Assembly (NCBI GenBank): GCA_028284865.1
Contig: JANQQV010000012.1
Location: 8,886 to 72,885 of the forward strand
Direction of reading: 5' to 3'
Origin: Rhodothermales bacterium
GTDB taxonomy: Bacteria > Bacteroidota > Rhodothermia > Rhodothermales > UBA10348
DNA length: 64,000 bases
Shown here: piece after piece, positions 1-64,000 of the stretch
Layout: every line of letters begins with the position of its first letter
Numbering within the stretch: position 1 is the stretch's first letter
Translations under genes and position numbers: made by a program
The notes under the pieces: generated by a model
Databases searched by the model: none
What the model was told of the DNA's origin: nothing
What the model saw: the letters and a program-made list of their open reading frames with translations, nothing else

Positions 1-62
1 AAGGAATATGGCGGCTACAACGCAGCCTCTCGCGGAATGGTTCGCCGCTCAGGATCGCTTTT

Positions 63-788
63 TCAGGCCCTGTTGAGCTTCTTGGACGCCTTCTCGGAAG
101 CGAGCACGACGACGATTTCTCCACGAACGCGATCCAGCGATTCCACCCATTCCAAAAGCTCGGCCAAAGAACCGCGCCGCATCTCTTCGAACTTCTTGGA
201 GATCTCCCGTGCAACAGCCGCCTGGCGCTCTTCGCCTGCGTGTTCGCTGAGCTGTGTCAGCAGCTTTTTCAGGCGATGAGGGGACTCATACAAGACGACC
301 GTTCGATCCTCCTCAACGAGGGAGGCAATGCGTCCTTGGCGGCCTTTCTTGGCTGGGAGAAAGCCCTCGAATACGTATCGATCTGTTGGCAGACCGCTGG
401 CTGCGAGAGCCGGAATGACCGCCGTGGGACCCGGAAGAGCCGATACCTCTAGATGCGCGTCCAATGCAGCTCGTACCAACAGGTATCCTGGGTCAGAGAT
501 GCCTGGTGTGCCTGCGTCCGAGATCAAGGCCACATCCTGGCCGCTGATCATGGTCTGGACCAGGCGAGAGGCCTTCCCATGTTCATTATGGGCGTGAAAA
601 CTGGTTGTGGGCGTGTTGATTCCGAAGTGGGAAAGCAGCACGCCCGACGTGCGCGTGTCTTCGCACGCGATCAAGGCTACGGATTTGAGGGTCTCGATGG
701 CCCGTTCCGTCATGTCCGACAGATTGCCGATCGGCGTGGGGACCAGGATCAACTGTCCCGGTCGTTCGACCAAGGGTGCGGTGCTCAT
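63..788 (-). CDS. rsmI: 16S rRNA (cytidine1402-2'-O)-methyltransferase RsmI
   Basis: ORF 63..974 trimmed to the ATG at 788 (MSTAPLVERPGQLILVPTPIGNLSDMT). The motifs LVPTPIGN, IACEDTR and SDAGTPGISDPG are typical of RsmI. Its ATG overlaps the upstream stop as ATGA. Confidence 0.85.
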   Translation of the reverse strand: MSTAPLVERPGQLILVPTPIGNLSDMTERAIETLKSVALIACEDTRTSGVLLSHFGINTPTTSFHAHNEHGKASRLVQTMISGQDVALISDAGTPGISDPGYLLVRAALDAHLEVSALPGPTAVIPALAASGLPTDRYVFEGFLPAKKGRQGRIASLVEEDRTVVLYESPHRLKKLLTQLSEHAGEERQAAVAREISKKFEEMRRGSLAELLEWVESLDRVRGEIVVVLASEKASKKLNRA

Positions 789-2293
789 CAGGCAATCTCC
801 GGAGATGAGTCCGATGGAGGGGTGTCGGCATGGTAGCGTTCCGGCGCAATCCAGCGTGTCACGAAACGAGGCAAAGCAGGGGCCGGAATGGTGCGTAGAT
901 CCCTCCAGACTACGAATGTGAGCCAAATGGCTATCAGCCCCGTCACAATGTCGGCGAGCCACATCCCCAGCCACGGTTCGAGCAACCCGCGATCAGCAAA
1001 CTTCTCTCCGTTGGCCAAGGACACCCAGTGGAACATGAAAATGCCAACAGCCATGGCGGCTGCCGTGCCAAGCCCTCCTTTCCGGATGTAGAGGCCGATG
1101 GGAGCGCCGATCATCATGAAAATGAGGCAGGCGATTGCGATCGAATACTTCTTGTGGATCTCGACCCGGTAGCGATCGGCCTGATCACTGGCCCAGATCA
1201 TGTCGCGACGCGTGGTCTCGGCCCGCATACGCGCACTTCGGATGGATCGGACGATGAAATCATTGCGCTCTCGTTCAGCCAGGCTTTGACCGGATCGATC
1301 CTGAAGGTTGCCCGCGTCTGCACCCGCTCGGTTGGGTACTGTCGTCTGAAACGCAATTTGGGCGTCGTCCCTTACCGGAAACCCGATTTCGCGATGGGTG
1401 AGCGCACCCGTTCCCAAATCCGTCAGAATGTCGGTCAGCGTGGACCGTCCGCGATCAACGGTCACTTCCAGCGAGTCCACGAGCGCGATCATTTCACTGG
1501 AAGGCATGGTGCGGTCTGTTCGCCTGCCCTGGGTCGGATCCGTCCGGTTGAAGGTGAGGTCTTCCAGCGAAATCCGCATCAGGTGACGATCGAAGCCAAG
1601 CCGTTCGTAGCGGTCCTGACGGCCGCTGCCTGGAGGGCGCTTGCGATGGACTTCGCCATCGAACAGGACCAGATTGAGGGTATTTCCATCTGTGATGGGC
1701 TCGAGATACCCGCGTGATGCATGGATGTCCGTTCGGAAGCGCGCGCCTTCCGTATAGTCGAAGATCGTGACGTCAATCAGCTCATTGGGCTGATCGGGCG
1801 GAATGTCGCCCACCAGGATGCGGTAATCTTCAATGCCGTCGTAGAACACGCCCGCTTGCAGATCGAATCCCGGTTTTGCGGTCCGGATATCCTGCCACAG
1901 ATTGCGGGCGCGGAAGTTGGCTTCGGGGTGGATGCTCGTGTTGAAGACCCACATCACAGCCGTCAGCAGGATTCCGACTACATACACCGGCCAGACCAAC
2001 TGAGGAAAGGACACGCCCGAACTCTTGATCACCACGTACGCGTTTGATTCGGCGAGTCGTCCGAACGCCATCAAGGTGGCAATCAGCGCGGCCATCGGAA
2101 CGGCCAGCACAAGCATGTAAGCAAGATTGTAGAGAATCAATTCGCCGATCACAGGGAACGGCAGTCCTTTTCCGACCAGCTGGGGGAGATACTTGATGAG
2201 GAACTGCATCACCAGGAGGAACAGCAGCACGATCAACCAGGCCGCAAACGGGCCTGGCAGCATGCGCAGGATCATCCGGTGAAACTGTTTCAT
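788..2293 (-). CDS. LptF/LptG-family (YjgP/YjgQ) permease
   Basis: ORF 788..2653 trimmed to the ATG at 2293 (MKQFHRMILRMLPGPFAAWLIVLLFLLVMQF). It has N-terminal TM helices, a long soluble insert and C-terminal TM helices (KKYSIAIACLIFMMIGAPIGLYIRKGG), as in YjgP/YjgQ permeases. Confidence 0.75.
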   Translation of the reverse strand: MKQFHRMILRMLPGPFAAWLIVLLFLLVMQFLIKYLPQLVGKGLPFPVIGELILYNLAYMLVLAVPMAALIATLMAFGRLAESNAYVVIKSSGVSFPQLVWPVYVVGILLTAVMWVFNTSIHPEANFRARNLWQDIRTAKPGFDLQAGVFYDGIEDYRILVGDIPPDQPNELIDVTIFDYTEGARFRTDIHASRGYLEPITDGNTLNLVLFDGEVHRKRPPGSGRQDRYERLGFDRHLMRISLEDLTFNRTDPTQGRRTDRTMPSSEMIALVDSLEVTVDRGRSTLTDILTDLGTGALTHREIGFPVRDDAQIAFQTTVPNRAGADAGNLQDRSGQSLAERERNDFIVRSIRSARMRAETTRRDMIWASDQADRYRVEIHKKYSIAIACLIFMMIGAPIGLYIRKGGLGTAAAMAVGIFMFHWVSLANGEKFADRGLLEPWLGMWLADIVTGLIAIWLTFVVWRDLRTIPAPALPRFVTRWIAPERYHADTPPSDSSPEIA

Positions 2294-2410
2294 GGTCGGT
2301 GCGTGGCAGAAAGCGCCTTGTTCGAGTCCAGGATCCGCCTGTCCGGCAAGGTCAAGCAGCGACCCCAAGGTACCGCCCAACAGCAATACGAAGCGAGACA
2401 GCGTGCTTTC

Positions 2411-3061
2411 ATGACCATAACACCTTTCACCTTCAATCCGTTCTCCACCAACTGTTATCTGGTTGAAAGCGCTGGCGAATTGGTCGTGGTGGATCCCTCG
2501 AATCAGTCCGAAGAAGAGCACAAGCGATTGATCGAGGAGATCGAGGGTCGGGAGGCCACGCTGAAGCGGATCCTGCTCACGCACGCCCACATCGATCACA
2601 TTTTTGGATGTGCCCGTCTCAGCGATCACTTCAACGTCGGGATCGAGGTCCACGCCTCAGAACGCGTTCTGCTGCAGCGCGGCGAAGTGCAGGCCTCCAT
2701 GTTCGGGGTCGAGCTGGAATCACCGCCCGAGCCAGTAGCCACCATTGAGCCTGGATCGTCGATCACGTTCGGAGACGTGGTGTGGGACGTTCTCCACACC
2801 CCCGGGCATTCTCCGGGCTCGGTCAGCTTTGTCGATCACGATGCCCGCTTGGTCATTGCCGGTGATGTCCTGTTCGCCGGCTCGATCGGTCGCACCGATT
2901 TGTGGCAAGGGTCCCTGCCGGTACTCATGGAGTCGATTTTCAGCCAGCTCGTTCCGCTCGGGGATGATTTCCGCGTGCTACCCGGTCATGGACCGGAGAC
3001 GACCATGGGCAGGGAGCGTACCAGCAACCCGTTTCTGGTCGGGCACGCGCCGATTGGCTGA
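2411..3061 (+). CDS. MBL-fold metallo-hydrolase (glyoxalase-II-like)
   Basis: ORF trimmed to the ATG at 2411 (MTITPFTFNPFSTNCYLV). It carries the HxHxDH motif (THAHIDHIFG) and a later HTPGHSPGS motif, and is about 216 aa long. Confidence 0.8.
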   Translation: MTITPFTFNPFSTNCYLVESAGELVVVDPSNQSEEEHKRLIEEIEGREATLKRILLTHAHIDHIFGCARLSDHFNVGIEVHASERVLLQRGEVQASMFGVELESPPEPVATIEPGSSITFGDVVWDVLHTPGHSPGSVSFVDHDARLVIAGDVLFAGSIGRTDLWQGSLPVLMESIFSQLVPLGDDFRVLPGHGPETTMGRERTSNPFLVGHAPIG

Positions 3062-3126
3062 GTCCTGGAACTGGAAAAGAGGCCCCGGTTCAACCCTCGA
3101 ACCAGGCACGCACCTCGGCCGAGCTT

Positions 3127-4191
3127 CTAGAGCTGCGTGTGCGGCGACGTGGCCGGAAGCGACGTCTCAAGAAGGAGCATGATGGAGTGATAAACCAATT
3201 CACCCATGGAGTCGCACTGCTTGAAGCGATCATCCTGATAATGCTTCGCCAGTTGCTTCCCGAGGCGATGGATGTTCTCGTCTGTCGAGATGATATCCTC
3301 GCGCATGACCTCCATCAGTGCGTCGAATCGCCCGTGGGACACACGGACCCGATTGGCGATCAGGCTTCGCTCCTCCTTCTGATACTGCAGCACGTTTTCC
3401 GGAGCGAGGTTCTCCATGGTCAGCCGCAGGAAGGGCTCATTCTGATGAAAGAATTGGGGCAGGTAGGTCTCTTTGCGCCAGTGGTGACTCTGTTGGTCGA
3501 AGTCGATCGAGTGGATTCTGAAATGCCACTTCTCGAAGTCCCGCGTGAGCTCTACGACGAAGTTGCCTGAATGCATGTCGCCCAGAAGCGAGACGAAGCA
3601 CCGTTCGTTGAACTTGACGAATTCCTTGGCCAATCTCACCCGGTCAAAATCGGTGATGGGGAGGTTTTCCCTCAAGAAAGCATCGGCCGGAATCCCGATG
3701 ACGTGTTCTTCGACGATGGTCTTACGGTGGATGAAGTAGTTGACGCGGTTTGGCCCGAGGATGTGATCCAGTTCGAGTCCGTAGATCCGGTTGGCGTCGA
3801 TCTTCTTGACGTAGAAGTAGTCGAAGTTCTCGTTGATCTGGTTGACCACGCGCACCCGGAAGGGGAGCGTATTTCCGTGGTTGCACTGATCGACGCGATC
3901 AATGAATAAGTGGTTGGTGATGGACGTGTCGCCGTCGGCCTTCAGGATTGCGTACGCCGCCAGCAGCTTGTCGTGGATTTCATTCCGCTCCATCTCAGGA
4001 TACAGGACCGTCGACCAGAGCGTGTCGGCGCCTTTCTCGTCATAGACCGGGACTGATGTGCTGAATCGCAGCAGATCGTCATAACGAATGGAATCGGCCC
4101 AGATTCGACCGTAGCGGGAGAGATAGGTCCGCAGGAAATCGCTGACCGGATACAGGTCCTTCTTCCGGCTGATGAGATGGGTTTCGCCCAT
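3127..4191 (-). CDS. hypothetical protein with protein-kinase-like catalytic motifs
   Basis: Clean 354-aa ORF. It contains LLGDMHSGNFVV (D-x-H-x-G-N catalytic-loop pattern) followed by HSIDFDQ (DFx metal-binding pattern). I could not name a family. Confidence 0.55.
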   Translation of the reverse strand: MGETHLISRKKDLYPVSDFLRTYLSRYGRIWADSIRYDDLLRFSTSVPVYDEKGADTLWSTVLYPEMERNEIHDKLLAAYAILKADGDTSITNHLFIDRVDQCNHGNTLPFRVRVVNQINENFDYFYVKKIDANRIYGLELDHILGPNRVNYFIHRKTIVEEHVIGIPADAFLRENLPITDFDRVRLAKEFVKFNERCFVSLLGDMHSGNFVVELTRDFEKWHFRIHSIDFDQQSHHWRKETYLPQFFHQNEPFLRLTMENLAPENVLQYQKEERSLIANRVRVSHGRFDALMEVMREDIISTDENIHRLGKQLAKHYQDDRFKQCDSMGELVYHSIMLLLETSLPATSPHTQL

Positions 4192-4203
4192 GTCGGCTCG
4201 CTT

Positions 4204-4251
4204 CAGGCTGATGCAACGCGTGAGGAGTCACGAACGGATCAGCCTGTTTTT
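4204..4251. other. 9-bp inverted repeat (CAGGCTGAT/ATCAGCCTG) enclosing an inner CGTGA/TCACG hairpin, followed by TTTTT on the + strand
   Basis: Read directly in the 82-nt spacer between bshA and the kinase-like gene. Both genes are on the - strand, so the T-run is on the strand opposite to them. Confidence 0.3.
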
Positions 4252-4273
4252 CTGATCGGATAGATGTGCCTGA

Positions 4274-5416
4274 TCAGACAGAAACGGCCGAGCGCTCCAT
4301 GACCTGCTTATAATACGACTCGTAGTGCGGCACGATACGCGAGGTATCGAACTCCTTGACCGCCCGGAGGCGGGATGCGGCAGACAGGCGTGCATGGAGA
4401 TCCGGGTCGCTCAACAACTGGTGAGCGGCTTCGGTGTAGGCGTCGATATCACCGAGTTCGCAGAGGAAGCCGGTTTCGCCATCGAGGACCAATTCGGGCA
4501 ACCCACCGATCCGACTGGCAATCACAGGTACGCCACAGGCCATGGCTTCGAGCGCGGCCAAACCAAAGGTCTCAGAGCCAGAGGGCATCATGAAAATGTC
4601 TGCAATCGACAGAATCTCCTCTACCGGCTCCTGCTTTCCGAGGAATCGAACGTCATCGTAGACGCCCAACTCTCTGGCGCGGTGTTCGGCCGACGCACGG
4701 TCCGGGCCATCTCCTACGAGCAACAATTTCAGTCCATGCCCGCGCTCCTGCAGACGGTGGAATACGTCAACGACTTCGGTGGCACGCTTGACCGGACGGA
4801 AGTTGGATACGTGGACCAGCAGCTTTTCGCCATTCGGGCAGATGGCCTGCTTGAAGTGCTCTCTGGGCAAGCGTTTGAAGCGTTCGGTATCGATGAAGTT
4901 GGGAATGACTTCGATGTCGGTATCGATATCGTATTGGAGCGTCTCGTCCCGCAGGTATTCGGATACGGCTGTTACGCCGTCGGACTCGTTGATGGAGTAG
5001 TTGACGACGGGAGCAAACGAGGGGTCTTGCCCAACGATCGTGATATCCGTGCCATGCAGCGTCGTCACAATCGGGATGCGAATGCCCTCTTTCTCCAGGA
5101 TCTGGCGAGCCAACAGCGCGCTGGTGGCGTGCGGGATGGCATAGTGCATGTGCAGGATGTCGAGCTCCTCGTACTTGACCGTGTCAACGATCTTGGAGGT
5201 CAGATTGAGCGTGTACGGAGGGTACTCAAAGAGGGGGTAGGCATTCACGTTCACCTCGTGGAAGCGGATGTTCTCCGCAATGTGGCCCAACCTGAAGGGC
5301 ATCGAGTAGGTGATGAAATGAATACAGTGCCCTTTGGCGGCAAGCGCCTTACCCAGCTCTGTTGCAACTACGCCACTGCCTCCATAGACAGGATAGCAGG
5401 TGATTCCGATTTTCAT
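4274..5416 (-). CDS. bshA: N-acetyl-alpha-D-glucosaminyl L-malate synthase BshA (bacillithiol biosynthesis glycosyltransferase)
   Basis: The N-terminus MKIGITCYPVYGGSGVVATELGKALAAKGH is characteristic of BshA. The C-terminal half (PSGSETFGLAALEAMACGVPVIASRIGGLPE) is GT4-like. Confidence 0.85.
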   Translation of the reverse strand: MKIGITCYPVYGGSGVVATELGKALAAKGHCIHFITYSMPFRLGHIAENIRFHEVNVNAYPLFEYPPYTLNLTSKIVDTVKYEELDILHMHYAIPHATSALLARQILEKEGIRIPIVTTLHGTDITIVGQDPSFAPVVNYSINESDGVTAVSEYLRDETLQYDIDTDIEVIPNFIDTERFKRLPREHFKQAICPNGEKLLVHVSNFRPVKRATEVVDVFHRLQERGHGLKLLLVGDGPDRASAEHRARELGVYDDVRFLGKQEPVEEILSIADIFMMPSGSETFGLAALEAMACGVPVIASRIGGLPELVLDGETGFLCELGDIDAYTEAAHQLLSDPDLHARLSAASRLRAVKEFDTSRIVPHYESYYKQVMERSAVSV

Positions 5417-5656
5417 GGGCGGGTTCTGGACTGGGTCAGGTTTCAGGGCTCAACTCCGCGTTCTCGGTGATGTTGCACACGGGAAGCGTTACGAAGTGCT
5501 CGGTTGTTTGTGCGAACACGCATCAGACGCATTGCGGATGATGAACATGCCCGTAATTGGAACCCAGGCATATGGATATGTACCGCTGGATACCAATTCG
5601 CACCTCACTGCGGCTTATTTTTCAACCATCTATCAGTCATTCAATCGAGTTCTTCC

Positions 5657-6283
5657 ATGCAAGTACGTAGAAGCGCCCCGATCACGGCCCTCATGGTAAT
5701 GGCACTGGCCATCATCACGTTCCTTCCGGGCAAAGCCCAGGCCCAGCTCGGCGTAGCAGCCGGACTGAACTTTGAACAACTGAGTGACATCTCCGGAAGC
5801 CGTTCGGCTACCTACGACAATGCCTCCGGATACCACTTTGGCGTCTTTTTCGATACCGGTTCCAGTCCGATCGCTCTCCGCATCGGAGCCTACTATCGGG
5901 ATATGGGCGACGTGGAGTTTGACCTGGGCGAGTTCAGCGAGCTGTTCGACCTCAGCCTCCTTGACGTTGCTGCCGATGTCCGCTTCAACCTGCTCCCGAC
6001 GCCGGTCATTCGACCGTTCGTATCGGCAGGACCAGTGGTTTCGTTCCCATCCTCGTCCAATGACGATTACCTGGAGTCCCTGGAGACAGCTACCGTCTCC
6101 GGCAATGTTGGAGCCGGCCTGGCCTTCTCCTTGGGCGGCCTGATGCTGACGCCTGAACTGCGCTATTCGATCGGTGTCTCGCGTTTCATGAAAGATGAGT
6201 TCACCATCCGGGGCGTCGCATTCGAAACCGACGACGTTCACCGGGCGAACTCAGTCATGCTTCGTCTGGGAGTGATCTTCTAG
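5657..6283 (+). CDS. small outer-membrane beta-barrel protein
   Basis: ORF trimmed to the ATG at 5657. It has a signal peptide (MQVRRSAPITALMVMALAIITFLPGKAQAQ), alternating beta-strand pattern and a C-terminal LRLGVIF ending in Phe. Confidence 0.65.
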   Translation: MQVRRSAPITALMVMALAIITFLPGKAQAQLGVAAGLNFEQLSDISGSRSATYDNASGYHFGVFFDTGSSPIALRIGAYYRDMGDVEFDLGEFSELFDLSLLDVAADVRFNLLPTPVIRPFVSAGPVVSFPSSSNDDYLESLETATVSGNVGAGLAFSLGGLMLTPELRYSIGVSRFMKDEFTIRGVAFETDDVHRANSVMLRLGVIF

Positions 6284-6298
6284 AGGAGTGTTCCTCTA
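6281..6298. terminator. 7-bp palindrome TAGAGGA-gtgt-TCCTCTA containing the stop codons of both convergent genes
   Basis: Read directly. There is no T-run, so its role as a terminator is uncertain. Confidence 0.3.
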
Positions 6299-6910
6299 GG
6301 GCAGCAGGTCTTCTGGAACCATCTTTCCTCGTACCAATGCCTCCAGGGCAATGGCTGGATAGATATGGTCGTTGATGAAGTCGATCAGACGATCGGCGAC
6401 GGACTGGATCTGTCCTTTCAATTCCGCGTCGCTCAGGACACCGTCTTCGTCGAATGCGGTCCGAACGTTGGCAACGGACACAGGACCCGGTAGCACAATG
6501 CTGCCCACGTGGGAAGCCACGCTTCTCAGGTGTTCCAGCGCCTTGATGGCTCCAATACGGCCGCCCGCTACTCCCAGTAGAGCTACTGGCTTGCCTTTCA
6601 GGGCAGATGGAAACCCAAGGTTGTCGATGATCAGCTTGATCGTGCTCGAATAGCTTCCATGGTATTCGGGCGTGGTCAGGATGACCCCGTCGGCCTCCTT
6701 GATCGTGGCCTGGATTGATCTCGCATCTGCCGTGGACCCAAGTCCGGGAAGGCGCAGGTCGAGCCCCGTGGGGTCGATCACGTCGAAGATCACATTGTCA
6801 CGTTCTTGTAGGTACTCGCGGACGACGTCGACAACACGGGCCGTGTTGCTGGAAGACTGGACACTTCCAAGTACGGCAACCAGGCGGAGCGGACGATCAA
6901 GAGGGGACAT
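6296..6910 (-). CDS. NAD(P)H-dependent FMN reductase family oxidoreductase
   Basis: LRLVAVLGSVQSSSNTARV followed by ILTTPEYHGSYSSTIKLIIDNLG is the flavodoxin-like FMN reductase pattern. Confidence 0.8.
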   Translation of the reverse strand: MSPLDRPLRLVAVLGSVQSSSNTARVVDVVREYLQERDNVIFDVIDPTGLDLRLPGLGSTADARSIQATIKEADGVILTTPEYHGSYSSTIKLIIDNLGFPSALKGKPVALLGVAGGRIGAIKALEHLRSVASHVGSIVLPGPVSVANVRTAFDEDGVLSDAELKGQIQSVADRLIDFINDHIYPAIALEALVRGKMVPEDLLP

Positions 6911-6968
6911 GGGACGAGTCGGATGATGAGCGAACTGGTGCTGCGTTCACCCGTCGTCGGGATCGTTA

Positions 6969-7004
6969 CCGCGTGTGCCGCCGCGTGTGTCGCCGTGTGT
7001 GCCG
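6969..7004. repeat. 3 x 12-nt tandem repeat (CCGCGTGTGCCG / CCGCGTGTGTCG / CCGTGTGTGCCG)
   Basis: Read directly in the divergent intergenic region, 59-94 nt from the FMN reductase start. Confidence 0.8.
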
Positions 7005-7165
7005 ATCAGCCTCGGGAGTGTCGCTGACAGGTCAATGTCCATGGCGATTTGCTGTCCCGGGTACATGTGAAGATTGACCCCGCCCGCCAAAGACGCGAAT
7101 CTTTTTGATTCAGGGCCGTATCATGGCGTATTCCACCCGGAAGCCCGTGCCTGAAAGTCATTGAT

Positions 7166-7197
7166 AGCCGACCGGAGAACACCGGCCGGCTTTTTTT
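7166..7197 (+). terminator. orphan rho-independent terminator-like hairpin upstream of the RRM gene
   Basis: AGCCGACCGG-agaaca-CCGGCCGGCT forms 9 bp with 1 mismatch and runs into seven T residues. No + strand CDS ends upstream of it. The RRM gene starts 75 nt downstream. Confidence 0.6.
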
Positions 7198-7271
7198 AAT
7201 GGTTAATCACGAGATCCGAGTGGCTGGACTTTCTAAGCAATTGAACTGGCGCGCAGCGCCTTACCAACGGT

Positions 7272-7598
7272 ATGAAGAACTTATTTGTCGGAAACCTCCC
7301 TTGGAGCGTAGACGACCAGAAACTCGAGAGCATTTTTGCAGAGTATGGCGACGTGCTCTCAGCTAAAGTCATCCTGGATCGCGACACGGGTCGCTCCCGC
7401 GGATTCGGTTTTGTTGAAATGGAAGATGATGCTGCCGATGCAGCCATCAACGCCCTCAACGAGGCTGAAGTCGACGGACGCAACATCCGCGTCAACGAAG
7501 CTCAGGAACGTCCTCGTCGCGGTGGCGGCGGTGGTGGACATCGCGGCGGTGGCGGCGGTGGATACCGCGGTGGCGGCGGCGGTGGAAACCGTTGGTAA
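7272..7598 (+). CDS. RRM-domain RNA-binding protein with Gly/Arg-rich tail
   Basis: It has RNP2 (LFVGNL) and RNP1 (RGFGFVEM) motifs. The tail is RRGGGGGGHRGGGGGGYRGGGGGGNRW. Confidence 0.9.
   Translation: MKNLFVGNLPWSVDDQKLESIFAEYGDVLSAKVILDRDTGRSRGFGFVEMEDDAADAAINALNEAEVDGRNIRVNEAQERPRRGGGGGGHRGGGGGGYRGGGGGGNRW
7518..7589 (+). repeat. 3 x 24-nt tandem coding repeat (RGGGGGG-H/Y/N)
   Basis: The units CGCGGTGGCGGCGGTGGTGGACAT, CGCGGCGGTGGCGGCGGTGGATAC and CGCGGTGGCGGCGGCGGTGGAAAC were read directly. Confidence 0.85.
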
Positions 7599-7621
7599 TC
7601 GCGCCTGACTGAATGTGAAAA

Positions 7622-7654
7622 GGGCGCCGGTGCGAATGCACCGGCGCCCTTTTT
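7622..7654. terminator. bidirectional rho-independent terminator
   Basis: GGGCGCCGGTGC-gaat-GCACCGGCGCCC is a 12-bp stem flanked by AAAA upstream and TTTTT downstream. It lies between the convergent RRM gene and the cell-wall hydrolase gene. Confidence 0.85.
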
Positions 7655-7690
7655 CTGTTTCAGGCCTTTAGTACCGCAGGTGGCAGTACG

Positions 7691-8353
7691 TCAGGAAATG
7701 TCTTCGTAGAAGCGGAAGCGTCGTTCGTCCACCTGTACGGAGTGGTAACCGATCTCAACCGGTGCAACACCGTGTGCCCAGGAAGGGGCTGCTGTGCCCG
7801 ACATGGAGCGCTGGCTGTAGAAGTGCCGCGTTTCTGCCGAGAAGGGACGGTGACGGGGGTCAGCATTCCGAACCGTGTGCGCGATGCGCAACGCGGTTTG
7901 CCAGCCCGGCACTCGGGAGTGAACGTTCAGGCCGGAGTAGAAGACCCCTTTCTCGCTTCCGGGGCGGAAGGCTGAGAATTGCCAGGGATCGAGAACGACA
8001 CCTTCGTAGCTGCTGCGTCCGCGGTACCGGGTGTCTACCCGGTTGCGAACGACCCAGGCTACGAGGGCCTGTTCATCCGGTCGCTTCGTTTCGGAAAAGA
8101 TCACCCGGGCAAGCCACAGCGTTTCGGAGTCAATATGCTCCGGAGCAATGGGCTCGAATTTGCGGGGATCCTGGAGAGCTTCTTCAATCGGAGTCAGTCG
8201 GGGGCCGGGCACCACTACGGGGTGCGCCGTGAGCAGACTGTCAGCAGAGACAGTAGAGGGGCCGCCGAAGAGTTCGTGTTCGTACGCAATCACGCCTGAA
8301 GAGCCAACTACGATCGCGGCAACGATGCCGGCCGTGTACAGCCTCATTTTCAT
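7691..8353 (-). CDS. secreted cell-wall hydrolase (SleB/Hydrolase_2-like domain)
   Basis: It has an N-terminal signal/TM segment. LARVIFSETKRPDEQALVAWVVRNRV followed by PWQFSAF matches the cell-wall hydrolase domain pattern. Confidence 0.6.
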   Translation of the reverse strand: MKMRLYTAGIVAAIVVGSSGVIAYEHELFGGPSTVSADSLLTAHPVVVPGPRLTPIEEALQDPRKFEPIAPEHIDSETLWLARVIFSETKRPDEQALVAWVVRNRVDTRYRGRSSYEGVVLDPWQFSAFRPGSEKGVFYSGLNVHSRVPGWQTALRIAHTVRNADPRHRPFSAETRHFYSQRSMSGTAAPSWAHGVAPVEIGYHSVQVDERRFRFYEDIS

Positions 8354-8763
8354 GGCAGAGAGCGGTTGGTTCGAGGGATTGTTTCATGGCTTCCTCCTGA
8401 GCTACCCTTTTGGGTGTAGCACGGTGTGGTCACCATGTTTTTGCCGATGAGTCGGTCAAATGGCCGCTCACTACGAGGTGATCGGCCGCGGGTTTCGAAC
8501 GCTATACACTGCTCATGTTACGTATAAACAGTGCCTTAGCAGGGATGAAAATCGATTTCATCATCCGTTCGAAACCGTTTCATGATCGGTTCACCGGCTG
8601 TTCTCCCGGCGTTGATGCAAGCTCCATGCCGACTTCATCTAAGGCGTGTCGAAGCCTGCATCCGATGCCTTAAATACACGAGAGGTCTTCGGCAGACCCA
8701 TCTCGTTGATGCCGTTTTCACACAAAAGAGCCCAAAATCGGCCTGTATCAGCCCAGAAGCCCT

Positions 8764-9909
8764 ATGTCGCGTCCCGAAATCGTGGTCGATGAGCATATCC
8801 CGTTCGTTTCGGACATTTTTTCCGATCTGGGCACGGTAATAGCCGTACCTGGTCACGAAATCGGCCCGGAAACGGTCAGAAACGCCGATATCCTGGTAGT
8901 CCGATCCATCACTTCAGTGGATGCCGGTTTGCTGAATGGCAGTTCAGTGCGCTTTGTGGGCACTGCGACGGCCGGAATCGACCATATCGATACCGAATTT
9001 CTTTCCGCATCAGACATCGCGTGGGCGCATGCTCCAGGAGCCAACGCTTCATCTGTGGTCGAATACGTCCTGGCAGCTATAACCGTTATTGCAAGTAGAG
9101 AGGATGTCTGGTGGCCTGAAAAGACCCTTGGAGTGATAGGATGTGGTCAGGTAGGGGAGCGGCTGTGTCGACGCGCCGAAGCTCTTGGGATGCGCGTCTT
9201 GCGCAATGACCCCCCCAGAGCTGAACAGGAAGGGGCGTCAGCATTCGTTGATCTGGATGAGCTGCTGGCCCAAAGTGACATCATCAGTGTCCACGTTCCG
9301 AAAGAGGAATCCGGCCCCTATCCGACCTTGGGGCTCGTAGGAGCCGATCAGTTGGCTCGCGTCAAAGAAGGGTCGTGGTTGATCCAGTCGTCAAGAGGGG
9401 GGACCGTGGACGAGAAAGCAGCGGTTGCGGCCAGACGAGAAGGACTCCTTGGAGCGCTGGTTTTGGATGTGTTCGAAAACGAGCCAATGCCCGATCTGGA
9501 AGCCGTCAACACGGCTGACCTGGCAACGGGTCACATCGCTGGATACAGCAGAGACGCCAAGCGCAATGGCGTGCTCATGATTCGGGATGCTCTGCTCCGC
9601 CATTGGAATCGCACCGAATCAACTGGGGCATCGCACCCTGATACACTCGGATCAGTCACAATACCGGATACTGCACGGCGCAGCCCACACATGCTTGACG
9701 GATTGATTCAGCAGGTGATGGACATCCGGGCGGACGATGCCCGTTTTCGGTTGGCCATGCGTTCCGTAGACAAGGCAACCGCCTTTCATTCCTACCGGGC
9801 GTCCTATCCCGACCGATTCAGTTGGTCTCGCTACACTGCAGAGGCAAGCGGCGAGTCATTACGCCTTTGCTCCGCGCTCGGGTTTGCCACCAGAGCGGAC
9901 TATAGATGA
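8764..9909 (+). CDS. pdxB: 4-phosphoerythronate dehydrogenase PdxB
   Basis: It is collinear with E. coli PdxB from memory (VDEHIPFVSDIFSDLG, VRSITSV, FVGTATAGIDHID, GCGQVGERL, LRNDPPR, HIAGYS). It also has the PdxB-specific C-terminal domain. Confidence 0.9.
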   Translation: MSRPEIVVDEHIPFVSDIFSDLGTVIAVPGHEIGPETVRNADILVVRSITSVDAGLLNGSSVRFVGTATAGIDHIDTEFLSASDIAWAHAPGANASSVVEYVLAAITVIASREDVWWPEKTLGVIGCGQVGERLCRRAEALGMRVLRNDPPRAEQEGASAFVDLDELLAQSDIISVHVPKEESGPYPTLGLVGADQLARVKEGSWLIQSSRGGTVDEKAAVAARREGLLGALVLDVFENEPMPDLEAVNTADLATGHIAGYSRDAKRNGVLMIRDALLRHWNRTESTGASHPDTLGSVTIPDTARRSPHMLDGLIQQVMDIRADDARFRLAMRSVDKATAFHSYRASYPDRFSWSRYTAEASGESLRLCSALGFATRADYR

Positions 9910-9928
9910 CCTGTCTCAGGCCCGTTCC

Positions 9929-10870
9929 TCAGGTCGTGAAGCCGAACGAACGTAGGTGACTTTCTGAATTGCGCCAGTCATTCCGGACCTTGACGTGCAG
10001 CTTCAGGAAGATGGGTCGGTCAATGAAGCCTTCGATATCCTCGCGGGCAAACGTGCCGATCTTTTTGAGGGCCTTCCCACCTTTTCCGATCAGGATGCCT
10101 TTCTGGGAGTCGCGCTCGACGATGACCTCCGCGTGGATGAGGTCCTTGTCGCCCTCCCGTTCTTCCCAGCTGACGATGTCTACCTGCGTGGAATACGGTA
10201 TTTCCTGTCGGTACAGCTTGAAGATCTTTTCCCGGATGATTTCAGCCACGAAGAAACGCTCGGGCTGTTCGCTGATCATCTCTTTGGGATAAAAGGCCGG
10301 ACTGGATGGCAACCGCTTGAGGACGGACTGCAGCACGACGTCCACGTTTTTTCCTTTCAGCGCGGAGATGGGAATCACTTCGTCAAATGCGTGGGCTTCC
10401 ATGTAGGCTGATACCAGGGGGAGCACATCCTCCTGCCGGATCTTGTCGATCTTGTTCAATACGAGGATGGCAGGACGATCGCCAACGTACTTCAGGCTCA
10501 GATCGTCGACATTATCGCGCGTCGCGTCTGCCATGAAGACAAGCAGGTCGGCGTCAGACGTGGATGTACGCACATCATTCATCATCGCCTTCTGCAGGCC
10601 ATAACGGGGTTCGATGATCCCGGGTGTATCGAGCAGGATCACCTGGTGGTCGTCACCCGAAAGGATGCCGAGAACGCGACGCCGCGTCGTTTGCGGCCGA
10701 TGTGTGACAATGGACAGTTTCTGCCCCATCAATGCGTTGAGCAAGGTGCTCTTGCCGACATTGGGTTTACCGATCAGGGCAACATAGCCGCACCGGTGAT
10801 CGACACCCTCGGGTTGACCGCCATCCTGTGGGGGGATGTTCTCTTCGGGAGATGTCTGCTCAGGAGCCAT
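9929..10870 (-). CDS. era: GTPase Era
   Basis: ORF trimmed to the ATG at 10870. It has G1 (GKPNVGKST), G3 (DTPG), G4 (NKID) and a C-terminal KH domain (GKGGKALKKIG). The start overlaps the pdxJ 3' end by 11 nt. Confidence 0.9.
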   Translation of the reverse strand: MAPEQTSPEENIPPQDGGQPEGVDHRCGYVALIGKPNVGKSTLLNALMGQKLSIVTHRPQTTRRRVLGILSGDDHQVILLDTPGIIEPRYGLQKAMMNDVRTSTSDADLLVFMADATRDNVDDLSLKYVGDRPAILVLNKIDKIRQEDVLPLVSAYMEAHAFDEVIPISALKGKNVDVVLQSVLKRLPSSPAFYPKEMISEQPERFFVAEIIREKIFKLYRQEIPYSTQVDIVSWEEREGDKDLIHAEVIVERDSQKGILIGKGGKALKKIGTFAREDIEGFIDRPIFLKLHVKVRNDWRNSESHLRSFGFTT

Positions 10871-11597
10871 AGGGGTGTTGTTCGATGATCGATCGCATGT
10901 CAGAAACGGATTGCTCCATTCCTGTGAACAAGGCACGAGAAACGACAGCAAAACCGATGGATACTTCGGACAGGTGGGGAATGGCCCGACCGAATGCTGG
11001 GTAATTGGATTCATCCAGGCCGTGTCCGGCGTGGACGGTCAGACCAAGTTCATGAGCCAGTTCAGCGGCGGAAGCCAACCGATTCAGGATATCCTGACGA
11101 TGCTCATCCGTCGGCGCATTGGCATAGTCGCCCGTATGCAATTCAATGGAATTGGCCCCCGAGTCGGCACTGGCCTTGATCTGATCCGGAACGGGATCCA
11201 CAAATAAGGCGACCTGTGCGATGCCATGGTCATACAGTCTGGGAATGACCTGACCCAGTCGCTCCATGTTGGCACGGACATCAAGACCACCCTCGGTAGT
11301 CACTTCTTCGCGCTTTTCGGGGACCAACGTGGCCAATTGGGGCTGGATGTCGCAACAGATCGTCACGATTTCCTCGGCCAGGGACAATTCGAAATCCAGT
11401 TTCGTGTCCAGCTCAGCCTTGAACCGGCGAACATCCTCGTCTGTGATGTGTCGCCTGTCCTCGCGGAGATGGAATACAATTCCTTCGGCTCCTCCTGCCA
11501 GACAGGCATGAGCTGCAGCTACGGGATCAGGAAACCGTTCCCGCCGAGCGTTCCGAAGTGTCGCCACGTGGTCGACATTGATCAGCAGTTTCGTCAT
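10860..11597 (-). CDS. pdxJ: pyridoxine 5'-phosphate synthase PdxJ
   Basis: MTKLLINVDHVATLRNARRERFPDP, HLREDRRHI and ELHTG match the PdxJ pattern. Confidence 0.9.
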   Translation of the reverse strand: MTKLLINVDHVATLRNARRERFPDPVAAAHACLAGGAEGIVFHLREDRRHITDEDVRRFKAELDTKLDFELSLAEEIVTICCDIQPQLATLVPEKREEVTTEGGLDVRANMERLGQVIPRLYDHGIAQVALFVDPVPDQIKASADSGANSIELHTGDYANAPTDEHRQDILNRLASAAELAHELGLTVHAGHGLDESNYPAFGRAIPHLSEVSIGFAVVSRALFTGMEQSVSDMRSIIEQHPYGS

Positions 11598-11613
11598 TCA
11601 GATCGGAAAGAGG

Positions 11614-11629
11614 GGGCAGGCAACTTGCT
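11614..11629 (+). promoter_or_regulatory. candidate sigma-54 (-24/-12) promoter GGGCAGGCAACTTGCT
   Basis: GG and GC are at the canonical spacing, with TTGC at -12. The site is about 188 nt upstream of the 11817 ATG. A chance match is plausible. Confidence 0.25.
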
Positions 11630-11816
11630 GCGGCCCCGGGGGTCTTCTTTGGTAGTGGGCAGGCCTGAAACACCCACCCGGAGTGAATGTTTTGGGCGCC
11701 CTGCGAGATGGATTCGTGTTTTGCATTTCGCTGGAGAGGCTCCTATTTTCGGTGCCTGATGAGCCCCACGGGGCTACGGCTTTTTCGTTCAACCCGTTCA
11801 CTTCGAAGAGACAACA

Positions 11817-12278
11817 ATGGCGTCCAGCAGCCGGGGAGTCCAGACCGCATTGCAGGTGGTACTCGCTATCGCAATCCTTGCACTCACCTACTTCCTGTAT
11901 GAATCCATCACGGCGCCTTACGAGGCTGTCGAACGGCAGCGGGAGTTGACCGAGCAGACGCGCGAGCGCATGCACCAGGTCCGTGATGCCATGGTTGAGC
12001 ACAATCGTCGCGAAGGACGTTTCATTTCGACGCTTGACTCGTTGGTCATGTGGCTGAAGACCGATTCGGTCATGGTGGCCGATGCTGACAGCATCTTTGG
12101 CGCCGAATTCTTCCCGGATTCCCTGATGGTCTCGCCTCGCACTGGTAACCAGTTCGAGCTTGCAGTGAACGATACATTGCGGACACCGACGTATCGACTG
12201 GACGATCCGGATTCAGACGACTATATCGGTACGCTTTCCGGCGATGTGACTCAGCTCAACGCTGCCAGCTGGGAGTAA
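11817..12278 (+). CDS. membrane-anchored hypothetical protein
   Basis: It has a single N-terminal TM helix (VQTALQVVLAIAILALTYFLY) followed by a soluble domain. I could not recognise a family. Confidence 0.5.
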   Translation: MASSSRGVQTALQVVLAIAILALTYFLYESITAPYEAVERQRELTEQTRERMHQVRDAMVEHNRREGRFISTLDSLVMWLKTDSVMVADADSIFGAEFFPDSLMVSPRTGNQFELAVNDTLRTPTYRLDDPDSDDYIGTLSGDVTQLNAASWE

Positions 12279-12329
12279 TCGTCCTACTGCCGGTTCGTTG
12301 ACGTTCCGGCAGCCAACAGTTCGCTTTCC

Positions 12330-13229
12330 ATGGCAGGCATCTCCACCGCTGGTGTCGAGTTCAGCCACGACCTGATGCGATACGCTGAGGTCGAGCAGTC
12401 GGACGGTCATTACCGTTTGCTCCGTCTGGGAAATTGCGAATTCGAGTTCGATGCGGCTTCCGTTCTGTTTGATGGAGACCAACCTGAGTTGATAGACGCC
12501 ATTCGCGAAGCGATGGCGGACATCTTCAGGGACACCGTGGCAACCGGCTTCCGGTTCGTGATTCCATCAGATCGACAGACCCGATTTTCGACGGCCGTCC
12601 CTGCCGAAGCGGATGTCAACCTTCGAAGCGCTCTCATCGGATACGAGACCAGACTGTTCACGGGTAATCGGGAAGGGGGCGACATTTTCCCCGCCCATCT
12701 GCGCTCGGCTCCGGAATCCGATGCCCAGCTGTTCGCAATCTCGCACATCGACGAAACGGTTTCGCGCGCCCTCAAAGGGCTGCAACCTGTATTTCCCAAC
12801 GCCGCGTTCGACCTGTCGCCATCCATGATGGCGGCTACGCTGGCCTTCCGGCATGTCGCGCATCACCGTAAACTCCCAGCCAGCAGCTACCTGCTGGTCG
12901 GGCTTGGGTCGGAAGGCGCGGATTTCGTGTTGATGAAGGGTGCCGAGCCGGTCACGCAGGAGTGGGTGGCCATTCAGCAGCCCCAGGATTTGGCGTATCG
13001 TGGTCTGCTGTGCTGCAGTCGATTCGGCCTTTCCTGGCGTGATATCGAACACGTGTTCGTCTACGGTGCGCCAATCGACCAGGACTCCGTTGACGCGCTG
13101 GCCTCAGCCTTTGGACCCCGCGTTGAGTATATCAATCCGGGTCTGATAGTCGGACTGGATGCGGATCACTTCGGAGAGTCCTTTCCCATCGAGGCATTCC
13201 TTCCGGTCCTCGGTGCAGCCATCCAGTAG
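12330..13229 (+). CDS. hypothetical protein, possibly a divergent actin/PilM-like fold
   Basis: 299-aa ORF. Its C-terminal half (YLLVGLGSEGADFVLMKG, VFVYGAPIDQDSVDALASAFGPRVEYINPG) loosely resembles the second ASKHA lobe of PilM/FtsA. This is a weak call. Confidence 0.45.
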   Translation: MAGISTAGVEFSHDLMRYAEVEQSDGHYRLLRLGNCEFEFDAASVLFDGDQPELIDAIREAMADIFRDTVATGFRFVIPSDRQTRFSTAVPAEADVNLRSALIGYETRLFTGNREGGDIFPAHLRSAPESDAQLFAISHIDETVSRALKGLQPVFPNAAFDLSPSMMAATLAFRHVAHHRKLPASSYLLVGLGSEGADFVLMKGAEPVTQEWVAIQQPQDLAYRGLLCCSRFGLSWRDIEHVFVYGAPIDQDSVDALASAFGPRVEYINPGLIVGLDADHFGESFPIEAFLPVLGAAIQ

Positions 13230-13234
13230 TCGCC

Positions 13235-13792
13235 ATGCGAATCATCGCCGGCCGATTCAAACGACGCAACTTGACGTCCCCCCAAGGTGATGCCATCCGT
13301 CCAACGACGGACCGTACCCGTGAGTCGATGTTCAACCTGATCGGATCCCGCTTGGATCTGGACGGAGCGCACGTGGCCGACCTGTTCTGTGGAAGCGGAT
13401 CGTTGGGATTGGAAGCCTTCAGTCGGGGTGCCGCCCGCATCGAATTCGTTGATCGGGACCCGCGAGCACTGGCATTGGCTCGAAAGAATGCGCTCGAATT
13501 GGATGAGTACGCTCCATGCCGTTTCATCAAATCAGAAGCCGCTGTTTGGGCGGCTGGACAGGCAGCGGGGTCCTTCGATCTTATATTGGCGGACCCGCCT
13601 TACCATGCTGACGGGATCATCGAACTGGTGGAAGTTGTGCTCCCCTTGCTCGCCGACGGGGGACTCTTCCTGCTGGAGCATGATCGTCATCTGAGGCTAC
13701 CCGAGCATCCGGATCTGGAAGGCGTACGGACATACGGCAAGACTGCCGTTGCCGTCTATCATCGTCGGGATGAGGACCTTTCCTCGACCTGA
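13235..13792 (+). CDS. rsmD: 16S rRNA (guanine966-N2)-methyltransferase RsmD
   Basis: MRIIAGRFKRRNL, RPTTDRTRESMFN, DLFCGSGSLGLEAFSRGA and ILADPPY match RsmD. Confidence 0.85.
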   Translation: MRIIAGRFKRRNLTSPQGDAIRPTTDRTRESMFNLIGSRLDLDGAHVADLFCGSGSLGLEAFSRGAARIEFVDRDPRALALARKNALELDEYAPCRFIKSEAAVWAAGQAAGSFDLILADPPYHADGIIELVEVVLPLLADGGLFLLEHDRHLRLPEHPDLEGVRTYGKTAVAVYHRRDEDLSST

Positions 13793-13808
13793 ACACTCTG
13801 AGAAGACC

Positions 13809-14288
13809 ATGAAACAGAATGGACTGGCGCTGTATCCAGGATCATTCGATCCGTTCACCCTGGGTCATCAGGATATCCTCGAGCGCGCGTGCCGACTATT
13901 TGATCACGTTGAGGTCACGATCGCGCACAACTCCCAGAAACGAGGCTTCTTCGATACCGACCAACGGGCTGCATTGGCTGAGGCTTGCACGTCACATCTC
14001 GACAACGTGTCCATTGTGGTCTTTGAGGGTCTATTGGTCGATCATGCCAAGCGCCAAGGTGCCATTGCACTCGTCAGAGGACTGCGCCAGGTGTCCGATT
14101 TCGACTATGAGTTTCGCATGGCTTTCGCCAACCGTCGATTGGCTGCCGAAGTGGAAACCGTATTTTTGATGACCAGCGAAGAGCACGCGCTGATCAGTGC
14201 TTCGATCGTTCGGGAGATCCACCGCTTCGGAGGTGACATTTCCTCATTCGTTCCTGCTCCTGTACTGGCTGCGATGCAGGCTCGCTGA
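13809..14288 (+). CDS. coaD: phosphopantetheine adenylyltransferase CoaD
   Basis: ORF trimmed to the ATG at 13809. YPGSFDPFTLGHQDI and ISASIVREI match CoaD. Confidence 0.9.
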   Translation: MKQNGLALYPGSFDPFTLGHQDILERACRLFDHVEVTIAHNSQKRGFFDTDQRAALAEACTSHLDNVSIVVFEGLLVDHAKRQGAIALVRGLRQVSDFDYEFRMAFANRRLAAEVETVFLMTSEEHALISASIVREIHRFGGDISSFVPAPVLAAMQAR

Positions 14289-14330
14289 GTGCCTGTTGAC
14301 TGACCCTTTTGACCTCTGATTTTCCTGCCT

Positions 14331-15539
14331 GTGAGCTCATCCCACGCCTTCAACTCCCGTGTCACCGCCATGCAGCCTTCGGCCACCCTGGCCATGACAG
14401 CTGCTGCAAAGTCCCGCATCCGTGATGGGTATCCGGTTATTGGCTTGAGTGCGGGAGAGCCGGATTTCGACACGCCCGAGGCCATTGCCGAGGCGGGTGT
14501 CAAAGCGATCCGCGACGGGTTCACACATTACACCAACAATCAGGGTGTACCCGAGCTTCGGGAGGAAATTGCCCGAAAGCTGGAACGGGACAATGGCATA
14601 CAAGTCGCACCCTCGCAGATCCTCTGCTCCAATGGAGCAAAACAATCAGTGGCCCAGGCCGTGATGGCGTTGGTTCGCGATGGCGACGAAGTCATCATTC
14701 CAGCGCCCTACTGGGTGAGCTATCCAGAAATGGTGCGCATGGCGGGTGGGATTCCACATGCCATCACGACGACGCACAAAACCGGCTATTTGTTGTCTCC
14801 CGAGCAATTGGAGGCAAGCATCTCCGACAAGACCCGTCTGCTGATTCTGTGTTCGCCGTCGAACCCAACCGGTGGAGTGTACTCGCCGGACATGTTGGAG
14901 AAGCTGGTTGAGATCCTGCTTCGCCACCCGCAGATCTTTGTCATCTCTGACGAGATCTATGAGCACATCGTGTACGACATCGAGCATCGCTCGATTGCCT
15001 CATTCGAAGGCATGGCGCACCGTACGGTTACCGTCAATGGTTTCTCGAAGGCCTATGCCATGACGGGTTGGCGATTGGGCTATATGGCAGCGGATTCCGA
15101 GATCATCTCGGCAGCATCGAAGATCCAGAGCCAGTTTACTTCGGCACCATCGTCGATCACCCAGATGGCAGGGATCGCCGCGTTGCAGCTCGATCCTTCC
15201 GTGGTGGCCGGCATGGTTTCGGCGTTCCGACATCGCCGCGACCTCATGCTGGATCGACTCGGTAATATGGATGGCGTGGAGTGCCCGGTCCCGGAGGGAG
15301 CGTTTTACCTGTTCCCGGATGTTGGCCGGTATCTCGGATGTAGTACTCCGGACGGTCAACATATCTCGGACACGCAGGACCTCTGCATGTACATCCTGAA
15401 CGAGCATAACGTGGCTCTCGTCCCTGGTCAGGCCTTTGGTGGCCCCACCGGATTGCGGATTTCCTATGCGGCCTCAGAAAATGACTTGATGACGGCGTGC
15501 GATCGTCTCGACGTGGCCTTCTCCCGACTTCGGGCCTAA
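14331..15539 (+). CDS. class I/II pyridoxal-phosphate aminotransferase (aspartate aminotransferase-like)
   Basis: It has a GTG start at 14331. LSAGEPDFDTP, PAPYWVSYPE and NGFSKAYAMTGWRLGY (PLP lysine) match this class. Confidence 0.85.
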   Translation: MSSSHAFNSRVTAMQPSATLAMTAAAKSRIRDGYPVIGLSAGEPDFDTPEAIAEAGVKAIRDGFTHYTNNQGVPELREEIARKLERDNGIQVAPSQILCSNGAKQSVAQAVMALVRDGDEVIIPAPYWVSYPEMVRMAGGIPHAITTTHKTGYLLSPEQLEASISDKTRLLILCSPSNPTGGVYSPDMLEKLVEILLRHPQIFVISDEIYEHIVYDIEHRSIASFEGMAHRTVTVNGFSKAYAMTGWRLGYMAADSEIISAASKIQSQFTSAPSSITQMAGIAALQLDPSVVAGMVSAFRHRRDLMLDRLGNMDGVECPVPEGAFYLFPDVGRYLGCSTPDGQHISDTQDLCMYILNEHNVALVPGQAFGGPTGLRISYAASENDLMTACDRLDVAFSRLRA

Positions 15540-15544
15540 AACAC

Positions 15545-16732
15545 ATGGCCGCAAACGACGGGTTCAAGGATCGGTACTGGCTGCACGCGCTGCTTTTTCT
15601 GCTCACGCTGGCGACGACCGTTTTTTCCGGCGCGCAGATGGCAGGAAGGCATGTCATCTATGACGCCGCGGACGTGCTCTTCCAGGTCGGCCCCGTGCCG
15701 ATCTCGATGCCGTTCCTGCTCGACGGTCTGCTCTTCGGCGGATCCCTACTGTTTTTTCTGACCGTTCACGAGTTCGGACACTATTTCGCGGCCCGGCTGC
15801 ACCGGGTGGCAGTGTCCCTGCCGTATTACATCCCTTTTCCATTCAACGGGATCGGTACATTCGGTGCGGTCATCCGGATTCGCCAGCAGGTACCTTCGAT
15901 GCGAAAGCTTTTCGACATCGGTGCTGCCGGGCCGTTGGCCGGGTTCGCAGTGGCATTCGTTCTGCTTCTGGTAGGGTTCATGACGCTGCCAGAGCTGGAT
16001 TATGTGGAAGGTTTTCCTGGCCACGAGGCTCTGAAGGACTGGATCAACCGCTACGGTGCGTTCCCGGAAAACCCGCCGACGTCAGCAGGCAATGAAGAGC
16101 TGCTGACACTGACCATCGGGACGACGCCACTCTACTGGCTGATGTCCCAGTTCTTCGCCGACGTACCTCCCATGTGGGAGATGTACCACTATCCTGTTTT
16201 GTTTGCTGCCTGGTTGGGTCTGTTTTTCACGGCTCTCAACCTGCTGCCCGTCGGTCAGCTGGATGGAGGCCATATCCTGTATGCCCTGGTTGGCCCGGTC
16301 TGGCATCTGCGCATCGCCCGCGCGTTTGTATTGCTGCTCCTATGGTCGGGCGGGATCGGGTTCATCGTGGAAGTAGAACCGATCATGGCATCGTTTTCCC
16401 TGCCTACGGGTCAGCTGTCCTGGATTGCGCTGTCTGTCATTTTCTTCTTGTACAGTCAGCGCATGTTCAATCGGAACTGGAAGCACGTCGTGACCGCCGT
16501 TTTCGGTCTGACGCTGACGACAGCGCTGGGGCTGACCAGTGACATCATCATCGACATGTTTGCCTACAGCGGCTGGCTGATCTGGTGTTTGCTGATCATC
16601 CTCCTGATTCGCGTGGAACATCCACCAGTCGCGATCATGGAACCGCTGACTCCCAGGCGGAAGTGGCTGGCTGTATGCAGTCTGCTCATTTTTGCCCTGT
16701 GCTTCAGTTTCAAGCCGCTCTATATTGGGTAG
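15545..16732 (+). CDS. site-2 protease family (peptidase M50) membrane metalloprotease
   Basis: ORF trimmed to the ATG at 15545. It has HEFGHY (HExxH) and NLLPVGQLDGGH motifs and is polytopic. Confidence 0.75.
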   Translation: MAANDGFKDRYWLHALLFLLTLATTVFSGAQMAGRHVIYDAADVLFQVGPVPISMPFLLDGLLFGGSLLFFLTVHEFGHYFAARLHRVAVSLPYYIPFPFNGIGTFGAVIRIRQQVPSMRKLFDIGAAGPLAGFAVAFVLLLVGFMTLPELDYVEGFPGHEALKDWINRYGAFPENPPTSAGNEELLTLTIGTTPLYWLMSQFFADVPPMWEMYHYPVLFAAWLGLFFTALNLLPVGQLDGGHILYALVGPVWHLRIARAFVLLLLWSGGIGFIVEVEPIMASFSLPTGQLSWIALSVIFFLYSQRMFNRNWKHVVTAVFGLTLTTALGLTSDIIIDMFAYSGWLIWCLLIILLIRVEHPPVAIMEPLTPRRKWLAVCSLLIFALCFSFKPLYIG

Positions 16733-16926
16733 AAGGCTCCCGTCCCGGGTATCCTGAACACACCATTTCCTGCTGAATATCCACCGAAACGTTCGTCGCC
16801 ACTGCCCGTTTTGCTACCACCTTTCCCTGAAGGGCATTCTTCTTTTTGCGACCTGAACGGATATTCATGATCCTATCTTTTGCTGCTGGCCGTCTTGCTC
16901 GGATGCGTGCTGGTTTGGTGCATGGC

Positions 16927-17793
16927 ATGCTCCAATCCAAAGCAAGAGTGAAAGCGCGTGTACGCGCCCCGCATTCCTTGCTTCATGCTGGTCTTCCTTC
17001 CATGCTCGGTGTCATGCTGCTGCTCGTCCTATCGGCGTGCGATTCTGCTCCCGGTACCACGCCATCCGACGCATCGGCACCGTTTGTTGAGGACATTCAG
17101 GTATCCCCTGATGTGCTCGCGCTGGATCAGATTGGAGGAAGCGGCGATACCGTGACTGCAACCGTTACGGTGTCTGCACACGTCTCCGATGACGACAATG
17201 ATCTGTCCACGTTCTTTGTCGTGGTTCGATCAGCATTGTCCGGACAGGCACCATTGGCCTCTTCGGAATCTCCGATAGCGAATTCCGGTCGCATGCAGGT
17301 GGCAATTGATCTGACCGTCTCGCGCGCTGAAGCAGGTCGATTCACGGTGACTGTCTTTGCCTCAGATACCGCCGGTAATCTCAGCAATGTCGCTTACCAC
17401 GTGATCGATGTCAGTGCTTCCAGTGAGCCCCCGGTCATCGTCGGAGTCACCATGCCTGATGTCGTTGTGCGTCCTTCTGCAGGCGAGCCGGCTGTGAGTG
17501 TACCGATCGTGGTGGAAGCTTCTGACCCCGATGGACTGGATAACATCGCCTTCGTTCAGGTCGTCGTGAACGGTAGTACGACGCTGCGATTGTGTGACGA
17601 TGGGGGCCAGGGTGTCTGCAATGCCGGTTTTGGGGCGAGTAGCGGCGATGTGCAGGCAGGTGACGGCTTGTTCACATTGACCATCCAGCTCGCTGATACC
17701 AATGCGGCTGGAACGAACACGTTCGAGTTCTCGGTCGTGGATCGTAGTGGGTTGAGAAGTAGTGTAGTTGCTCGTTCGATCGAGGTGCAGTAG
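16927..17793 (+). CDS. lipoprotein with two Ig-like beta-sandwich repeats
   Basis: It has a lipobox (LLVLSAC) after a basic n-region. The start is uncertain, with alternatives between 16846 and 17002. Two repeated segments end in similar strands (TVTVFASDTAGNLS and FEFSVVDRSGLRS). Confidence 0.55.
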   Translation: MLQSKARVKARVRAPHSLLHAGLPSMLGVMLLLVLSACDSAPGTTPSDASAPFVEDIQVSPDVLALDQIGGSGDTVTATVTVSAHVSDDDNDLSTFFVVVRSALSGQAPLASSESPIANSGRMQVAIDLTVSRAEAGRFTVTVFASDTAGNLSNVAYHVIDVSASSEPPVIVGVTMPDVVVRPSAGEPAVSVPIVVEASDPDGLDNIAFVQVVVNGSTTLRLCDDGGQGVCNAGFGASSGDVQAGDGLFTLTIQLADTNAAGTNTFEFSVVDRSGLRSSVVARSIEVQ

Positions 17794-17796
17794 GAC

Positions 17797-19371
17797 ATGA
17801 AGCAGTTCCAACAAGGTATTCGTAGTACGGTCTGGACGTCCATTTTGGGCGCGCTCATCCTGGTGGCGGGACCAGTGGCAATTGATTCCAAAGCACAGGA
17901 CACCGCAGACCTCGATCTGAGTCCGTACGGCATCTTGAACAACAGCGTGGCGAACCTCCACGCATCCGGAAATACAGTGTGGGTGGGTCCATTCCTGAAC
18001 GTCTCCACCGACCGGGGAGCCTCCTGGTATTTACCTGTCACGGACTCCCTTTTCGGAACGTCGAATCGCTTGTTTTCGATCGATATCGAGGGTGATGTCA
18101 TTGTTGCCGGGCTGGGACGGGCAGATGCCTCCGGTGGGGAGAGTGTCCAGACCGCGGCCGGTTTCCTGATTTCCGAAGATGGAGGGAGCTCCTTTCAGTA
18201 TCGCTTTCCGCAGTTGGATGCACCGGATGAAGACACCCAGATTTACGGTGTTTCGGTGTTGCCTGCGCTCCCGGTGATCGTCCCTCAGCAGAGCCCCCCG
18301 TTCGATGTGGACATCGATCCCGCGACGGGCGACATCTGGGTGGCCGGTTGGGCGAGTGGCGTGCGGCGTTCTGCGGACCAGGGTCGCACCTGGAGTCGCG
18401 TGGTGCTTCCACCTGACGATCTGGATCAGATTCAGCCGGATCAACCCTATTCGTTCTCGCTCGAGCCTCGTCGAGGCGGAAATGGCTCCTTGAATCATAT
18501 GGGGTTCTCTGTTCTGGTCGACGAATCAGGGACCATCTGGGCCGGCACGGCAGGCGGGCTGAATCGCTCCACCGATGGGGGGCTGTCCTGGCAGAAATTC
18601 AAAGCAGACGGTACTTCTGCGTCATTGACGGGTGATTGGATCATCTCCATCGAAGAGCAACCGACGGGACAGCTGCCCATCGTGTGGATGGCCACCTGGA
18701 ATACAAGTGAATCCGGAGGAGGCACCGGACAATTCGGGGTCACGTTGACCCGCGACGGCGGCCAATCATTCGAACAGACTTTGCCCGGAGAGCGCGTGTA
18801 TGATTTCGCGTTCGATGGTCCGCGGGCCTTCGTTGCAGGTGACGGCGGATTGTTCTTTTCCGACGATTTCGGTCGCAGCTGGAATTCGATTTCGGATTTC
18901 CGCGATCGCTCTGATCCCACACGTCGCATCCGGGAGGACTCTGACGTGTTCTCGGTCGAGTCGGAAAACGGCATCCTGTGGGTGGGCACATCGGATGGCC
19001 TGCTGAAGTCGCTCGACGGTGGCGTGACCTGGACCCTGTACCGGGTGGACGTTCCGCTGAATCCCGATTCGCCGTCGGCAGCCGTACCCGCGGTTGACGC
19101 CTTTGCCTATCCCAACCCGTATTCACCGGGTGCAGACGGTTTCATCCGGATCAAATACGATGCTTCGAATAGGGGAGGAGCCACGATCCGCATTTTCGAC
19201 TACGGGATGAATCCGGTTCGGGAGATCCAACAGTCGGACGCCACTGGAGTCACGGAATCGCTTTGGGACGGCCGGGATGATCGCGGTGTGCAAGTCGCAA
19301 ATGGGACCTACTTCTACGAGGTCAAGGTCGGCAGCCAGCGCAGTCGCGGCAAAATTCTCGTGATCGAGTAG
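17797..19371 (+). CDS. secreted 7-Asp-box (BNR) beta-propeller protein with FlgD-Ig-like C-terminal sorting domain
   Basis: Seven SxDxGxxW/F boxes are present (STDRGASW, SEDGGSSF, SADQGRTW, STDGGLSW, TRDGGQSF, SDDFGRSW, SLDGGVTW). The C-terminus is YPNPYSPGADGFIRIKY...WDGRDDRGVQVANGTYFYEV...ILVIE. Confidence 0.75.
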   Translation: MKQFQQGIRSTVWTSILGALILVAGPVAIDSKAQDTADLDLSPYGILNNSVANLHASGNTVWVGPFLNVSTDRGASWYLPVTDSLFGTSNRLFSIDIEGDVIVAGLGRADASGGESVQTAAGFLISEDGGSSFQYRFPQLDAPDEDTQIYGVSVLPALPVIVPQQSPPFDVDIDPATGDIWVAGWASGVRRSADQGRTWSRVVLPPDDLDQIQPDQPYSFSLEPRRGGNGSLNHMGFSVLVDESGTIWAGTAGGLNRSTDGGLSWQKFKADGTSASLTGDWIISIEEQPTGQLPIVWMATWNTSESGGGTGQFGVTLTRDGGQSFEQTLPGERVYDFAFDGPRAFVAGDGGLFFSDDFGRSWNSISDFRDRSDPTRRIREDSDVFSVESENGILWVGTSDGLLKSLDGGVTWTLYRVDVPLNPDSPSAAVPAVDAFAYPNPYSPGADGFIRIKYDASNRGGATIRIFDYGMNPVREIQQSDATGVTESLWDGRDDRGVQVANGTYFYEVKVGSQRSRGKILVIE

Positions 19372-19383
19372 GGGAGGAAGAAG

Positions 19384-20460
19384 ATGAATCAGACAATCAT
19401 GAGAATGCGATCCAATCGTCCGACAAAAGCTGCCACGCTGTGGTGCTTTGCCCTTTTTGCCATGCTGATAGCCGGGGGCGTGTTCGTTGTACCCGTCCAG
19501 GCTCAACAGGCTGGTGCGTTCGCGCGCATGGGTTTCGGCGCTAGAGGAATCGCCATGGGGAACGCACAGGCTGGTGATCTTTCAGGTGCTGCCAGTCCGT
19601 ACTACAACCCGGCGCTTTCACCCTTGGTGGAGGGTCAGACCATTGCCGCTTCTGTGTCGTCGCTCAGCTTTGATCGGAATCTCCAATTCTTGCAACTCGG
19701 TGCGCCGCTTCAAGGCCGAGCCGGTTTTGCTGTCGGATTGGTGCATGCATCCGTTTCCAATATCGACGGACGGGACAACAGCGGATTTCATACCGGGACG
19801 TTTTCGGTTGACGAATATGCCGGTTTCCTCTCGTTTGGTCTGAGGTTTTCCGAGCGATTCAGCGGCGGAATCAATCTCCAGATCTTCCAGAGCGACCTTT
19901 TTGAGGGGCTGTCTGCTGCCCGCACGATCGGACTCGATCTGGGTTTTGCCCTCAAGCTTCGCGAAAACCTGGCCGTCGGCCTCGTAGCGGATGATCTCCT
20001 GGCCCGATATACGTGGGATGGTTCAAGCGTCGGCGGAAGCGGGGCTGAGGTCACAGACGCGTTTCCAAGACGATTGCGGCTTGGGTTGACGCATTCCCGT
20101 TGGAGTGATCGTGTTATGCTGGCTGCTGAGATTGAGTCCCGAACAACGTCAGCGACTCATGTCACCTTCGAACCCCGCATCCTGGGCGATGGCCCGGCGC
20201 GGACCAGAAACGAAGAAACCCTGACATTTCAAGAGTTCAGAACGCGTATTGGGTCTGAGTTCGTGCTTATGGACGGTTTCCACCTGCGAGCTGGTATCGA
20301 GCAACTGGGTGACGAAGTTCTCGGCACGATCCGCCCGTCTGCCGGATTCGGCGCGGAGCAACCGGTCGGCGAAATGCGTATTCAGATCGATTACGCGTTC
20401 GGGATGGAAGCCCAGGCCGGAGGCCGCATGCATTTCATGACGTTGCGCGTGATGCTCTAG
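19384..20460 (+). CDS. PorV/PorQ-family-like outer-membrane beta-barrel (A1)
   Basis: It has a signal peptide ending VQAQQ. The N-terminal motif is FARMGFGARGIAMGNAQAG...YYNPA. A GGAGGA-like RBS precedes the ATG. Confidence 0.65.
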   Translation: MNQTIMRMRSNRPTKAATLWCFALFAMLIAGGVFVVPVQAQQAGAFARMGFGARGIAMGNAQAGDLSGAASPYYNPALSPLVEGQTIAASVSSLSFDRNLQFLQLGAPLQGRAGFAVGLVHASVSNIDGRDNSGFHTGTFSVDEYAGFLSFGLRFSERFSGGINLQIFQSDLFEGLSAARTIGLDLGFALKLRENLAVGLVADDLLARYTWDGSSVGGSGAEVTDAFPRRLRLGLTHSRWSDRVMLAAEIESRTTSATHVTFEPRILGDGPARTRNEETLTFQEFRTRIGSEFVLMDGFHLRAGIEQLGDEVLGTIRPSAGFGAEQPVGEMRIQIDYAFGMEAQAGGRMHFMTLRVML

Positions 20461-20498
20461 GTCACCGGTATCTCGTATCACCCTAATCGGGTTTCAAC

Positions 20499-21428
20499 AT
20501 GATCGTTCGCTACTTACTGGCTTTGATCGTAGTCGGCCTTCTGGTTTCCACGGCCACGTCTACAGCCGCGGCACAGGACACTGGACTGTCATTCCTGACA
20601 CTGGGCGTCGATGCTGAAGCCCTCTCCCGCGGTGATGCAGGCGTTGCTGGTGCTGACGGGGCCTTTTCGACCTACTGGAATCCGGCCGGTCTGGCGCACG
20701 GGCACACCGAAGTAGGCGTTTCGCATCATGTCTGGATCGGCGATGTGCGTACATATGCGCTTAATGGCGCTTTCGCCCTCGGCGAGAAATCCGGTGTAGG
20801 TGTGTCGGTGGTCGCCACCGGGGCAGGGGATCTCGAGGCCCGTCAACAACCGGGCGAATCGGACGGCATGTTCGAGGCGCAGTTCGTGAGCGCAGGAGCT
20901 TCGTTTGGCCGTCAAGTCGGTCCAATCCGGGCAGGAGCCTCAGTCAAATTCCTTTCCGAGCGGATTTTCACCAATTCGGCCAACGGCTACGGATTTGACC
21001 TGGGTATCCAGGCTGATCTCTTCAAGAACTCCGTTCACTTTGGTGCCGTGTTGGCCAATCTTGGCAAGATGCAGGAGCTGAACGTTGAGGCCACTGAACT
21101 GCCGCGGATGTTCAGGGCAGGCGTCGAGGCGTTTCCATTTCGCGCAGTGACTGCGTTGGACGGTGCGGCCTTTCTGTCAACGTCCATTCAGGCCGAGGTC
21201 TCCCACAATTTCGTGACCGAGCAGACCAAGTGGCATCTCGGGTTGGCTGCGGAAGTCCTGGAGACGGTTACCGCTCGTCTGGGGTATCTGTCCAATGACT
21301 TCCTTCGGGACGTGTCAGCCGGCGTTGGTATCGAGCTGTCCGAACTCTGGTTTGATTACGCCGTCCTTCCGTTCGAGGATGGGTTTGGTGGACCAGCTCA
21401 CATCGTCAGTCTGCGATACCAGTTCTGA
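20499..21428 (+). CDS. PorV/PorQ-family-like outer-membrane beta-barrel (A2)
   Basis: It has a signal peptide ending AAAQD. The motif is LSFLTLGVDAEALSRGDAGVAGADGAFSTYWNPAGLA, and the C-terminal LRYQF ends in Phe. Confidence 0.7.
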   Translation: MIVRYLLALIVVGLLVSTATSTAAAQDTGLSFLTLGVDAEALSRGDAGVAGADGAFSTYWNPAGLAHGHTEVGVSHHVWIGDVRTYALNGAFALGEKSGVGVSVVATGAGDLEARQQPGESDGMFEAQFVSAGASFGRQVGPIRAGASVKFLSERIFTNSANGYGFDLGIQADLFKNSVHFGAVLANLGKMQELNVEATELPRMFRAGVEAFPFRAVTALDGAAFLSTSIQAEVSHNFVTEQTKWHLGLAAEVLETVTARLGYLSNDFLRDVSAGVGIELSELWFDYAVLPFEDGFGGPAHIVSLRYQF

Positions 21429-21449
21429 CGAGGTAATCCGACGGCGAGG

Positions 21450-22241
21450 TCAACCGCCGAGATTCCGGAAGAGTTCGATCAGGTCGGCAAAGCCGCTGCC
21501 CGAGACGCCGCTGCGTGCCCTCAATGAGCACCAGGTGTCCAAGATCATCATTTGTGCAGCGTGAATCGGCACGGCAATCCAGAAGCTTCGCGTGCGCCAA
21601 ACGAGTGCACCCAACGCGACACCTCCTACGATGGACAGCATCGCCTCCGGAATGGGTTTGTCGTAGTGAAGGATGGCAAAGGGGACCGTCTGCACGAAGA
21701 TGGCCATCACGCCGAACGAGCGAGCCGTTCCGAAAAGCACGAATCCCCGCCACAAATATTCCCAACCGACCCAGTAGAGCAGGAAGAAGGACTCGTAGAT
21801 GAAGAAAATGCCCCAGTCCCTCGCCGCCGGGCTGTAATGGGGGTATTTATTCAGGAAGGCCGGGGTGCTGGAGAGGAACCACGTTCCAATGGCGACCAAT
21901 GGGAGATAGAGCAACGCAATCTTGGAGGCCAGTTTCCAGTCGCCGAGGCCAAGACCCATTTCTGACCAGGAATTCCTGAATCCGAATCGCAGGATGAGGA
22001 CCGGGATGAGGAAGCCGAGCACACCCTGGAAACCGAACCACCAGACCCAGGCGTGCAGCCCGGAAACGGTGTCTGTTAAGATGGGCGCGACTTCACGGCG
22101 AAAGAACCCACGATCCCCGTAGTTCATCTGGATGATGACGGAGAATGCCGCGTACAGCAACACGACAGCAGTCTGTTTGTCTACGCGACGCCAATCACCA
22201 CGGGCGCGTTCCAGCTCGTCTTTGAGGTCGATGCCCAGCAT
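21450..22241 (-). CDS. CPBP-family intramembrane glutamic endopeptidase (CAAX/Abi-like)
   Basis: It is polytopic. WEYLWRGF (EExxxR-type motif) and PFAILH (His motif) match the CPBP family. Confidence 0.7.
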   Translation of the reverse strand: MLGIDLKDELERARGDWRRVDKQTAVVLLYAAFSVIIQMNYGDRGFFRREVAPILTDTVSGLHAWVWWFGFQGVLGFLIPVLILRFGFRNSWSEMGLGLGDWKLASKIALLYLPLVAIGTWFLSSTPAFLNKYPHYSPAARDWGIFFIYESFFLLYWVGWEYLWRGFVLFGTARSFGVMAIFVQTVPFAILHYDKPIPEAMLSIVGGVALGALVWRTRSFWIAVPIHAAQMMILDTWCSLRARSGVSGSGFADLIELFRNLGG

Positions 22242-22249
22242 GACCGATG

Positions 22250-23209
22250 TCAGACGTGACGCTCGGCGTGGTAGGATGAGCGAACCAGCGGGCCACTCTC
22301 TACGTGCTCGATTCCTTTGGCTTCACCGACCTCCTTGTACCAAGCGAACTTGTCCGGGTGCACAAATTCCTCGACGGGAAGGTGCATCCGCGTAGGTTGG
22401 AGATACTGTCCAATGGTCATCACATTGAGGCCGATGTCCACGAAGTCGTCCATGAGGGCCAGCACTTCTTCGTCAGTTTCACCGAGTCCGACCATGATAC
22501 CGCTCTTTGTGCGCAGTCCTTGTTCTTTCGAAATGCGAAGGACATCCAGCGAGCGCTGATACACCGCCTGCGGACGAACGCGCTTGTACAGCCGCGGGAC
22601 CGTTTCCATGTTGTGATTCATGACCTCCGGACGGGAGTCAATCACAATCTGTAGGGCGTCCCAGAGCCCGCGGAAGTCAGGAATGAGCACTTCTACAGTG
22701 ATTCCGTCAATCTCTTCACGCAGCCGCTCGATGGTCTTTGCGAAAATCGGTGCACCACCGTCTTTGCGCTCGTCCCGGTTCACACTGGTGATGACGGCGT
22801 GCTTCACACCCATCGTCTTGGCTGCGTTGGCCACACGATTCGGTTCGTCCCAATCCAGACCTGGATCCGGGCGACCGGTCTTGACGGCGCAGAACCCACA
22901 TGATCGCGTACAGACGTTCCCCAGAATCATGAAGGTGGCTGTACCGGCGGTCCAGCATTCGCCCATGTTTGGGCATCGTGCACTCTGACAAACCGTGTGG
23001 AGGCCATTGCTCTCAATGGTGTCCACGAGCTTCTTGTACGTCTCACCGTACGGCAGCTTCACGCGCAGCCAGTCCGGGCGTTGCCCGCGTACGTTCTCGA
23101 CAGCCGGTGCTTCAACAACGGGTAGCTCCAGCATGCCATCCAGTTCACTGGCCGGTGCGGCCTTGAGCTGGATATCGCCAGGGAGGAGGGGTTTCCGTTT
23201 CGCTTCCAT
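22250..23209 (-). CDS. lipA: lipoyl synthase LipA
   Basis: ORF trimmed to the ATG at 23209. [13 protein letters not shown] and the radical-SAM motif CTRSCGFC are present. Confidence 0.9.
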
Positions 23210-23413
23210 CAACACGTGTTTTGGGATGAGGTGGGCGAACCGACCCAATCCTTGAATGATCCCCGAATTGCTCACAGTGGGAATGAAGTTTCGGTCGAAA
23301 GCACTATCTTGCCGTGCTGCCCATTTTAGCTCATTCTGCGGCGTACGCGTCGATTTGGAGCCACACGGGCCGCCGACTCTTGAAGCAATCACATTTCAAA
23401 ATCGGTACGGAGT

Positions 23414-24805
23414 ATGACCAATCGTAGGCAGATCTCGCCGGATCAGGTAGAAGGTATTTTCATGGAGCACACCAACGCGGAGGGCATGATGCCCATGGTG
23501 TTGGATACACAGGCCAGTGGAGGTGTTGATCTGATCGACGAGCAATCCAATCGCGCCTACATGGACTTCTTCGGATTCTACGCCTCCAACGCGGTGGGCA
23601 TGAATCACCCGAAGATGGTCGAAGATGAGGACTTCAAGGCACGTCTTCTCGACTCTGCCTTGAACAAGGTCACGAACTCGGACGTCCGGACGATCCACAT
23701 GGCTCGCTTCCTGGACACGTTCGGTCGTGTGGCCAAGCCGGATTACCTGCCCTATGCCTTCTTCATTTCAGGCGGGGCACTGGCTGTAGAGAACGCGCTC
23801 AAAGCCGCTTTTGACTGGAAAGTGCGTAAGAACTTCCAGAAGGGTTATCGTCGCGAGGTTGGAACGAAGGCCCTTCACTACGACCAGGCCTTCCATGGTC
23901 GCAGTGGCTATACGATGACAATGACCAACACGGCCGATCCGCGGAAGACCATGCACTTCCCGAAGTTCGATTGGCCGCGCGTCTCGAACCCGATGATTCA
24001 CTTTCCGATGGAGCATCACATGGATGATCTCCTGAAGCGGGAAGAGGTATCGCTGAATCAGATCAAGCATTCCTTCCATGCCATGAAGGACGAGATTGCT
24101 TGTGTCATCATTGAGCCGATTCAGGGCGAAGGTGGAGACAATCACTTCCGCAAGGAATACCTGCAGGCCGTCAAGGATCTGTGTCTCGAGAATGACGCGC
24201 TGCTGATCTTCGACGAAGTGCAGACCGGCGTTGGTATGACCGGCGAATTCTGGGCCCACCAGGCCATCGGGGTCGAACCAGACATCATTTCCTTCGGCAA
24301 GAAAACGCAGGTGTGCGGCATCCTTGCAGGCCGTCGCCTCGACGAAGTGGAAGGGCACGTTTTCAAGATGGGTAGCCGTATCAACTCGACCTGGGGCGGT
24401 AACCTGACTGACATGGTTCGCTTCGATCGCATCCTTGAGATCATCGAGGAAGACAACCTGATCGAGAATGCGCGTGTCATGGGCGACCACTTGCTGGCGC
24501 TTCTCGATGCGATGACTGAGGAGACGGAATCGGTATCCAACGTGCGCGGACGAGGCCTTTTCTGCGCCATGGATATGCCTACGGCGGAATTCCGGGATCG
24601 TGTCCTGCAGCGTTGCTATGACGAGGGCATCATCATCCTGGGCTGTGGCCACAAGTCGATTCGTTTCCGTTCGCCGCTGACCATCACGCGCGAGGAAATC
24701 GACAAAGGCATCGGCATCATCCGGGAGATCATCCTCCAGATCGAGGCTGAGTACAAGCCCTATCGCAAGCGTGCCGGTCTGACGGACGCGCTGATGGATG
24801 GCTGA
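23414..24805 (+). CDS. lat: L-lysine 6-transaminase (lysine epsilon-aminotransferase)
   Basis: It is collinear with mycobacterial LAT from memory (GGALAVENALKAAFDWK, AFHGRSGYT, FPKFDWPR, EPIQGEGGD, LIFDEVQTG, FGKKTQVCG, NSTWGGNLTDMVR). Confidence 0.9.
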   Translation: MTNRRQISPDQVEGIFMEHTNAEGMMPMVLDTQASGGVDLIDEQSNRAYMDFFGFYASNAVGMNHPKMVEDEDFKARLLDSALNKVTNSDVRTIHMARFLDTFGRVAKPDYLPYAFFISGGALAVENALKAAFDWKVRKNFQKGYRREVGTKALHYDQAFHGRSGYTMTMTNTADPRKTMHFPKFDWPRVSNPMIHFPMEHHMDDLLKREEVSLNQIKHSFHAMKDEIACVIIEPIQGEGGDNHFRKEYLQAVKDLCLENDALLIFDEVQTGVGMTGEFWAHQAIGVEPDIISFGKKTQVCGILAGRRLDEVEGHVFKMGSRINSTWGGNLTDMVRFDRILEIIEEDNLIENARVMGDHLLALLDAMTEETESVSNVRGRGLFCAMDMPTAEFRDRVLQRCYDEGIIILGCGHKSIRFRSPLTITREEIDKGIGIIREIILQIEAEYKPYRKRAGLTDALMDG

Positions 24806-24836
24806 TTCGGACGGAATCAGTATCGACAAAAAACAA

Positions 24837-24873
24837 AGCGGGGCGGCGATCGAAGATCGCCGCCCCGCTTTTC
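24837..24873. terminator. bidirectional rho-independent terminator
   Basis: AGCGGGGCGGCGATC-gaa-GATCGCCGCCCCGCT is a 15-bp stem flanked by an A-rich 5' side and TTTT 3'. It lies between convergent genes. Confidence 0.85.
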
Positions 24874-24950
24874 GTTCGGGACATTCCGAATGTCAGGATT
24901 TTGCCGGTGGGTCAGGCTTGAGGGCCCGATCAATCAGCACAACCGAACAA

Positions 24951-25712
24951 TCACTCGGGCATGGCACGCTTCTGCGCGCCGGACTTCGTGGCCAACTGAG
25001 CTGGCGTGATCCCGGTGTTCAGTTCGACGTTCTTGATCGTCACTGTCTGGGATCCCTGAGCCGTTTCAGCCATCTGACCCATGGAGAACATCAAGCCGTT
25101 GACATCCTGATATTCGCCCATGGTTGTCGTCGTGCCAGCGGCCTTCTGAGCAAGGATCATCAGGGTCTCTTTGTCGACGTACAGTTCTGCTTCGATACCG
25201 AACTGCGTGGCGCCTACCACATAGACATCGCGCTCATTGAAGGTCGTGCTCTCTTTGAGCGTCAGTGCATTGTCTCCGCTCAAGAGGGCGAGCTCAGACT
25301 TGGGAGAGGTACGCATGAACTGCTGCCGCGCCTGCTCAGGCAAGCTTTCGAGATCCTGGCGCTGACCGCCCTGCTCGAGCCAGCCTTCCAGCGGCGTGTA
25401 GTATGCCTTCATGGCAACCGCTTCTGCCGGAATACCGTCAGGGCCGTCGACAAGACTCATCTCAGTGAACCCGTAGCCGGGGAAGATCGACCACGTTTCC
25501 ATCTTTAGCGTGATGTCGCCCATCGGAGTGGCAGCAACCACTTCGATTTCGGCATACATGTCTTCGACAGCGTTCCAGGCAGCTTCGCCACCCGTTGCTT
25601 CGACGTGTGCTTTGATCACGTCTTCAGCGGTGGCCAGGTCCTGGGCGGACGCGTTCATGGTGGCGGATGCCATCAGAAGGGCGACCGCAAAAAGGGAAAT
25701 TCTTTTCAGCAT
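24951..25712 (-). CDS. secreted hypothetical protein
   Basis: ORF trimmed to the ATG at 25712. It has a signal peptide (MLKRISLFAVALLMASATMNASAQ). I could not recognise a family with confidence. Confidence 0.55.
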   Translation of the reverse strand: MLKRISLFAVALLMASATMNASAQDLATAEDVIKAHVEATGGEAAWNAVEDMYAEIEVVAATPMGDITLKMETWSIFPGYGFTEMSLVDGPDGIPAEAVAMKAYYTPLEGWLEQGGQRQDLESLPEQARQQFMRTSPKSELALLSGDNALTLKESTTFNERDVYVVGATQFGIEAELYVDKETLMILAQKAAGTTTTMGEYQDVNGLMFSMGQMAETAQGSQTVTIKNVELNTGITPAQLATKSGAQKRAMPE

Positions 25713-25858
25713 GGGAGGTTTGTTGTGTGCTTCCGAATAGTGTCGAGAGGGAATACGGAGAAACGCGTTCAAGGGTGCATTGAATTCCGCACGCGCGCAC
25801 GAAATGCACGTGCACCGTCGACGTTCGCCCTGAACGGGTGGATCAATGCATGGATCCG

Positions 25859-28504
25859 CTATTCAGCAGATTCTCCCGTGTCGGTATCTGACGCAGTGTC
25901 CTGACCGCCTTCGCCAGCGGTGTCCGAATCAGCAGTCGTGGCATCATCAGAGGCGCCTTCGACAGCTTCTTCATCGTCGACCATCACCTTGGTGACATCG
26001 GCAATGGAGTCGCCATCGCGCAGTTTGATGACCCGGACGCCCTGGGTGTTGCGACCCAGTCGGGAGATGCTTCCAATGTCCATCCGGATCATGATGCCCT
26101 GGACGGTCGAAATCATCAGGTCATTCTTTTCCAGAACGCCCTTGATAGCGACGATGGGGCCTGTTTTCGACGTGGTCTTCTGGGCAATGATACCTTTTCC
26201 GCCGCGTGACTGAAGGCGATACTCATCGAGCGCCGTTCGCTTTCCGTAGCCACGGGCGCTGATGGTCAGGATATCCCGAGCCTCATCGTCAACGACAATC
26301 ATGCCGATGACTTCGGCATCTCCGGCCAACCTGATGCCACGCACTCCGCGGGTGTTTCGACCCATGGGGCGAGCGTCGGACTCGTTGAAGCGGATACAAA
26401 CGCCGGACGAAGACGCAATGATCACGTTGGCGCTACCGTCCGTGAGGTGTGCTTCGATCAGCTCATCATCATCATCAATGGAGATGGCAATGATGCCGTC
26501 GACACGCGGACGAGAGAACGCTTCCAGCTGTGTCTTCTTGATCTGACCGCTCTTGGTGGCCATCAGGACGAAGTGGGAGTTGAGGAAGTCCTCATTCCTG
26601 AAATTGTCCTTTGAGACCGGCAGGACCGCTCTTACGCGGTCCTCAGGGCCAATCTGGATGCAATTACGGATCGAGCGTCCTTTCGAAGTACGCGTGCCTT
26701 CCGGGATTTCGTAGATCCGGAGCCAGTAGCATCGGCCCTGATCGGTGAAAAACAGGAGGTAATCGTGGTTGTACCCCACGAAAAGATGCTCGACGAAGTC
26801 TTCGTCGCGCATCGACGTACCTCTCTTGCCAACGCCACCACGACCCTGAGCCGCGTATTCGGTAGCGGAGGTTCGCTTGATCAATCCCTGATGGGAGATC
26901 GACACCACGACCTGCTCATCGTCAATCAGGTCCTCGATGAAGATGTCGCCGCCGCCCGTGTAATCAATCTCGGTGCGACGCTCATCGCCATACTTGTCCC
27001 GCATCTCGACCAGTTCGGTCTTGATGATGTCCATTCGCAGGCCTTCGTTGGCCAGGATCTCGTTCAACCGCTCGATTTCCTGCATGATGGCCTTGAACTC
27101 GTCCTCGATCTTCTGACGCTCGAGACCGGTCAGGCGATTGAGGCGCAGGTCCAGGATGGCCTTGGCCTGGATTTCGCTGAGGCTGAACATGGACTCGCCA
27201 TGCGTAGGGAGGCCAAGCTTGACCAGCTGATCGGTCGTCAGCTTGGACGGGAAAACACCTGCCATCAGGTTTTCCCGGGCCTCATCCGTGTCCTTGGAGT
27301 GGCGGATGATGGAAATGACCGCATCCAGATGGTCGAGGGCGATCGTGAGGCCTTCCAATACGTGAGCGCGCTCTTGCGCTTTACGCAGCTCAAAACGCGT
27401 TCGGCGCTGAACCACTTCATGGCGATGCTCCACGTAGTAGTGGATCATCTCTTTCAGGTTCAATGTCCTGGGCCGTCCATTGACCAGCGCCACAACATTC
27501 ATCCCGAAGGTCTGCTGGAACTGCGTGTACTTGTAGAGCTGATTCTGGACAACCATCGGCACTGCATCGCGCTTGAGCTCGATGACAATGCGCATCCCAT
27601 CGCGATCGGATTCGTCGCGCAGGTCGGAAATCCCTTCGATTTTCTTGTCGCGAGCCAGAACCGCGATTTTCTCTAGCAGGGAGCTCTTGTTGACCTGGTA
27701 CGGAATTTCCGTGGCAATCAGGGCATAGCGGCCCGGACGAATTTCCTCTTCGTGGATGCGCGCACGCATGACCACGCGACCGCGTCCCGTGTGATAGGCT
27801 TGCCGAACTTCGGTATGTCCGTAGATGATGCCGCCGGTTGGGAAATCTGGAGCAGGCATGAGCTGAACCAGCTCGTCGATGCCGATGTCCCGGTTTTCGA
27901 TATAGGCGACCGTGGCATTGATCACCTCCGTCAAGTTGTGCGGAGGAATCTTTGTAGCCATTCCAACGGCAATACCATCTGACCCGTTTACCAGCAGGTT
28001 CGGGATGGCAGCCGGAAGCACTTCGGGCTCTTGCAGAGAGCCGTCGAAGTTGTCCTGGAAATCGACCGTCTCTTTGCCGAGGTCCTTCAGCATCTCCTCA
28101 GCCAGCCGGGTCATGCGAGCCTCGGTGTATCGCATGGCGGCAGCGCCGTCCCCGTCGACGGATCCGAAGTTGCCTTGCCCGTCGACCAGCAGGTACCTCA
28201 AAGAGAAGTCCTGGGCCATACGGACCATGGTGTCATAGATGGCCGAATCACCGTGAGGGTGATACTTACCAAGGACCTCACCAACCACACGCGCACTTTT
28301 CTTGTACGACGAGCCAGCACCCATGCCCTGCTCGTTCATCCCGTACAGGATGCGCCGGTGTACTGGCTTCAGTCCGTCCCTGACATCGGGAAGTGCACGA
28401 CTCACGATCACTGACATCGAGTAATCGATGTAGGAGGATTTCATCTCCTCCTCGATGTTGATCGGAATGATGCGAGGGAGGTTCGTTCCGTTTTGTTCGT
28501 CCAT
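25859..28504 (-). CDS. gyrA: DNA gyrase subunit A
   Basis: [13 protein letters not shown] and the active-site [10 protein letters not shown] are present, followed by C-terminal beta-pinwheel repeats. It ends in an acidic tail ([39 protein letters not shown]). Confidence 0.95.
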
Positions 28505-28872
28505 CCGCTACACCACAGGAAACCCTGTGTTTTCTGACCTGATTTGATGTGATTCCGGGGTTGTCGCGGGGGCTTCAGGACACGCCCGCGCTATCTCAGA
28601 AAAGATACGAAAAAATGCCCTCTGGACCAAGCAAATAGAGGGATGTTGATTACTCTGTAAAACCAAGAGACGCAACGAGTTATATGGCCTCGGAAGAATT
28701 CCATTCATCTGCGGGAAAAAGGGGCTCAGACTGACCTCAAAACCACGCCTTTTCAAGACGAAGATGCCGTGAAACCCGTGACGTTTTCCCGTTGGTCGAC
28801 GGCACTCCTGAAACCAGGCCTCGTCTTCCCGTACAGAGGCATGAACTTTTTCCACTACTGCCTCGATTCTTG

Positions 28873-31140
28873 ATGCGATTCTTTACCCGGATCATCCGCG
28901 TCCCGCTCCTCGTCCTGACTCTGTTGATCGCAGGGTTCGCGCCATCTGCAATGGCTCAGGAGGCTTCCATCAGCGGCTTCGTGAGAGACGCCGATACTGG
29001 CGAAACACTCCTGCTGGCCAATGTCCGGATCAAGGACACGCTCATCGGTGCCGCCACGAACACCAGTGGATACTATGCCCTGACGGGACTCGAGCCTGGC
29101 GACTACGTGGTTCAGTTCTCCTACATCGGCTATCAGCCGCTCGAACTGTCCATCACACTTGCTCCCGGTGAGTCGCTTCGACGCGATGTAGACCTTCTGC
29201 CGCAGGAGTTCGAGGTGGACGAAGTGGTCGTGACCGCCGACGCAGACACCGAAGAAGAACAGCGGCAGCTGGGTGTGAGCCGCATGCCTACGGCGACCAT
29301 TCGGCAATTGCCCACGGTTCTCGAACCTGACGTATTCCGCTCTCTGCAGCTCCTGCCGGGTGTCAAGTCGGCCTCTGACTTCTCGAGCGGTCTGTACATC
29401 CGGGGTGGAAGCCCGGATCAGACCCTGATTTTGCTGGATCGTACCACGGTCTACAACCCGACCCACTTCTTCGGCCTCTTCTCCACGTTCAACCCGGACG
29501 CCATCAAGGATGTGCGGCTTTACAAGGGCGCGTACGGCGCTGAATATGGCGGCCGGATCGGCTCCGTAGTCGACATCTACAACAAGGACGGTAACCGTCG
29601 TGAGAACGCCGGGTCTGTTTCCGTTGGCCTCCTGGCCTCCCGCGCCCTGGTTGAAGGCCCTCACAAGAGAGGATCATGGATGTTGGCTGTCCGACGCTCT
29701 ACGGTGGAGCCACTGCTCGCCATCGCCCGCAACCAGGATGTGGAAGGCATTCCCAACACATTCTATTTCTATGACGCGAACGGAAAGGTGAACGTCGACA
29801 TCAACCAGGACAACCGCCTTTCGCTGTCCTTCTACTCCGGACAGGATGTGGTCGACGTTCCGATTGCCGATCAAGTAAGTGCCCGGCTCCGCTACGGCAA
29901 CCGAACCCTCAGCACAAACTGGACCCACCTGTTTTCGGATCGCCTCTTTTCCAACTTCACCGTCACCGGGTCCCACTACTTCAGCAAGCCTGAATTCGAG
30001 TTTGCTACCACTGATGTCTTCCAGACAAACGATGTCTGGGATTACTCGGTCAAGGGTGACTTCGAGTACATCCCGGACTCACGCAATCAGTTCAAAGCGG
30101 GCTTCTGGATGGGGAATTACCGCTTCGACTTCCGCAGCGTCTTTGATGGCCTCGAAGGGCTGAATCTGAAAACGCGCGCCATCTACACGAACCTGTTCGG
30201 CGAATACATCTTCCGACCAACAGCGTCCTGGACCATCACTTCCGGGTTGCGCGGTGCGTACTTCTCCGATGGTGATTACGTGCGTGTCGAACCCCGCCTC
30301 GCTGTCGAGCGTCGGGTGACGGACAAGTTGTTTGCCCAGGTCGGCATGGGACGTTATCACCAGTTCCTGACTCTGGTCACGAATGAGGCCTTCTCGGGCC
30401 TGGATACGTGGCTCTCCGCCGCCGAAAACGTGAGCCCAGCGTTCGGCGACCAGATCGTGACAGGACTCAAGTACACGAGCGACGCCGGATTCCGAATCGA
30501 GTGGGAAGGCTACTATCGCACGATGCGCGATCTGTTCTCCCTCAACCCTTTCCTGCCCGATGTGGCCGGTCTGGAGTACGAGGAGCTCTTTCACTTCGGG
30601 GAAGGGTATGCCACGGGTAGCGAGGTCTTCATCCAGGGATCCATTGGTCCGTTTTCTGGCTTTGCCGGATACACGTTCGGTGTAACGAAGCGTCGCTTCC
30701 CGACGATCAACGAGAATCAATACTACGCGCCGAAGTACGACCGGACGCACGATCTGAATGTGACGACGAACGCCCGATTGTCGTCGAAATGGACATTCAC
30801 ATCGGTCTTCACGTATGCCACCGGTCAGGCATACACTCGCCCATCCTCGCAATACCGACTCGGAAATTCACCCTTCGAGGCGCAGCAGACCGAGGTACTG
30901 GTGTCGCCGTTCAACGGGGCTCGGCTGCCGGCCTACCACCGTCTGGACATCGGATTCACGCGCAAAGGATCGCTGTTCGGGGCGGAGTCAGAGTGGCAGT
31001 TCCAGGTCATCAACGCCTATAACCGCCGCAACATCTGGTTCTATTTCTACGAGTTCGAAGGCGATGGCGATGTAAGCCGGGAGGTTGTCCCCCAGATCCC
31101 GGTGCCTGTTCCGAATATCTCCTACACACTTCGATTCTGA
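28873..31140 (+). CDS. TonB-dependent receptor-like outer-membrane protein with N-terminal carboxypeptidase-regulatory-like domain
   Basis: ORF trimmed to the ATG at 28873. It has a signal peptide ending AMAQE, then ISGFVRDADTGETLLLANVRIKD...TNTSGYYALTGLEPGDYVVQFSYIGY, a plug region (DEVVVTAD, RGGSPDQTLILLD) and a long barrel ending YTLRF. Confidence 0.8.
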   Translation: MRFFTRIIRVPLLVLTLLIAGFAPSAMAQEASISGFVRDADTGETLLLANVRIKDTLIGAATNTSGYYALTGLEPGDYVVQFSYIGYQPLELSITLAPGESLRRDVDLLPQEFEVDEVVVTADADTEEEQRQLGVSRMPTATIRQLPTVLEPDVFRSLQLLPGVKSASDFSSGLYIRGGSPDQTLILLDRTTVYNPTHFFGLFSTFNPDAIKDVRLYKGAYGAEYGGRIGSVVDIYNKDGNRRENAGSVSVGLLASRALVEGPHKRGSWMLAVRRSTVEPLLAIARNQDVEGIPNTFYFYDANGKVNVDINQDNRLSLSFYSGQDVVDVPIADQVSARLRYGNRTLSTNWTHLFSDRLFSNFTVTGSHYFSKPEFEFATTDVFQTNDVWDYSVKGDFEYIPDSRNQFKAGFWMGNYRFDFRSVFDGLEGLNLKTRAIYTNLFGEYIFRPTASWTITSGLRGAYFSDGDYVRVEPRLAVERRVTDKLFAQVGMGRYHQFLTLVTNEAFSGLDTWLSAAENVSPAFGDQIVTGLKYTSDAGFRIEWEGYYRTMRDLFSLNPFLPDVAGLEYEELFHFGEGYATGSEVFIQGSIGPFSGFAGYTFGVTKRRFPTINENQYYAPKYDRTHDLNVTTNARLSSKWTFTSVFTYATGQAYTRPSSQYRLGNSPFEAQQTEVLVSPFNGARLPAYHRLDIGFTRKGSLFGAESEWQFQVINAYNRRNIWFYFYEFEGDGDVSREVVPQIPVPVPNISYTLRF

Positions 31141-31147
31141 GCGGGTA

Positions 31148-32143
31148 ATGATGATGAAGCGCACGAAAACGACACTGAAATCCGTGAAACGGAGCATTTC
31201 GATGAGATATACTGGATTGGCCCTGGTGGCCCTGATGCTGATGGTGGCCGGCTGCGATACAACCAGCCCGTCGACCCACGAAGAAGAGATGATCGTCGAG
31301 GCATATCTGGTGGCAGGTGAATCACTGCCATCGATCTGGCTGACCCGAAGCCTGGATATCGATGCCGTATGGTCAGAACAGGCCGCTTCGATCAATGATG
31401 CTTCAGTCCGTCTCGAGCTGTTGGCTGCTGATGGTAGTGTGGAGGGCGTATTCCCTTATACCCGGTCCATCCAGGGCTCCGGACAATACGTCCCGCAGGA
31501 CCCGCATACGGTCCTGCCTCAGCGACGCTATCGGTTGGCTGCAGATGCCCCTGGACTTCCTTCGATCACTTCGGAAACGCTCGTGCCGGAGCAATTTGAA
31601 CTACTCGACATCAGTCATTCGACTATCGAGTACCTGGATCCTGAGCAGTTCTCGTTCCTGGTCACCCAGAGTGAGTTTGCCGATCGCCAGTCGATTTTCG
31701 TCTTCACTATCGCGAATGAGCAGGCGGAAGCCGACAATCTGGTGACGGCGTACGTGGATCTGATTTTCGATCAGGACGAACGGGAAAGCGGAGAGCCGCT
31801 GGTCCTCAACGATGAAGACCGCCTTGAGCTGCAGCGCTTCACGTCTCCGCCCATCAACGAGGCCAACTACGACGTACTGCCAGACGGAACGCTTCGCGTC
31901 CGTCTGCCCTGGTTTGCTGTCATCTTCTACGGTGAGAACGAAATCACCATGAGCGTATTGGACGACAACCTGTACGACTTCCAGCGCTATCAGCAGGTTC
32001 AGCAGAACGGCGGCTTGCTTTCGCCAGGCGAGATTCCCAATGTGCTGGATCCGATCCAGGGCGGTGCCGGCATCTTCGGTAGCATGGCCCGGGTCAGCAG
32101 CGTTGTGACCATCGTACCGGAAGGTTCAACGACCGGCAACTAG
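31148..32143 (+). CDS. DUF4249-like lipoprotein (usual partner of this receptor type)
   Basis: It has a lipobox (MLMVAGC) and lies 7 nt after the receptor stop. The pattern EEEMIVEAYLVAGESLPSIWLTRS resembles DUF4249 N-termini, recalled from memory. Confidence 0.6.
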   Translation: MMMKRTKTTLKSVKRSISMRYTGLALVALMLMVAGCDTTSPSTHEEEMIVEAYLVAGESLPSIWLTRSLDIDAVWSEQAASINDASVRLELLAADGSVEGVFPYTRSIQGSGQYVPQDPHTVLPQRRYRLAADAPGLPSITSETLVPEQFELLDISHSTIEYLDPEQFSFLVTQSEFADRQSIFVFTIANEQAEADNLVTAYVDLIFDQDERESGEPLVLNDEDRLELQRFTSPPINEANYDVLPDGTLRVRLPWFAVIFYGENEITMSVLDDNLYDFQRYQQVQQNGGLLSPGEIPNVLDPIQGGAGIFGSMARVSSVVTIVPEGSTTGN

Positions 32144-32191
32144 CTCGAACTGGAAGGCCGATTTATCCCGAATTGAGACGATTCGGACGCT

Positions 32192-32206
32192 TGGCACAGG
32201 ATTTGG
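32192..32206 (+). promoter_or_regulatory. weak sigma-54-like element TGGCACAGGATTTGG
   Basis: The -24 TGGCAC is perfect, but the -12 reads TTGG instead of TTGC. It is about 70 nt upstream of the giant gene ATG. Confidence 0.2.
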
Positions 32207-32274
32207 ACATCTGAGTCGCACCAAACGGTGCATTTCTGTCAAAACAGCCTCAGCAGGCTGGATTGGCCTATTTG

Positions 32275-35200
32275 ATGCGACTCAGCTCTTCGGCACATAT
32301 CGCCCGATGGAGCCGGCAGCTGGTGCTGCTGGCTTTTGTCTCATTTCTGCTTGGATTCTGGTCCAAAGTGGCGATGGGGCAAAACATCACCCTTCAACCT
32401 CCGGAAGTGGAGCGGGAAGGAGTGGTCCGGACGTCCGTCCTGTTCGGCTCTTCGGACGTCGTCACGCTCCGATGGGAGGAAGCGACCCAGGGCTTGACGT
32501 TTCGTGTAGGACTTGAGCCAGGAGAGTACGGATTCACGTCATTCACCATGCGTGGAACGACGCGTTCTCAGTTTGCTCCGGAAGTGGTAGGATTGCCGCC
32601 AGGAGTGTACTACGGGATCCTCACGAATTCGGCGGAGCGGACGTTTACCGAGATCCAGATCGACGCCTCCACCGATCCGGACATTCGATATTCGCGCGAG
32701 ATCCGGTTTGCTGTCGAGACCGAACAGACACCGCGCATCCTGGCGCCGCAGAACACGATTTCCGAGCAGGTACCCACGTTTCGTTGGGAGTCCGTGCCCG
32801 GCGTCACAGCCTATGCGCTTGTGGTCTCGTCGACGCCATTCACGGTCACCAGTCGTAGTGCGCAGTTGTCCGAAGTCAATGGACTCGCTCCAACATGGGT
32901 TCATTTTACTACCGAAACCAGCGCCCGCTACGGCGAACCGTCTGAATCCAATCCGCTGGCACAGTTCGCTGCCTCATCCCTCGTTCCGGGACGCATCTAC
33001 TACTATGCAGTTTTCAATGCATACAGCGCGTCGGATCCGGCATTCCTGAGTGTTCAGGCCGGGGGTGTTTCGTCATTCACATTGGAGAATCGCGGGGCAC
33101 TGGATACACCCTTCCTGACATCACCCTCGGAAGGGCAGACCGTTTCAGCGGGACAATCTGTTATCCTGGAGTGGGATGCAGTCCCGGGCGCGTTGTCTTA
33201 CGATGTTGTGCTGTTTGAACGCCTCGAAACCGCAGATGCGATCTCGGATCTGCAGGTATTTGCTTCCAACACGTCCAACACGTCGATCACGCTGTTTGCC
33301 CGCGAAGTCCTGAGACGCGGAAACTATCGGTGGTTCGTGATTGCGAACGATCGGGAGGGCGCTGCCAGTGTAAGCGAGACCGGCTCCTTCCGATTTGACA
33401 CGCCGATGGGGCGGTTCTCTGCCGTCACGCTTTCCGGATCAGATGGTGAGCAGTTGATCGGTGCGCCCATCATGGTTCGATCCACGGATGGCGGATTCAG
33501 TCCGATCAATCCGTTTGTCGAGGCCTTCAGCTCCATCGTTGCCGATTCGCTCTCGATCGGAAACTATGCGTTTACGGCCTCCAAGGATGGATTCTCGGAC
33601 GTCACGGTTTCGGTGGAGATTCGGGAGAACGAACTCACGCAGGTAGCCCTTCCATTGCAGCCCCTGCCTTCGCGAATCATCGGTCAGGTGGTGGATGGCG
33701 ACGGGGCGCCGGTGGTCAGCGCCGACGTCCAGTTCGAGGACATCGTCTCAAGCGAGATGTTTGAGGCGACGACGGACGCCAACGGAGTGTTCTCCCGGGA
33801 TCTGGTTGCCGGGACCTACGAAATCCAGGTGACGAAGGCGGGATTCCGTCCGGCGTCGCCGATTACGGTGACGGTGGCGGAGAACCAAACCCTGGTTCTT
33901 CCGATCGCCATCATCATCATCGACGATGAAGTGAGCGTCTCAGGACGGGTGATCAACCAGGACGGGATTGCGGTGCCTCAGGCTCGTGTTCTGGCCGTCT
34001 CTGGAAGTTTGTCGCTTGAGACTGTGACTGATGGTAGCGGTCAATGGAATCTGGAGTTGAGTGAAGGCTCATGGGAGATCTCCACCTCCAAAGAGGGTTT
34101 CCTCAGTTCATTGCCGCGATCGTTTTCATTCCGGGCAGGGGATGTCTTTTCGAATATCAACTTTGTTCTTGTTCAACAGGCCAGCCGGATAGAGGGAACG
34201 GTTCAAGGGCATAGAACCGATGCGGATGGTTCGCTGGATGTGTTTCCGTTGGGAGATGCTACCGTTACGGCCTGGCCGCTGGCTGGCGAAGCAGTATCCA
34301 CAACGACGGACAGTCAAGGGCGATTCCTGCTGGATCTTGGAACGGGAGCGTATCGGGTATCCGCCAGCGCGCCGGGCTACGACCCGAATGGGACATTTGA
34401 CTTCGTATTGGATGCCAACGAGACCATCCGGGATGTCCGCTTCAGGCTGGAAGAATGGACCTCAACGGTATTTGGATCCGTCATTGACGGCACTGGAAAC
34501 CGGGTAGATGATGCCCTGATCACGACCTCAGGAGGAGGAGAGACGACTTCTGTCGGAGGAGCATTCGCATTGCCGGTTCCGGTGGGACGACAAGAGCTGC
34601 GGGCCCTGCATCCTGACTATGTGGAATCCGACGCCGTCACGGTCGCGCCGTCTGCCAACGAGCAGATCACCGGCGTGCAGCTGATGCTGTTCGAAAACGC
34701 CGCCCGTCTTTCCGGCGTGGCCCAGACGGCGCGTGGGCCGGTTTCCGGTCTGACCGTTGTTGCCTCCCAGGGACCGGATGTGTTCGAAACGAAAACCGGC
34801 CCCGATGGCTCGTACGCTTTCCAACTTCCGTCAGGGCTCTGGGAGATCGCCATCGTCAGTGACCGCTATCGGCTTGCCGATCCCGTCGTGCTGCCGCTTC
34901 GATCAGGTGCCAGGGCCGGTGGGGTAACGCTATCCCTTGTTCCGGACTATGTCCTCATGACCGGATTCATCTCGAGTGGTAGCCGGCCGCTTGAAGGCGT
35001 TCGCCTGGCCTTCGAAGACCTGAACGAGTCAACGGGCCGACCGCTCACACTGACGACCCAGACCGCCGCAGATGGTTCGTATGCCCTCATCATCGGCGCG
35101 CTGACCACGTATCGACTTCGTATCGATTCGCCTGGATACGAAACATTTTTCCACACGTTTACCTCGCCGGTCGCCGATGAGGAAATCGGATTCGATGCCG

Positions 35201-38200
35201 CGTTGAAGCCGTCCATCTCGGTTTTGAGTGGACGGGTGATCCGGCAAGGAGGAGGCCCGGTTGCAGGTTCGGTCATTGAGGCCCGGATAGGCTCCAATAC
35301 GCTTTTTTCTTCCGAATCTGCATTTGATGGTTCTTTTTCGATGAGTGTCGAGGCGGGCGCTTATCAACTACACACGGAAGCCATTGGCTTCGAATCGACT
35401 TCGATTCCAGTGCAGGTCGCTGCCGGACAGCAATTGGAAGGTCTGACGATTTCACTGCAACCGTCGACCGGAAACCTGACGGTCTCCGTGATCAACCCGC
35501 TGGGCGGAGTGCCCGTTGCCGGCGCGAATCTCCTGATGGAAGGTCCCACGGTTCGATCGGCCTCGACAGACGAATCCGGCAACGCATCCCTTTCTTCGCT
35601 TCCGCCTGGTTCCTATCAGATCACGGTTCAAGCCCCTGGATTCCAGCGGATCACACGAACGATCCCAATCACTGCCAGGACCACGGCCTCGGAGCGATTC
35701 ATCCTGATACCCGCTCAGGGAGTCGTTTCAGGCAGCATTCGAGACGCTGCCACTGGAGGCGGCCTGACGGGTGCGACGGTCCGGCTCACGGGAGTTGGAG
35801 TGGACCGCAAAGTGACCACGGATGACGCGGGCAGCTACGTTTTCTCAGCCGTTCCGATCGGGACCTATGCCATCGAAGCCCAACGATCCGGCTATGGTCC
35901 GGCGCCATCGGTCGCGGCCCAGGTCACCGCAGCCACGCCAGGATTCACGGCAGCCGATATCAGATTGACGCGGGCCGACGGGCGTATTGAAGGGACCGTG
36001 ACCGGCGCAAGCGGCATCGGATTGCTCTCCGGTGTGGATGTCGTTGCACGGTCAACCAGTGGATCCATCAGTTCGAGAAGCAGAAGTGACGGTACGTATT
36101 CATTGACAGGACTCGCGTCCGGATCCTGGACTGTATCGGCCGCAATTGAGGGGTTCCGGGGCAGCCCTGTCGCCGTCGAAGTGATCTCCGGCCAAACGTC
36201 GTCGGGTAATCTTGTTCTCAATCCCAACGCGGGTTCACTGCGTGGCAGGATTCGGGCGGCAGGAGGGAGTGCGCTTCCATTCGACGTCTCCATGGAAATC
36301 CTCACGCTGCAGGAATCCGATCAAACATTCTCGTCAGCTGAAGGAGATTTCTCTTTTGATGGGCTACCCATTGGCGAGCCGTTCATCCTGCGATCGCGCA
36401 TGCAGCGTGAAGGCTATCAGGACGTTGAGCGTACGGTGACGATCCCAGCCACCGGTCAACTGGATGTTGGAACCATCTCAGTCCAACTGAAGGATGCCAC
36501 ACTGATAGGTAATACAGGGACCGGCGGTGCCACCATCACGCTTCAGGATCTGGTATCCGGCAGGTCTGTCGCTGTTGTGACGGCCTCGTCAACAGGCTCT
36601 TATGAACTGTCCAACATGACGCCCGGTGCCTATTTGGTGGTGCCATCCCACCCCGGATTCCAGTTCACTCCTGCCAACCGAACGGTTGTGCTTCAAAATG
36701 GCGTTGATGTAGAAGCCTCTTTCTCTGCGACTGCTTCAGTAGGAATCGTCCAAATCGCCGTGAGGCGCTCAACCGGTGAAGGCGTTCCAGGCATCCAGGT
36801 CCGCGTAGCCAGTCTGGATCGAAGCATCGACGAATTGTTCACCAGTGATGTGAACGGATTGGTTCTGCCTTCAGCATTGCCGCTCGGTCTACGATATCGC
36901 GTGGAGCCCGTGTCGATCGGTTTCCAATTCGACCCGGAAGCCACTCAAATCGATCTCGCGGCCTCAAACCAGGCCTCGATATCATTTGTGGTTCGCGAGG
37001 TGAATGCCTTCCTCTCGGGAACGGTTCGTTCAACCGGTGGAGCTCCTATTGCAGACGCCCAAGTAGTCGCCTTCCAGTCGGCCACGGTGCGCTATTCCAC
37101 TGTCTCTGCATCGGATGGATCGTATCAACTGGGTCCGATGGCTGGTGGAAACTACGCCGTCAGCGCCTCGCGACTCGGATTCGTCGACGCCAGTCGGAAT
37201 GTAACGCTGGCCTCCAATCAGCAGCTGGAAAACGTGGATCTGGCGCTGGCACCGCAGAGTGTGACCATAGCTGGGCGTGTACTTCGAGCCGGGGCTCCGG
37301 TCCCGGGGCTCACTGTCCGATTGGCGCGGCCCATCGCGGCGGAAGTCGTGACTGATGCAAATGGGCTGTACATCTTTGAGAACGTTCCGGTGGAAACCGG
37401 CCAGACTACGGTCGCAGAAGTCGCCGTGGATCGATCAGGTCGCTCAGCATTGGTTCGGACCTTGTCGTACGGAGCCACGGATGTCGGTTCGACGCTCATA
37501 GTCCCGGATTTTGTGTTGTCCAGTGGTCGAATCCGCATTACCGCTTCGGATGGCGTGAACCCGGTACCGGATCTTCGACTGGATGTCCAAGGACCAGAGG
37601 GCAGGGTTTTGTCCATTGTCACTGCTGAGGACGGGACTGCCACCACCGAAGCGGATCTGGACACCGGCGAATACCTGGTCACGCCAGTCAATTCCAAACG
37701 GTTGCTCCCGCCCGAAGCGATTCGCCGGGTCAGCATTCCAAACCCTGATGCGGACGTGAGCGCCACGTTGGTTTTGCCCTACCAGCATGTTGCTCCGGAA
37801 TTCGTGCGGAGTGATGAACCGCTTCGCCTGGTGGTCACTTTTCCGGATGGCCAATTCGATACGACGCTGGGTTTTTTCGTGGAGTTTACCCTGAATGGCG
37901 ATGACCCGGTCAACCAGCCGCTTTCATTGGTCAATGGCGAATTGGTTGCCACATTGCCAGCACCCGGAGAATTGGAGATCACCTATCGCATCGTGGCACA
38001 TTCGACGGGTGGTGGTCTGGCTTATCAGACATCAGTTTTCCGATACACACCGATCGTTGCAGGTCGGCTCCAGAATCTGGTTTTACAGCCAGACCCGCAC
38101 AATACGCAGCTTCGCACGGGCTCTTCCTATACAGTCCAGCTGCAGATCCGGGATGGCCTGGGCGAGGATTTGACAGCGGCAGTCCTCCAAAGCGGCTCTG

Positions 38201-39396
38201 TAACCTGGTCTTCCCAAACCGGCGGAGTCGCCATTCAACCATTCACCGCGGTCAATGGCATTGGTGCCGTCCTCACGCCACAACAGGCGGGCATTCTTTC
38301 AGTAACGGTCAATGTGCGGCTGGGTACGACCAACCTGCAGACGACGGCCATCTTTGCAGCCGGTTCAGCAACGGTCTCCGATCTTCTGGTCACTGCTCCT
38401 GAAACCCGCCTCTCCAACAACGGCGGATCCATGGCGCTCAGGGTGGAAGGCGAATCTGACTCAGGCGAACGTGTCCTTCTCGGAGATGCTGTGCGCTGGC
38501 GTCTGATTCCAGACGGGATTGCCGAGATCGATACGGAAGGACGCCTTCGCACCACAGATGAACGGTTTATCGGTCCATTGACCGTGATCGCGCAGGACTC
38601 TGAATCCGGTCTCCAGGATTCTCTGCAAATCTCTCTATTTGCCCAGCTTGAAGGTGACCGGGATCGTTTGCTCACGGATCATTCCGGAACGGAGATACTC
38701 ATGCCGGCAGGTGCCATACCATTCCGGGCCCAACTTGGTCTTTCTTATCCGGGGCAGCCCGAACCCAAGCGATTCGGTTCGGCGCGCGATGGAGAGCCGG
38801 GCACAACAGCCGGTGAACACGTTGTCCGGTTCCTTTTGCAATCCGATCGATCATTGCGAGGCGACACCCTTGCGGCTCCTGCCCGGATATCCATGACGGG
38901 TGATGCTTCCCTGAACCTGTTTCAAGGAAATCAGGCGATCGGTTTCTATCTGGACGATGAAGCAGCTTGGTCAGCTCTTCCGTCAGAAACATCGGGAGAG
39001 CAGGTCGAATCCGGTCATGTATCCCGACTCGGAGACTACGCCGTCGTAGCAGAAGCGACCAGTCTGCAAATTCGACACCTGGCGGCACTTCCGACACCCT
39101 TCTCGCCTGACATCGCGCCGCTCAAGATCGGCTACTTCCTCGAGTCGCCAAATCCGCCTGCAACGGTCCGGGTCGATATCCTGACCGTCCGGGGTGAGCT
39201 TGTTCGCCGCCTCGTTCCCGAGCAGCAGCAGTGGCCGGGCCGATATGGTTCGCGGACCAGTCCGCTGGAGATTACCTGGGATGGCCTTACGGATGATGGG
39301 CGCCGGGCGCGAAACGGACGCTACCTGATCCGGGTGACCGCTCGTGACCGGTCGGGCTCGGTTGCACAAACCATTCCTGTGGTTCTGGTGAAATAG
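32275..39396 (+). CDS. giant (2373 aa) secreted surface protein with signal peptide, FN3-like modules, about 16 tandem carboxypeptidase-regulatory-like domains, an Ig-like region and a FlgD-Ig-like C-terminal sorting domain
   Basis: ORF 32263 (TTG) trimmed to the ATG at 32275. The signal peptide ends VAMGQN. Two W-x-x-V-P-G-x-x-x-Y modules are present (FRWESVPGVTAYALVV and LEWDAVPGALSYDVVL). The repeating unit is G-x-V-x-x-x-G-x-P-V-x-x-A-x-V...TD-x-x-G-x-(Y/F)...G-x-Y-x-(I/V)...GF. The C-terminus is PTPFSPDIAPLKIGYF...ITWDGLTDDGRRARNGRYLIRV...VVLVK. Confidence 0.85.
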   Translation: MRLSSSAHIARWSRQLVLLAFVSFLLGFWSKVAMGQNITLQPPEVEREGVVRTSVLFGSSDVVTLRWEEATQGLTFRVGLEPGEYGFTSFTMRGTTRSQFAPEVVGLPPGVYYGILTNSAERTFTEIQIDASTDPDIRYSREIRFAVETEQTPRILAPQNTISEQVPTFRWESVPGVTAYALVVSSTPFTVTSRSAQLSEVNGLAPTWVHFTTETSARYGEPSESNPLAQFAASSLVPGRIYYYAVFNAYSASDPAFLSVQAGGVSSFTLENRGALDTPFLTSPSEGQTVSAGQSVILEWDAVPGALSYDVVLFERLETADAISDLQVFASNTSNTSITLFAREVLRRGNYRWFVIANDREGAASVSETGSFRFDTPMGRFSAVTLSGSDGEQLIGAPIMVRSTDGGFSPINPFVEAFSSIVADSLSIGNYAFTASKDGFSDVTVSVEIRENELTQVALPLQPLPSRIIGQVVDGDGAPVVSADVQFEDIVSSEMFEATTDANGVFSRDLVAGTYEIQVTKAGFRPASPITVTVAENQTLVLPIAIIIIDDEVSVSGRVINQDGIAVPQARVLAVSGSLSLETVTDGSGQWNLELSEGSWEISTSKEGFLSSLPRSFSFRAGDVFSNINFVLVQQASRIEGTVQGHRTDADGSLDVFPLGDATVTAWPLAGEAVSTTTDSQGRFLLDLGTGAYRVSASAPGYDPNGTFDFVLDANETIRDVRFRLEEWTSTVFGSVIDGTGNRVDDALITTSGGGETTSVGGAFALPVPVGRQELRALHPDYVESDAVTVAPSANEQITGVQLMLFENAARLSGVAQTARGPVSGLTVVASQGPDVFETKTGPDGSYAFQLPSGLWEIAIVSDRYRLADPVVLPLRSGARAGGVTLSLVPDYVLMTGFISSGSRPLEGVRLAFEDLNESTGRPLTLTTQTAADGSYALIIGALTTYRLRIDSPGYETFFHTFTSPVADEEIGFDAALKPSISVLSGRVIRQGGGPVAGSVIEARIGSNTLFSSESAFDGSFSMSVEAGAYQLHTEAIGFESTSIPVQVAAGQQLEGLTISLQPSTGNLTVSVINPLGGVPVAGANLLMEGPTVRSASTDESGNASLSSLPPGSYQITVQAPGFQRITRTIPITARTTASERFILIPAQGVVSGSIRDAATGGGLTGATVRLTGVGVDRKVTTDDAGSYVFSAVPIGTYAIEAQRSGYGPAPSVAAQVTAATPGFTAADIRLTRADGRIEGTVTGASGIGLLSGVDVVARSTSGSISSRSRSDGTYSLTGLASGSWTVSAAIEGFRGSPVAVEVISGQTSSGNLVLNPNAGSLRGRIRAAGGSALPFDVSMEILTLQESDQTFSSAEGDFSFDGLPIGEPFILRSRMQREGYQDVERTVTIPATGQLDVGTISVQLKDATLIGNTGTGGATITLQDLVSGRSVAVVTASSTGSYELSNMTPGAYLVVPSHPGFQFTPANRTVVLQNGVDVEASFSATASVGIVQIAVRRSTGEGVPGIQVRVASLDRSIDELFTSDVNGLVLPSALPLGLRYRVEPVSIGFQFDPEATQIDLAASNQASISFVVREVNAFLSGTVRSTGGAPIADAQVVAFQSATVRYSTVSASDGSYQLGPMAGGNYAVSASRLGFVDASRNVTLASNQQLENVDLALAPQSVTIAGRVLRAGAPVPGLTVRLARPIAAEVVTDANGLYIFENVPVETGQTTVAEVAVDRSGRSALVRTLSYGATDVGSTLIVPDFVLSSGRIRITASDGVNPVPDLRLDVQGPEGRVLSIVTAEDGTATTEADLDTGEYLVTPVNSKRLLPPEAIRRVSIPNPDADVSATLVLPYQHVAPEFVRSDEPLRLVVTFPDGQFDTTLGFFVEFTLNGDDPVNQPLSLVNGELVATLPAPGELEITYRIVAHSTGGGLAYQTSVFRYTPIVAGRLQNLVLQPDPHNTQLRTGSSYTVQLQIRDGLGEDLTAAVLQSGSVTWSSQTGGVAIQPFTAVNGIGAVLTPQQAGILSVTVNVRLGTTNLQTTAIFAAGSATVSDLLVTAPETRLSNNGGSMALRVEGESDSGERVLLGDAVRWRLIPDGIAEIDTEGRLRTTDERFIGPLTVIAQDSESGLQDSLQISLFAQLEGDRDRLLTDHSGTEILMPAGAIPFRAQLGLSYPGQPEPKRFGSARDGEPGTTAGEHVVRFLLQSDRSLRGDTLAAPARISMTGDASLNLFQGNQAIGFYLDDEAAWSALPSETSGEQVESGHVSRLGDYAVVAEATSLQIRHLAALPTPFSPDIAPLKIGYFLESPNPPATVRVDILTVRGELVRRLVPEQQQWPGRYGSRTSPLEITWDGLTDDGRRARNGRYLIRVTARDRSGSVAQTIPVVLVK
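33400..37700 (+). repeat. protein-level array of about 16 carboxypeptidase-regulatory-like (PEGA-like) domains inside the giant gene (approximate bounds)
   Basis: Examples are IIGQVVDGDGAPVVSADVQF..TDANGVFS..GTYEIQVTKAGF, VSGSIRDAATGGGLTGATVRL..TDDAGSYVF..GTYAIEAQRSGY and LSGTVRSTGGAPIADAQVVA..ASDGSYQL..GNYAVSASRLGF. The units have diverged, and I saw no long identical DNA repeats. Confidence 0.7.
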
Positions 39397-39399
39397 GAT

Positions 39400-40422
39400 A
39401 TGACCCGGTTTTTCCGACATATCGCCCATTGCCTGCATCGCAGAGAGATTCTGCGGACGCTTGCCATCTTTGCGGTCACGGCCGTGGTATTCGCTCCCGC
39501 TTCCCGTGCGCAGGATCTATCAAGCATTCCGGCGGCGTTCGTTGATGTGGGAATCGGGGCCCGGTCCGCAGCAATGGGATACACCGGAGTCGCTTCCGAG
39601 CGTGGTGCATCAGCCATGGCATGGAATCCGGCATCCCTCGCTTCAGATCTGGGCACAGAAATCGCATTCTCGTATGTGGATCAGGCCGAGATGGTTGAAT
39701 TCGCCCATGTTTCCTGGGTGATGCCGCTTCGGGAAGGCCGCTCTGCCTGGGGACTTTCGGCATTCGTTTCCGGAGATGACATGCTTCGCGAGGCAACCAT
39801 GGAAGTGGCCTACAGTCACCGACTGCGGTTCATCTGGCTCGGGACAAAGGTTGGTTATCGACTGGCTGAGTTCGGCAAGAACGCCCTTTCTGGTGGTGAC
39901 TACGTGGTGTTTGATCCGGACGAGGTCGCCACGGGACTGGACCGGCAGGTCAACGGGAAAGCGCAGGGACTGCTGGTGGATCTGGGCATGCGGCTCGAGC
40001 TGACGCACCGGCTGGACCTGGGTGTGGTAGCCCGTAACGTGGCCGCGCCCGTGGAGTGGACTTCCCGCAGTCTGGCCCGGCCCGGTGAGCAATCCTATAT
40101 CGAATCCATCCCGTTTGAACTCTCCACGGGCGCGGCTTACCAGTTGAGTGAGCAGCTGGGCGGCTACCTCGAATGGACGCCATCCCTGGGCGGAGATGCC
40201 ATTGCCCGCTATGGAATGGGGCTGTCGTACGACCCCATGGATGTCATCACGCTTCGCATGGGCCGGTTGTTGACCATGGATCGCAGGCGGGATGAATGGA
40301 AGACGTTGGGTTTCGGGATCCGGACACCCGGTAACCTAACCTGGTCGATGGAAGCGGACTACGCGTTCATCATTTCTGATTTTGCCCGCACACAGCAAAT
40401 CTCTCTGAGGTTCGGACTGTGA
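39400..40422 (+). CDS. PorV/PorQ-family-like outer-membrane beta-barrel (B1)
   Basis: Its ATG is 3 nt after the giant gene stop. The signal peptide ends SRAQD. The motif is FVDVGIGARSAAMGYTGVASERGASAMAWNPASLA. The internal segment LLVDLGMRLELTHRLDLGVVARNV parallels A1 GLDLGFALKLRENLAVGLVADDL. Confidence 0.65.
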   Translation: MTRFFRHIAHCLHRREILRTLAIFAVTAVVFAPASRAQDLSSIPAAFVDVGIGARSAAMGYTGVASERGASAMAWNPASLASDLGTEIAFSYVDQAEMVEFAHVSWVMPLREGRSAWGLSAFVSGDDMLREATMEVAYSHRLRFIWLGTKVGYRLAEFGKNALSGGDYVVFDPDEVATGLDRQVNGKAQGLLVDLGMRLELTHRLDLGVVARNVAAPVEWTSRSLARPGEQSYIESIPFELSTGAAYQLSEQLGGYLEWTPSLGGDAIARYGMGLSYDPMDVITLRMGRLLTMDRRRDEWKTLGFGIRTPGNLTWSMEADYAFIISDFARTQQISLRFGL

Positions 40423-40508
40423 GGTGGCTGCATTCACATATCGGTTCGACGTTCGGTCGTGTTCAACAAGGCGCTATTGGTCCAGCCTCGGCCGGCAGTC
40501 GAGTCCGG

Positions 40509-42200
40509 ATGAGTGCCTTCATGCTTCTGGCCATACTTGCAGGATGGCTGACCTTCTCGCCCATGCGCGTGGAAGCGCAGACTTCGCAGGAGTTCACCAT
40601 CGATCGATTTGATGGGGGTCATCTCGGACTGGATTTCAGGCTGGGATCGAATCTCTTTGGTACTGGAATGGGAGATGGTTCATTTGGCCGAGTCCAGTCT
40701 GCCTACAGTCCTTTCGATGGGGGCTCGGTGTTCGGCAATCCCGCTCAACTATCCTTCCTGGACAAGCCACAGCTGGGTCTCGAATTCCGTTTCCCGATCT
40801 GGAATGGCTCCTGGGGGCTGGGTCCGCAATCCTTGCTTTCACGAAGCGATGTGCGGCAACGGACCGACGACGTCATGACAGACATGCTGTATCCGGCAGG
40901 TCCTCCTCCAGCCTACACGGATATATCCCGCCTGGGTGTGGGACAACCTCGGCAATTGTCTGCGTTCTGGCTGAGCTGGCCAGTAAACGAACACGTGACC
41001 ATTGGCGCAGGGTATCGCCAGCCGCTGCTTGCAACGGCTTCTGTGGATTGGGACGGGCTTTCGGTCAATATGACCGGAACCCAGTCCAGCGCTTCGGGCA
41101 GTACGCCCATTGATCTTCTGCTGGAGATGACCTTGAACGGTCGCTCCAACGTGACACTCAATGAGATCAGCATTGGTACCGGTGGACTCCTCGAACGCTA
41201 CTATTTCGGATCAGTGTGGTGGGGAATCACTTTCTTCCGGACGTATGCGTCCACCCGGCTGGATGTCACGGCCGAACCGCGCGGGTCCGTTGCCCTGGCC
41301 GGTTCGGAGCGTCACTTCTTCAATGATCCGACCGATGGGACACTTGACAGGGATGCAGGCGAATCCAACCAATTCTGGTGGCGCATGCAGGCCGGATATC
41401 AAGGTGGCGGAATGGGTGCGCGACTCGGATTTGTTCACCGGACGTACGGAGATCGATTCGGCAGTTCGTTCTTGCTGTCGATTCCCCCAAGACTGCGCTT
41501 GTGGGATCCAAAAGCATTTGCTGAGAGCCATGTACCCGTGTTTTTTGACATGGTGGGCTCATTGGACGCTATTGATGCGGACAATGTGGATTTGATCGAC
41601 ATCGATCAGGTCGACCTGGGCAGACCAACGCTGACACGACAGACCCGGGACTATCTCGGCCCTGATGTCTTGGTCCGGATGCCTACAACGTTGACGCTGG
41701 GTATGGATCTTCCACTTGGTCGCCACCGCGTTGTGATCAACGGCCTTCGCTACCTTGGACCGCTCAGCATTGAAGGGGACTATTCGCGTGAGAACGGCGA
41801 AGTCCAGTCATTCCGCGTTGGCGTCCAGCCGTCTTGGGGCGTCCGATTCGGACTCGATATCGTTGGTCGTCCTGAAGGTGGTTTGGGACCGCTGGGCATT
41901 CCGCTGCGCATCCTGACGCTCGACCTGGATGGTCTGGTCTTCCAGATGCTCGGGGACCGCGTGTCCTACGAAGATCCCCGATATCGGCTCGCTGCCGGTT
42001 TGTCGTGGGGTACACCGATTGCTGATGGAGCGGACGAATCGCTGGCCTCGTCACTCGATGGGCTCCTGACAGGCTCGGTACCGGTCGCGCTTACGCTGGG
42101 CCGGTCCTACTCGCTGAAGCAGCGCACGCACGTTGGCGTGCACGTCGCTGGGATTCCCGATTTCCTGATGCGATTCTCCATCGCTTGGGACGTGGACTGA
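40509..42200 (+). CDS. large predicted outer-membrane beta-barrel protein (B2), distantly PorV-like
   Basis: The ATG at 40509 gives the signal peptide MSAFMLLAILAGWLTFSPMRVEAQ. An alternative GTG at 40419 overlaps the B1 stop as GTGA. It contains a GSVFGNPAQLSFL motif and is Gly/aromatic-rich with an alternating strand pattern. Confidence 0.55.
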   Translation: MSAFMLLAILAGWLTFSPMRVEAQTSQEFTIDRFDGGHLGLDFRLGSNLFGTGMGDGSFGRVQSAYSPFDGGSVFGNPAQLSFLDKPQLGLEFRFPIWNGSWGLGPQSLLSRSDVRQRTDDVMTDMLYPAGPPPAYTDISRLGVGQPRQLSAFWLSWPVNEHVTIGAGYRQPLLATASVDWDGLSVNMTGTQSSASGSTPIDLLLEMTLNGRSNVTLNEISIGTGGLLERYYFGSVWWGITFFRTYASTRLDVTAEPRGSVALAGSERHFFNDPTDGTLDRDAGESNQFWWRMQAGYQGGGMGARLGFVHRTYGDRFGSSFLLSIPPRLRLWDPKAFAESHVPVFFDMVGSLDAIDADNVDLIDIDQVDLGRPTLTRQTRDYLGPDVLVRMPTTLTLGMDLPLGRHRVVINGLRYLGPLSIEGDYSRENGEVQSFRVGVQPSWGVRFGLDIVGRPEGGLGPLGIPLRILTLDLDGLVFQMLGDRVSYEDPRYRLAAGLSWGTPIADGADESLASSLDGLLTGSVPVALTLGRSYSLKQRTHVGVHVAGIPDFLMRFSIAWDVD

Positions 42201-42229
42201 CAAGCTCGGTCGGATCTGCCCCTTCCGAT

Positions 42230-42754
42230 CTACCTGATCATCCCGTTTCTCCCGAGAGCTTCGTCACCCCAGCGCTCACCCATCATATGGCACAGGGCCT
42301 CCAGAGCTGCTTGGTCATCGGTGTCAAAGGCATCCGCGTCATCGGAGTCGACATCAAGCACGGCAATAACCTCTCCTGATGGCGTCAGGACCGGGACAAC
42401 GATCTCCGAAACAGTCGACGAGGAACACGCAATGTGACCGGGAAAGGCGTTGACATCGGGGACCAACTGGGTCTTCCGCTGCAGCGCAGCAGCTCCGCAC
42501 ACTCCGCGGTCAAAAGGGATGTCAATACAACCGTGTCCACCCTGATAGGGGCCCACTTGAAGGTGTGCCGGTCGAACGGTCCTGTAAAATCCGGTCCAGT
42601 GGAAGTGCTCGAACTCATGATGCAGTTCGCAAACAACCGTAGCCATGGCTGCTGTCCAGTCACAGGGTTCAGACAGAAGCGCGTCAATGCGTCCAAAAAC
42701 AGCCTTGTAGCGCTCAGGGATGGTTTGAGCAGAGGTGATGCCAGGTGAAGTCAC
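42230..42754 (-). CDS. msrC: GAF-domain free methionine-(R)-sulfoxide reductase (MsrC/YebR family)
   Basis: ORF 42230..42964 trimmed to the GTG at 42754, because the extension translates as low-complexity R/S/P sequence. WTGFYR, VGPYQGGHGCIDIPFDRGVCGAAA, FPGHIACSSSTVSEIVVPV and GVLDVDS parallel E. coli YebR from memory. Confidence 0.75.
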   Translation of the reverse strand: MTSPGITSAQTIPERYKAVFGRIDALLSEPCDWTAAMATVVCELHHEFEHFHWTGFYRTVRPAHLQVGPYQGGHGCIDIPFDRGVCGAAALQRKTQLVPDVNAFPGHIACSSSTVSEIVVPVLTPSGEVIAVLDVDSDDADAFDTDDQAALEALCHMMGERWGDEALGRNGMIR

Positions 42755-42920
42755 GAATTCGGACCGGGTACTGGGTGGATTCTGTGAATGCCGTCGGTGT
42801 ACGGCCGATTTCCGTCCCGGATCCGTCGAGAGTGACCGCGAATTTGGGGTTTGTCGTCGTACTCTAATTGCGGAACGACGGGGGGCACCCCTTGGGTAAA
42901 CACGTGAATGATTGAGCAAC

Positions 42921-43268
42921 ATGTCCGGAATGAAAACGGTGATTGTCAGCGCAGAGGACACCATGGAATTGGTGAGCGAGGCGCTTCAGAAGCGGTATCC
43001 GTCGACGGTATTCGCGGTCCGTCTCGAAGACAAGGTGGAGCAGGAAGACGATATCTGTGGAGTCGACGTGATCTGGGTTGAAGGTCCAGCACGCGACCGG
43101 GTTGAAGACATGCTCGATCGCTTCCAAGGTGTCAACTGGGATCCGGCGACAGGTGAGCTCCAGTCCCGATCGCACTACGCAGTCACGCCGGACGGCGATA
43201 TCGTGCGTGTGCTCTACAACGTCGACTATATCTTTTGCGACGGCCCCATGTTGGCCGAGTCCTTCTAG
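42921..43268 (+). CDS. small acidic hypothetical protein
   Basis: The ORF begins at a TTG at 42912. The first ATG is at 42921 and another is at 42930. The VDVIWVEGPARDRVEDMLDRFQGVNWD segment gave no confident family. Confidence 0.5.
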   Translation: MSGMKTVIVSAEDTMELVSEALQKRYPSTVFAVRLEDKVEQEDDICGVDVIWVEGPARDRVEDMLDRFQGVNWDPATGELQSRSHYAVTPDGDIVRVLYNVDYIFCDGPMLAESF

Positions 43269-43310
43269 TCGAGCCCTCTTTCAGTCGAGCCCTCTTTCAG
43301 TCGAGCAGGC
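43268..43310. repeat. 2.7 x 16-nt tandem repeat GTCGAGCCCTCTTTCA at the junction of two convergent genes
   Basis: Read directly. There are two perfect units plus a partial third that forms the last codons and stop of the GNAT gene on the - strand. Confidence 0.85.
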
Positions 43311-43812
43311 ACTGCATGATGGTGACGTCGACCCAGTTACCGTCGACGAATCCGACCTCATTCTGCGTGCCCACGATCGTGAAGCCGAATTTGGCGTGCA
43401 TGGCGATCGATGACGCATTTGCCGCCCAGATGCGAACCAGAACGTGGTGAAATTCCGCCTGACGCGCCGCTTCCAACAGCGCTTCTTGCAATCGACTGCC
43501 GAGACCACGCCCGATCTCTGACCGACGAAGAAAAAGCGATGTCTCACAGGCCCGATTGTATCCCGGTCGATCCGAGTAGAACTTTACGATGCCCCAGCCC
43601 TGGACGCGAGCATCCTCTTCCAGGACCAAAAGGGACTCGCGGTCATCGAGCGTGGCTATCCGCTCGGCCATCTGGTCGATCGATACCGGCTCCAGAACCA
43701 TCGTGGCATCGCGCATGCGGATGGTCTCATTGTAGATGGAGGCCACCGCGGCTGCATCGGCTGGCTGTGCATCGCGGATGCTGATGGACGAGGATGATTC
43801 GGGCGAATGCAT
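43297..43812 (-). CDS. GNAT N-acetyltransferase, phosphinothricin/methionine-sulfoximine acetyltransferase-like
   Basis: IRDAQPADAAAVASIYNETI, RGLGSRLQEALLEAAR, VRIWAANASSIAMHAKFGF and GFVDGNWVDVTIMQ match the PAT-family pattern. Confidence 0.75.
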   Translation of the reverse strand: MHSPESSSSISIRDAQPADAAAVASIYNETIRMRDATMVLEPVSIDQMAERIATLDDRESLLVLEEDARVQGWGIVKFYSDRPGYNRACETSLFLRRSEIGRGLGSRLQEALLEAARQAEFHHVLVRIWAANASSIAMHAKFGFTIVGTQNEVGFVDGNWVDVTIMQCLLD

Positions 43813-43870
43813 GTCCGAATCTAGGGTCTCCGCCGCAATGGAGATAGGGGCGGGTCGGTCGGGTCAGGTC

Positions 43871-45379
43871 CTACAGATTCATGGCGCGCTGGATGGCCGC
43901 TTCAGCGTCCACCAGATTGCCAATGCGTTCGCTGTCACGAACCGGGCGGCTCGTCTCATCCAGGATCTTCCAGACGTCGTCGTCGGAGATGTTCGGATTG
44001 AATGCGCGCATCATTCCAATGACGCCGGATACGACCGGCGTCGACATGGACGTACCGCTCATGGTAACGTACCCACCACCTGTCTTCAGGGAGAGGATAT
44101 CCACTCCCGGCGCCGTGATCGGGCGGGAAAGGGAGGTGTTGGTGTTCGAGAACCGAGCCTTGTTCAGGTCCTGATCGACGGCGGAGACAACAATCACCCC
44201 CTCGACATTCGAAGGCATGTGATCCTTTGCGTCTTCATTGGCATTTCCTGCCGACGCAACGACGATCACGTTGCGTTCCAGAGCGAACTCGATGGCGTCT
44301 CGAATGACTTTGGGCGTTTCTGCTTTGGCTCCAAGGCTCATGGAAATCACATCGGCCTCGTCCTGCGTGGCGTCGATGATGGCCTGGGAGATCATTTCAA
44401 TTGAACCGAATCCCTGATCGTTCAGTGCCTGGTAGCCTGCTACGTCCATGAACCGTCCTTCCCAATTCAAGGATGCGATTCCACGGCCATTGTTCGTGGC
44501 GGCTCCGGCGATTCCTGCACAGTGGCTTCCGTGCCCATGGACATCTTTCGTTGCAGGCGAATGCGCAAAATTCGGAGATACATCTTCATGGTTGGCATCT
44601 ACACCCGTATCCAGGATGGCAACCAGCGCCTTTTTGGCCGGCTGCACGTCCGCTACCATCTGGTGCACAGCATGACCATTGATGGCATCCAGGGCCCACT
44701 GTTGTGACGCCAGTGGATCGTTCACCAGCAGATCGTCCTGCTTCACCTTGTGCCGGAAGGGAGCGGTGGGGATGTCGAGATGCACATCAAAGTTCACTTC
44801 GAGGTGGTCGACATTTTCCACATCAGCCATAAGTGCTTCGGTAAGCGGACCGACGGCAGACTCAGAAAAGCGCAGCAGATAGACCTGGGCCAAATCGACA
44901 TCGTCGTTCAATGCGATGGACGGAAAGGCCTTCTCCCATGATGCTCCGTGATTCTCCAGAATCGGGATGATTTCATCGATCGTGTCGTCCGATCCCAATT
45001 CGACCAGCCACGTGGCCGTCCCGGCAATGACGGGAAGTTCAGGCTTGGAATCGGAAAGAACCGAGGCGCCTGTGAGTTTCTGGGTGGCCAACAAGGTCAC
45101 CGCAACAACCAGCGCAAACGCGCCGATCATGAACCATGGGCGTGCCTCACGATTGTGCCGACGCAGCAGGCCTGCCAGCAACATGGAGCCGATACCCACT
45201 TCTGCAGAAACGGCGGCAAGCGTTGGCCACAGCCCTGCAAAATTGGTAACGTGCATGAACGAGCCCACCATGACCAGGATGAATCCTGCCGTCATGAATA
45301 GAGCGCCCTTCGACTCGCGAGTGGCTCCGAGTCCAAGGAGGAGGAAGGCAGGAACCGTGATCAAACCGGTCAGCAGCAT
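43871..45379 (-). CDS. S8 (subtilisin-family) serine peptidase with N-terminal polytopic membrane region
   Basis: The catalytic triad motifs are ILDTGVD, HGHGSHCAGIA and SGTSMSTP. It has 3-4 N-terminal TM helices. The start was set at the ATG at 45379 to avoid a 56-nt overlap with the upstream gene. An alternative ATG is at 45460. Confidence 0.8.
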   Translation of the reverse strand: MLLTGLITVPAFLLLGLGATRESKGALFMTAGFILVMVGSFMHVTNFAGLWPTLAAVSAEVGIGSMLLAGLLRRHNREARPWFMIGAFALVVAVTLLATQKLTGASVLSDSKPELPVIAGTATWLVELGSDDTIDEIIPILENHGASWEKAFPSIALNDDVDLAQVYLLRFSESAVGPLTEALMADVENVDHLEVNFDVHLDIPTAPFRHKVKQDDLLVNDPLASQQWALDAINGHAVHQMVADVQPAKKALVAILDTGVDANHEDVSPNFAHSPATKDVHGHGSHCAGIAGAATNNGRGIASLNWEGRFMDVAGYQALNDQGFGSIEMISQAIIDATQDEADVISMSLGAKAETPKVIRDAIEFALERNVIVVASAGNANEDAKDHMPSNVEGVIVVSAVDQDLNKARFSNTNTSLSRPITAPGVDILSLKTGGGYVTMSGTSMSTPVVSGVIGMMRAFNPNISDDDVWKILDETSRPVRDSERIGNLVDAEAAIQRAMNL

Positions 45380-45404
45380 GGCCGTGTGCGATGATTGAAG
45401 AGAA

Positions 45405-45683
45405 TCAGTGGGCGACTTCGATGTGGTCGACTTCGACGTGTTCGCCCCATTGCAGGGCACTCAGCACCTGGACGGGCGAAATACGGGCGATGATGCGCTT
45501 TCCCTGCTTGCGAACGCTTTCGGGTAGCGGGTTGACTGGAACGAATCGTCTTCCGTCATTGGACAGAAGCCCCCAGAAACCTCCTTCGAGGTCGTTGTAA
45601 ACCACGGTACCTTCGATCGTCATGCCGTCTCTCGAGCAGTTGGTGATCTTCTCCGCTACGGGACGAACCGGGTGGTGTTTCAC
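45405..45683 (-). CDS. small conserved-looking hypothetical protein (EGGFWGL motif)
   Basis: It has a GTG start at 45683 or an ATG at 45623. GTVVYNDLEGGFWGLLSNDGRRFVPVNPLPESVRKQGKRIIARI looks like a compact beta domain. It is 25 nt upstream of the S8 peptidase on the same strand. Confidence 0.5.
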   Translation of the reverse strand: MKHHPVRPVAEKITNCSRDGMTIEGTVVYNDLEGGFWGLLSNDGRRFVPVNPLPESVRKQGKRIIARISPVQVLSALQWGEHVEVDHIEVAH

Positions 45684-45730
45684 CGGTTAACCGGGTCATT
45701 CCCATCGGGCTACCCGCCCCGTTTGCCTAC

Positions 45731-47620
45731 ATGAGCATCATCCCTGACACATCCATCGAGGAAGTCCGCGATCTCTCCGATATCGTGGATGTGGTGGGAG
45801 ACTATGTGCGCCTCAAAAAGAGGGGATCGAATTTCGTTGGGCTCTGTCCGTTCCACACGGAAAAGACACCTTCGTTCAACGTGAATCCCTCGCTGGGCAT
45901 CTTCAAGTGCTTTGGATGCGGGGAAGGGGGCGATGTATTCAGTTTTGTCAGCCGGGTGGAAGGCTTGAGCTTCCCCGAATCTGTCCGTTTGTTGGCGGAG
46001 CGGGTCGGCGTTGTGCTGCCGGAGGAGGACGGGCCGGGCGAAGAAGCTTCAGAAAACGAATCGATCTACCACGCCCTCCGTTTTACTGCCCGCTACTTTT
46101 TCAGCGCGCTCTCGGGCGACGATGCGGAAGCGGCACGCGATATTTTGCGGGAACGCGCCATCACTCCTGAATCGGTCAAGACATTCGGCATCGGTTTCGC
46201 CCCCGACGGTTGGGAAGGGTTGCTGACGCAAGCACAAAAGGCCCCGATCGACCCGGACATTCTTGAAAAAGCCGGACTGATCATACCTCGGAAAGACGGC
46301 TCCGGACACTATGACCGGTATCGGTACCGATTGATCTTTCCCATTTTCTCGCACGTCGGAAAAGTGCTGGGATTCGGAGGGCGGATCATCCGTCCTGATG
46401 ATGAACCCAAGTACATCAACTCCCCTGAAACGCCCGTCTACAACAAGAGCCGGGTGCTCTACGGACTCTATCACGCAAAGAACGCCATCCGTAGTCAGGA
46501 GGAGGCCATTCTGGTAGAGGGGTATACCGATGTGATCTCCCTCTATCAGGCTGGCGTGAAGCATGTGGTAGCGTCATCCGGAACGGCGCTGACTCCTGAT
46601 CAAGTCAGTGCCCTGGCTCGGTATGCGAAGACCATCGTGTTGCTTTATGATGCGGACAAAGCGGGTCTGCGTGCTGCGCTGAGGGGAATCGACCTGATCC
46701 TCAAGAGCGGCCTGATTCCGTACGCCGTGCGGCTGCCTGATGGGGAAGACCCAGACTCGTATGTACGGACCCATGGCGGCCCGGCATTCGAGGCGTATCT
46801 GAAGGACCATCGGCAACACTTCGTGGATTTCGTGCACGAGAACGCCCGTGCAGCGGGCAGCATGGACACGCCCGAAGGCCGGGCCGCCGTCCAGCGGACC
46901 ATCGTGCAGTCGATCGCCCTGATACCGGACGACCTGGTAAGGGAATCCTATCTCCGGACCGCGTCAGGCGTATTGGATATTCCTGACGTTCAGCTTCGTC
47001 CGGTGCTTGAAGCAGCGCGGCGCGGCGAACGCCGCGCCGCCATCCGGCAAGAGCGTCGGAGAATGCGAACAACGCTTTCCGGGAGCGAAGAACCCGCGCT
47101 GAAACCGAGGCGGGGACCCGACAAGGCAGCATTGCCAGCCGAAAAACGTCTCCTGCGCATCATGCTGGAAGGCGGATTGGACATGGTGGAGTGGATCATG
47201 GGCAATATGCCACTCTCGGACTTTACCGAAGGGCCGTCCCGAAGGATGGCTGAAATGCTGGTCGAGCAATATCAGAATGAAGCGTTCGATCGCAACGTCT
47301 TCCTGTCCCATTCGGTTGACGCCACCATTCGTTCGCTCACAGCGGAGATCATGACGGTCGAGTTGGAGCCTTCCGAGAATTGGACACGTCGAAAGAACAT
47401 CCGGGTGCCCGGTTTGGACGAGAATGCGACCGAGGCGGCAGCCAGTGCCATGGTCCTGCTGAAACTCCATCGTCTTCGGGAGCAGGAAACGCATTTGCGT
47501 CAGGCCATATTCCAGGCGGAGAGCGGTGGCGAAGAAACCCGCGAGCTGAACCGGCAACTGGTCGAACTGAAGCGATTCGAGAAGGCCGTAAAGGAGCGAA
47601 AGTTCATTGACGCCGTATAA
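45731..47620 (+). CDS. dnaG: DNA primase DnaG
   Basis: It has a CHC2 zinc finger (CPFHTEKTPSFNVNPSLGIFKCFGCGEGG) and TOPRIM motifs (EGYTDV, LLYDADKAG). Confidence 0.95.
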   Translation: MSIIPDTSIEEVRDLSDIVDVVGDYVRLKKRGSNFVGLCPFHTEKTPSFNVNPSLGIFKCFGCGEGGDVFSFVSRVEGLSFPESVRLLAERVGVVLPEEDGPGEEASENESIYHALRFTARYFFSALSGDDAEAARDILRERAITPESVKTFGIGFAPDGWEGLLTQAQKAPIDPDILEKAGLIIPRKDGSGHYDRYRYRLIFPIFSHVGKVLGFGGRIIRPDDEPKYINSPETPVYNKSRVLYGLYHAKNAIRSQEEAILVEGYTDVISLYQAGVKHVVASSGTALTPDQVSALARYAKTIVLLYDADKAGLRAALRGIDLILKSGLIPYAVRLPDGEDPDSYVRTHGGPAFEAYLKDHRQHFVDFVHENARAAGSMDTPEGRAAVQRTIVQSIALIPDDLVRESYLRTASGVLDIPDVQLRPVLEAARRGERRAAIRQERRRMRTTLSGSEEPALKPRRGPDKAALPAEKRLLRIMLEGGLDMVEWIMGNMPLSDFTEGPSRRMAEMLVEQYQNEAFDRNVFLSHSVDATIRSLTAEIMTVELEPSENWTRRKNIRVPGLDENATEAAASAMVLLKLHRLREQETHLRQAIFQAESGGEETRELNRQLVELKRFEKAVKERKFIDAV

Positions 47621-47646
47621 CGGGTCTCACCGACCGGGAATCGCGT

Positions 47647-49908
47647 ATGTCTTCTTCCAGATCTTCCAAAGATCCCGTTGTGCCTTCTGCTCAGGGCGAT
47701 GGGTCCGAACTCGATGCCAATCCAGCCGCCGCGCCAGTCTCATTGACGCCGGATTATCAGTTGCTGGATGTCTTGCCGCGAGCAACGCAACCACACTCCA
47801 TCACCCCAACCACCGAATTGGGAAGCCACCGGCTTCTGTTCAATCGGGAGTTGAGCTGGCTCGATTTCAACTGGCGTGTATTGCACCAGGCCCGGGACGA
47901 ACGGGTGCCACTCCTAGAACGTGTCCGATTTGTTTCGATTGTGGCTTCCAATCTGGACGAGTTCTTCCGCAAGCGCATGGGTGGGTTGAAGCGCCAGCTG
48001 GCAGCCGGCGTTCAGCGCCGTTCGCCCGATGGTCGCACTCCAGGTGAGCAGTTGAGGATGGCTCGAGAGGCCGTGCTCGAAATGAATCGTGCCCTGTCGG
48101 AGGTTTGGGAATCGGACCTGAAACCAAAGCTGGCTGATGTTGCCGGCGTTCGCATCCTGAATCATGAGGACTGCACCGCAGCACAACAAACTTGGCTCCG
48201 CGAGCATTTCCTCACCAACATTTTTCCTGTCCTGACGCCGCTGGCTGTGGATCCTGGACACCCGTTTCCCTTCATTTCGAATCTCAGCCTTTCGCTGGCT
48301 GTCACGCTCAAGCATCCAGGGCGCAAAACCGAGCATTTTGCCCGCATCAAAGTGCCCACGGCACAGGGACGCTGGATTGGCCTCCCTGATGGTTCTGGTT
48401 GGATTCCGGTTGAGCAAGTCATCGCAGAAAATGCTTCGGAGCTGTTCCGGGGCATGAAAGTCGTTGGAGTGCATGCATTCCGGATCACCCGCAACGCTGA
48501 TCTGAAACGCGACGAGGAAATTGCCGATGACCTGATCGAGATGATCTCGGATGAGCTGCAGGAACGCCGATTTGCTCCCATCGTGCGTCTCGAAGTGCAG
48601 CCCGGCACGCCGAAAGATGTCCGTGATCTTCTGGCTCGGGAGCTTAGTCTCCGTTCAGATGACGTCTACGAAATGGACGGAGACCTCGATCTGGTTTCAG
48701 TCACTCAGATCGCAGACATGGATATCCCGCATCTCAAGCATGAGCCTTGGGATCCGGTGACGCCTCGCCGATTGTTGCACGAGGGTGAGGTAAAGGATCG
48801 CCTGAACATGTTCGAGATCCTGCGTCGTGGTGACGTCATGGTCCATCACCCGTATGAATCCTTTGCAACGACGGTTCTGCGTTTCATCGAGGAGGCTGCG
48901 GCCGATCCCGACGTTCTGGCCATCAAGCAGACGCTGTACCGCACGTCGGACGAGTCACCCGTGGTCAAGGCCTTGCTTAAGGCAGCTGATGCCGGGAAAC
49001 AGGTCGCTGTACTGGTCGAGGTGAAGGCCCGATTTGACGAACAGAACAACATCGAGTGGGGTCAGAAGCTGGAGCAGCATGGCGTCCATGTGACCTATGG
49101 TCTGGTTGGACTGAAGACGCACTGCAAGACCACGCTCGTGGTTCGTCGGGAAGCCAACGGACTCAGGACCTATTGCCACATCGGGACCGGCAACTATCAC
49201 CCTTCAACGGCCAAGCTTTACACGGATTTGGGAATCCTGACCCGATCGCGCCAAACCGGGGAAGATCTGGTCAACCTGTTTCACTACCTCACTGGATATG
49301 CCCCTGAGCAGCACTATAAAAAGCTGATCGTCGCCCCTCGAGACATGCGCGGCCATTTCGTGGAATGCATCCGGGAGGAGGTAGCCAATCAGAAGGCCCA
49401 TGGCAATGGACGGATCCTGGCCAAGATGAACGCCCTCGATGACCTGATCATCATCGATGAGCTCTACAAGGCTTCTCAGGCCGGCGTTCAGATCGATCTC
49501 ATCGTCCGCGGTCACTGTCGCCTGCGTCCTGGTATTCCTGGGTTCTCGGACAACATCCGGGTTATCAGCATCATAGGACGATTCCTCGAGCACAGCCGCA
49601 TTTACAGCTTTGGCAACAACGGCAACCCCCGGTATTTCATCGGGAGTGCTGATTGGCAACGACGCAATCTGGACGATCGTGTCGAGGTCATCCTGGAAAT
49701 CAGGAAGAAAGCACTTCGAGCCCGCCTGCAGCGCATTCTCGACTTCAGTCTGGAAGACAAAGCCTCTGCCTGGGAGTTGGACTCCGAGGGCATCTACCGT
49801 CTGCGCACGCAGCCCGATCAGGAAAATCGCATCTACGGCACGCACCAGCTGTTCATAGATCGGGCGCGGCAACGGAAAGTCGTTTCGGATCCGCCATGGG
49901 ACATGTAG
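47647..49908 (+). CDS. ppk1: polyphosphate kinase 1
   Basis: FNRELSWLDFNWRVLHQA, NLDEFF and HCKTTLVVRRE (phospho-His region) are present, plus two PLD-like C-terminal domains. Confidence 0.95.
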   Translation: MSSSRSSKDPVVPSAQGDGSELDANPAAAPVSLTPDYQLLDVLPRATQPHSITPTTELGSHRLLFNRELSWLDFNWRVLHQARDERVPLLERVRFVSIVASNLDEFFRKRMGGLKRQLAAGVQRRSPDGRTPGEQLRMAREAVLEMNRALSEVWESDLKPKLADVAGVRILNHEDCTAAQQTWLREHFLTNIFPVLTPLAVDPGHPFPFISNLSLSLAVTLKHPGRKTEHFARIKVPTAQGRWIGLPDGSGWIPVEQVIAENASELFRGMKVVGVHAFRITRNADLKRDEEIADDLIEMISDELQERRFAPIVRLEVQPGTPKDVRDLLARELSLRSDDVYEMDGDLDLVSVTQIADMDIPHLKHEPWDPVTPRRLLHEGEVKDRLNMFEILRRGDVMVHHPYESFATTVLRFIEEAAADPDVLAIKQTLYRTSDESPVVKALLKAADAGKQVAVLVEVKARFDEQNNIEWGQKLEQHGVHVTYGLVGLKTHCKTTLVVRREANGLRTYCHIGTGNYHPSTAKLYTDLGILTRSRQTGEDLVNLFHYLTGYAPEQHYKKLIVAPRDMRGHFVECIREEVANQKAHGNGRILAKMNALDDLIIIDELYKASQAGVQIDLIVRGHCRLRPGIPGFSDNIRVISIIGRFLEHSRIYSFGNNGNPRYFIGSADWQRRNLDDRVEVILEIRKKALRARLQRILDFSLEDKASAWELDSEGIYRLRTQPDQENRIYGTHQLFIDRARQRKVVSDPPWDM

Positions 49909-49909
49909 G

Positions 49910-50431
49910 ATGACCGAGAATTCAGCTCTCCAGTCACTGAAGGAACGCTTGTCAGGAATTGAGTACAGCGGTCCTGCAAGACTCTGTGCCGTCATACAGA
50001 AACCCGCTGTGGGCGTCCATGTCCGCGTGGAAGAGGCGGCGGTTGAGTCGGGAATCGGACTCAAGGGAGATCACCAAAAAAAGGACTGGTGGAAAGGGAA
50101 GCGCATCCCTGAGCGGGAAGTGACTGCCATTTCCCGGGAAGTGATCGAATCGTTGGGATCCCAGATAGATGTGCCCGGCGACAACTTGGTCTTTGAAGGA
50201 ATAGATCTGCGAACTCTGCGGCCCGGAAGCCTCGTCCGTATCGGCGAATCTGTCGTATTGAAGCGAGCAGAGAAGACCCACCGCCCGTGCGAATTGTTCG
50301 CCCGGAGGATTTCCGAAGAAGCGCGTCAAGCGGTGTTGGAGTTGGAGCTACGCGGAGCGTTGTTTTCGGTCCTCCACGGCGGGATGGTTCGCCAGGGGGA
50401 CGCAGTTACCGTTGAGCAAAACCAAAACTGA
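49910..50431 (+). CDS. MOSC domain-containing protein
   Basis: IGLKGDH, REVTAISRE, PGDNLVFEGIDL and the conserved Cys in HRPCELF are present. It starts 1 nt after the ppk1 stop. Confidence 0.7.
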   Translation: MTENSALQSLKERLSGIEYSGPARLCAVIQKPAVGVHVRVEEAAVESGIGLKGDHQKKDWWKGKRIPEREVTAISREVIESLGSQIDVPGDNLVFEGIDLRTLRPGSLVRIGESVVLKRAEKTHRPCELFARRISEEARQAVLELELRGALFSVLHGGMVRQGDAVTVEQNQN

Positions 50432-50449
50432 ACCGGTATCGTGAGGGCG

Positions 50450-50938
50450 ATGGCTCGATCTGAAAGAATGTTGGCGGCCGTGCTGGTCGGATTTGTTGTT
50501 CTGGTGTCTGGATCCGTGTTCGCCGGATGTGCGACAGCACCCGCGCCAGACTCGGGCCAGGCGATCTACACGCGGTACTGCGCAACCTGCCACCAAGGCG
50601 ATGGGAATGGTATCGAAAATGCCTTCCCGCCGATCCGGGAAACAGAATGGGCGAATGGCGACAAAGGTCGGTTGATTCGCCTGGTTCTGTATGGAATGCA
50701 GGGGCCCATCGAAGTGAAAGGGAAGACCTACAACAATGCGATGACCCCGCACGGATTCCTGAGCGATGAACAGGTGGCTGCCGTGTTGACATTCGTGCGA
50801 TCGTCATTCGGCAATGATGCGGATGCAGTCATGCCCGATGAAGTCGCTCGCGTTCGCGCCCAGGAGGGGGAGCGAGGGCTGTTCCTTTCGCAAGAGTTGA
50901 TGACCCGGACCGGTATTCCTGAGGCGGACAGCCCTTGA
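50450..50938 (+). CDS. c-type cytochrome (class I, probable lipoprotein)
   Basis: It has the heme motif CATCHQ, a distal Met region (NNAMTPHG) and the lipobox-like VFAGC. The ORF begins at a GTG at 50441, and the ATG is at 50450. Confidence 0.8.
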   Translation: MARSERMLAAVLVGFVVLVSGSVFAGCATAPAPDSGQAIYTRYCATCHQGDGNGIENAFPPIRETEWANGDKGRLIRLVLYGMQGPIEVKGKTYNNAMTPHGFLSDEQVAAVLTFVRSSFGNDADAVMPDEVARVRAQEGERGLFLSQELMTRTGIPEADSP

Positions 50939-50963
50939 TCGCGTCGGGTCAGTCGTAGAGTTT

Positions 50964-52220
50964 TCAGCGCTGAATGACTGCGCCCTGATCCAGCAAGGCT
51001 TCGATCTCGACGTCTGGCTTATTCAAAACCTCGCTCAGTACGTGCTTTGAATGAGCTGCGTAAGAGGGAGGCTGAAGGAGCGACTCCATGTTTTCTGGTG
51101 ACGAGGGCGGCCAGATAGCCGTTTCCCGGACACCACGCGAGGCACCATTCAGCCCTTTGAGCTGGATATAGTCGGGAGCCTCAGCGAAAACCTCGTCCAT
51201 TTTCCGGACTGCTCCGGCAGGTATGCCTGCCGCTTCACATCGTCCCAGCAACTCATCGCGATCCAGCTCTTTGATGGCCTTCTGCAGGATGGCTTTCAAG
51301 TCTTCCCGATGGGTGATGCGATCCTGATTCACCGTAAAACGGGGATCGGAGGCCATGCCCTCCAAGCCCAGGATATCGCACAGCTTCTGGAACTGTCGGT
51401 CCGTTCCGACGGCAAGAACGAGCGACTGACCGTCGGCTGACTGATACACAGAACCGTACGGAGCGATGTTTGGGTGTCCAGACCCCATGGGTTGGGGTAT
51501 CTGACCAGCGACAAGCCAACTGGTCGCATAGTTGGTCAGTGCGCTGACGGCGGCGTCATACAAGCTGACCGTCACGTGGCTGCCTTCCCCGGTGGTTGAC
51601 TTGCGCAAGAGTGCCATCAGCATGGCTTGCTTCAGCTGGTGACCAGCCAGAATGTCCATGAGGGGAACGGACATTTTTACGGGACGCCAATCTCTGGACT
51701 GGGGGTTCCCGTTGATGTAGTAGTACCCAGCTTCCGCCTGGATGATGGCGTCATAGCCCGGACGATCCGAATCCGGTCTGTATCCAATTATGTCTCCCAG
51801 GATGATGTCAGGCTTGATCGCCTTCAGCGTGTCATAGTCCGCACGCAATTTGCGGGCAGCACGCGGGATGTAATTACTGATGACGACATCCGAGGCCGCC
51901 ACCAGCTCATGCATCACCTCGATACCTTCCTCTGACTTCAGGTTGATAGCGATGGACTCCTTACCCCAGTTGCAGGAGTAGAAGTAGGAGGTTCGGTCCG
52001 AGTTCTCCTCCCCAGGCATGCGCCACGTACGCGTGACGTCGCCGCGGGTGGACGGGTTTTCGACCTTGATCACCCGTGCTCCCAATTCGGCAAAAAACTG
52101 ACCCACACTGGGCCCAGCCAATACGCTGGCCAATTCCAGGACGGTCAGGCCTTCGCACAATGAATGGGTCCAGGGAGCGTGGGTCGAGGGAGCGGTGGAT
52201 CCGGTTTCAGGGTGATTCAT
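50964..52220 (-). CDS. CaiB/BaiF family (class III) CoA-transferase
   Basis: LTVLELASVLAGPSVGQFFAELGARVIKVE matches this family. Its start overlaps the fumC stop as ATGA. Confidence 0.8.
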   Translation of the reverse strand: MNHPETGSTAPSTHAPWTHSLCEGLTVLELASVLAGPSVGQFFAELGARVIKVENPSTRGDVTRTWRMPGEENSDRTSYFYSCNWGKESIAINLKSEEGIEVMHELVAASDVVISNYIPRAARKLRADYDTLKAIKPDIILGDIIGYRPDSDRPGYDAIIQAEAGYYYINGNPQSRDWRPVKMSVPLMDILAGHQLKQAMLMALLRKSTTGEGSHVTVSLYDAAVSALTNYATSWLVAGQIPQPMGSGHPNIAPYGSVYQSADGQSLVLAVGTDRQFQKLCDILGLEGMASDPRFTVNQDRITHREDLKAILQKAIKELDRDELLGRCEAAGIPAGAVRKMDEVFAEAPDYIQLKGLNGASRGVRETAIWPPSSPENMESLLQPPSYAAHSKHVLSEVLNKPDVEIEALLDQGAVIQR

Positions 52221-53617
52221 TCGCCAGGGATCCCTGGTTCCGTCATGTGGCGGACGTCCAGGACTTCGTTCAGGGTAGATTCGTCCATCAGTCCCATTTC
52301 AAGGACGACGTTGCGCACGGACTTCTTCTCGGCAGCCGATTTCTTGGCGACCTTCGAAGCCATGTCGTACCCGATGGCACGGTTCAGTGCAGTCGCAATC
52401 GACGGATTCAGTTCGAGAAGCTCCTGACACCGCTCGCGATCGGCCTTGATACCGACGAGACAGCCATTGCGGAAGGCATCCATCGCTCCAGCCAGGATTC
52501 CGATCGATTCGAGCATGGCGTGCGCCATGACAGGCATCATGACGTTGAGCTCAAAGTTGCCGTGTTGTCCGCCAACGGTGATGGTCGTGTGATTGCCCAT
52601 CACACGCGCGCAGACCATCATCATGGCCTCTGAAAGCACGGGATTGACCTTGCCGGGCATGATGGAAGAACCAGGCTGGATGGCAGGAAGCTGGATTTCG
52701 GCCAGTCCGGAGGTTGGTCCCGATGACAGGTGCCGGACATCGTTGGCGATCTTCAGCAAAGCAACAGCCAGCGTGTTGAGCGATCCGGATGCCTGGACAA
52801 ATGCATCCTTGGCAGCTTGAGCAGCAAAGTGGTTGTCGGTCTCTCGGAATGCCAGGCCAGTCGTTTCGCTGATGTAGGCGATAGCGCCTGTCGCAAATCC
52901 ATCCGGGCAGTTGATTCCAGTACCCGTGGCCGTTCCTCCGAGGGCCAATTCCCTGAGTTCCTCCATGCTTCCCTTCACGCGGGCAATGGACTGGCTGATT
53001 TGAGCCGCATAGCCGCCAAACTCTTGGCCCAGGCGGACCGGCGTGGCATCCATGAGGTGCGTACGCCCGGATTTGACGACGTCGTCAAGCTCCGATGCTT
53101 TCTCCAGCAGCGCGTCGCGGAAAGCCTCCAGCGACGGAAGCAGGTCCTCCTGCAGAGCCACAACTGCCGAAACATGCATGGCCGTCGGGATGACATCGTT
53201 CGACGACTGCGACATGTTGACATGATCGTTCGGATGAACCGTCTTATCGCCTTTGGCACCACCTGCAGCAACCGTGGCCAGGTTCGAAATCACCTCGTTC
53301 GTATTCATGTTCGACGAGGTGCCAGAGCCTGTCTGGAAGATGTCGAGAACGAATTGATCGTCCACTTCGCCTGAGCGCACGCGCTCAGCGGCAGCAACGA
53401 TCAGATCCGCCTTCTCTGCATCCAGGATGCCCAGATCGCGATTCGACTTGGCCGCCGACATCTTGATGGTGCCCAGCGCCTGAATGAAGCGGCGGGAAAA
53501 CCGGATGCCAGAGATGGGGAAGTTGTCGAGGGCCCGCTGGGTCTGTGCGGCATACCAAGCGTCTGCGGGGACGCGAACTTCGCCCAGGGAGTCGTTTTCA
53601 ATACGATAGTCGCTCAT
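52217..53617 (-). CDS. fumC: class II fumarate hydratase
   Basis: It has the GSSIMPGKVNP signature, and the N-terminus is MSDYRIENDSLGEVRVPADAWYAAQTQRAL. Confidence 0.95.
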   Translation of the reverse strand: MSDYRIENDSLGEVRVPADAWYAAQTQRALDNFPISGIRFSRRFIQALGTIKMSAAKSNRDLGILDAEKADLIVAAAERVRSGEVDDQFVLDIFQTGSGTSSNMNTNEVISNLATVAAGGAKGDKTVHPNDHVNMSQSSNDVIPTAMHVSAVVALQEDLLPSLEAFRDALLEKASELDDVVKSGRTHLMDATPVRLGQEFGGYAAQISQSIARVKGSMEELRELALGGTATGTGINCPDGFATGAIAYISETTGLAFRETDNHFAAQAAKDAFVQASGSLNTLAVALLKIANDVRHLSSGPTSGLAEIQLPAIQPGSSIMPGKVNPVLSEAMMMVCARVMGNHTTITVGGQHGNFELNVMMPVMAHAMLESIGILAGAMDAFRNGCLVGIKADRERCQELLELNPSIATALNRAIGYDMASKVAKKSAAEKKSVRNVVLEMGLMDESTLNEVLDVRHMTEPGIPGE

Positions 53618-53768
53618 GGATCCGATGCGATTGAAGGGCAGAAAAATCAGAAAAGAGATTGAATCCGAAATATATCCGGGCCGCTTCAGTCGGGCTGTTG
53701 AGCTTTGCTGAAATCGCTGCGACAGCGCGTCCTATCTTTCTTCGGTCTAGAACCGAACCCCCTCCCGA

Positions 53769-54656
53769 ATGACGCTTTTGCAGCCACATTTCCCCAGGTT
53801 GATTGCCAGTGCCTCAGAAATGCGCACGTGGTCTGCTGATGCCAAGAGGGAAGGGAAGCGGATCGCATTGGTGCCAACGATGGGAGCACTCCATGAAGGG
53901 CATCTTGCCCTGGTAGCGGAGGCTTCAAAACACGCCGATCAGGTAGTGGCGTCCATCTTTGTCAATCCGACCCAGTTCGGTCCCAATGAAGATTTCGATG
54001 CCTATCCAAGAACACTCGACTCGGACCGGGAGCTTCTGGCACGTGATGGATTCTGTGATGTGGTGTTTGCGCCTTCAGTTGCGGACATGTATCCGCTGGG
54101 CGAGAATCTGACCTGGGTGACGGTGGATAGCATGGGGGATCATCTTTGCGGAGCGACTCGCCCCGGGCACTTCAGGGGCGTGACGACCGTGGTTTCCAGA
54201 CTGTTTGCCATCACATCGCCTGACGTAGCTGTATTTGGCATGAAGGATGCCCAGCAGTTCTTCATTCTGAATCGTATGACGCAGGAGATGGGATTCGGAA
54301 CCCGTCTGGTCGGTCTTCCGACGGTTCGAGAAGCCGATGGACTGGCGCTCTCGTCCAGGAATCGATACTTGACGTCTGCAGAGCGGGCCGCTGCGCCACT
54401 CCTGAACAGATTGCTGAATGAGGCCAGTGAAATGGTCGAAAAAGTTGGGCAATTGGACGCTCATGTCCTGGTTGATCACGTCGTCCGTGGCCTCAAGGAC
54501 GAGCCAGCGTGTACAATCGACTACGTCCAATTGGTCGACACAGAGACGCTCCAACCTTTGGAATCCTTGATCAGGGGATCACGCGTATTGCTGGCGCTGG
54601 CAGCTTTTTTTGGCAAGGCGAGGCTCATCGACAACGTCATCATTGACGTAGCCTGA
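53769..54656 (+). CDS. panC: pantoate--beta-alanine ligase
   Basis: VPTMGALHEGHLALV, FVNPTQF, RPGHFRGVTTVV, FGMKDAQQ and LALSSRN match PanC. Confidence 0.95.
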   Translation: MTLLQPHFPRLIASASEMRTWSADAKREGKRIALVPTMGALHEGHLALVAEASKHADQVVASIFVNPTQFGPNEDFDAYPRTLDSDRELLARDGFCDVVFAPSVADMYPLGENLTWVTVDSMGDHLCGATRPGHFRGVTTVVSRLFAITSPDVAVFGMKDAQQFFILNRMTQEMGFGTRLVGLPTVREADGLALSSRNRYLTSAERAAAPLLNRLLNEASEMVEKVGQLDAHVLVDHVVRGLKDEPACTIDYVQLVDTETLQPLESLIRGSRVLLALAAFFGKARLIDNVIIDVA

Positions 54657-54818
54657 TCGCGAGATCGTTGGCATCGGATATTCCGTTGCAACGATTACAT
54701 GCCGCGCGACAGACTCTGAATACACCATGAAGGCCCAGACTCGCGTGAAACCTGCCGTTCGCTGAACGATTACAGCGCCCGGTCCCAACGACTCTCCCTG
54801 ATCCAATTTGCGCCCCGC

Positions 54819-55211
54819 ATGACCATTTCGATGTTCAAAGCCAAGATCCACCGCGTGATTGTCACGCAGGCGGAGCTCTACTACGAAGGCTCGGTTACCG
54901 TTGATCAGGGATTGCTCGACATGGCTGGAATTCTGCCTTACGAGCGGGTTCACATCGTGAATGTGAACAACGGCGCGCGGTTGGAGACGTACACGATCCC
55001 AGCCGAGGCTGGAAGCGGAACGATCTGCCTGAATGGCCCGGCTGCACGTCTCGCGGCAACGGGCGATCAGGTCATCTTGATCTCATATGCGCAGATGACA
55101 CCGGAGGAAGCTCGGGAGCACGAAGCGACGGTGGTTCTGGTTGACGAGAAGAACCGGCCGAAGGAAATCCTTAAGCAGTCCGTTTCAGATCCCGAGATCC
55201 ACACGCACTGA
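54819..55211 (+). CDS. panD: aspartate 1-decarboxylase
   Basis: [25 protein letters not shown] includes the Gly-Ser self-cleavage site. [10 protein letters not shown] is also present. Confidence 0.95.
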
Positions 55212-55217
55212 GGCCGC

Positions 55218-56198
55218 TCAGGTCCCTGGTTCTTCGTCTCCGTCGAAGAACTTCGAGTAGGCGGTGATGATGTCCTTGACCAGCTTGTGCCGGACCACAT
55301 CCTTCTCGTTAAAGTACACGAAATCGATCCCTGTGACGCCAGAGAGGATATCCTTGGCTTGCGCCAGGCCGCTTGTGTCGCGTGAGGGTAGATCCGTCTG
55401 AGTCAGGTCCCCGGTGATGATCGCGCGGCTGTTGGCTCCGAGACGCGTCAAGAACATCTTCATCTGAAGGGCGGTTGCGTTCTGGGCTTCGTCCAGGATG
55501 ACGAAGGCTGAATTCAGGGTCCGACCACGCATGTACGCCAATGGAACGATTTCCACTGTGTTGTTCTCCATGTAGGTCTTCAGCTTCTCTTTCGGAAGCA
55601 TGTCCTCGAGCGCATCGTAGAGCGGGCGAAGGTACGGGTCGACCTTGTCCCGGAGATCACCAGGGAGGAATCCAAGTCGCTCGCCGGCTTCTACCGCAGG
55701 TCGACACAAAACAATGCGCTTGACCTGCTTGGATTTCAACGCGGCAACGGCCAGCGCAACAGCGGTATATGTTTTTCCCGTTCCGGCCGGCCCGATGGCA
55801 AACACGATGTCATTGGAACGCGCCGATTCGACCAGCTTGATCTGGTTGGGTGTCTTGGCCTTGACACTGCCGCCATGTGGCGTAAACAACACCGTGTGGT
55901 GCGACCCGCCTTGGCGCAGCATGGCCGATGAGCCGTCGCCGCTGACAAAGAGGGCCAAGACTGTGTCGACGTCATTCTCAGTCAGATTACCGTTGCGATT
56001 CAACAGCACGATCATCTCATCGAGAATCCGGCTGATGGTGTCGACGTCGGTATCGTCGCCTTTCAGGACGACCTGATTGCCACGTGCCGTGATCTGGGTT
56101 TCTGGAAACGCGCGCTCGATGCGTTTCAGATAGATGTCATTGAAGCCGAAAAGGAGAAGGGGTTTGGCTTGTTCGATTTCCAGTCTTCTTTCTTTCAA
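55218..56198 (-). CDS. phoH: PhoH-family ATPase
   Basis: It has Walker A (GPAGTGKTY) and ILDEAQN. The start appears to be TTG at 56198, since no in-frame ATG lies upstream of the conserved N-terminus. Confidence 0.85.
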   Translation of the reverse strand: MKERRLEIEQAKPLLLFGFNDIYLKRIERAFPETQITARGNQVVLKGDDTDVDTISRILDEMIVLLNRNGNLTENDVDTVLALFVSGDGSSAMLRQGGSHHTVLFTPHGGSVKAKTPNQIKLVESARSNDIVFAIGPAGTGKTYTAVALAVAALKSKQVKRIVLCRPAVEAGERLGFLPGDLRDKVDPYLRPLYDALEDMLPKEKLKTYMENNTVEIVPLAYMRGRTLNSAFVILDEAQNATALQMKMFLTRLGANSRAIITGDLTQTDLPSRDTSGLAQAKDILSGVTGIDFVYFNEKDVVRHKLVKDIITAYSKFFDGDEEPGT

Positions 56199-56248
56199 AT
56201 CGGGGAGTGCTACCTCGTATTTTCCGGATTCGTGCTGTCCTTTCCGGA

Positions 56249-57142
56249 ATGAATCAACTCATGACCAACTCACTGACTGAGCCGCCTGTAGTTCGGAAAT
56301 TCGTGCTCGAATTTACAAAAATGAGCGGCGCAGGAAATGATTTTATTGTCATCGATAACCGGTTCTACCGCTTTTCGGCAGAAGAGTTGTCCACGATGGC
56401 TCAACGGTTCTGCGCCCGCAGGACGGGCGTGGGGGCTGATGGGTTGTTGGCGCTTCAGGTTGCTGACCGTGACGACGTGGCTTACCGTATGGCCTATTAC
56501 AACGCCGACGGATCGCTCGGGACCATGTGCGGCAACGGGGCGCGGTGCCTTGCCCTCTTTGCTCATCTTGCCGGATTGAATGCCGATCCGCTTGCTTTCT
56601 CCTCGGACGCCGGCGATTATCGCGCATCGGTGCTTGATGGTGAGACCGTGCGATTGTTCGTGCCATCACCGCGATCATTCCGCCCATCATTCCCGATAGA
56701 ATCAGACGTGGACCTGGCCTCAGACCGATGCCATTACCTGTGGACCGGTACTGAACACTTGGTGGTGTTCGTAGATGACGTCTCAACCACCGATGTGGAG
56801 GGCACTGGCCCCGTCCTGCGTCGCGACCCTGCTCTGGGAGAGAACGGGGCCAATGTTAATTTCGTCGAGGTGATGGATGAAGGCGGTGACGGCGCACCGG
56901 CTCGACTGCGCGTGCGCACTTTCGAGAAAGGGGTTGAAGCCGAGACGCTGGCTTGTGGTACTGGCTCCATTGCGTCGAGCATGGTCAGTGCCTTGACTGG
57001 CCGCTCGTCGGCTCGACGTTTCGAGGTATCAATGCCCGGAGGTGTGCTCGCCGTCGGATTTGAGGGGGCTGCCTCCGAAACTCAAGAGCTTTACCTCGAA
57101 GGTCCAGCGACCATTGTTTACCGCGGCAGCCTCGAGCTCTGA
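56249..57142 (+). CDS. dapF: diaminopimelate epimerase
   Basis: FTKMSGAGNDFIVID is present, and the two catalytic Cys motifs are MCGNGARC and LACGTGS. The start was taken as the ATG at 56249, and the ORF opens at a GTG at 56207. Confidence 0.9.
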   Translation: MNQLMTNSLTEPPVVRKFVLEFTKMSGAGNDFIVIDNRFYRFSAEELSTMAQRFCARRTGVGADGLLALQVADRDDVAYRMAYYNADGSLGTMCGNGARCLALFAHLAGLNADPLAFSSDAGDYRASVLDGETVRLFVPSPRSFRPSFPIESDVDLASDRCHYLWTGTEHLVVFVDDVSTTDVEGTGPVLRRDPALGENGANVNFVEVMDEGGDGAPARLRVRTFEKGVEAETLACGTGSIASSMVSALTGRSSARRFEVSMPGGVLAVGFEGAASETQELYLEGPATIVYRGSLEL

Positions 57143-57178
57143 ATCCTTTTGTAGCCCAACTTCTGTTTGAACGAAAAA

Positions 57179-57208
57179 GGGCGCCCGGTGCATACCGGGC
57201 GCCCTTTT
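57179..57208. terminator. bidirectional rho-independent terminator
   Basis: GGGCGCCCGGT-gcat-ACCGGGCGCCC is an 11-bp stem flanked by AAAAA and TTTT. It lies between the convergent dapF and ppiD-like genes. Confidence 0.85.
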
Positions 57209-57256
57209 CAGATGGATTGCGCCACAAAGAGCGCCATCCTGATTCTAATCTCCCGC

Positions 57257-59341
57257 TTACTGCAGGAAGAGGCGACGATTGTCGACAATGTCAGCCGATT
57301 CGCGCAGGGCCGTGATCCACTGGGCGCGGACCAGGTTCTGCTGACGGGAGCTGAGCTGAGTCTGGAGATTGGTGTACTCCGAAGGCTGGATGGCACCCGG
57401 TGTATTCACGTTGGTCACCTGAATGACGTAAACCGCATTCGGGCCTTCAATGACACCGCTGGTTTCGCCGGCCTCCATGGCCATGGCCGTACCCACAAAG
57501 ACGGCATCACGACCGATACCGGGTACAGACTGGTTGGCGTAGGAGAGACCCGGAGCTTCGCGCTCTGCCGTGGACAGACGGTCGGCCAGCCCTTCAAATC
57601 CTTCAGCCAGCGCAGCTTCCATGCGTTCTGCCTGCACTTCGGCCTTAAGCTGATTGCGCAGACGCGGCTCTAGCTGAGCCCGAACATCTTCAAACGGCGT
57701 GTAACCTGCGTCGTTGACCTGATTCACGGTAGCGACCATGAAGAAGTCATTCAGCTCGATGACCGGGCTTACATCACCTTCCGACGCTGTGGCCAGGAAG
57801 TTCAGGAGGGCACGGGAGTTTCCGATCCCCGGGATGAACTGTTGGTCTTCTTCGACTGCGACCGTACGAATCTCGAGTTCACGACGGGAAGCTTCGCCTT
57901 CGAAATCATCTTCTTCAGCGGCGAAGTACTGGAGGTCGTCCAGGTTGGACTGTACGCGATTGAGCGTCTGAACACTCGCACGCAGCGTGAGGGCGTAGTC
58001 TGCAATCTGGGCTTCTTCCGTGGCGCGGTCCGTGACTTCGATCAGGTGGTAGCCGAACTGCGTTTCGACAGGACCAACAATCTGGCCGACGCGGGCACCG
58101 AATGCTGCTTCCTCGAAAGGAGCAACCATGCGGCCCGGTCCGAACCAGCCGAGGTCGCCACCGCGCTGAGCGGTGCCGTCATCGGAGTGCTCTGCTGCCA
58201 GTGCGACGAAGTCGCCGCCATTGAGCAGCTGACGACGGACGTCACGTGCTTCGGCGAGCGCTTCAGCACGACCTTCGTCATCGCCTTCCGTTGCACGGAA
58301 AAGGATGTGACGGGCACGTACGGCCGTCTCTTCCGGAGGACGGACGTCGATCACCTTGATGAGGTGGATCTGGCCGCCAGAGATGATCGGTCCAACTACC
58401 TGGCCTGCTTCGATATCCTCAAACACTGCCTCGGCAATGTCATCAGCCAGCTCGTCACGGCGGAAGTATGCGTCCGTCCAAGGACGCTCGGATCCGTTGC
58501 GGGCGAGGAAGAGAGAGTCATCCTCGGCGATTGCGAACGAGTCGCGCAGTCCTTCCACGTCAGCCAAAACAGCTGCCGTATCGGCCGCCGTCGGGGCTTT
58601 CGAAGACGTCACGTAGGAGAGATCGAACGACTTTTCGCGAGAAAATTCGTCGCGCACGTCGTTGTAGAACGAGCGCAGGTCGCCGTCATCGTACGAGATT
58701 TCGTCATCGGGAAGGGAGGAGAAGCGGAGGGCGACGTAGCGCACGTCAACCGTTTTATTGCGCTGCTCGTACTCTTCCTCGATATCAGCTTCCGTGATGC
58801 GAACCGTCGAGTTGATCAGGTTCTCGAGCTTCTGACGACGACGCTCACTGCGCAGGTAGTTCTCGATATTGATCCAGTCGGCTGTGGCATCCGGGTTGGC
58901 GATGAAGTTCTGCAGCAGGGCACGATCCACGCCTCCGTTGCCGTCGCTGAAGTAAGCGACAATGATCGGATGCGGGTTGTCACCCTGGATCATCTCAATC
59001 AACTCGTCATCGGATACATCGAGGCCGAGGCGCTCCATCTCCTGCTCCCGAAGACGGGATTCCACCAACTGGTTGAACACGCGATCACGCGTCTGGTCCA
59101 GCATCTGGGGAGGCATCGTGTCGCCAGTCTGGTTCTGGTAGCTCTGTACCTGCTGATCAACCGCGGCATTGTACTCGTCAACTGAAATCGGATCGCCGTT
59201 TACCGTACCGATGTTGTTGCTCAGGTTGCCGACGGCATCGAGACCACCGGAGTCCTGGATAACCCAGATGACGCCGAAGGCAAATACCAGAATCCAAAGA
59301 ATAGCTCCGGTATTCTCCCGGAGATTGTTCATTACGCCCAT
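57257..59341 (-). CDS. ppiD: PpiD-like periplasmic chaperone / parvulin-type peptidyl-prolyl isomerase
   Basis: It has an N-terminal anchor ([28 protein letters not shown]), a SurA-N-like region and a parvulin domain ([27 protein letters not shown]). Confidence 0.75.
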
Positions 59342-59658
59342 GGACGAACCTCAATCGTGATGGCGAATGGTAGTTGGGTAACCAAGCGACAGGTCATTCA
59401 ACAGGCGCGATTCTCGCGCCAGACCGGCCGAAGGCTTTAGTCGCCTTGAATGTCAGTGCTTCTAAGTCTGTGCAATGCCTCAAAAAAGCCTCTGACAGGC
59501 CGGTTTTCAGCATTTTCTCTAAGCCCGGAAATATACAGTAAATCAGGGCAATAGTTCGCCGGGTTCTCAGAAGATTAAAACGGGCGATTCGGGGTGGGAG
59601 AGGGGCTTCAATTCCGGCTGGGTGGCCTTGCTGGATGGGTGAGGGCACTAAAAACAGG

Positions 59659-59689
59659 AAGGGCGCGCGGCCTGTGGCCGCGCGCCCTT
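59659..59689 (-). terminator. GC-rich hairpin downstream of the sigma-factor gene
   Basis: AAGGGCGCGCGGCC-tgt-GGCCGCGCGCCCTT is the stem-loop. On the - strand it is followed by CCTGTTTTT. The T-run is offset by 4 nt, so efficiency is uncertain. Confidence 0.5.
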
Positions 59690-59779
59690 TCCCTCCCTCT
59701 TCGATTCCCACGGGCAGTCACGGCCCGACAGAATCAGAATGTGGTGGTCTTGAAACCGCCTGATTGACCTCGAAGGGGC

Positions 59780-60541
59780 TCAGGCAGCTTTGTTGGAGAC
59801 CATCGCCAGCTGGGCACGAAGGGTCTTGAGGACCTTCGCAAGGATCTGGCTGATGCGTGCTTCGGTGCGGTCCATGAGACCAGCAATCTCGCGAAGCGTA
59901 AGGTTTTCGAAGTAGTAGAGTGCGAGGATGGTCTGCTCGCGCTCTGGAAGCTCTGCGATGAGGGTCTTGATGTAGTCTTTCAGCGACTCACGATCGATGG
60001 CTTCGAATGCTGCGGCGGTGTCCTCATTCGGGATGGATTCGATCATCGTGTGATCGCTTTCACCATCAATGGGGGCGTGCAGCGAAAGGGAGAAACGGCA
60101 CTGTGCGTCGCGAAGGAGGGTGTGATACTCGATGAGCGTCATATCCATTTCGGCTGCGACCTGGTGGTCGGAAGGCTCTTCACCCAGTTCCTGGCGCAGA
60201 TTGTCCATGATCTGGTGTGCGGAAGCCAGCAGTCGGCGACGTTCGCGGGGGAGGGCGTCGATCGAGCGGAGGTAGTCGACCAGCGCGCCGCGGATGCGAC
60301 CGTAAGCGTAAGAGACAAAAGGCGTACCGCGCTCCGGGTCAAAGCCGTCCAAGGCCTGAAGCAAGCCCATCTGACCAACGCTTTCGAGGTCTTCACGAGT
60401 GGCCAGGGGGTGATCCGGAATCGAAAGGCGTCCGACGATGGAGCGAACGAGTGGAACGGCGGCCAGAACAACGGCTTCCCGATTCTTCTCGGTGGGCTCG
60501 GCAACGAACTGTACGGCGATGCTTTGGAGATCCTGTGACAT
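59780..60541 (-). CDS. group-3 sigma-70-family RNA polymerase sigma factor (FliA/WhiG-like)
   Basis: Region 2 is GLLQALDGFDPERGTPFVSYAYGRIRGALVDYLR. A region 3 is present. Region 4 is LPEREQTILALYYFENLTLREIAGLMDRTEARISQILAKVLKTLR. Confidence 0.8.
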   Translation of the reverse strand: MSQDLQSIAVQFVAEPTEKNREAVVLAAVPLVRSIVGRLSIPDHPLATREDLESVGQMGLLQALDGFDPERGTPFVSYAYGRIRGALVDYLRSIDALPRERRRLLASAHQIMDNLRQELGEEPSDHQVAAEMDMTLIEYHTLLRDAQCRFSLSLHAPIDGESDHTMIESIPNEDTAAAFEAIDRESLKDYIKTLIAELPEREQTILALYYFENLTLREIAGLMDRTEARISQILAKVLKTLRAQLAMVSNKAA

Positions 60542-60574
60542 GACTGAAGGGGGATTCGATGAGGGGGAGTGTGC

Positions 60575-60868
60575 TCAGGCGGCCAGGGCCTCCCGGGCTG
60601 AGGTCGTCGATTCCTGTTCAAGCATATCCTCTTCCAGCCAGTCCAGTTCGGGTGCGTCCGCTGTGAACGTCACCGAGGTCAGGGCATCCCGCTTCGTTTC
60701 CAGATACCGGTGGACGGAGTAGTCACCGAGGAGAAGGAAGAAGCACAGTGTGCATCCAGCAAGGATTCCAACGGCGATGGCGAAGAACACCGGACTGCCG
60801 GACTGAATCAGGTTCACGGACGCAATGGCTGCGACGAGCAAACTGAGCTGAATGAAGAGGGAACGCAT
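60575..60868 (-). CDS. small two-TM membrane protein with acidic C-terminal tail
   Basis: ORF 60575..60916 trimmed to the ATG at 60868, because the longer start lies inside the predicted -24/-12 promoter. The sequence begins MRSLFIQLSLLVAAIASVNLIQSGSPVFFAIAVGILAGCTLCFFLLL. It ends 33 nt upstream of the sigma gene. Confidence 0.5.
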   Translation of the reverse strand: MRSLFIQLSLLVAAIASVNLIQSGSPVFFAIAVGILAGCTLCFFLLLGDYSVHRYLETKRDALTSVTFTADAPELDWLEEDMLEQESTTSAREALAA

Positions 60869-60906
60869 GGTGGTGAGGGTGTGAATGAATCGACAGCCCT
60901 CACCAG

Positions 60907-60922
60907 AGCAAAGCACATGCCA
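60907..60922 (-). promoter_or_regulatory. sigma-54 (-24/-12) promoter TGGCATGTGCTTTGCT
   Basis: The - strand reads CAG-TGGCATG-TGCT-TTGCT, which matches the consensus TGGCACG-N4-TTGCW in spacing and at all core positions except one (C to T). The -12 element ends 38 nt upstream of the 60868 ATG. An NtrC-type activator gene is immediately upstream. Confidence 0.65.
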
Positions 60923-61107
60923 CTGCCTTCACGCATCGACCGAATCGCTTTCAGATCGGCAATTCAAAGATGTGTCGAAGCGCTTAAGAAAAGGGGAATG
61001 TGCGCCGATACGCTCTGAAAAGGCCCTTTTCGCTACCGTACGGCGATCCATCACCTTTTTTTGGTTTCCGGCAACTCCTGCCCGTTCCTCCGGGCGGATT
61101 TCTTTCC

Positions 61108-61128
61108 AAGCGGAAAACTTTTCCGCTT
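61108..61128. promoter_or_regulatory. perfect 21-bp palindrome AAGCGGAAAA-C-TTTTCCGCTT (candidate activator binding site)
   Basis: Read directly. It is about 190-200 nt upstream of the -24 element and 31 nt beyond the activator gene stop. The 1-nt centre rules out an RNA hairpin and favours a dimer-binding DNA site. Confidence 0.45.
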
Positions 61129-61158
61129 CACCACCCCATTCAGACCGGAAAAACCTTC

Positions 61159-62571
61159 CTAGTCGATCAATCCGTCTTCGCGATACTTGCGAAGCTTATT
61201 CCGGATTGTCCTTGCGCTGATGCCCAGTTTGTCAGCAGCGGCCTGCTGGTTGTTTCCCGTCTCCTCGAGCGCCTGAAGGATCATGAATCGCTCCATGTCG
61301 TCGATCGTGGAAAGCTTTGGGCTGGCGGGGTCGGTGCCTTTGTCCATCATCGGGTCAGCGTCCGAGAAGAAGTCATCATAGACATCGGACTTCTTGATTT
61401 CCGTTCGCTCCGCAGACAGCAGGACACCACGCTGGATCATGTTTTCCAGCTCTCGCACGTTTCCGGGCCACGGATACTGCTCGAAGTGGGCCATCAGTTC
61501 GCTTGACAGCGATTTTTCCTCCAGCGCATAGAGCGAGCAGTATTTCTCGACGAAGTGAGCAGCCAAAAGCGCCACGTCACCTGAGCGTTCCCTCAGCGGG
61601 GGGACGGTGACCGGAAACACCGCGAGGCGGTGATAGAGGTCTTCCCGGAAGATGCCTTCTCCAATGGCCCCGCTCAGGTTTCTGTTGCTGGTGGCAATGA
61701 CCCGGACGTCGACTGTTTTGGTTTCGGTCGATCCTACCCGCTGAATCTCAGATTCCTGGAGAACGCGTAGCAATTTTGCCTGGATGGGCAGCTCGACTTC
61801 CGTGATTTCGTCCAGCAGCAGCGTGCCGCCATCTGCTTTCTCGAAGGCACCGGTCATGTCCTCAATGGCCCCGGTAAATGCACCTTTTTTGTGGCCGAAA
61901 AGGTGGCTCTCAACCAATTCTCGTGGCAGGTTGGCGCAGTTGAGAGTCACGTAGGGACCGCTGGACCGATCGCTGGAATGGTGGATCAGCTTGGCCAACA
62001 CTTCTTTCCCAGTTCCGCTCTCTCCCTGGATGAATACAGGTGCCTTGTTGCCGCTGACGCGGGGGAGAATACCCTTGAGTCGCTGGATGCTCGGCGATTC
62101 ACCGATGTACGTGACGCCTGGAGTGGGCGCTTCGGTTTTTGACCCCTTCCCGGTCGGCCGCGCAGCCGCAGTTGATGCTGTACCTGGATCTGCGGCCGGA
62201 ATCTCCGCTTCCAACGAGGCATTTACGCGATCCAGCAATTCCGCTGTGGTGAACGGCTTCGGGATATAATCGATGGCCCCGTGCTGCATCATCCGGACGG
62301 CGTGCTGGACGTTGGCGTGGGCCGTGACCATGATCACTCGGGTGTCTGGATAGTGCTCACGAATGTGACCGAGGAGCGCAAATCCATCCATGTCCGGCAT
62401 CATGAAATCCGTGATGACCAGGTCGTAAGACGTCTCTTTCATCAGGTCGATGGCCTGAAGGGCGCTCGCACAGCACGTCACTTTGAACCCATTGCGGGTA
62501 AAAAGACGCTCAAACAGGTTATGCAGAAGGTTTTCGTCGTCGACGAACAGCAGATGGGGCTCTTTGGCCAT
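61159..62571 (-). CDS. sigma-54-dependent response regulator (NtrC family: receiver + AAA+ + Fis-type HTH)
   Basis: ORF trimmed to the ATG at 62571. The receiver has LLFVDDE and ITDFMMPDMDG. The AAA+ domain has GESGTGKE, the GAFTGA loop and LLLDEI. The C-terminal HTH is AADKLGISARTIRNKL. Confidence 0.9.
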   Translation of the reverse strand: MAKEPHLLFVDDENLLHNLFERLFTRNGFKVTCCASALQAIDLMKETSYDLVITDFMMPDMDGFALLGHIREHYPDTRVIMVTAHANVQHAVRMMQHGAIDYIPKPFTTAELLDRVNASLEAEIPAADPGTASTAAARPTGKGSKTEAPTPGVTYIGESPSIQRLKGILPRVSGNKAPVFIQGESGTGKEVLAKLIHHSSDRSSGPYVTLNCANLPRELVESHLFGHKKGAFTGAIEDMTGAFEKADGGTLLLDEITEVELPIQAKLLRVLQESEIQRVGSTETKTVDVRVIATSNRNLSGAIGEGIFREDLYHRLAVFPVTVPPLRERSGDVALLAAHFVEKYCSLYALEEKSLSSELMAHFEQYPWPGNVRELENMIQRGVLLSAERTEIKKSDVYDDFFSDADPMMDKGTDPASPKLSTIDDMERFMILQALEETGNNQQAAADKLGISARTIRNKLRKYREDGLID

Positions 62572-62739
62572 CGGGCAAGTCGGAGCGTCTGGTACGGAGT
62601 TCAGATGCCCGAATATACCCAAATCTGCGACCAATCAAGACTGCTGCGGGAGCGCTCAGAAGATCTTGAGAGCTACTGCCCAAGCGGAGCGCATCGGCAA
62701 CGGGAATCGCCACCTGAGACCGGCTTTCGTTGCGTTCCT

Positions 62740-63558
62740 TCAGGCGTGACGGGGGAGCAGACAGCTAAATTCTGTCGTCATTTCTTCCGGGCTGGAAGAA
62801 AGGGTGATATCCCCTCCGTGCGCCTGGAAGATGCGGCGCGCCATGGTAAGGCCGAGTCCGAGATTTGCCGCTTTCGTCGTGAAGAACGGCTCGAACAAGC
62901 GTCGGCGGACTTCTTCGTCCTGAATCGGGTGAATGGACTGGATGCGGACGCGCAGCGTTTGGCCCTGGTCCACGCAGTCAGCACGCATCGTAACGGCGTC
63001 CTGTTCTCCTGCGCCGGCTTCGAATGCATTTCGAAGGACTGAGAGCAAGGCCTGGCGAACAAGTCGTTCGTCAGCTTTCACATGCATACCCGTCCTGATG
63101 GTTGAATCAATCCGAAGGCGTGATGCTTCGGAATCGGCCAAGAGAGGCATCAACTTCTGCAGAATGCCCGCAGCGTCGATGATGTGTGTTCGCAATTCCA
63201 GAGCTTCCTGGTAGTGTCGAAGATCCTTCAGGATGCCATTCATCCTGGATACACCTTCCAGGATCCGAAAAGCATTCTCCCGGTCGTCAGCGTTCTGGAT
63301 GGAAGGGAGCAGGAGATCCGTATACCCTTCGATTCCGCTTAGCAGATTGCCCATGCGATGCCCGAGCACTTCCGTGAAAGCTGAAAACGACTCACTGGTT
63401 AGATGACGAGGGCTTTCCGGTGTTGGGTTGGTCGTTGCAGAATCAACAGCTTGTGTCGACGAGCCGACCCTCGCAGTGGCGGATCTCGAAACGCGGTCTT
63501 GTGCGTGTCGGTGTGCCGGAGGGCGCTGGTTGCGAGATCTGTCGGTAGAGGAAGGCAT
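62740..63558 (-). CDS. histidine kinase core (HisKA + HATPase_c) without recognisable sensor domain
   Basis: The H-box is FTEVLGHRMGNLLSGIEGYTDLL, the N-box is LSVLRNAFEA and the G-box region is FEPFFTTKAANLGLGLTMARRIFQAHGG. The first ~55 residues are low-complexity, so the true start is uncertain. Confidence 0.75.
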   Translation of the reverse strand: MPSSTDRSRNQRPPAHRHAQDRVSRSATARVGSSTQAVDSATTNPTPESPRHLTSESFSAFTEVLGHRMGNLLSGIEGYTDLLLPSIQNADDRENAFRILEGVSRMNGILKDLRHYQEALELRTHIIDAAGILQKLMPLLADSEASRLRIDSTIRTGMHVKADERLVRQALLSVLRNAFEAGAGEQDAVTMRADCVDQGQTLRVRIQSIHPIQDEEVRRRLFEPFFTTKAANLGLGLTMARRIFQAHGGDITLSSSPEEMTTEFSCLLPRHA

Positions 63559-63585
63559 GACAGCGTGGTTCGTTCGCGGAGGGGT

Positions 63586-64000
63586 TCAGCCGCTGATGGG
63601 GTAGTGGGTGTTGGTGGGCGCCGCCTTCCGTTCTCGTGGAGCAGCAGGGCGGTCCATGTTGCGCGCTCTATCCTCGGAGCCAGCCGAATGGGAGGAGGCG
63701 AAGAATGCGTCGTCATCAAGTATGAGAGTCCCTGTCGATGTCATTTCTTCGCGTACGGTCATCATCTCTCCCGGATTGAGGGAAGCATGACCATCGAAGA
63801 AAAGCGACCAGGATTCCAGTTCCGTGTGATCAAAAGACACCTGCGGAGAGAGTCCGTAACCTGCTGCTTCTGCAAGCAGACACGAGGCGCCTACCATCCA
63901 GGCGAGCCGGGTCGGATAATGTGTTGACGGCGAACTGTCCGTGCAGCGGTGACTGCGAACGGCGGTCTGCATTTCGCTCGGAAGATGCAGATGGTGGAGG
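63586..64000 (-). CDS. partial ORF open to the window edge, in the same frame as the kinase ORF and ending in TGA
   Basis: There is no stop between 64000 and 63589 in this frame. The segment YGLSPQVSFDHTELESWSLFFDGHASLNPGEMMTVREEMTSTGTLILDDDAFF looks protein-like, but the tail is low-complexity. Confidence 0.35.
   Translation of the reverse strand, partial: LHHLHLPSEMQTAVRSHRCTDSSPSTHYPTRLAWMVGASCLLAEAAGYGLSPQVSFDHTELESWSLFFDGHASLNPGEMMTVREEMTSTGTLILDDDAFFASSHSAGSEDRARNMDRPAAPRERKAAPTNTHYPISG

Follow-up and report, generated by a model that had tools for sequence, protein, structure and literature searches.

A conserved cassette of a giant secreted protein gene and two outer-membrane barrel genes beside a separable TonB-dependent transporter and lipoprotein pair in Rhodothermales

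Gene content of the locus

Five co-directional genes on the + strand of a 64-kb stretch of Rhodothermales DNA (the whole stretch analysed, referred to here as the window) raise the question of whether a receptor, a lipoprotein, a giant secreted protein and two barrels form one surface assembly, as an earlier note on this DNA had proposed, or belong to separate units. The open reading frames, spacers and domain content described in that note were all reproduced. G1 (28873..31140) encodes a TonB-dependent transporter that carries a carboxypeptidase-regulatory-like domain at its N-terminus and also has a plug; it is followed after 7 nt by G2 (31148..32143), which codes for a lipoprotein of the DUF4249 type that may form a surface lid on G1. 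After a spacer of 131 nt comes G3 (32275..39396), the gene of a 2,373-aa secreted giant protein; 3 nt further downstream lie B1 (39400..40422), encoding a 340-aa PorV/PorQ/PorP-like outer-membrane barrel of the FadL fold, and then B2 (40419..42200), encoding an enlarged FadL-superfamily barrel of 563–593 aa from a small unnamed family. The start codon of B2 is either GTG at 40419, which gives a 4-nt overlap with B1, or ATG at 40509, which leaves a spacer of 86 nt; the overlap is kept in eight Rhodothermales loci.

Distribution of the pair and the trio in relatives

In related Rhodothermales assemblies the syntenic slot (gyrA … GAF, S8 peptidase, dnaG) shows four combinations: the pair (G1 and G2) with the trio (G3, B1 and B2), the trio without the pair, an intact pair with a wrecked or deleted trio, and B1 and B2 alone. 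The members of the pair come and go together, being jointly present in L004, L005, L007, L013, L014, L021 and L024 and jointly absent from L002, L006, L009 and L018. The trio stands without the pair in L002, L006, L009, L010, L011 and L012, and an intact pair accompanies a destroyed or missing trio in L021–23 and L024–25. Remnants of the giant beside an intact pair consist of aa 1–462 fused to aa 99–350 of B2, or of aa 1–625 alone; B1 and B2 are gone along with the 3' part of the giant gene in L024–25 and are disrupted jointly with it in L021–23. Locus L018 (= L008) carries B1 and B2 without the giant, with a dN/dS of about 0.1 and the start codon of B1 lost.

The comparison of gene neighbourhoods that the earlier note had suggested thus found pair and trio independently distributed in related Rhodothermales loci, and because each occurs without the other, the pair is placed outside the unit of giant and barrels; the five genes do not behave as one unit. 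What did stand was the narrower claim that the giant gene and its downstream barrel genes are a conserved unit resembling sprB-sprF: the order giant–B1–B2 is shared by over 15 independent assemblies, with protein identities of 27–66%, and the arrangement is not a product of chance. The trio was also detected, without the pair, in unrelated genomic contexts, among them those of L010, from an Ignavibacteria MAG, and of L011 and L012, where identity amounts to 28–33% end to end for the giant, 32–40% for B1 and 27–31% for B2. No published description of the giant–B1–B2 unit was found.

The receptor and lipoprotein pair

G1 (755 aa, C-terminal end ...LRF) matches the Pfam families CarbopepD_reg_2 (69 bits) and Plug (37.8 bits, cutoff 23.9), and G2 matches DUF4249 (61.5 bits, cutoff 28.5) and has the lipobox LMVAGC. 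Since the orthologues of G2 are 313–316 aa long, an internal Met (MRYTG…) is an alternative start of this gene. The DUF4249 family has been described as an ‘alternate lid’ of TonB-dependent transporters on the example of BT2172/BT2173, where the lipoprotein BT2173 shows cofitness with the transporter BT2172 and the two are neighbours across dozens of genera (bioRxiv 10.1101/2023.03.17.533168, 10.1101/2023.08.23.554478). Like these, G1, a TonB-dependent transporter of the non-SusC kind, has the gene of a DUF4249 lipoprotein next downstream on its strand, and the two are gained or lost jointly. As judged from sequence, G1 and G2 match this described kind of importer plus lid; the likeness is one of domains and gene pairing, and orthology of G1 with BT2172 is putative. 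The pair would accordingly act as an outer-membrane TonB-dependent importer that takes up a small nutrient beneath a putative DUF4249 surface lid.

An export role for G1, raised in the earlier note by analogy with Myxococcus Oar, did not hold up. Oar does resemble G1 in carrying a carboxypeptidase-regulatory-like domain N-terminally on a TonB-dependent-receptor-like barrel, but this domain is not diagnostic: the importer XusA has one too, and this siderophore importer was the only solved relative matched through the N-terminal domain of G1. In contrast to Oar, G1 has a DUF4249 lid partner, and its distribution does not follow that of the giant, with no pointer to export.

The giant protein

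G3 begins with a signal peptide and an Ig-like region; 16 transthyretin-like repeats come next, then an unassigned beta-rich stretch of ~420 aa and a putative sorting/anchoring domain at the C-terminus. The N-terminal Sec signal peptide was recognised by eye in a sequence that starts MRLSSSAHIARWSRQLVLLAFVSFLLGFWSKVAMGQN. The repeat array (33673..37761, + strand, aa 467–1829) has a period of ~85 aa and consists of CarboxypepD_reg-type domains, which the earlier note had put at about 16; our own iterated repeat HMM recovered 16 full copies with i-E-values from 1e-16 to 4e-25, together with one degenerate copy at aa 383–457, and Pfam PF13620 (CarboxypepD_reg) matched in 14 stretches with 425 bits. 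Ten orthologues of G3 measure 2,342–2,386 aa and align colinearly from end to end.

The FlgD-Ig-like character of the tail was likewise confirmed by a FlgD_ig match at aa 2293–2358 (33.7 bits, cutoff 27). This C-terminal domain (39022..39393, + strand, aa 2250–2373) is also PorU-CTD-like, with a match (E 3.9e-7) to the 100 C-terminal positions of NF033707, the model of PorU, and no part of G3 is more conserved: conservation is 0.73 across the last 73 aa. Even a scan of the isolated tail with E values up to 1 allowed gave no C-terminal match to the type A models TIGR04183 and PF18962, and G3 gave no match to the type B model TIGR04131.

The two barrels

B1 aligns with positions 5–321 of the 326 positions of the NCBIfam PorV/PorQ family NF033709 (E 1.7e-18), its 67.3 bits lying below the curated cutoff of 90 bits; at the level of sequence it is homologous to the PorV/PorQ family and falls outside the curated family. 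The B1 of the window had no match in Pfam at E up to 0.01, and of its orthologues that of L011 matched PF11751 (PorP_SprF) and that of L001 did so weakly. The AF2 model of B1 (pLDDT 84) superposes on PorV (6h3i_F) in Foldseek with TM 0.59/0.58, rmsd 5.8 and E 1.5e-8, and the predicted fold is that of a PorV-like 14-strand FadL-type barrel.

B2 matched no Pfam or NCBIfam family, PorV/PorQ (NF033709) and Toluene_X (PF03349) included. Its AF2 model (pLDDT 75) resembles FadL and TodX in Foldseek (E 3e-6, TM 0.36–0.5), and a relative, P0084, which matches the B2 profile with E 5e-42, scores 34.3 bits against Pfam Toluene_X (PF03349), the cutoff being 29.7. B2 represents a small family, new to the FadL superfamily, whose barrels are enlarged. 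An N-terminal NPA-type motif is present in both proteins. The earlier assignment of both barrels to the PorV/PorQ type stands for B1 alone; B2 has no more than this motif and belongs to the FadL superfamily, not demonstrably to the PorV/PorQ type.

A promoter-like element upstream of the giant gene

The spacer between G2 and G3 contains, 83 nt before the ATG of G3, a sigma-54-like −24/−12 element, TTGGCACAGGATTTG (32191..32205, + strand), a candidate promoter of the cassette. The pattern TTGGCAY-N5-TTG is kept in 7/7 aligned Rhodothermales loci, with or without G1 and G2; the window contains three matches to it, against 1.0 expected. Compared with the canonical TGGCAC-N5-TTGC, the −12 part reads TTGG/TTGA instead of TTGC. 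Directly upstream of the −24-like part, a conserved box, TCCCGAATTGAGAC (32166..32179, + strand), is kept across the seven aligned Rhodothermales loci amid otherwise unalignable intergenic DNA and is a candidate regulator site. The sigma-54-like element was absent from the distant cassette loci. G3, B1 and B2 are probably transcribed from a sigma-54-type promoter of their own. A sigma-54-dependent activator is encoded in the same window, at 61159–62634.

Comparison with known systems and alternative explanations

We read the region as two independent units, a nutrient importer with its lid (G1 and G2) and a cassette of a giant and two barrels (G3, B1 and B2), and, with rather more confidence than doubt, take the product of the cassette to be a type IX secretion cargo which its cognate barrels keep at the cell surface. 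The giant would be exported by Sec, and its C-terminal domain, left uncleaved, would remain attached to B1, its cognate PorV-like barrel; the larger, FadL-like B2 may be a second partner in the membrane. In this way the cell surface may display a rod with a length of tens of nanometres, made up of ~25 beta-sandwich domains, with adhesion as the most likely function of its tip. The type IX link draws on the match of the tail to FlgD_ig and to the PorU C-terminal domain, on the kinship of B1 with PorV/PorQ in sequence and with PorV in fold, on the PorP_SprF match of a B1 orthologue, on the 4-nt overlap of B1 and B2, on a second cargo with its own barrels elsewhere in the window, and on the type IX tails that neighbouring genes in L010 and L011 carry. 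Against the reading count that no type IX core genes were seen within the 64-kb window, that the tail misses the type A and type B models, that B1 scores below the PorV/PorQ cutoff, that B1 and B2 persist without the giant in L018 (= L008), and that the promoter-like element has a non-canonical −12 part and is absent from the distant loci.

The closest described layouts are SprB-SprF and other pairs of type B cargo and PorP/SprF in Flavobacterium johnsoniae and Porphyromonas gingivalis, in which the gene of a very large surface protein directly precedes that of a dedicated FadL-fold barrel, as it does here (PMC12618676, PMC9143113). Type B cargo genes have the cognate PorP/SprF shuttle gene next downstream, and the barrel binds the C-terminal domain of the cargo, is required for its secretion and anchors it (PMC12618676, PMC9143113). 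The cassette differs in its FlgD-Ig/PorU-like tail without a TIGR04131 match, in a B1 that scores best with the PorV/PorQ family, in the constant presence of a second, larger barrel of a new family, and in its carriers, which are Rhodothermales and Ignavibacteria MAGs and not gliding Flavobacteriia. It also resembles PorU-PorV and PorZ-PorQ of the type IX attachment complex, where cargo-like proteins with uncleaved Ig-like C-terminal domains are anchored by PorV-family barrels, two to a complex; PorU and PorZ keep their C-terminal domains, which are held by PorV and PorQ (PMC5562754, PMC10202324). However, G3 is a repeat rod of 2,373 aa that has neither a sortase nor a propeller domain, the sequence of B2 does not place it in the PorV/PorQ family, and no evidence ties the cassette to LPS attachment. 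For B2, a relative of the substrate channels FadL and TodX, described type IX systems offer no precedent. Compared with FadL, TodX and CymD, B2 is 120–150 aa longer and has very long hairpins; neither barrel matches Toluene_X directly, and the genes accompany that of a secreted giant and not a catabolic operon.

We consider two other explanations unlikely. One or both barrels may be ordinary FadL-type channels for hydrophobic substrates that take no part in handling the giant, their adjacency reflecting shared regulation only. The hydrophobic-substrate channels FadL, TodX and CymD share their fold with B1 and B2 and are the best structural matches of both, a B2 relative exceeds the Toluene_X cutoff, and B1 and B2 are under purifying selection in a lineage that lacks the giant. 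On the other hand, B1 is nearer in sequence to PorV/PorQ than to FadL, the gene order with its 3-nt and overlapping junctions is kept from Rhodothermales to Ignavibacteria at 27–40% identity, and the barrels were lost or disrupted along with the giant. Similarly improbable, in our estimate, is a trio that works as an autonomous export-and-anchor device without type IX machinery, in which a barrel, most plausibly the enlarged B2, threads the giant through the outer membrane. The absence of a described role for the new B2 family, the spread of the compact cassette, as one block, to genomic contexts that are unrelated and a tail that matches neither of the curated models, type A or type B, would all agree with such a device, but both barrels have the narrow, plugged FadL fold and not that of an Omp85 protein, usher or autotransporter, the tail resembles type IX C-terminal domains, and type IX-style cargo and PorV/PorQ-family proteins are encoded nearby in carrier lineages.

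We regard as very improbable a single surface assembly of all five genes, in which an Oar-like receptor and its lipoprotein would aid the export or assembly of the giant. The genes are co-directional with short spacers, the pair adjoins the trio in six related lineages, and the N-terminal domain of the receptor is of the same type as the repeats of the giant; yet that domain also occurs on XusA, pair and trio are each found alone at the same locus, all distant carriers of the trio are without the pair, a conserved promoter-like element separates the two, and the pair fits a described importer/lid unit.

A broader and more tentative proposal, which we put forward as a possibility that is more open to doubt than the cargo reading itself, is that giant, B1 and B2 make up a portable module of the FCB group that has so far escaped recognition, a ‘fibre plus two-barrel anchor’: B2, as a new class of enlarged FadL-like barrel, would join the PorV-like barrel in capturing and permanently holding a surface rod of fixed length (~2,370 residues). 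So far, the documented cases of cognate barrel partners are those of type B type IX cargo (PorP/SprF) and of PorU/PorZ, and the sorting and anchoring of the very many FlgD-Ig-tailed proteins in non-Bacteroidia FCB lineages are largely unexplored. If true, this would mean that the cognate-shuttle principle holds for FlgD-Ig-type as well as type B tails and that FadL-fold barrels have a second protein-anchoring role. A compact, transferable cassette with a cargo of constant length and two dedicated barrels, one of an unnamed family, makes a tractable test case for tail–barrel specificity outside model organisms, and the neighbouring TonB-dependent transporter/DUF4249 pair should not be counted into modules of this kind.

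The second cargo, encoded elsewhere in the window at 17797–21428, has a type A (TIGR04183-positive) sorting tail. Two barrels of the PorV/PorQ family come after it, both with scores exceeding the curated cutoff.

Gene content and genomic setting

The locus comprises five co-directional genes on the forward strand, and the ORF list and translations reproduced exactly the genes and spacers described in an earlier note, with Pfam and NCBIfam agreeing on the domain content given there. G1 (28873-31140) encodes a TonB-dependent transporter with a carboxypeptidase-regulatory-like domain and a TonB plug (Pfam/NCBIfam), and G2 (31148-32143) a DUF4249 protein with a lipobox. They are followed by G3 (32275-39396), encoding the giant, a secreted repeat protein with 14 Pfam CarboxypepD_reg stretches and a FlgD_ig tail, and by the genes of two barrels: B1 (39400-40422), which aligns over its full length to the PorV/PorQ family model, and B2 (40419 or 40509 to 42200), which belongs to no Pfam or NCBIfam family. 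The flanking genes are housekeeping genes, with gyrA upstream on the opposite strand and genes for a small GAF protein, an S8 peptidase, dnaG and ppk downstream.

The gene for the GAF-only protein (42230-42964, reverse strand) is convergent with B2. The same orientation was seen in a distant related locus, L011 (12659-13162), where the GAF protein shares 62% identity and the giant 33%; this retention raised the gene as a candidate regulator of the cassette. The candidate was rejected: since the protein is single-domain, is conserved at 62–85% identity and is absent from two other distant loci, L010 and L001, we treat its gene as a housekeeping neighbour.

Distribution of the transporter pair and the giant-barrel trio

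Close relatives of B2 form only about 25 clusters, all of metagenome or MAG origin. Their genomic contexts were fetched and compared with the window by tblastn (related loci are designated L001-L025). A group of Rhodothermales assemblies shares synteny at the slot between gyrA and the GAF/S8/dnaG genes, and there the slot occurs in four states. Both the G1/G2 pair and the trio of G3, B1 and B2 are present in the window and in L004, L013, L005=L015, L014 and L007, while in L002=L003, L006 and L009 the trio follows straight after gyrA without the pair. An intact pair beside a wrecked trio was found in two forms: in L021-L023 (>20 contigs) residues 1-462 of the giant are fused to residues 99-350 of B2, followed by a frameshift, and in L024-L025 (13 contigs) residues 1-625 of the giant are left and B1 and B2 are gone. 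The cassette is being lost in natural populations, with the pair intact both times. Finally, L018 (a 75-kb contig) and L008 (an independent assembly) possess neither the pair nor the giant, of which the last 15 codons precede B1 and B2.

Among distant homologues of B1 (L010, L011, L012 and L001), the order giant-B1-B2 is kept in unrelated contexts, and no receptor or DUF4249 gene was found upstream of the giant in these four loci. L010 derives from an Ignavibacteria MAG; the giants of L010, L011 and L012 align end to end at 28–33% identity. In a neighbour-joining tree of B2, the pair-less Rhodothermales loci form one subclade, with the distant carriers outside it. The most parsimonious account has the pair inserting beside an older cassette, with later loss of the pair in one branch.

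The earlier note had proposed a single surface assembly or secretion unit of all five genes, a proposal that would fail if the pair and the giant/barrel genes were independently distributed in relatives. Such is the distribution found: at one syntenic slot with four states each occurs without the other, and the trio is pair-less in distant contexts. The five-gene ‘module’ therefore does not exist as a unit; what does exist is the cassette of three genes, previously undescribed.

A protein search with the N-terminal 470 residues of the giant returned at least five proteins and exposed truncated and fused remnants of it; no cultured carrier was among the matches listed. The remnants lie at 8001-10641 in L021-L023, as a single fusion ORF, and at 10001-11923 in L024, as a barrel-less stump of 640 aa.

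The G1/G2 pair as a putative importer and lid

For non-SusC TonB-dependent transporters, DUF4249 lipoproteins have been described as putative lids; BT2173 shows cofitness with BT2172 and is predicted to bind to its outer face, and BT2173-type genes adjoin the BT2172 transporter subfamily in dozens of genera (bioRxiv 10.1101/2023.03.17.533168, 10.1101/2023.08.23.554478). Similarly to BT2172/BT2173, G1 and G2 were always present or missing jointly in the loci compared. The sole match of G1 among solved structures was the siderophore importer XusA, via the N-terminal domain. As this domain occurs in an importer, it is no pointer to the Oar-like export that had been considered for G1.

The giant protein

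An iterated HMM built from the giant's own sequence detected 16 full repeat copies (residues 467-1829) and one degenerate copy. Its ten orthologues are colinear, with only 85 insertion columns in their alignment. Between Rhodothermales and the Ignavibacteria MAG (28% identity), the length stays within 2,342–2,386 aa and the repeat number at 16, which is unusual among repeat-rich surface proteins. Constancy of length despite such divergence suggests that the giant is a defined structure and not a freely expanding repeat adhesin.

The most conserved segment of the giant is its last ~170 residues. In isolation, this tail gave a FlgD_ig match above the cutoff and, among NCBIfam models, matched the PorU model over its last 100 positions (E 3.9e-7). 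The type A model was not reached and the type B model gave no match; matches to solved structures were limited to marginal ones with FlgD and PorU.

The two barrels

B1 matches the PorV/PorQ family model over its full length (E 1.7e-18), yet its 67 bits are below the curated cutoff of 90. The predicted structure is confident (pLDDT 84) and matches FadL-type channels, with the best TM-score and rmsd for PorV; a PDB sequence search gave only a marginal PorV match (E 0.055). For B2, the predicted structure (pLDDT 75) matched FadL/TodX at TM 0.36–0.5, and no match was found in a PDB sequence search. We found neither a family model or name nor a paper covering B2 or the three-gene cassette.

A full search of 1.84 billion representatives (HMMER, B2 profile) yielded 137 relatives, about 35 of them full-length (~550 aa each) and a second tier of 480–530 aa, one member of which exceeds the Pfam FadL/TodX cutoff. 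This tier (P0086-P0185, ~100 representatives) aligns with roughly the first 430 profile positions (E 1e-31 to 1e-4); P0103 is a 930-aa fusion to TPR repeats. Sequence homology between B1 and B2 was considered and is not claimed: the profile-profile probability is only 15%, confined to the N-terminal NPA region, and an NPA-type motif there is all that the two profiles have in common.

A 4-nt overlap (ATGA or GTGA) joins B1 to B2 in eight Rhodothermales loci. Read from its GTG, B2 of the window opens with residues (RWLHSHI, within 40419-40508) that match RWLFRHI at the N-terminus of its L004 orthologue. The longer form carries ~26 extra residues in the n-region of the signal peptide, ahead of the hydrophobic core, for which reason the ATG at 40509 is kept as an alternative and either start is a candidate. 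The N-terminus of B1 in the window reads M-T-R-F-F-R-H-I.

Proposed relation to type IX secretion

The closest precedents for the giant-B1-B2 order are all type IX secretion arrangements. Genes for type B cargo have a cognate PorP/SprF shuttle or anchor gene next in line (PMC12618676, PMC9143113), and the Ig-like C-terminal domains of PorU and PorZ are retained, with PorV and PorQ binding them (PMC5562754, PMC10202324). Type IX tails are known from Rhodothermaceae and from the ignavibacterium Melioribacter. The window itself contains a second cluster of cargo and two barrels (16846-21428, forward strand), encoding a 315-aa protein, a 524-aa BNR-propeller protein and two PorV/PorQ-family barrels. 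With 23.8 bits against a cutoff of 23, the tail of the propeller protein passes the type A model, and it also matches PorZ and PorU tails, and the barrels (358 and 309 aa) score 104 and 123 bits against the PorV/PorQ cutoff of 90. From these precedents and the second cluster we infer that the giant would be a cargo dependent on type IX secretion, that B1 would capture its tail and hold it, and that B2 would serve as a second membrane partner; the outcome would be a surface-displayed rod of ~25 beta-sandwich domains.

Several observations count against a type IX cargo and anchor. The family scores below threshold speak against it, as does the fact that no type IX core gene is visible within the 64-kb window. 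A further point comes from L018 (8459-10004) and L008 (83-1625), which represent one lineage in two independent assemblies and in which the giant has been deleted to its last 15 codons. Apart from an ATG to ATA change at the B1 start codon, B1 and B2 of this lineage are intact, and they remain under purifying selection (dN/dS ~0.1, reference L002) though giant-less.

That a cargo gene is followed by one for a dedicated FadL-fold barrel is a principle already known. New features of the cassette are its type of tail, a second barrel of enlarged size, a giant of fixed length and a distribution that spans Rhodothermales and Ignavibacteria.

A promoter-like element upstream of the giant

The 200 nt upstream of the giant start codon were aligned for seven Rhodothermales loci, and two conserved blocks, TCCCGAWTTGAGAC and TTGGCAY-N5-TTG, stood out in otherwise unalignable DNA. 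Both occur with G2 as the upstream neighbour and with divergent gyrA in that position. The second block, in the window at 32191-32205 (83 nt before the giant ATG), resembles a sigma-54 -24/-12 element whose -12 part is non-canonical, and is a candidate for the cassette's own promoter. The element is lineage-specific; it was looked for upstream of the giant in the distant L010-L012 and not found. A sigma-70 and terminator scan of 28400-42400 gave sites not above shuffled sequence and was uninformative, because it was not designed for Bacteroidota promoters.

Sigma-54-like matches in the window number three, against 1.0 expected, and an NtrC-type sigma-54-dependent response regulator (activator) is encoded at 61159-62634 (reverse strand). 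The regulator gene is followed closely by a TGGCAT-N5-TTG match (60909-60922, reverse strand), ~370 nt upstream of a 253-aa gene at 59780-60541.
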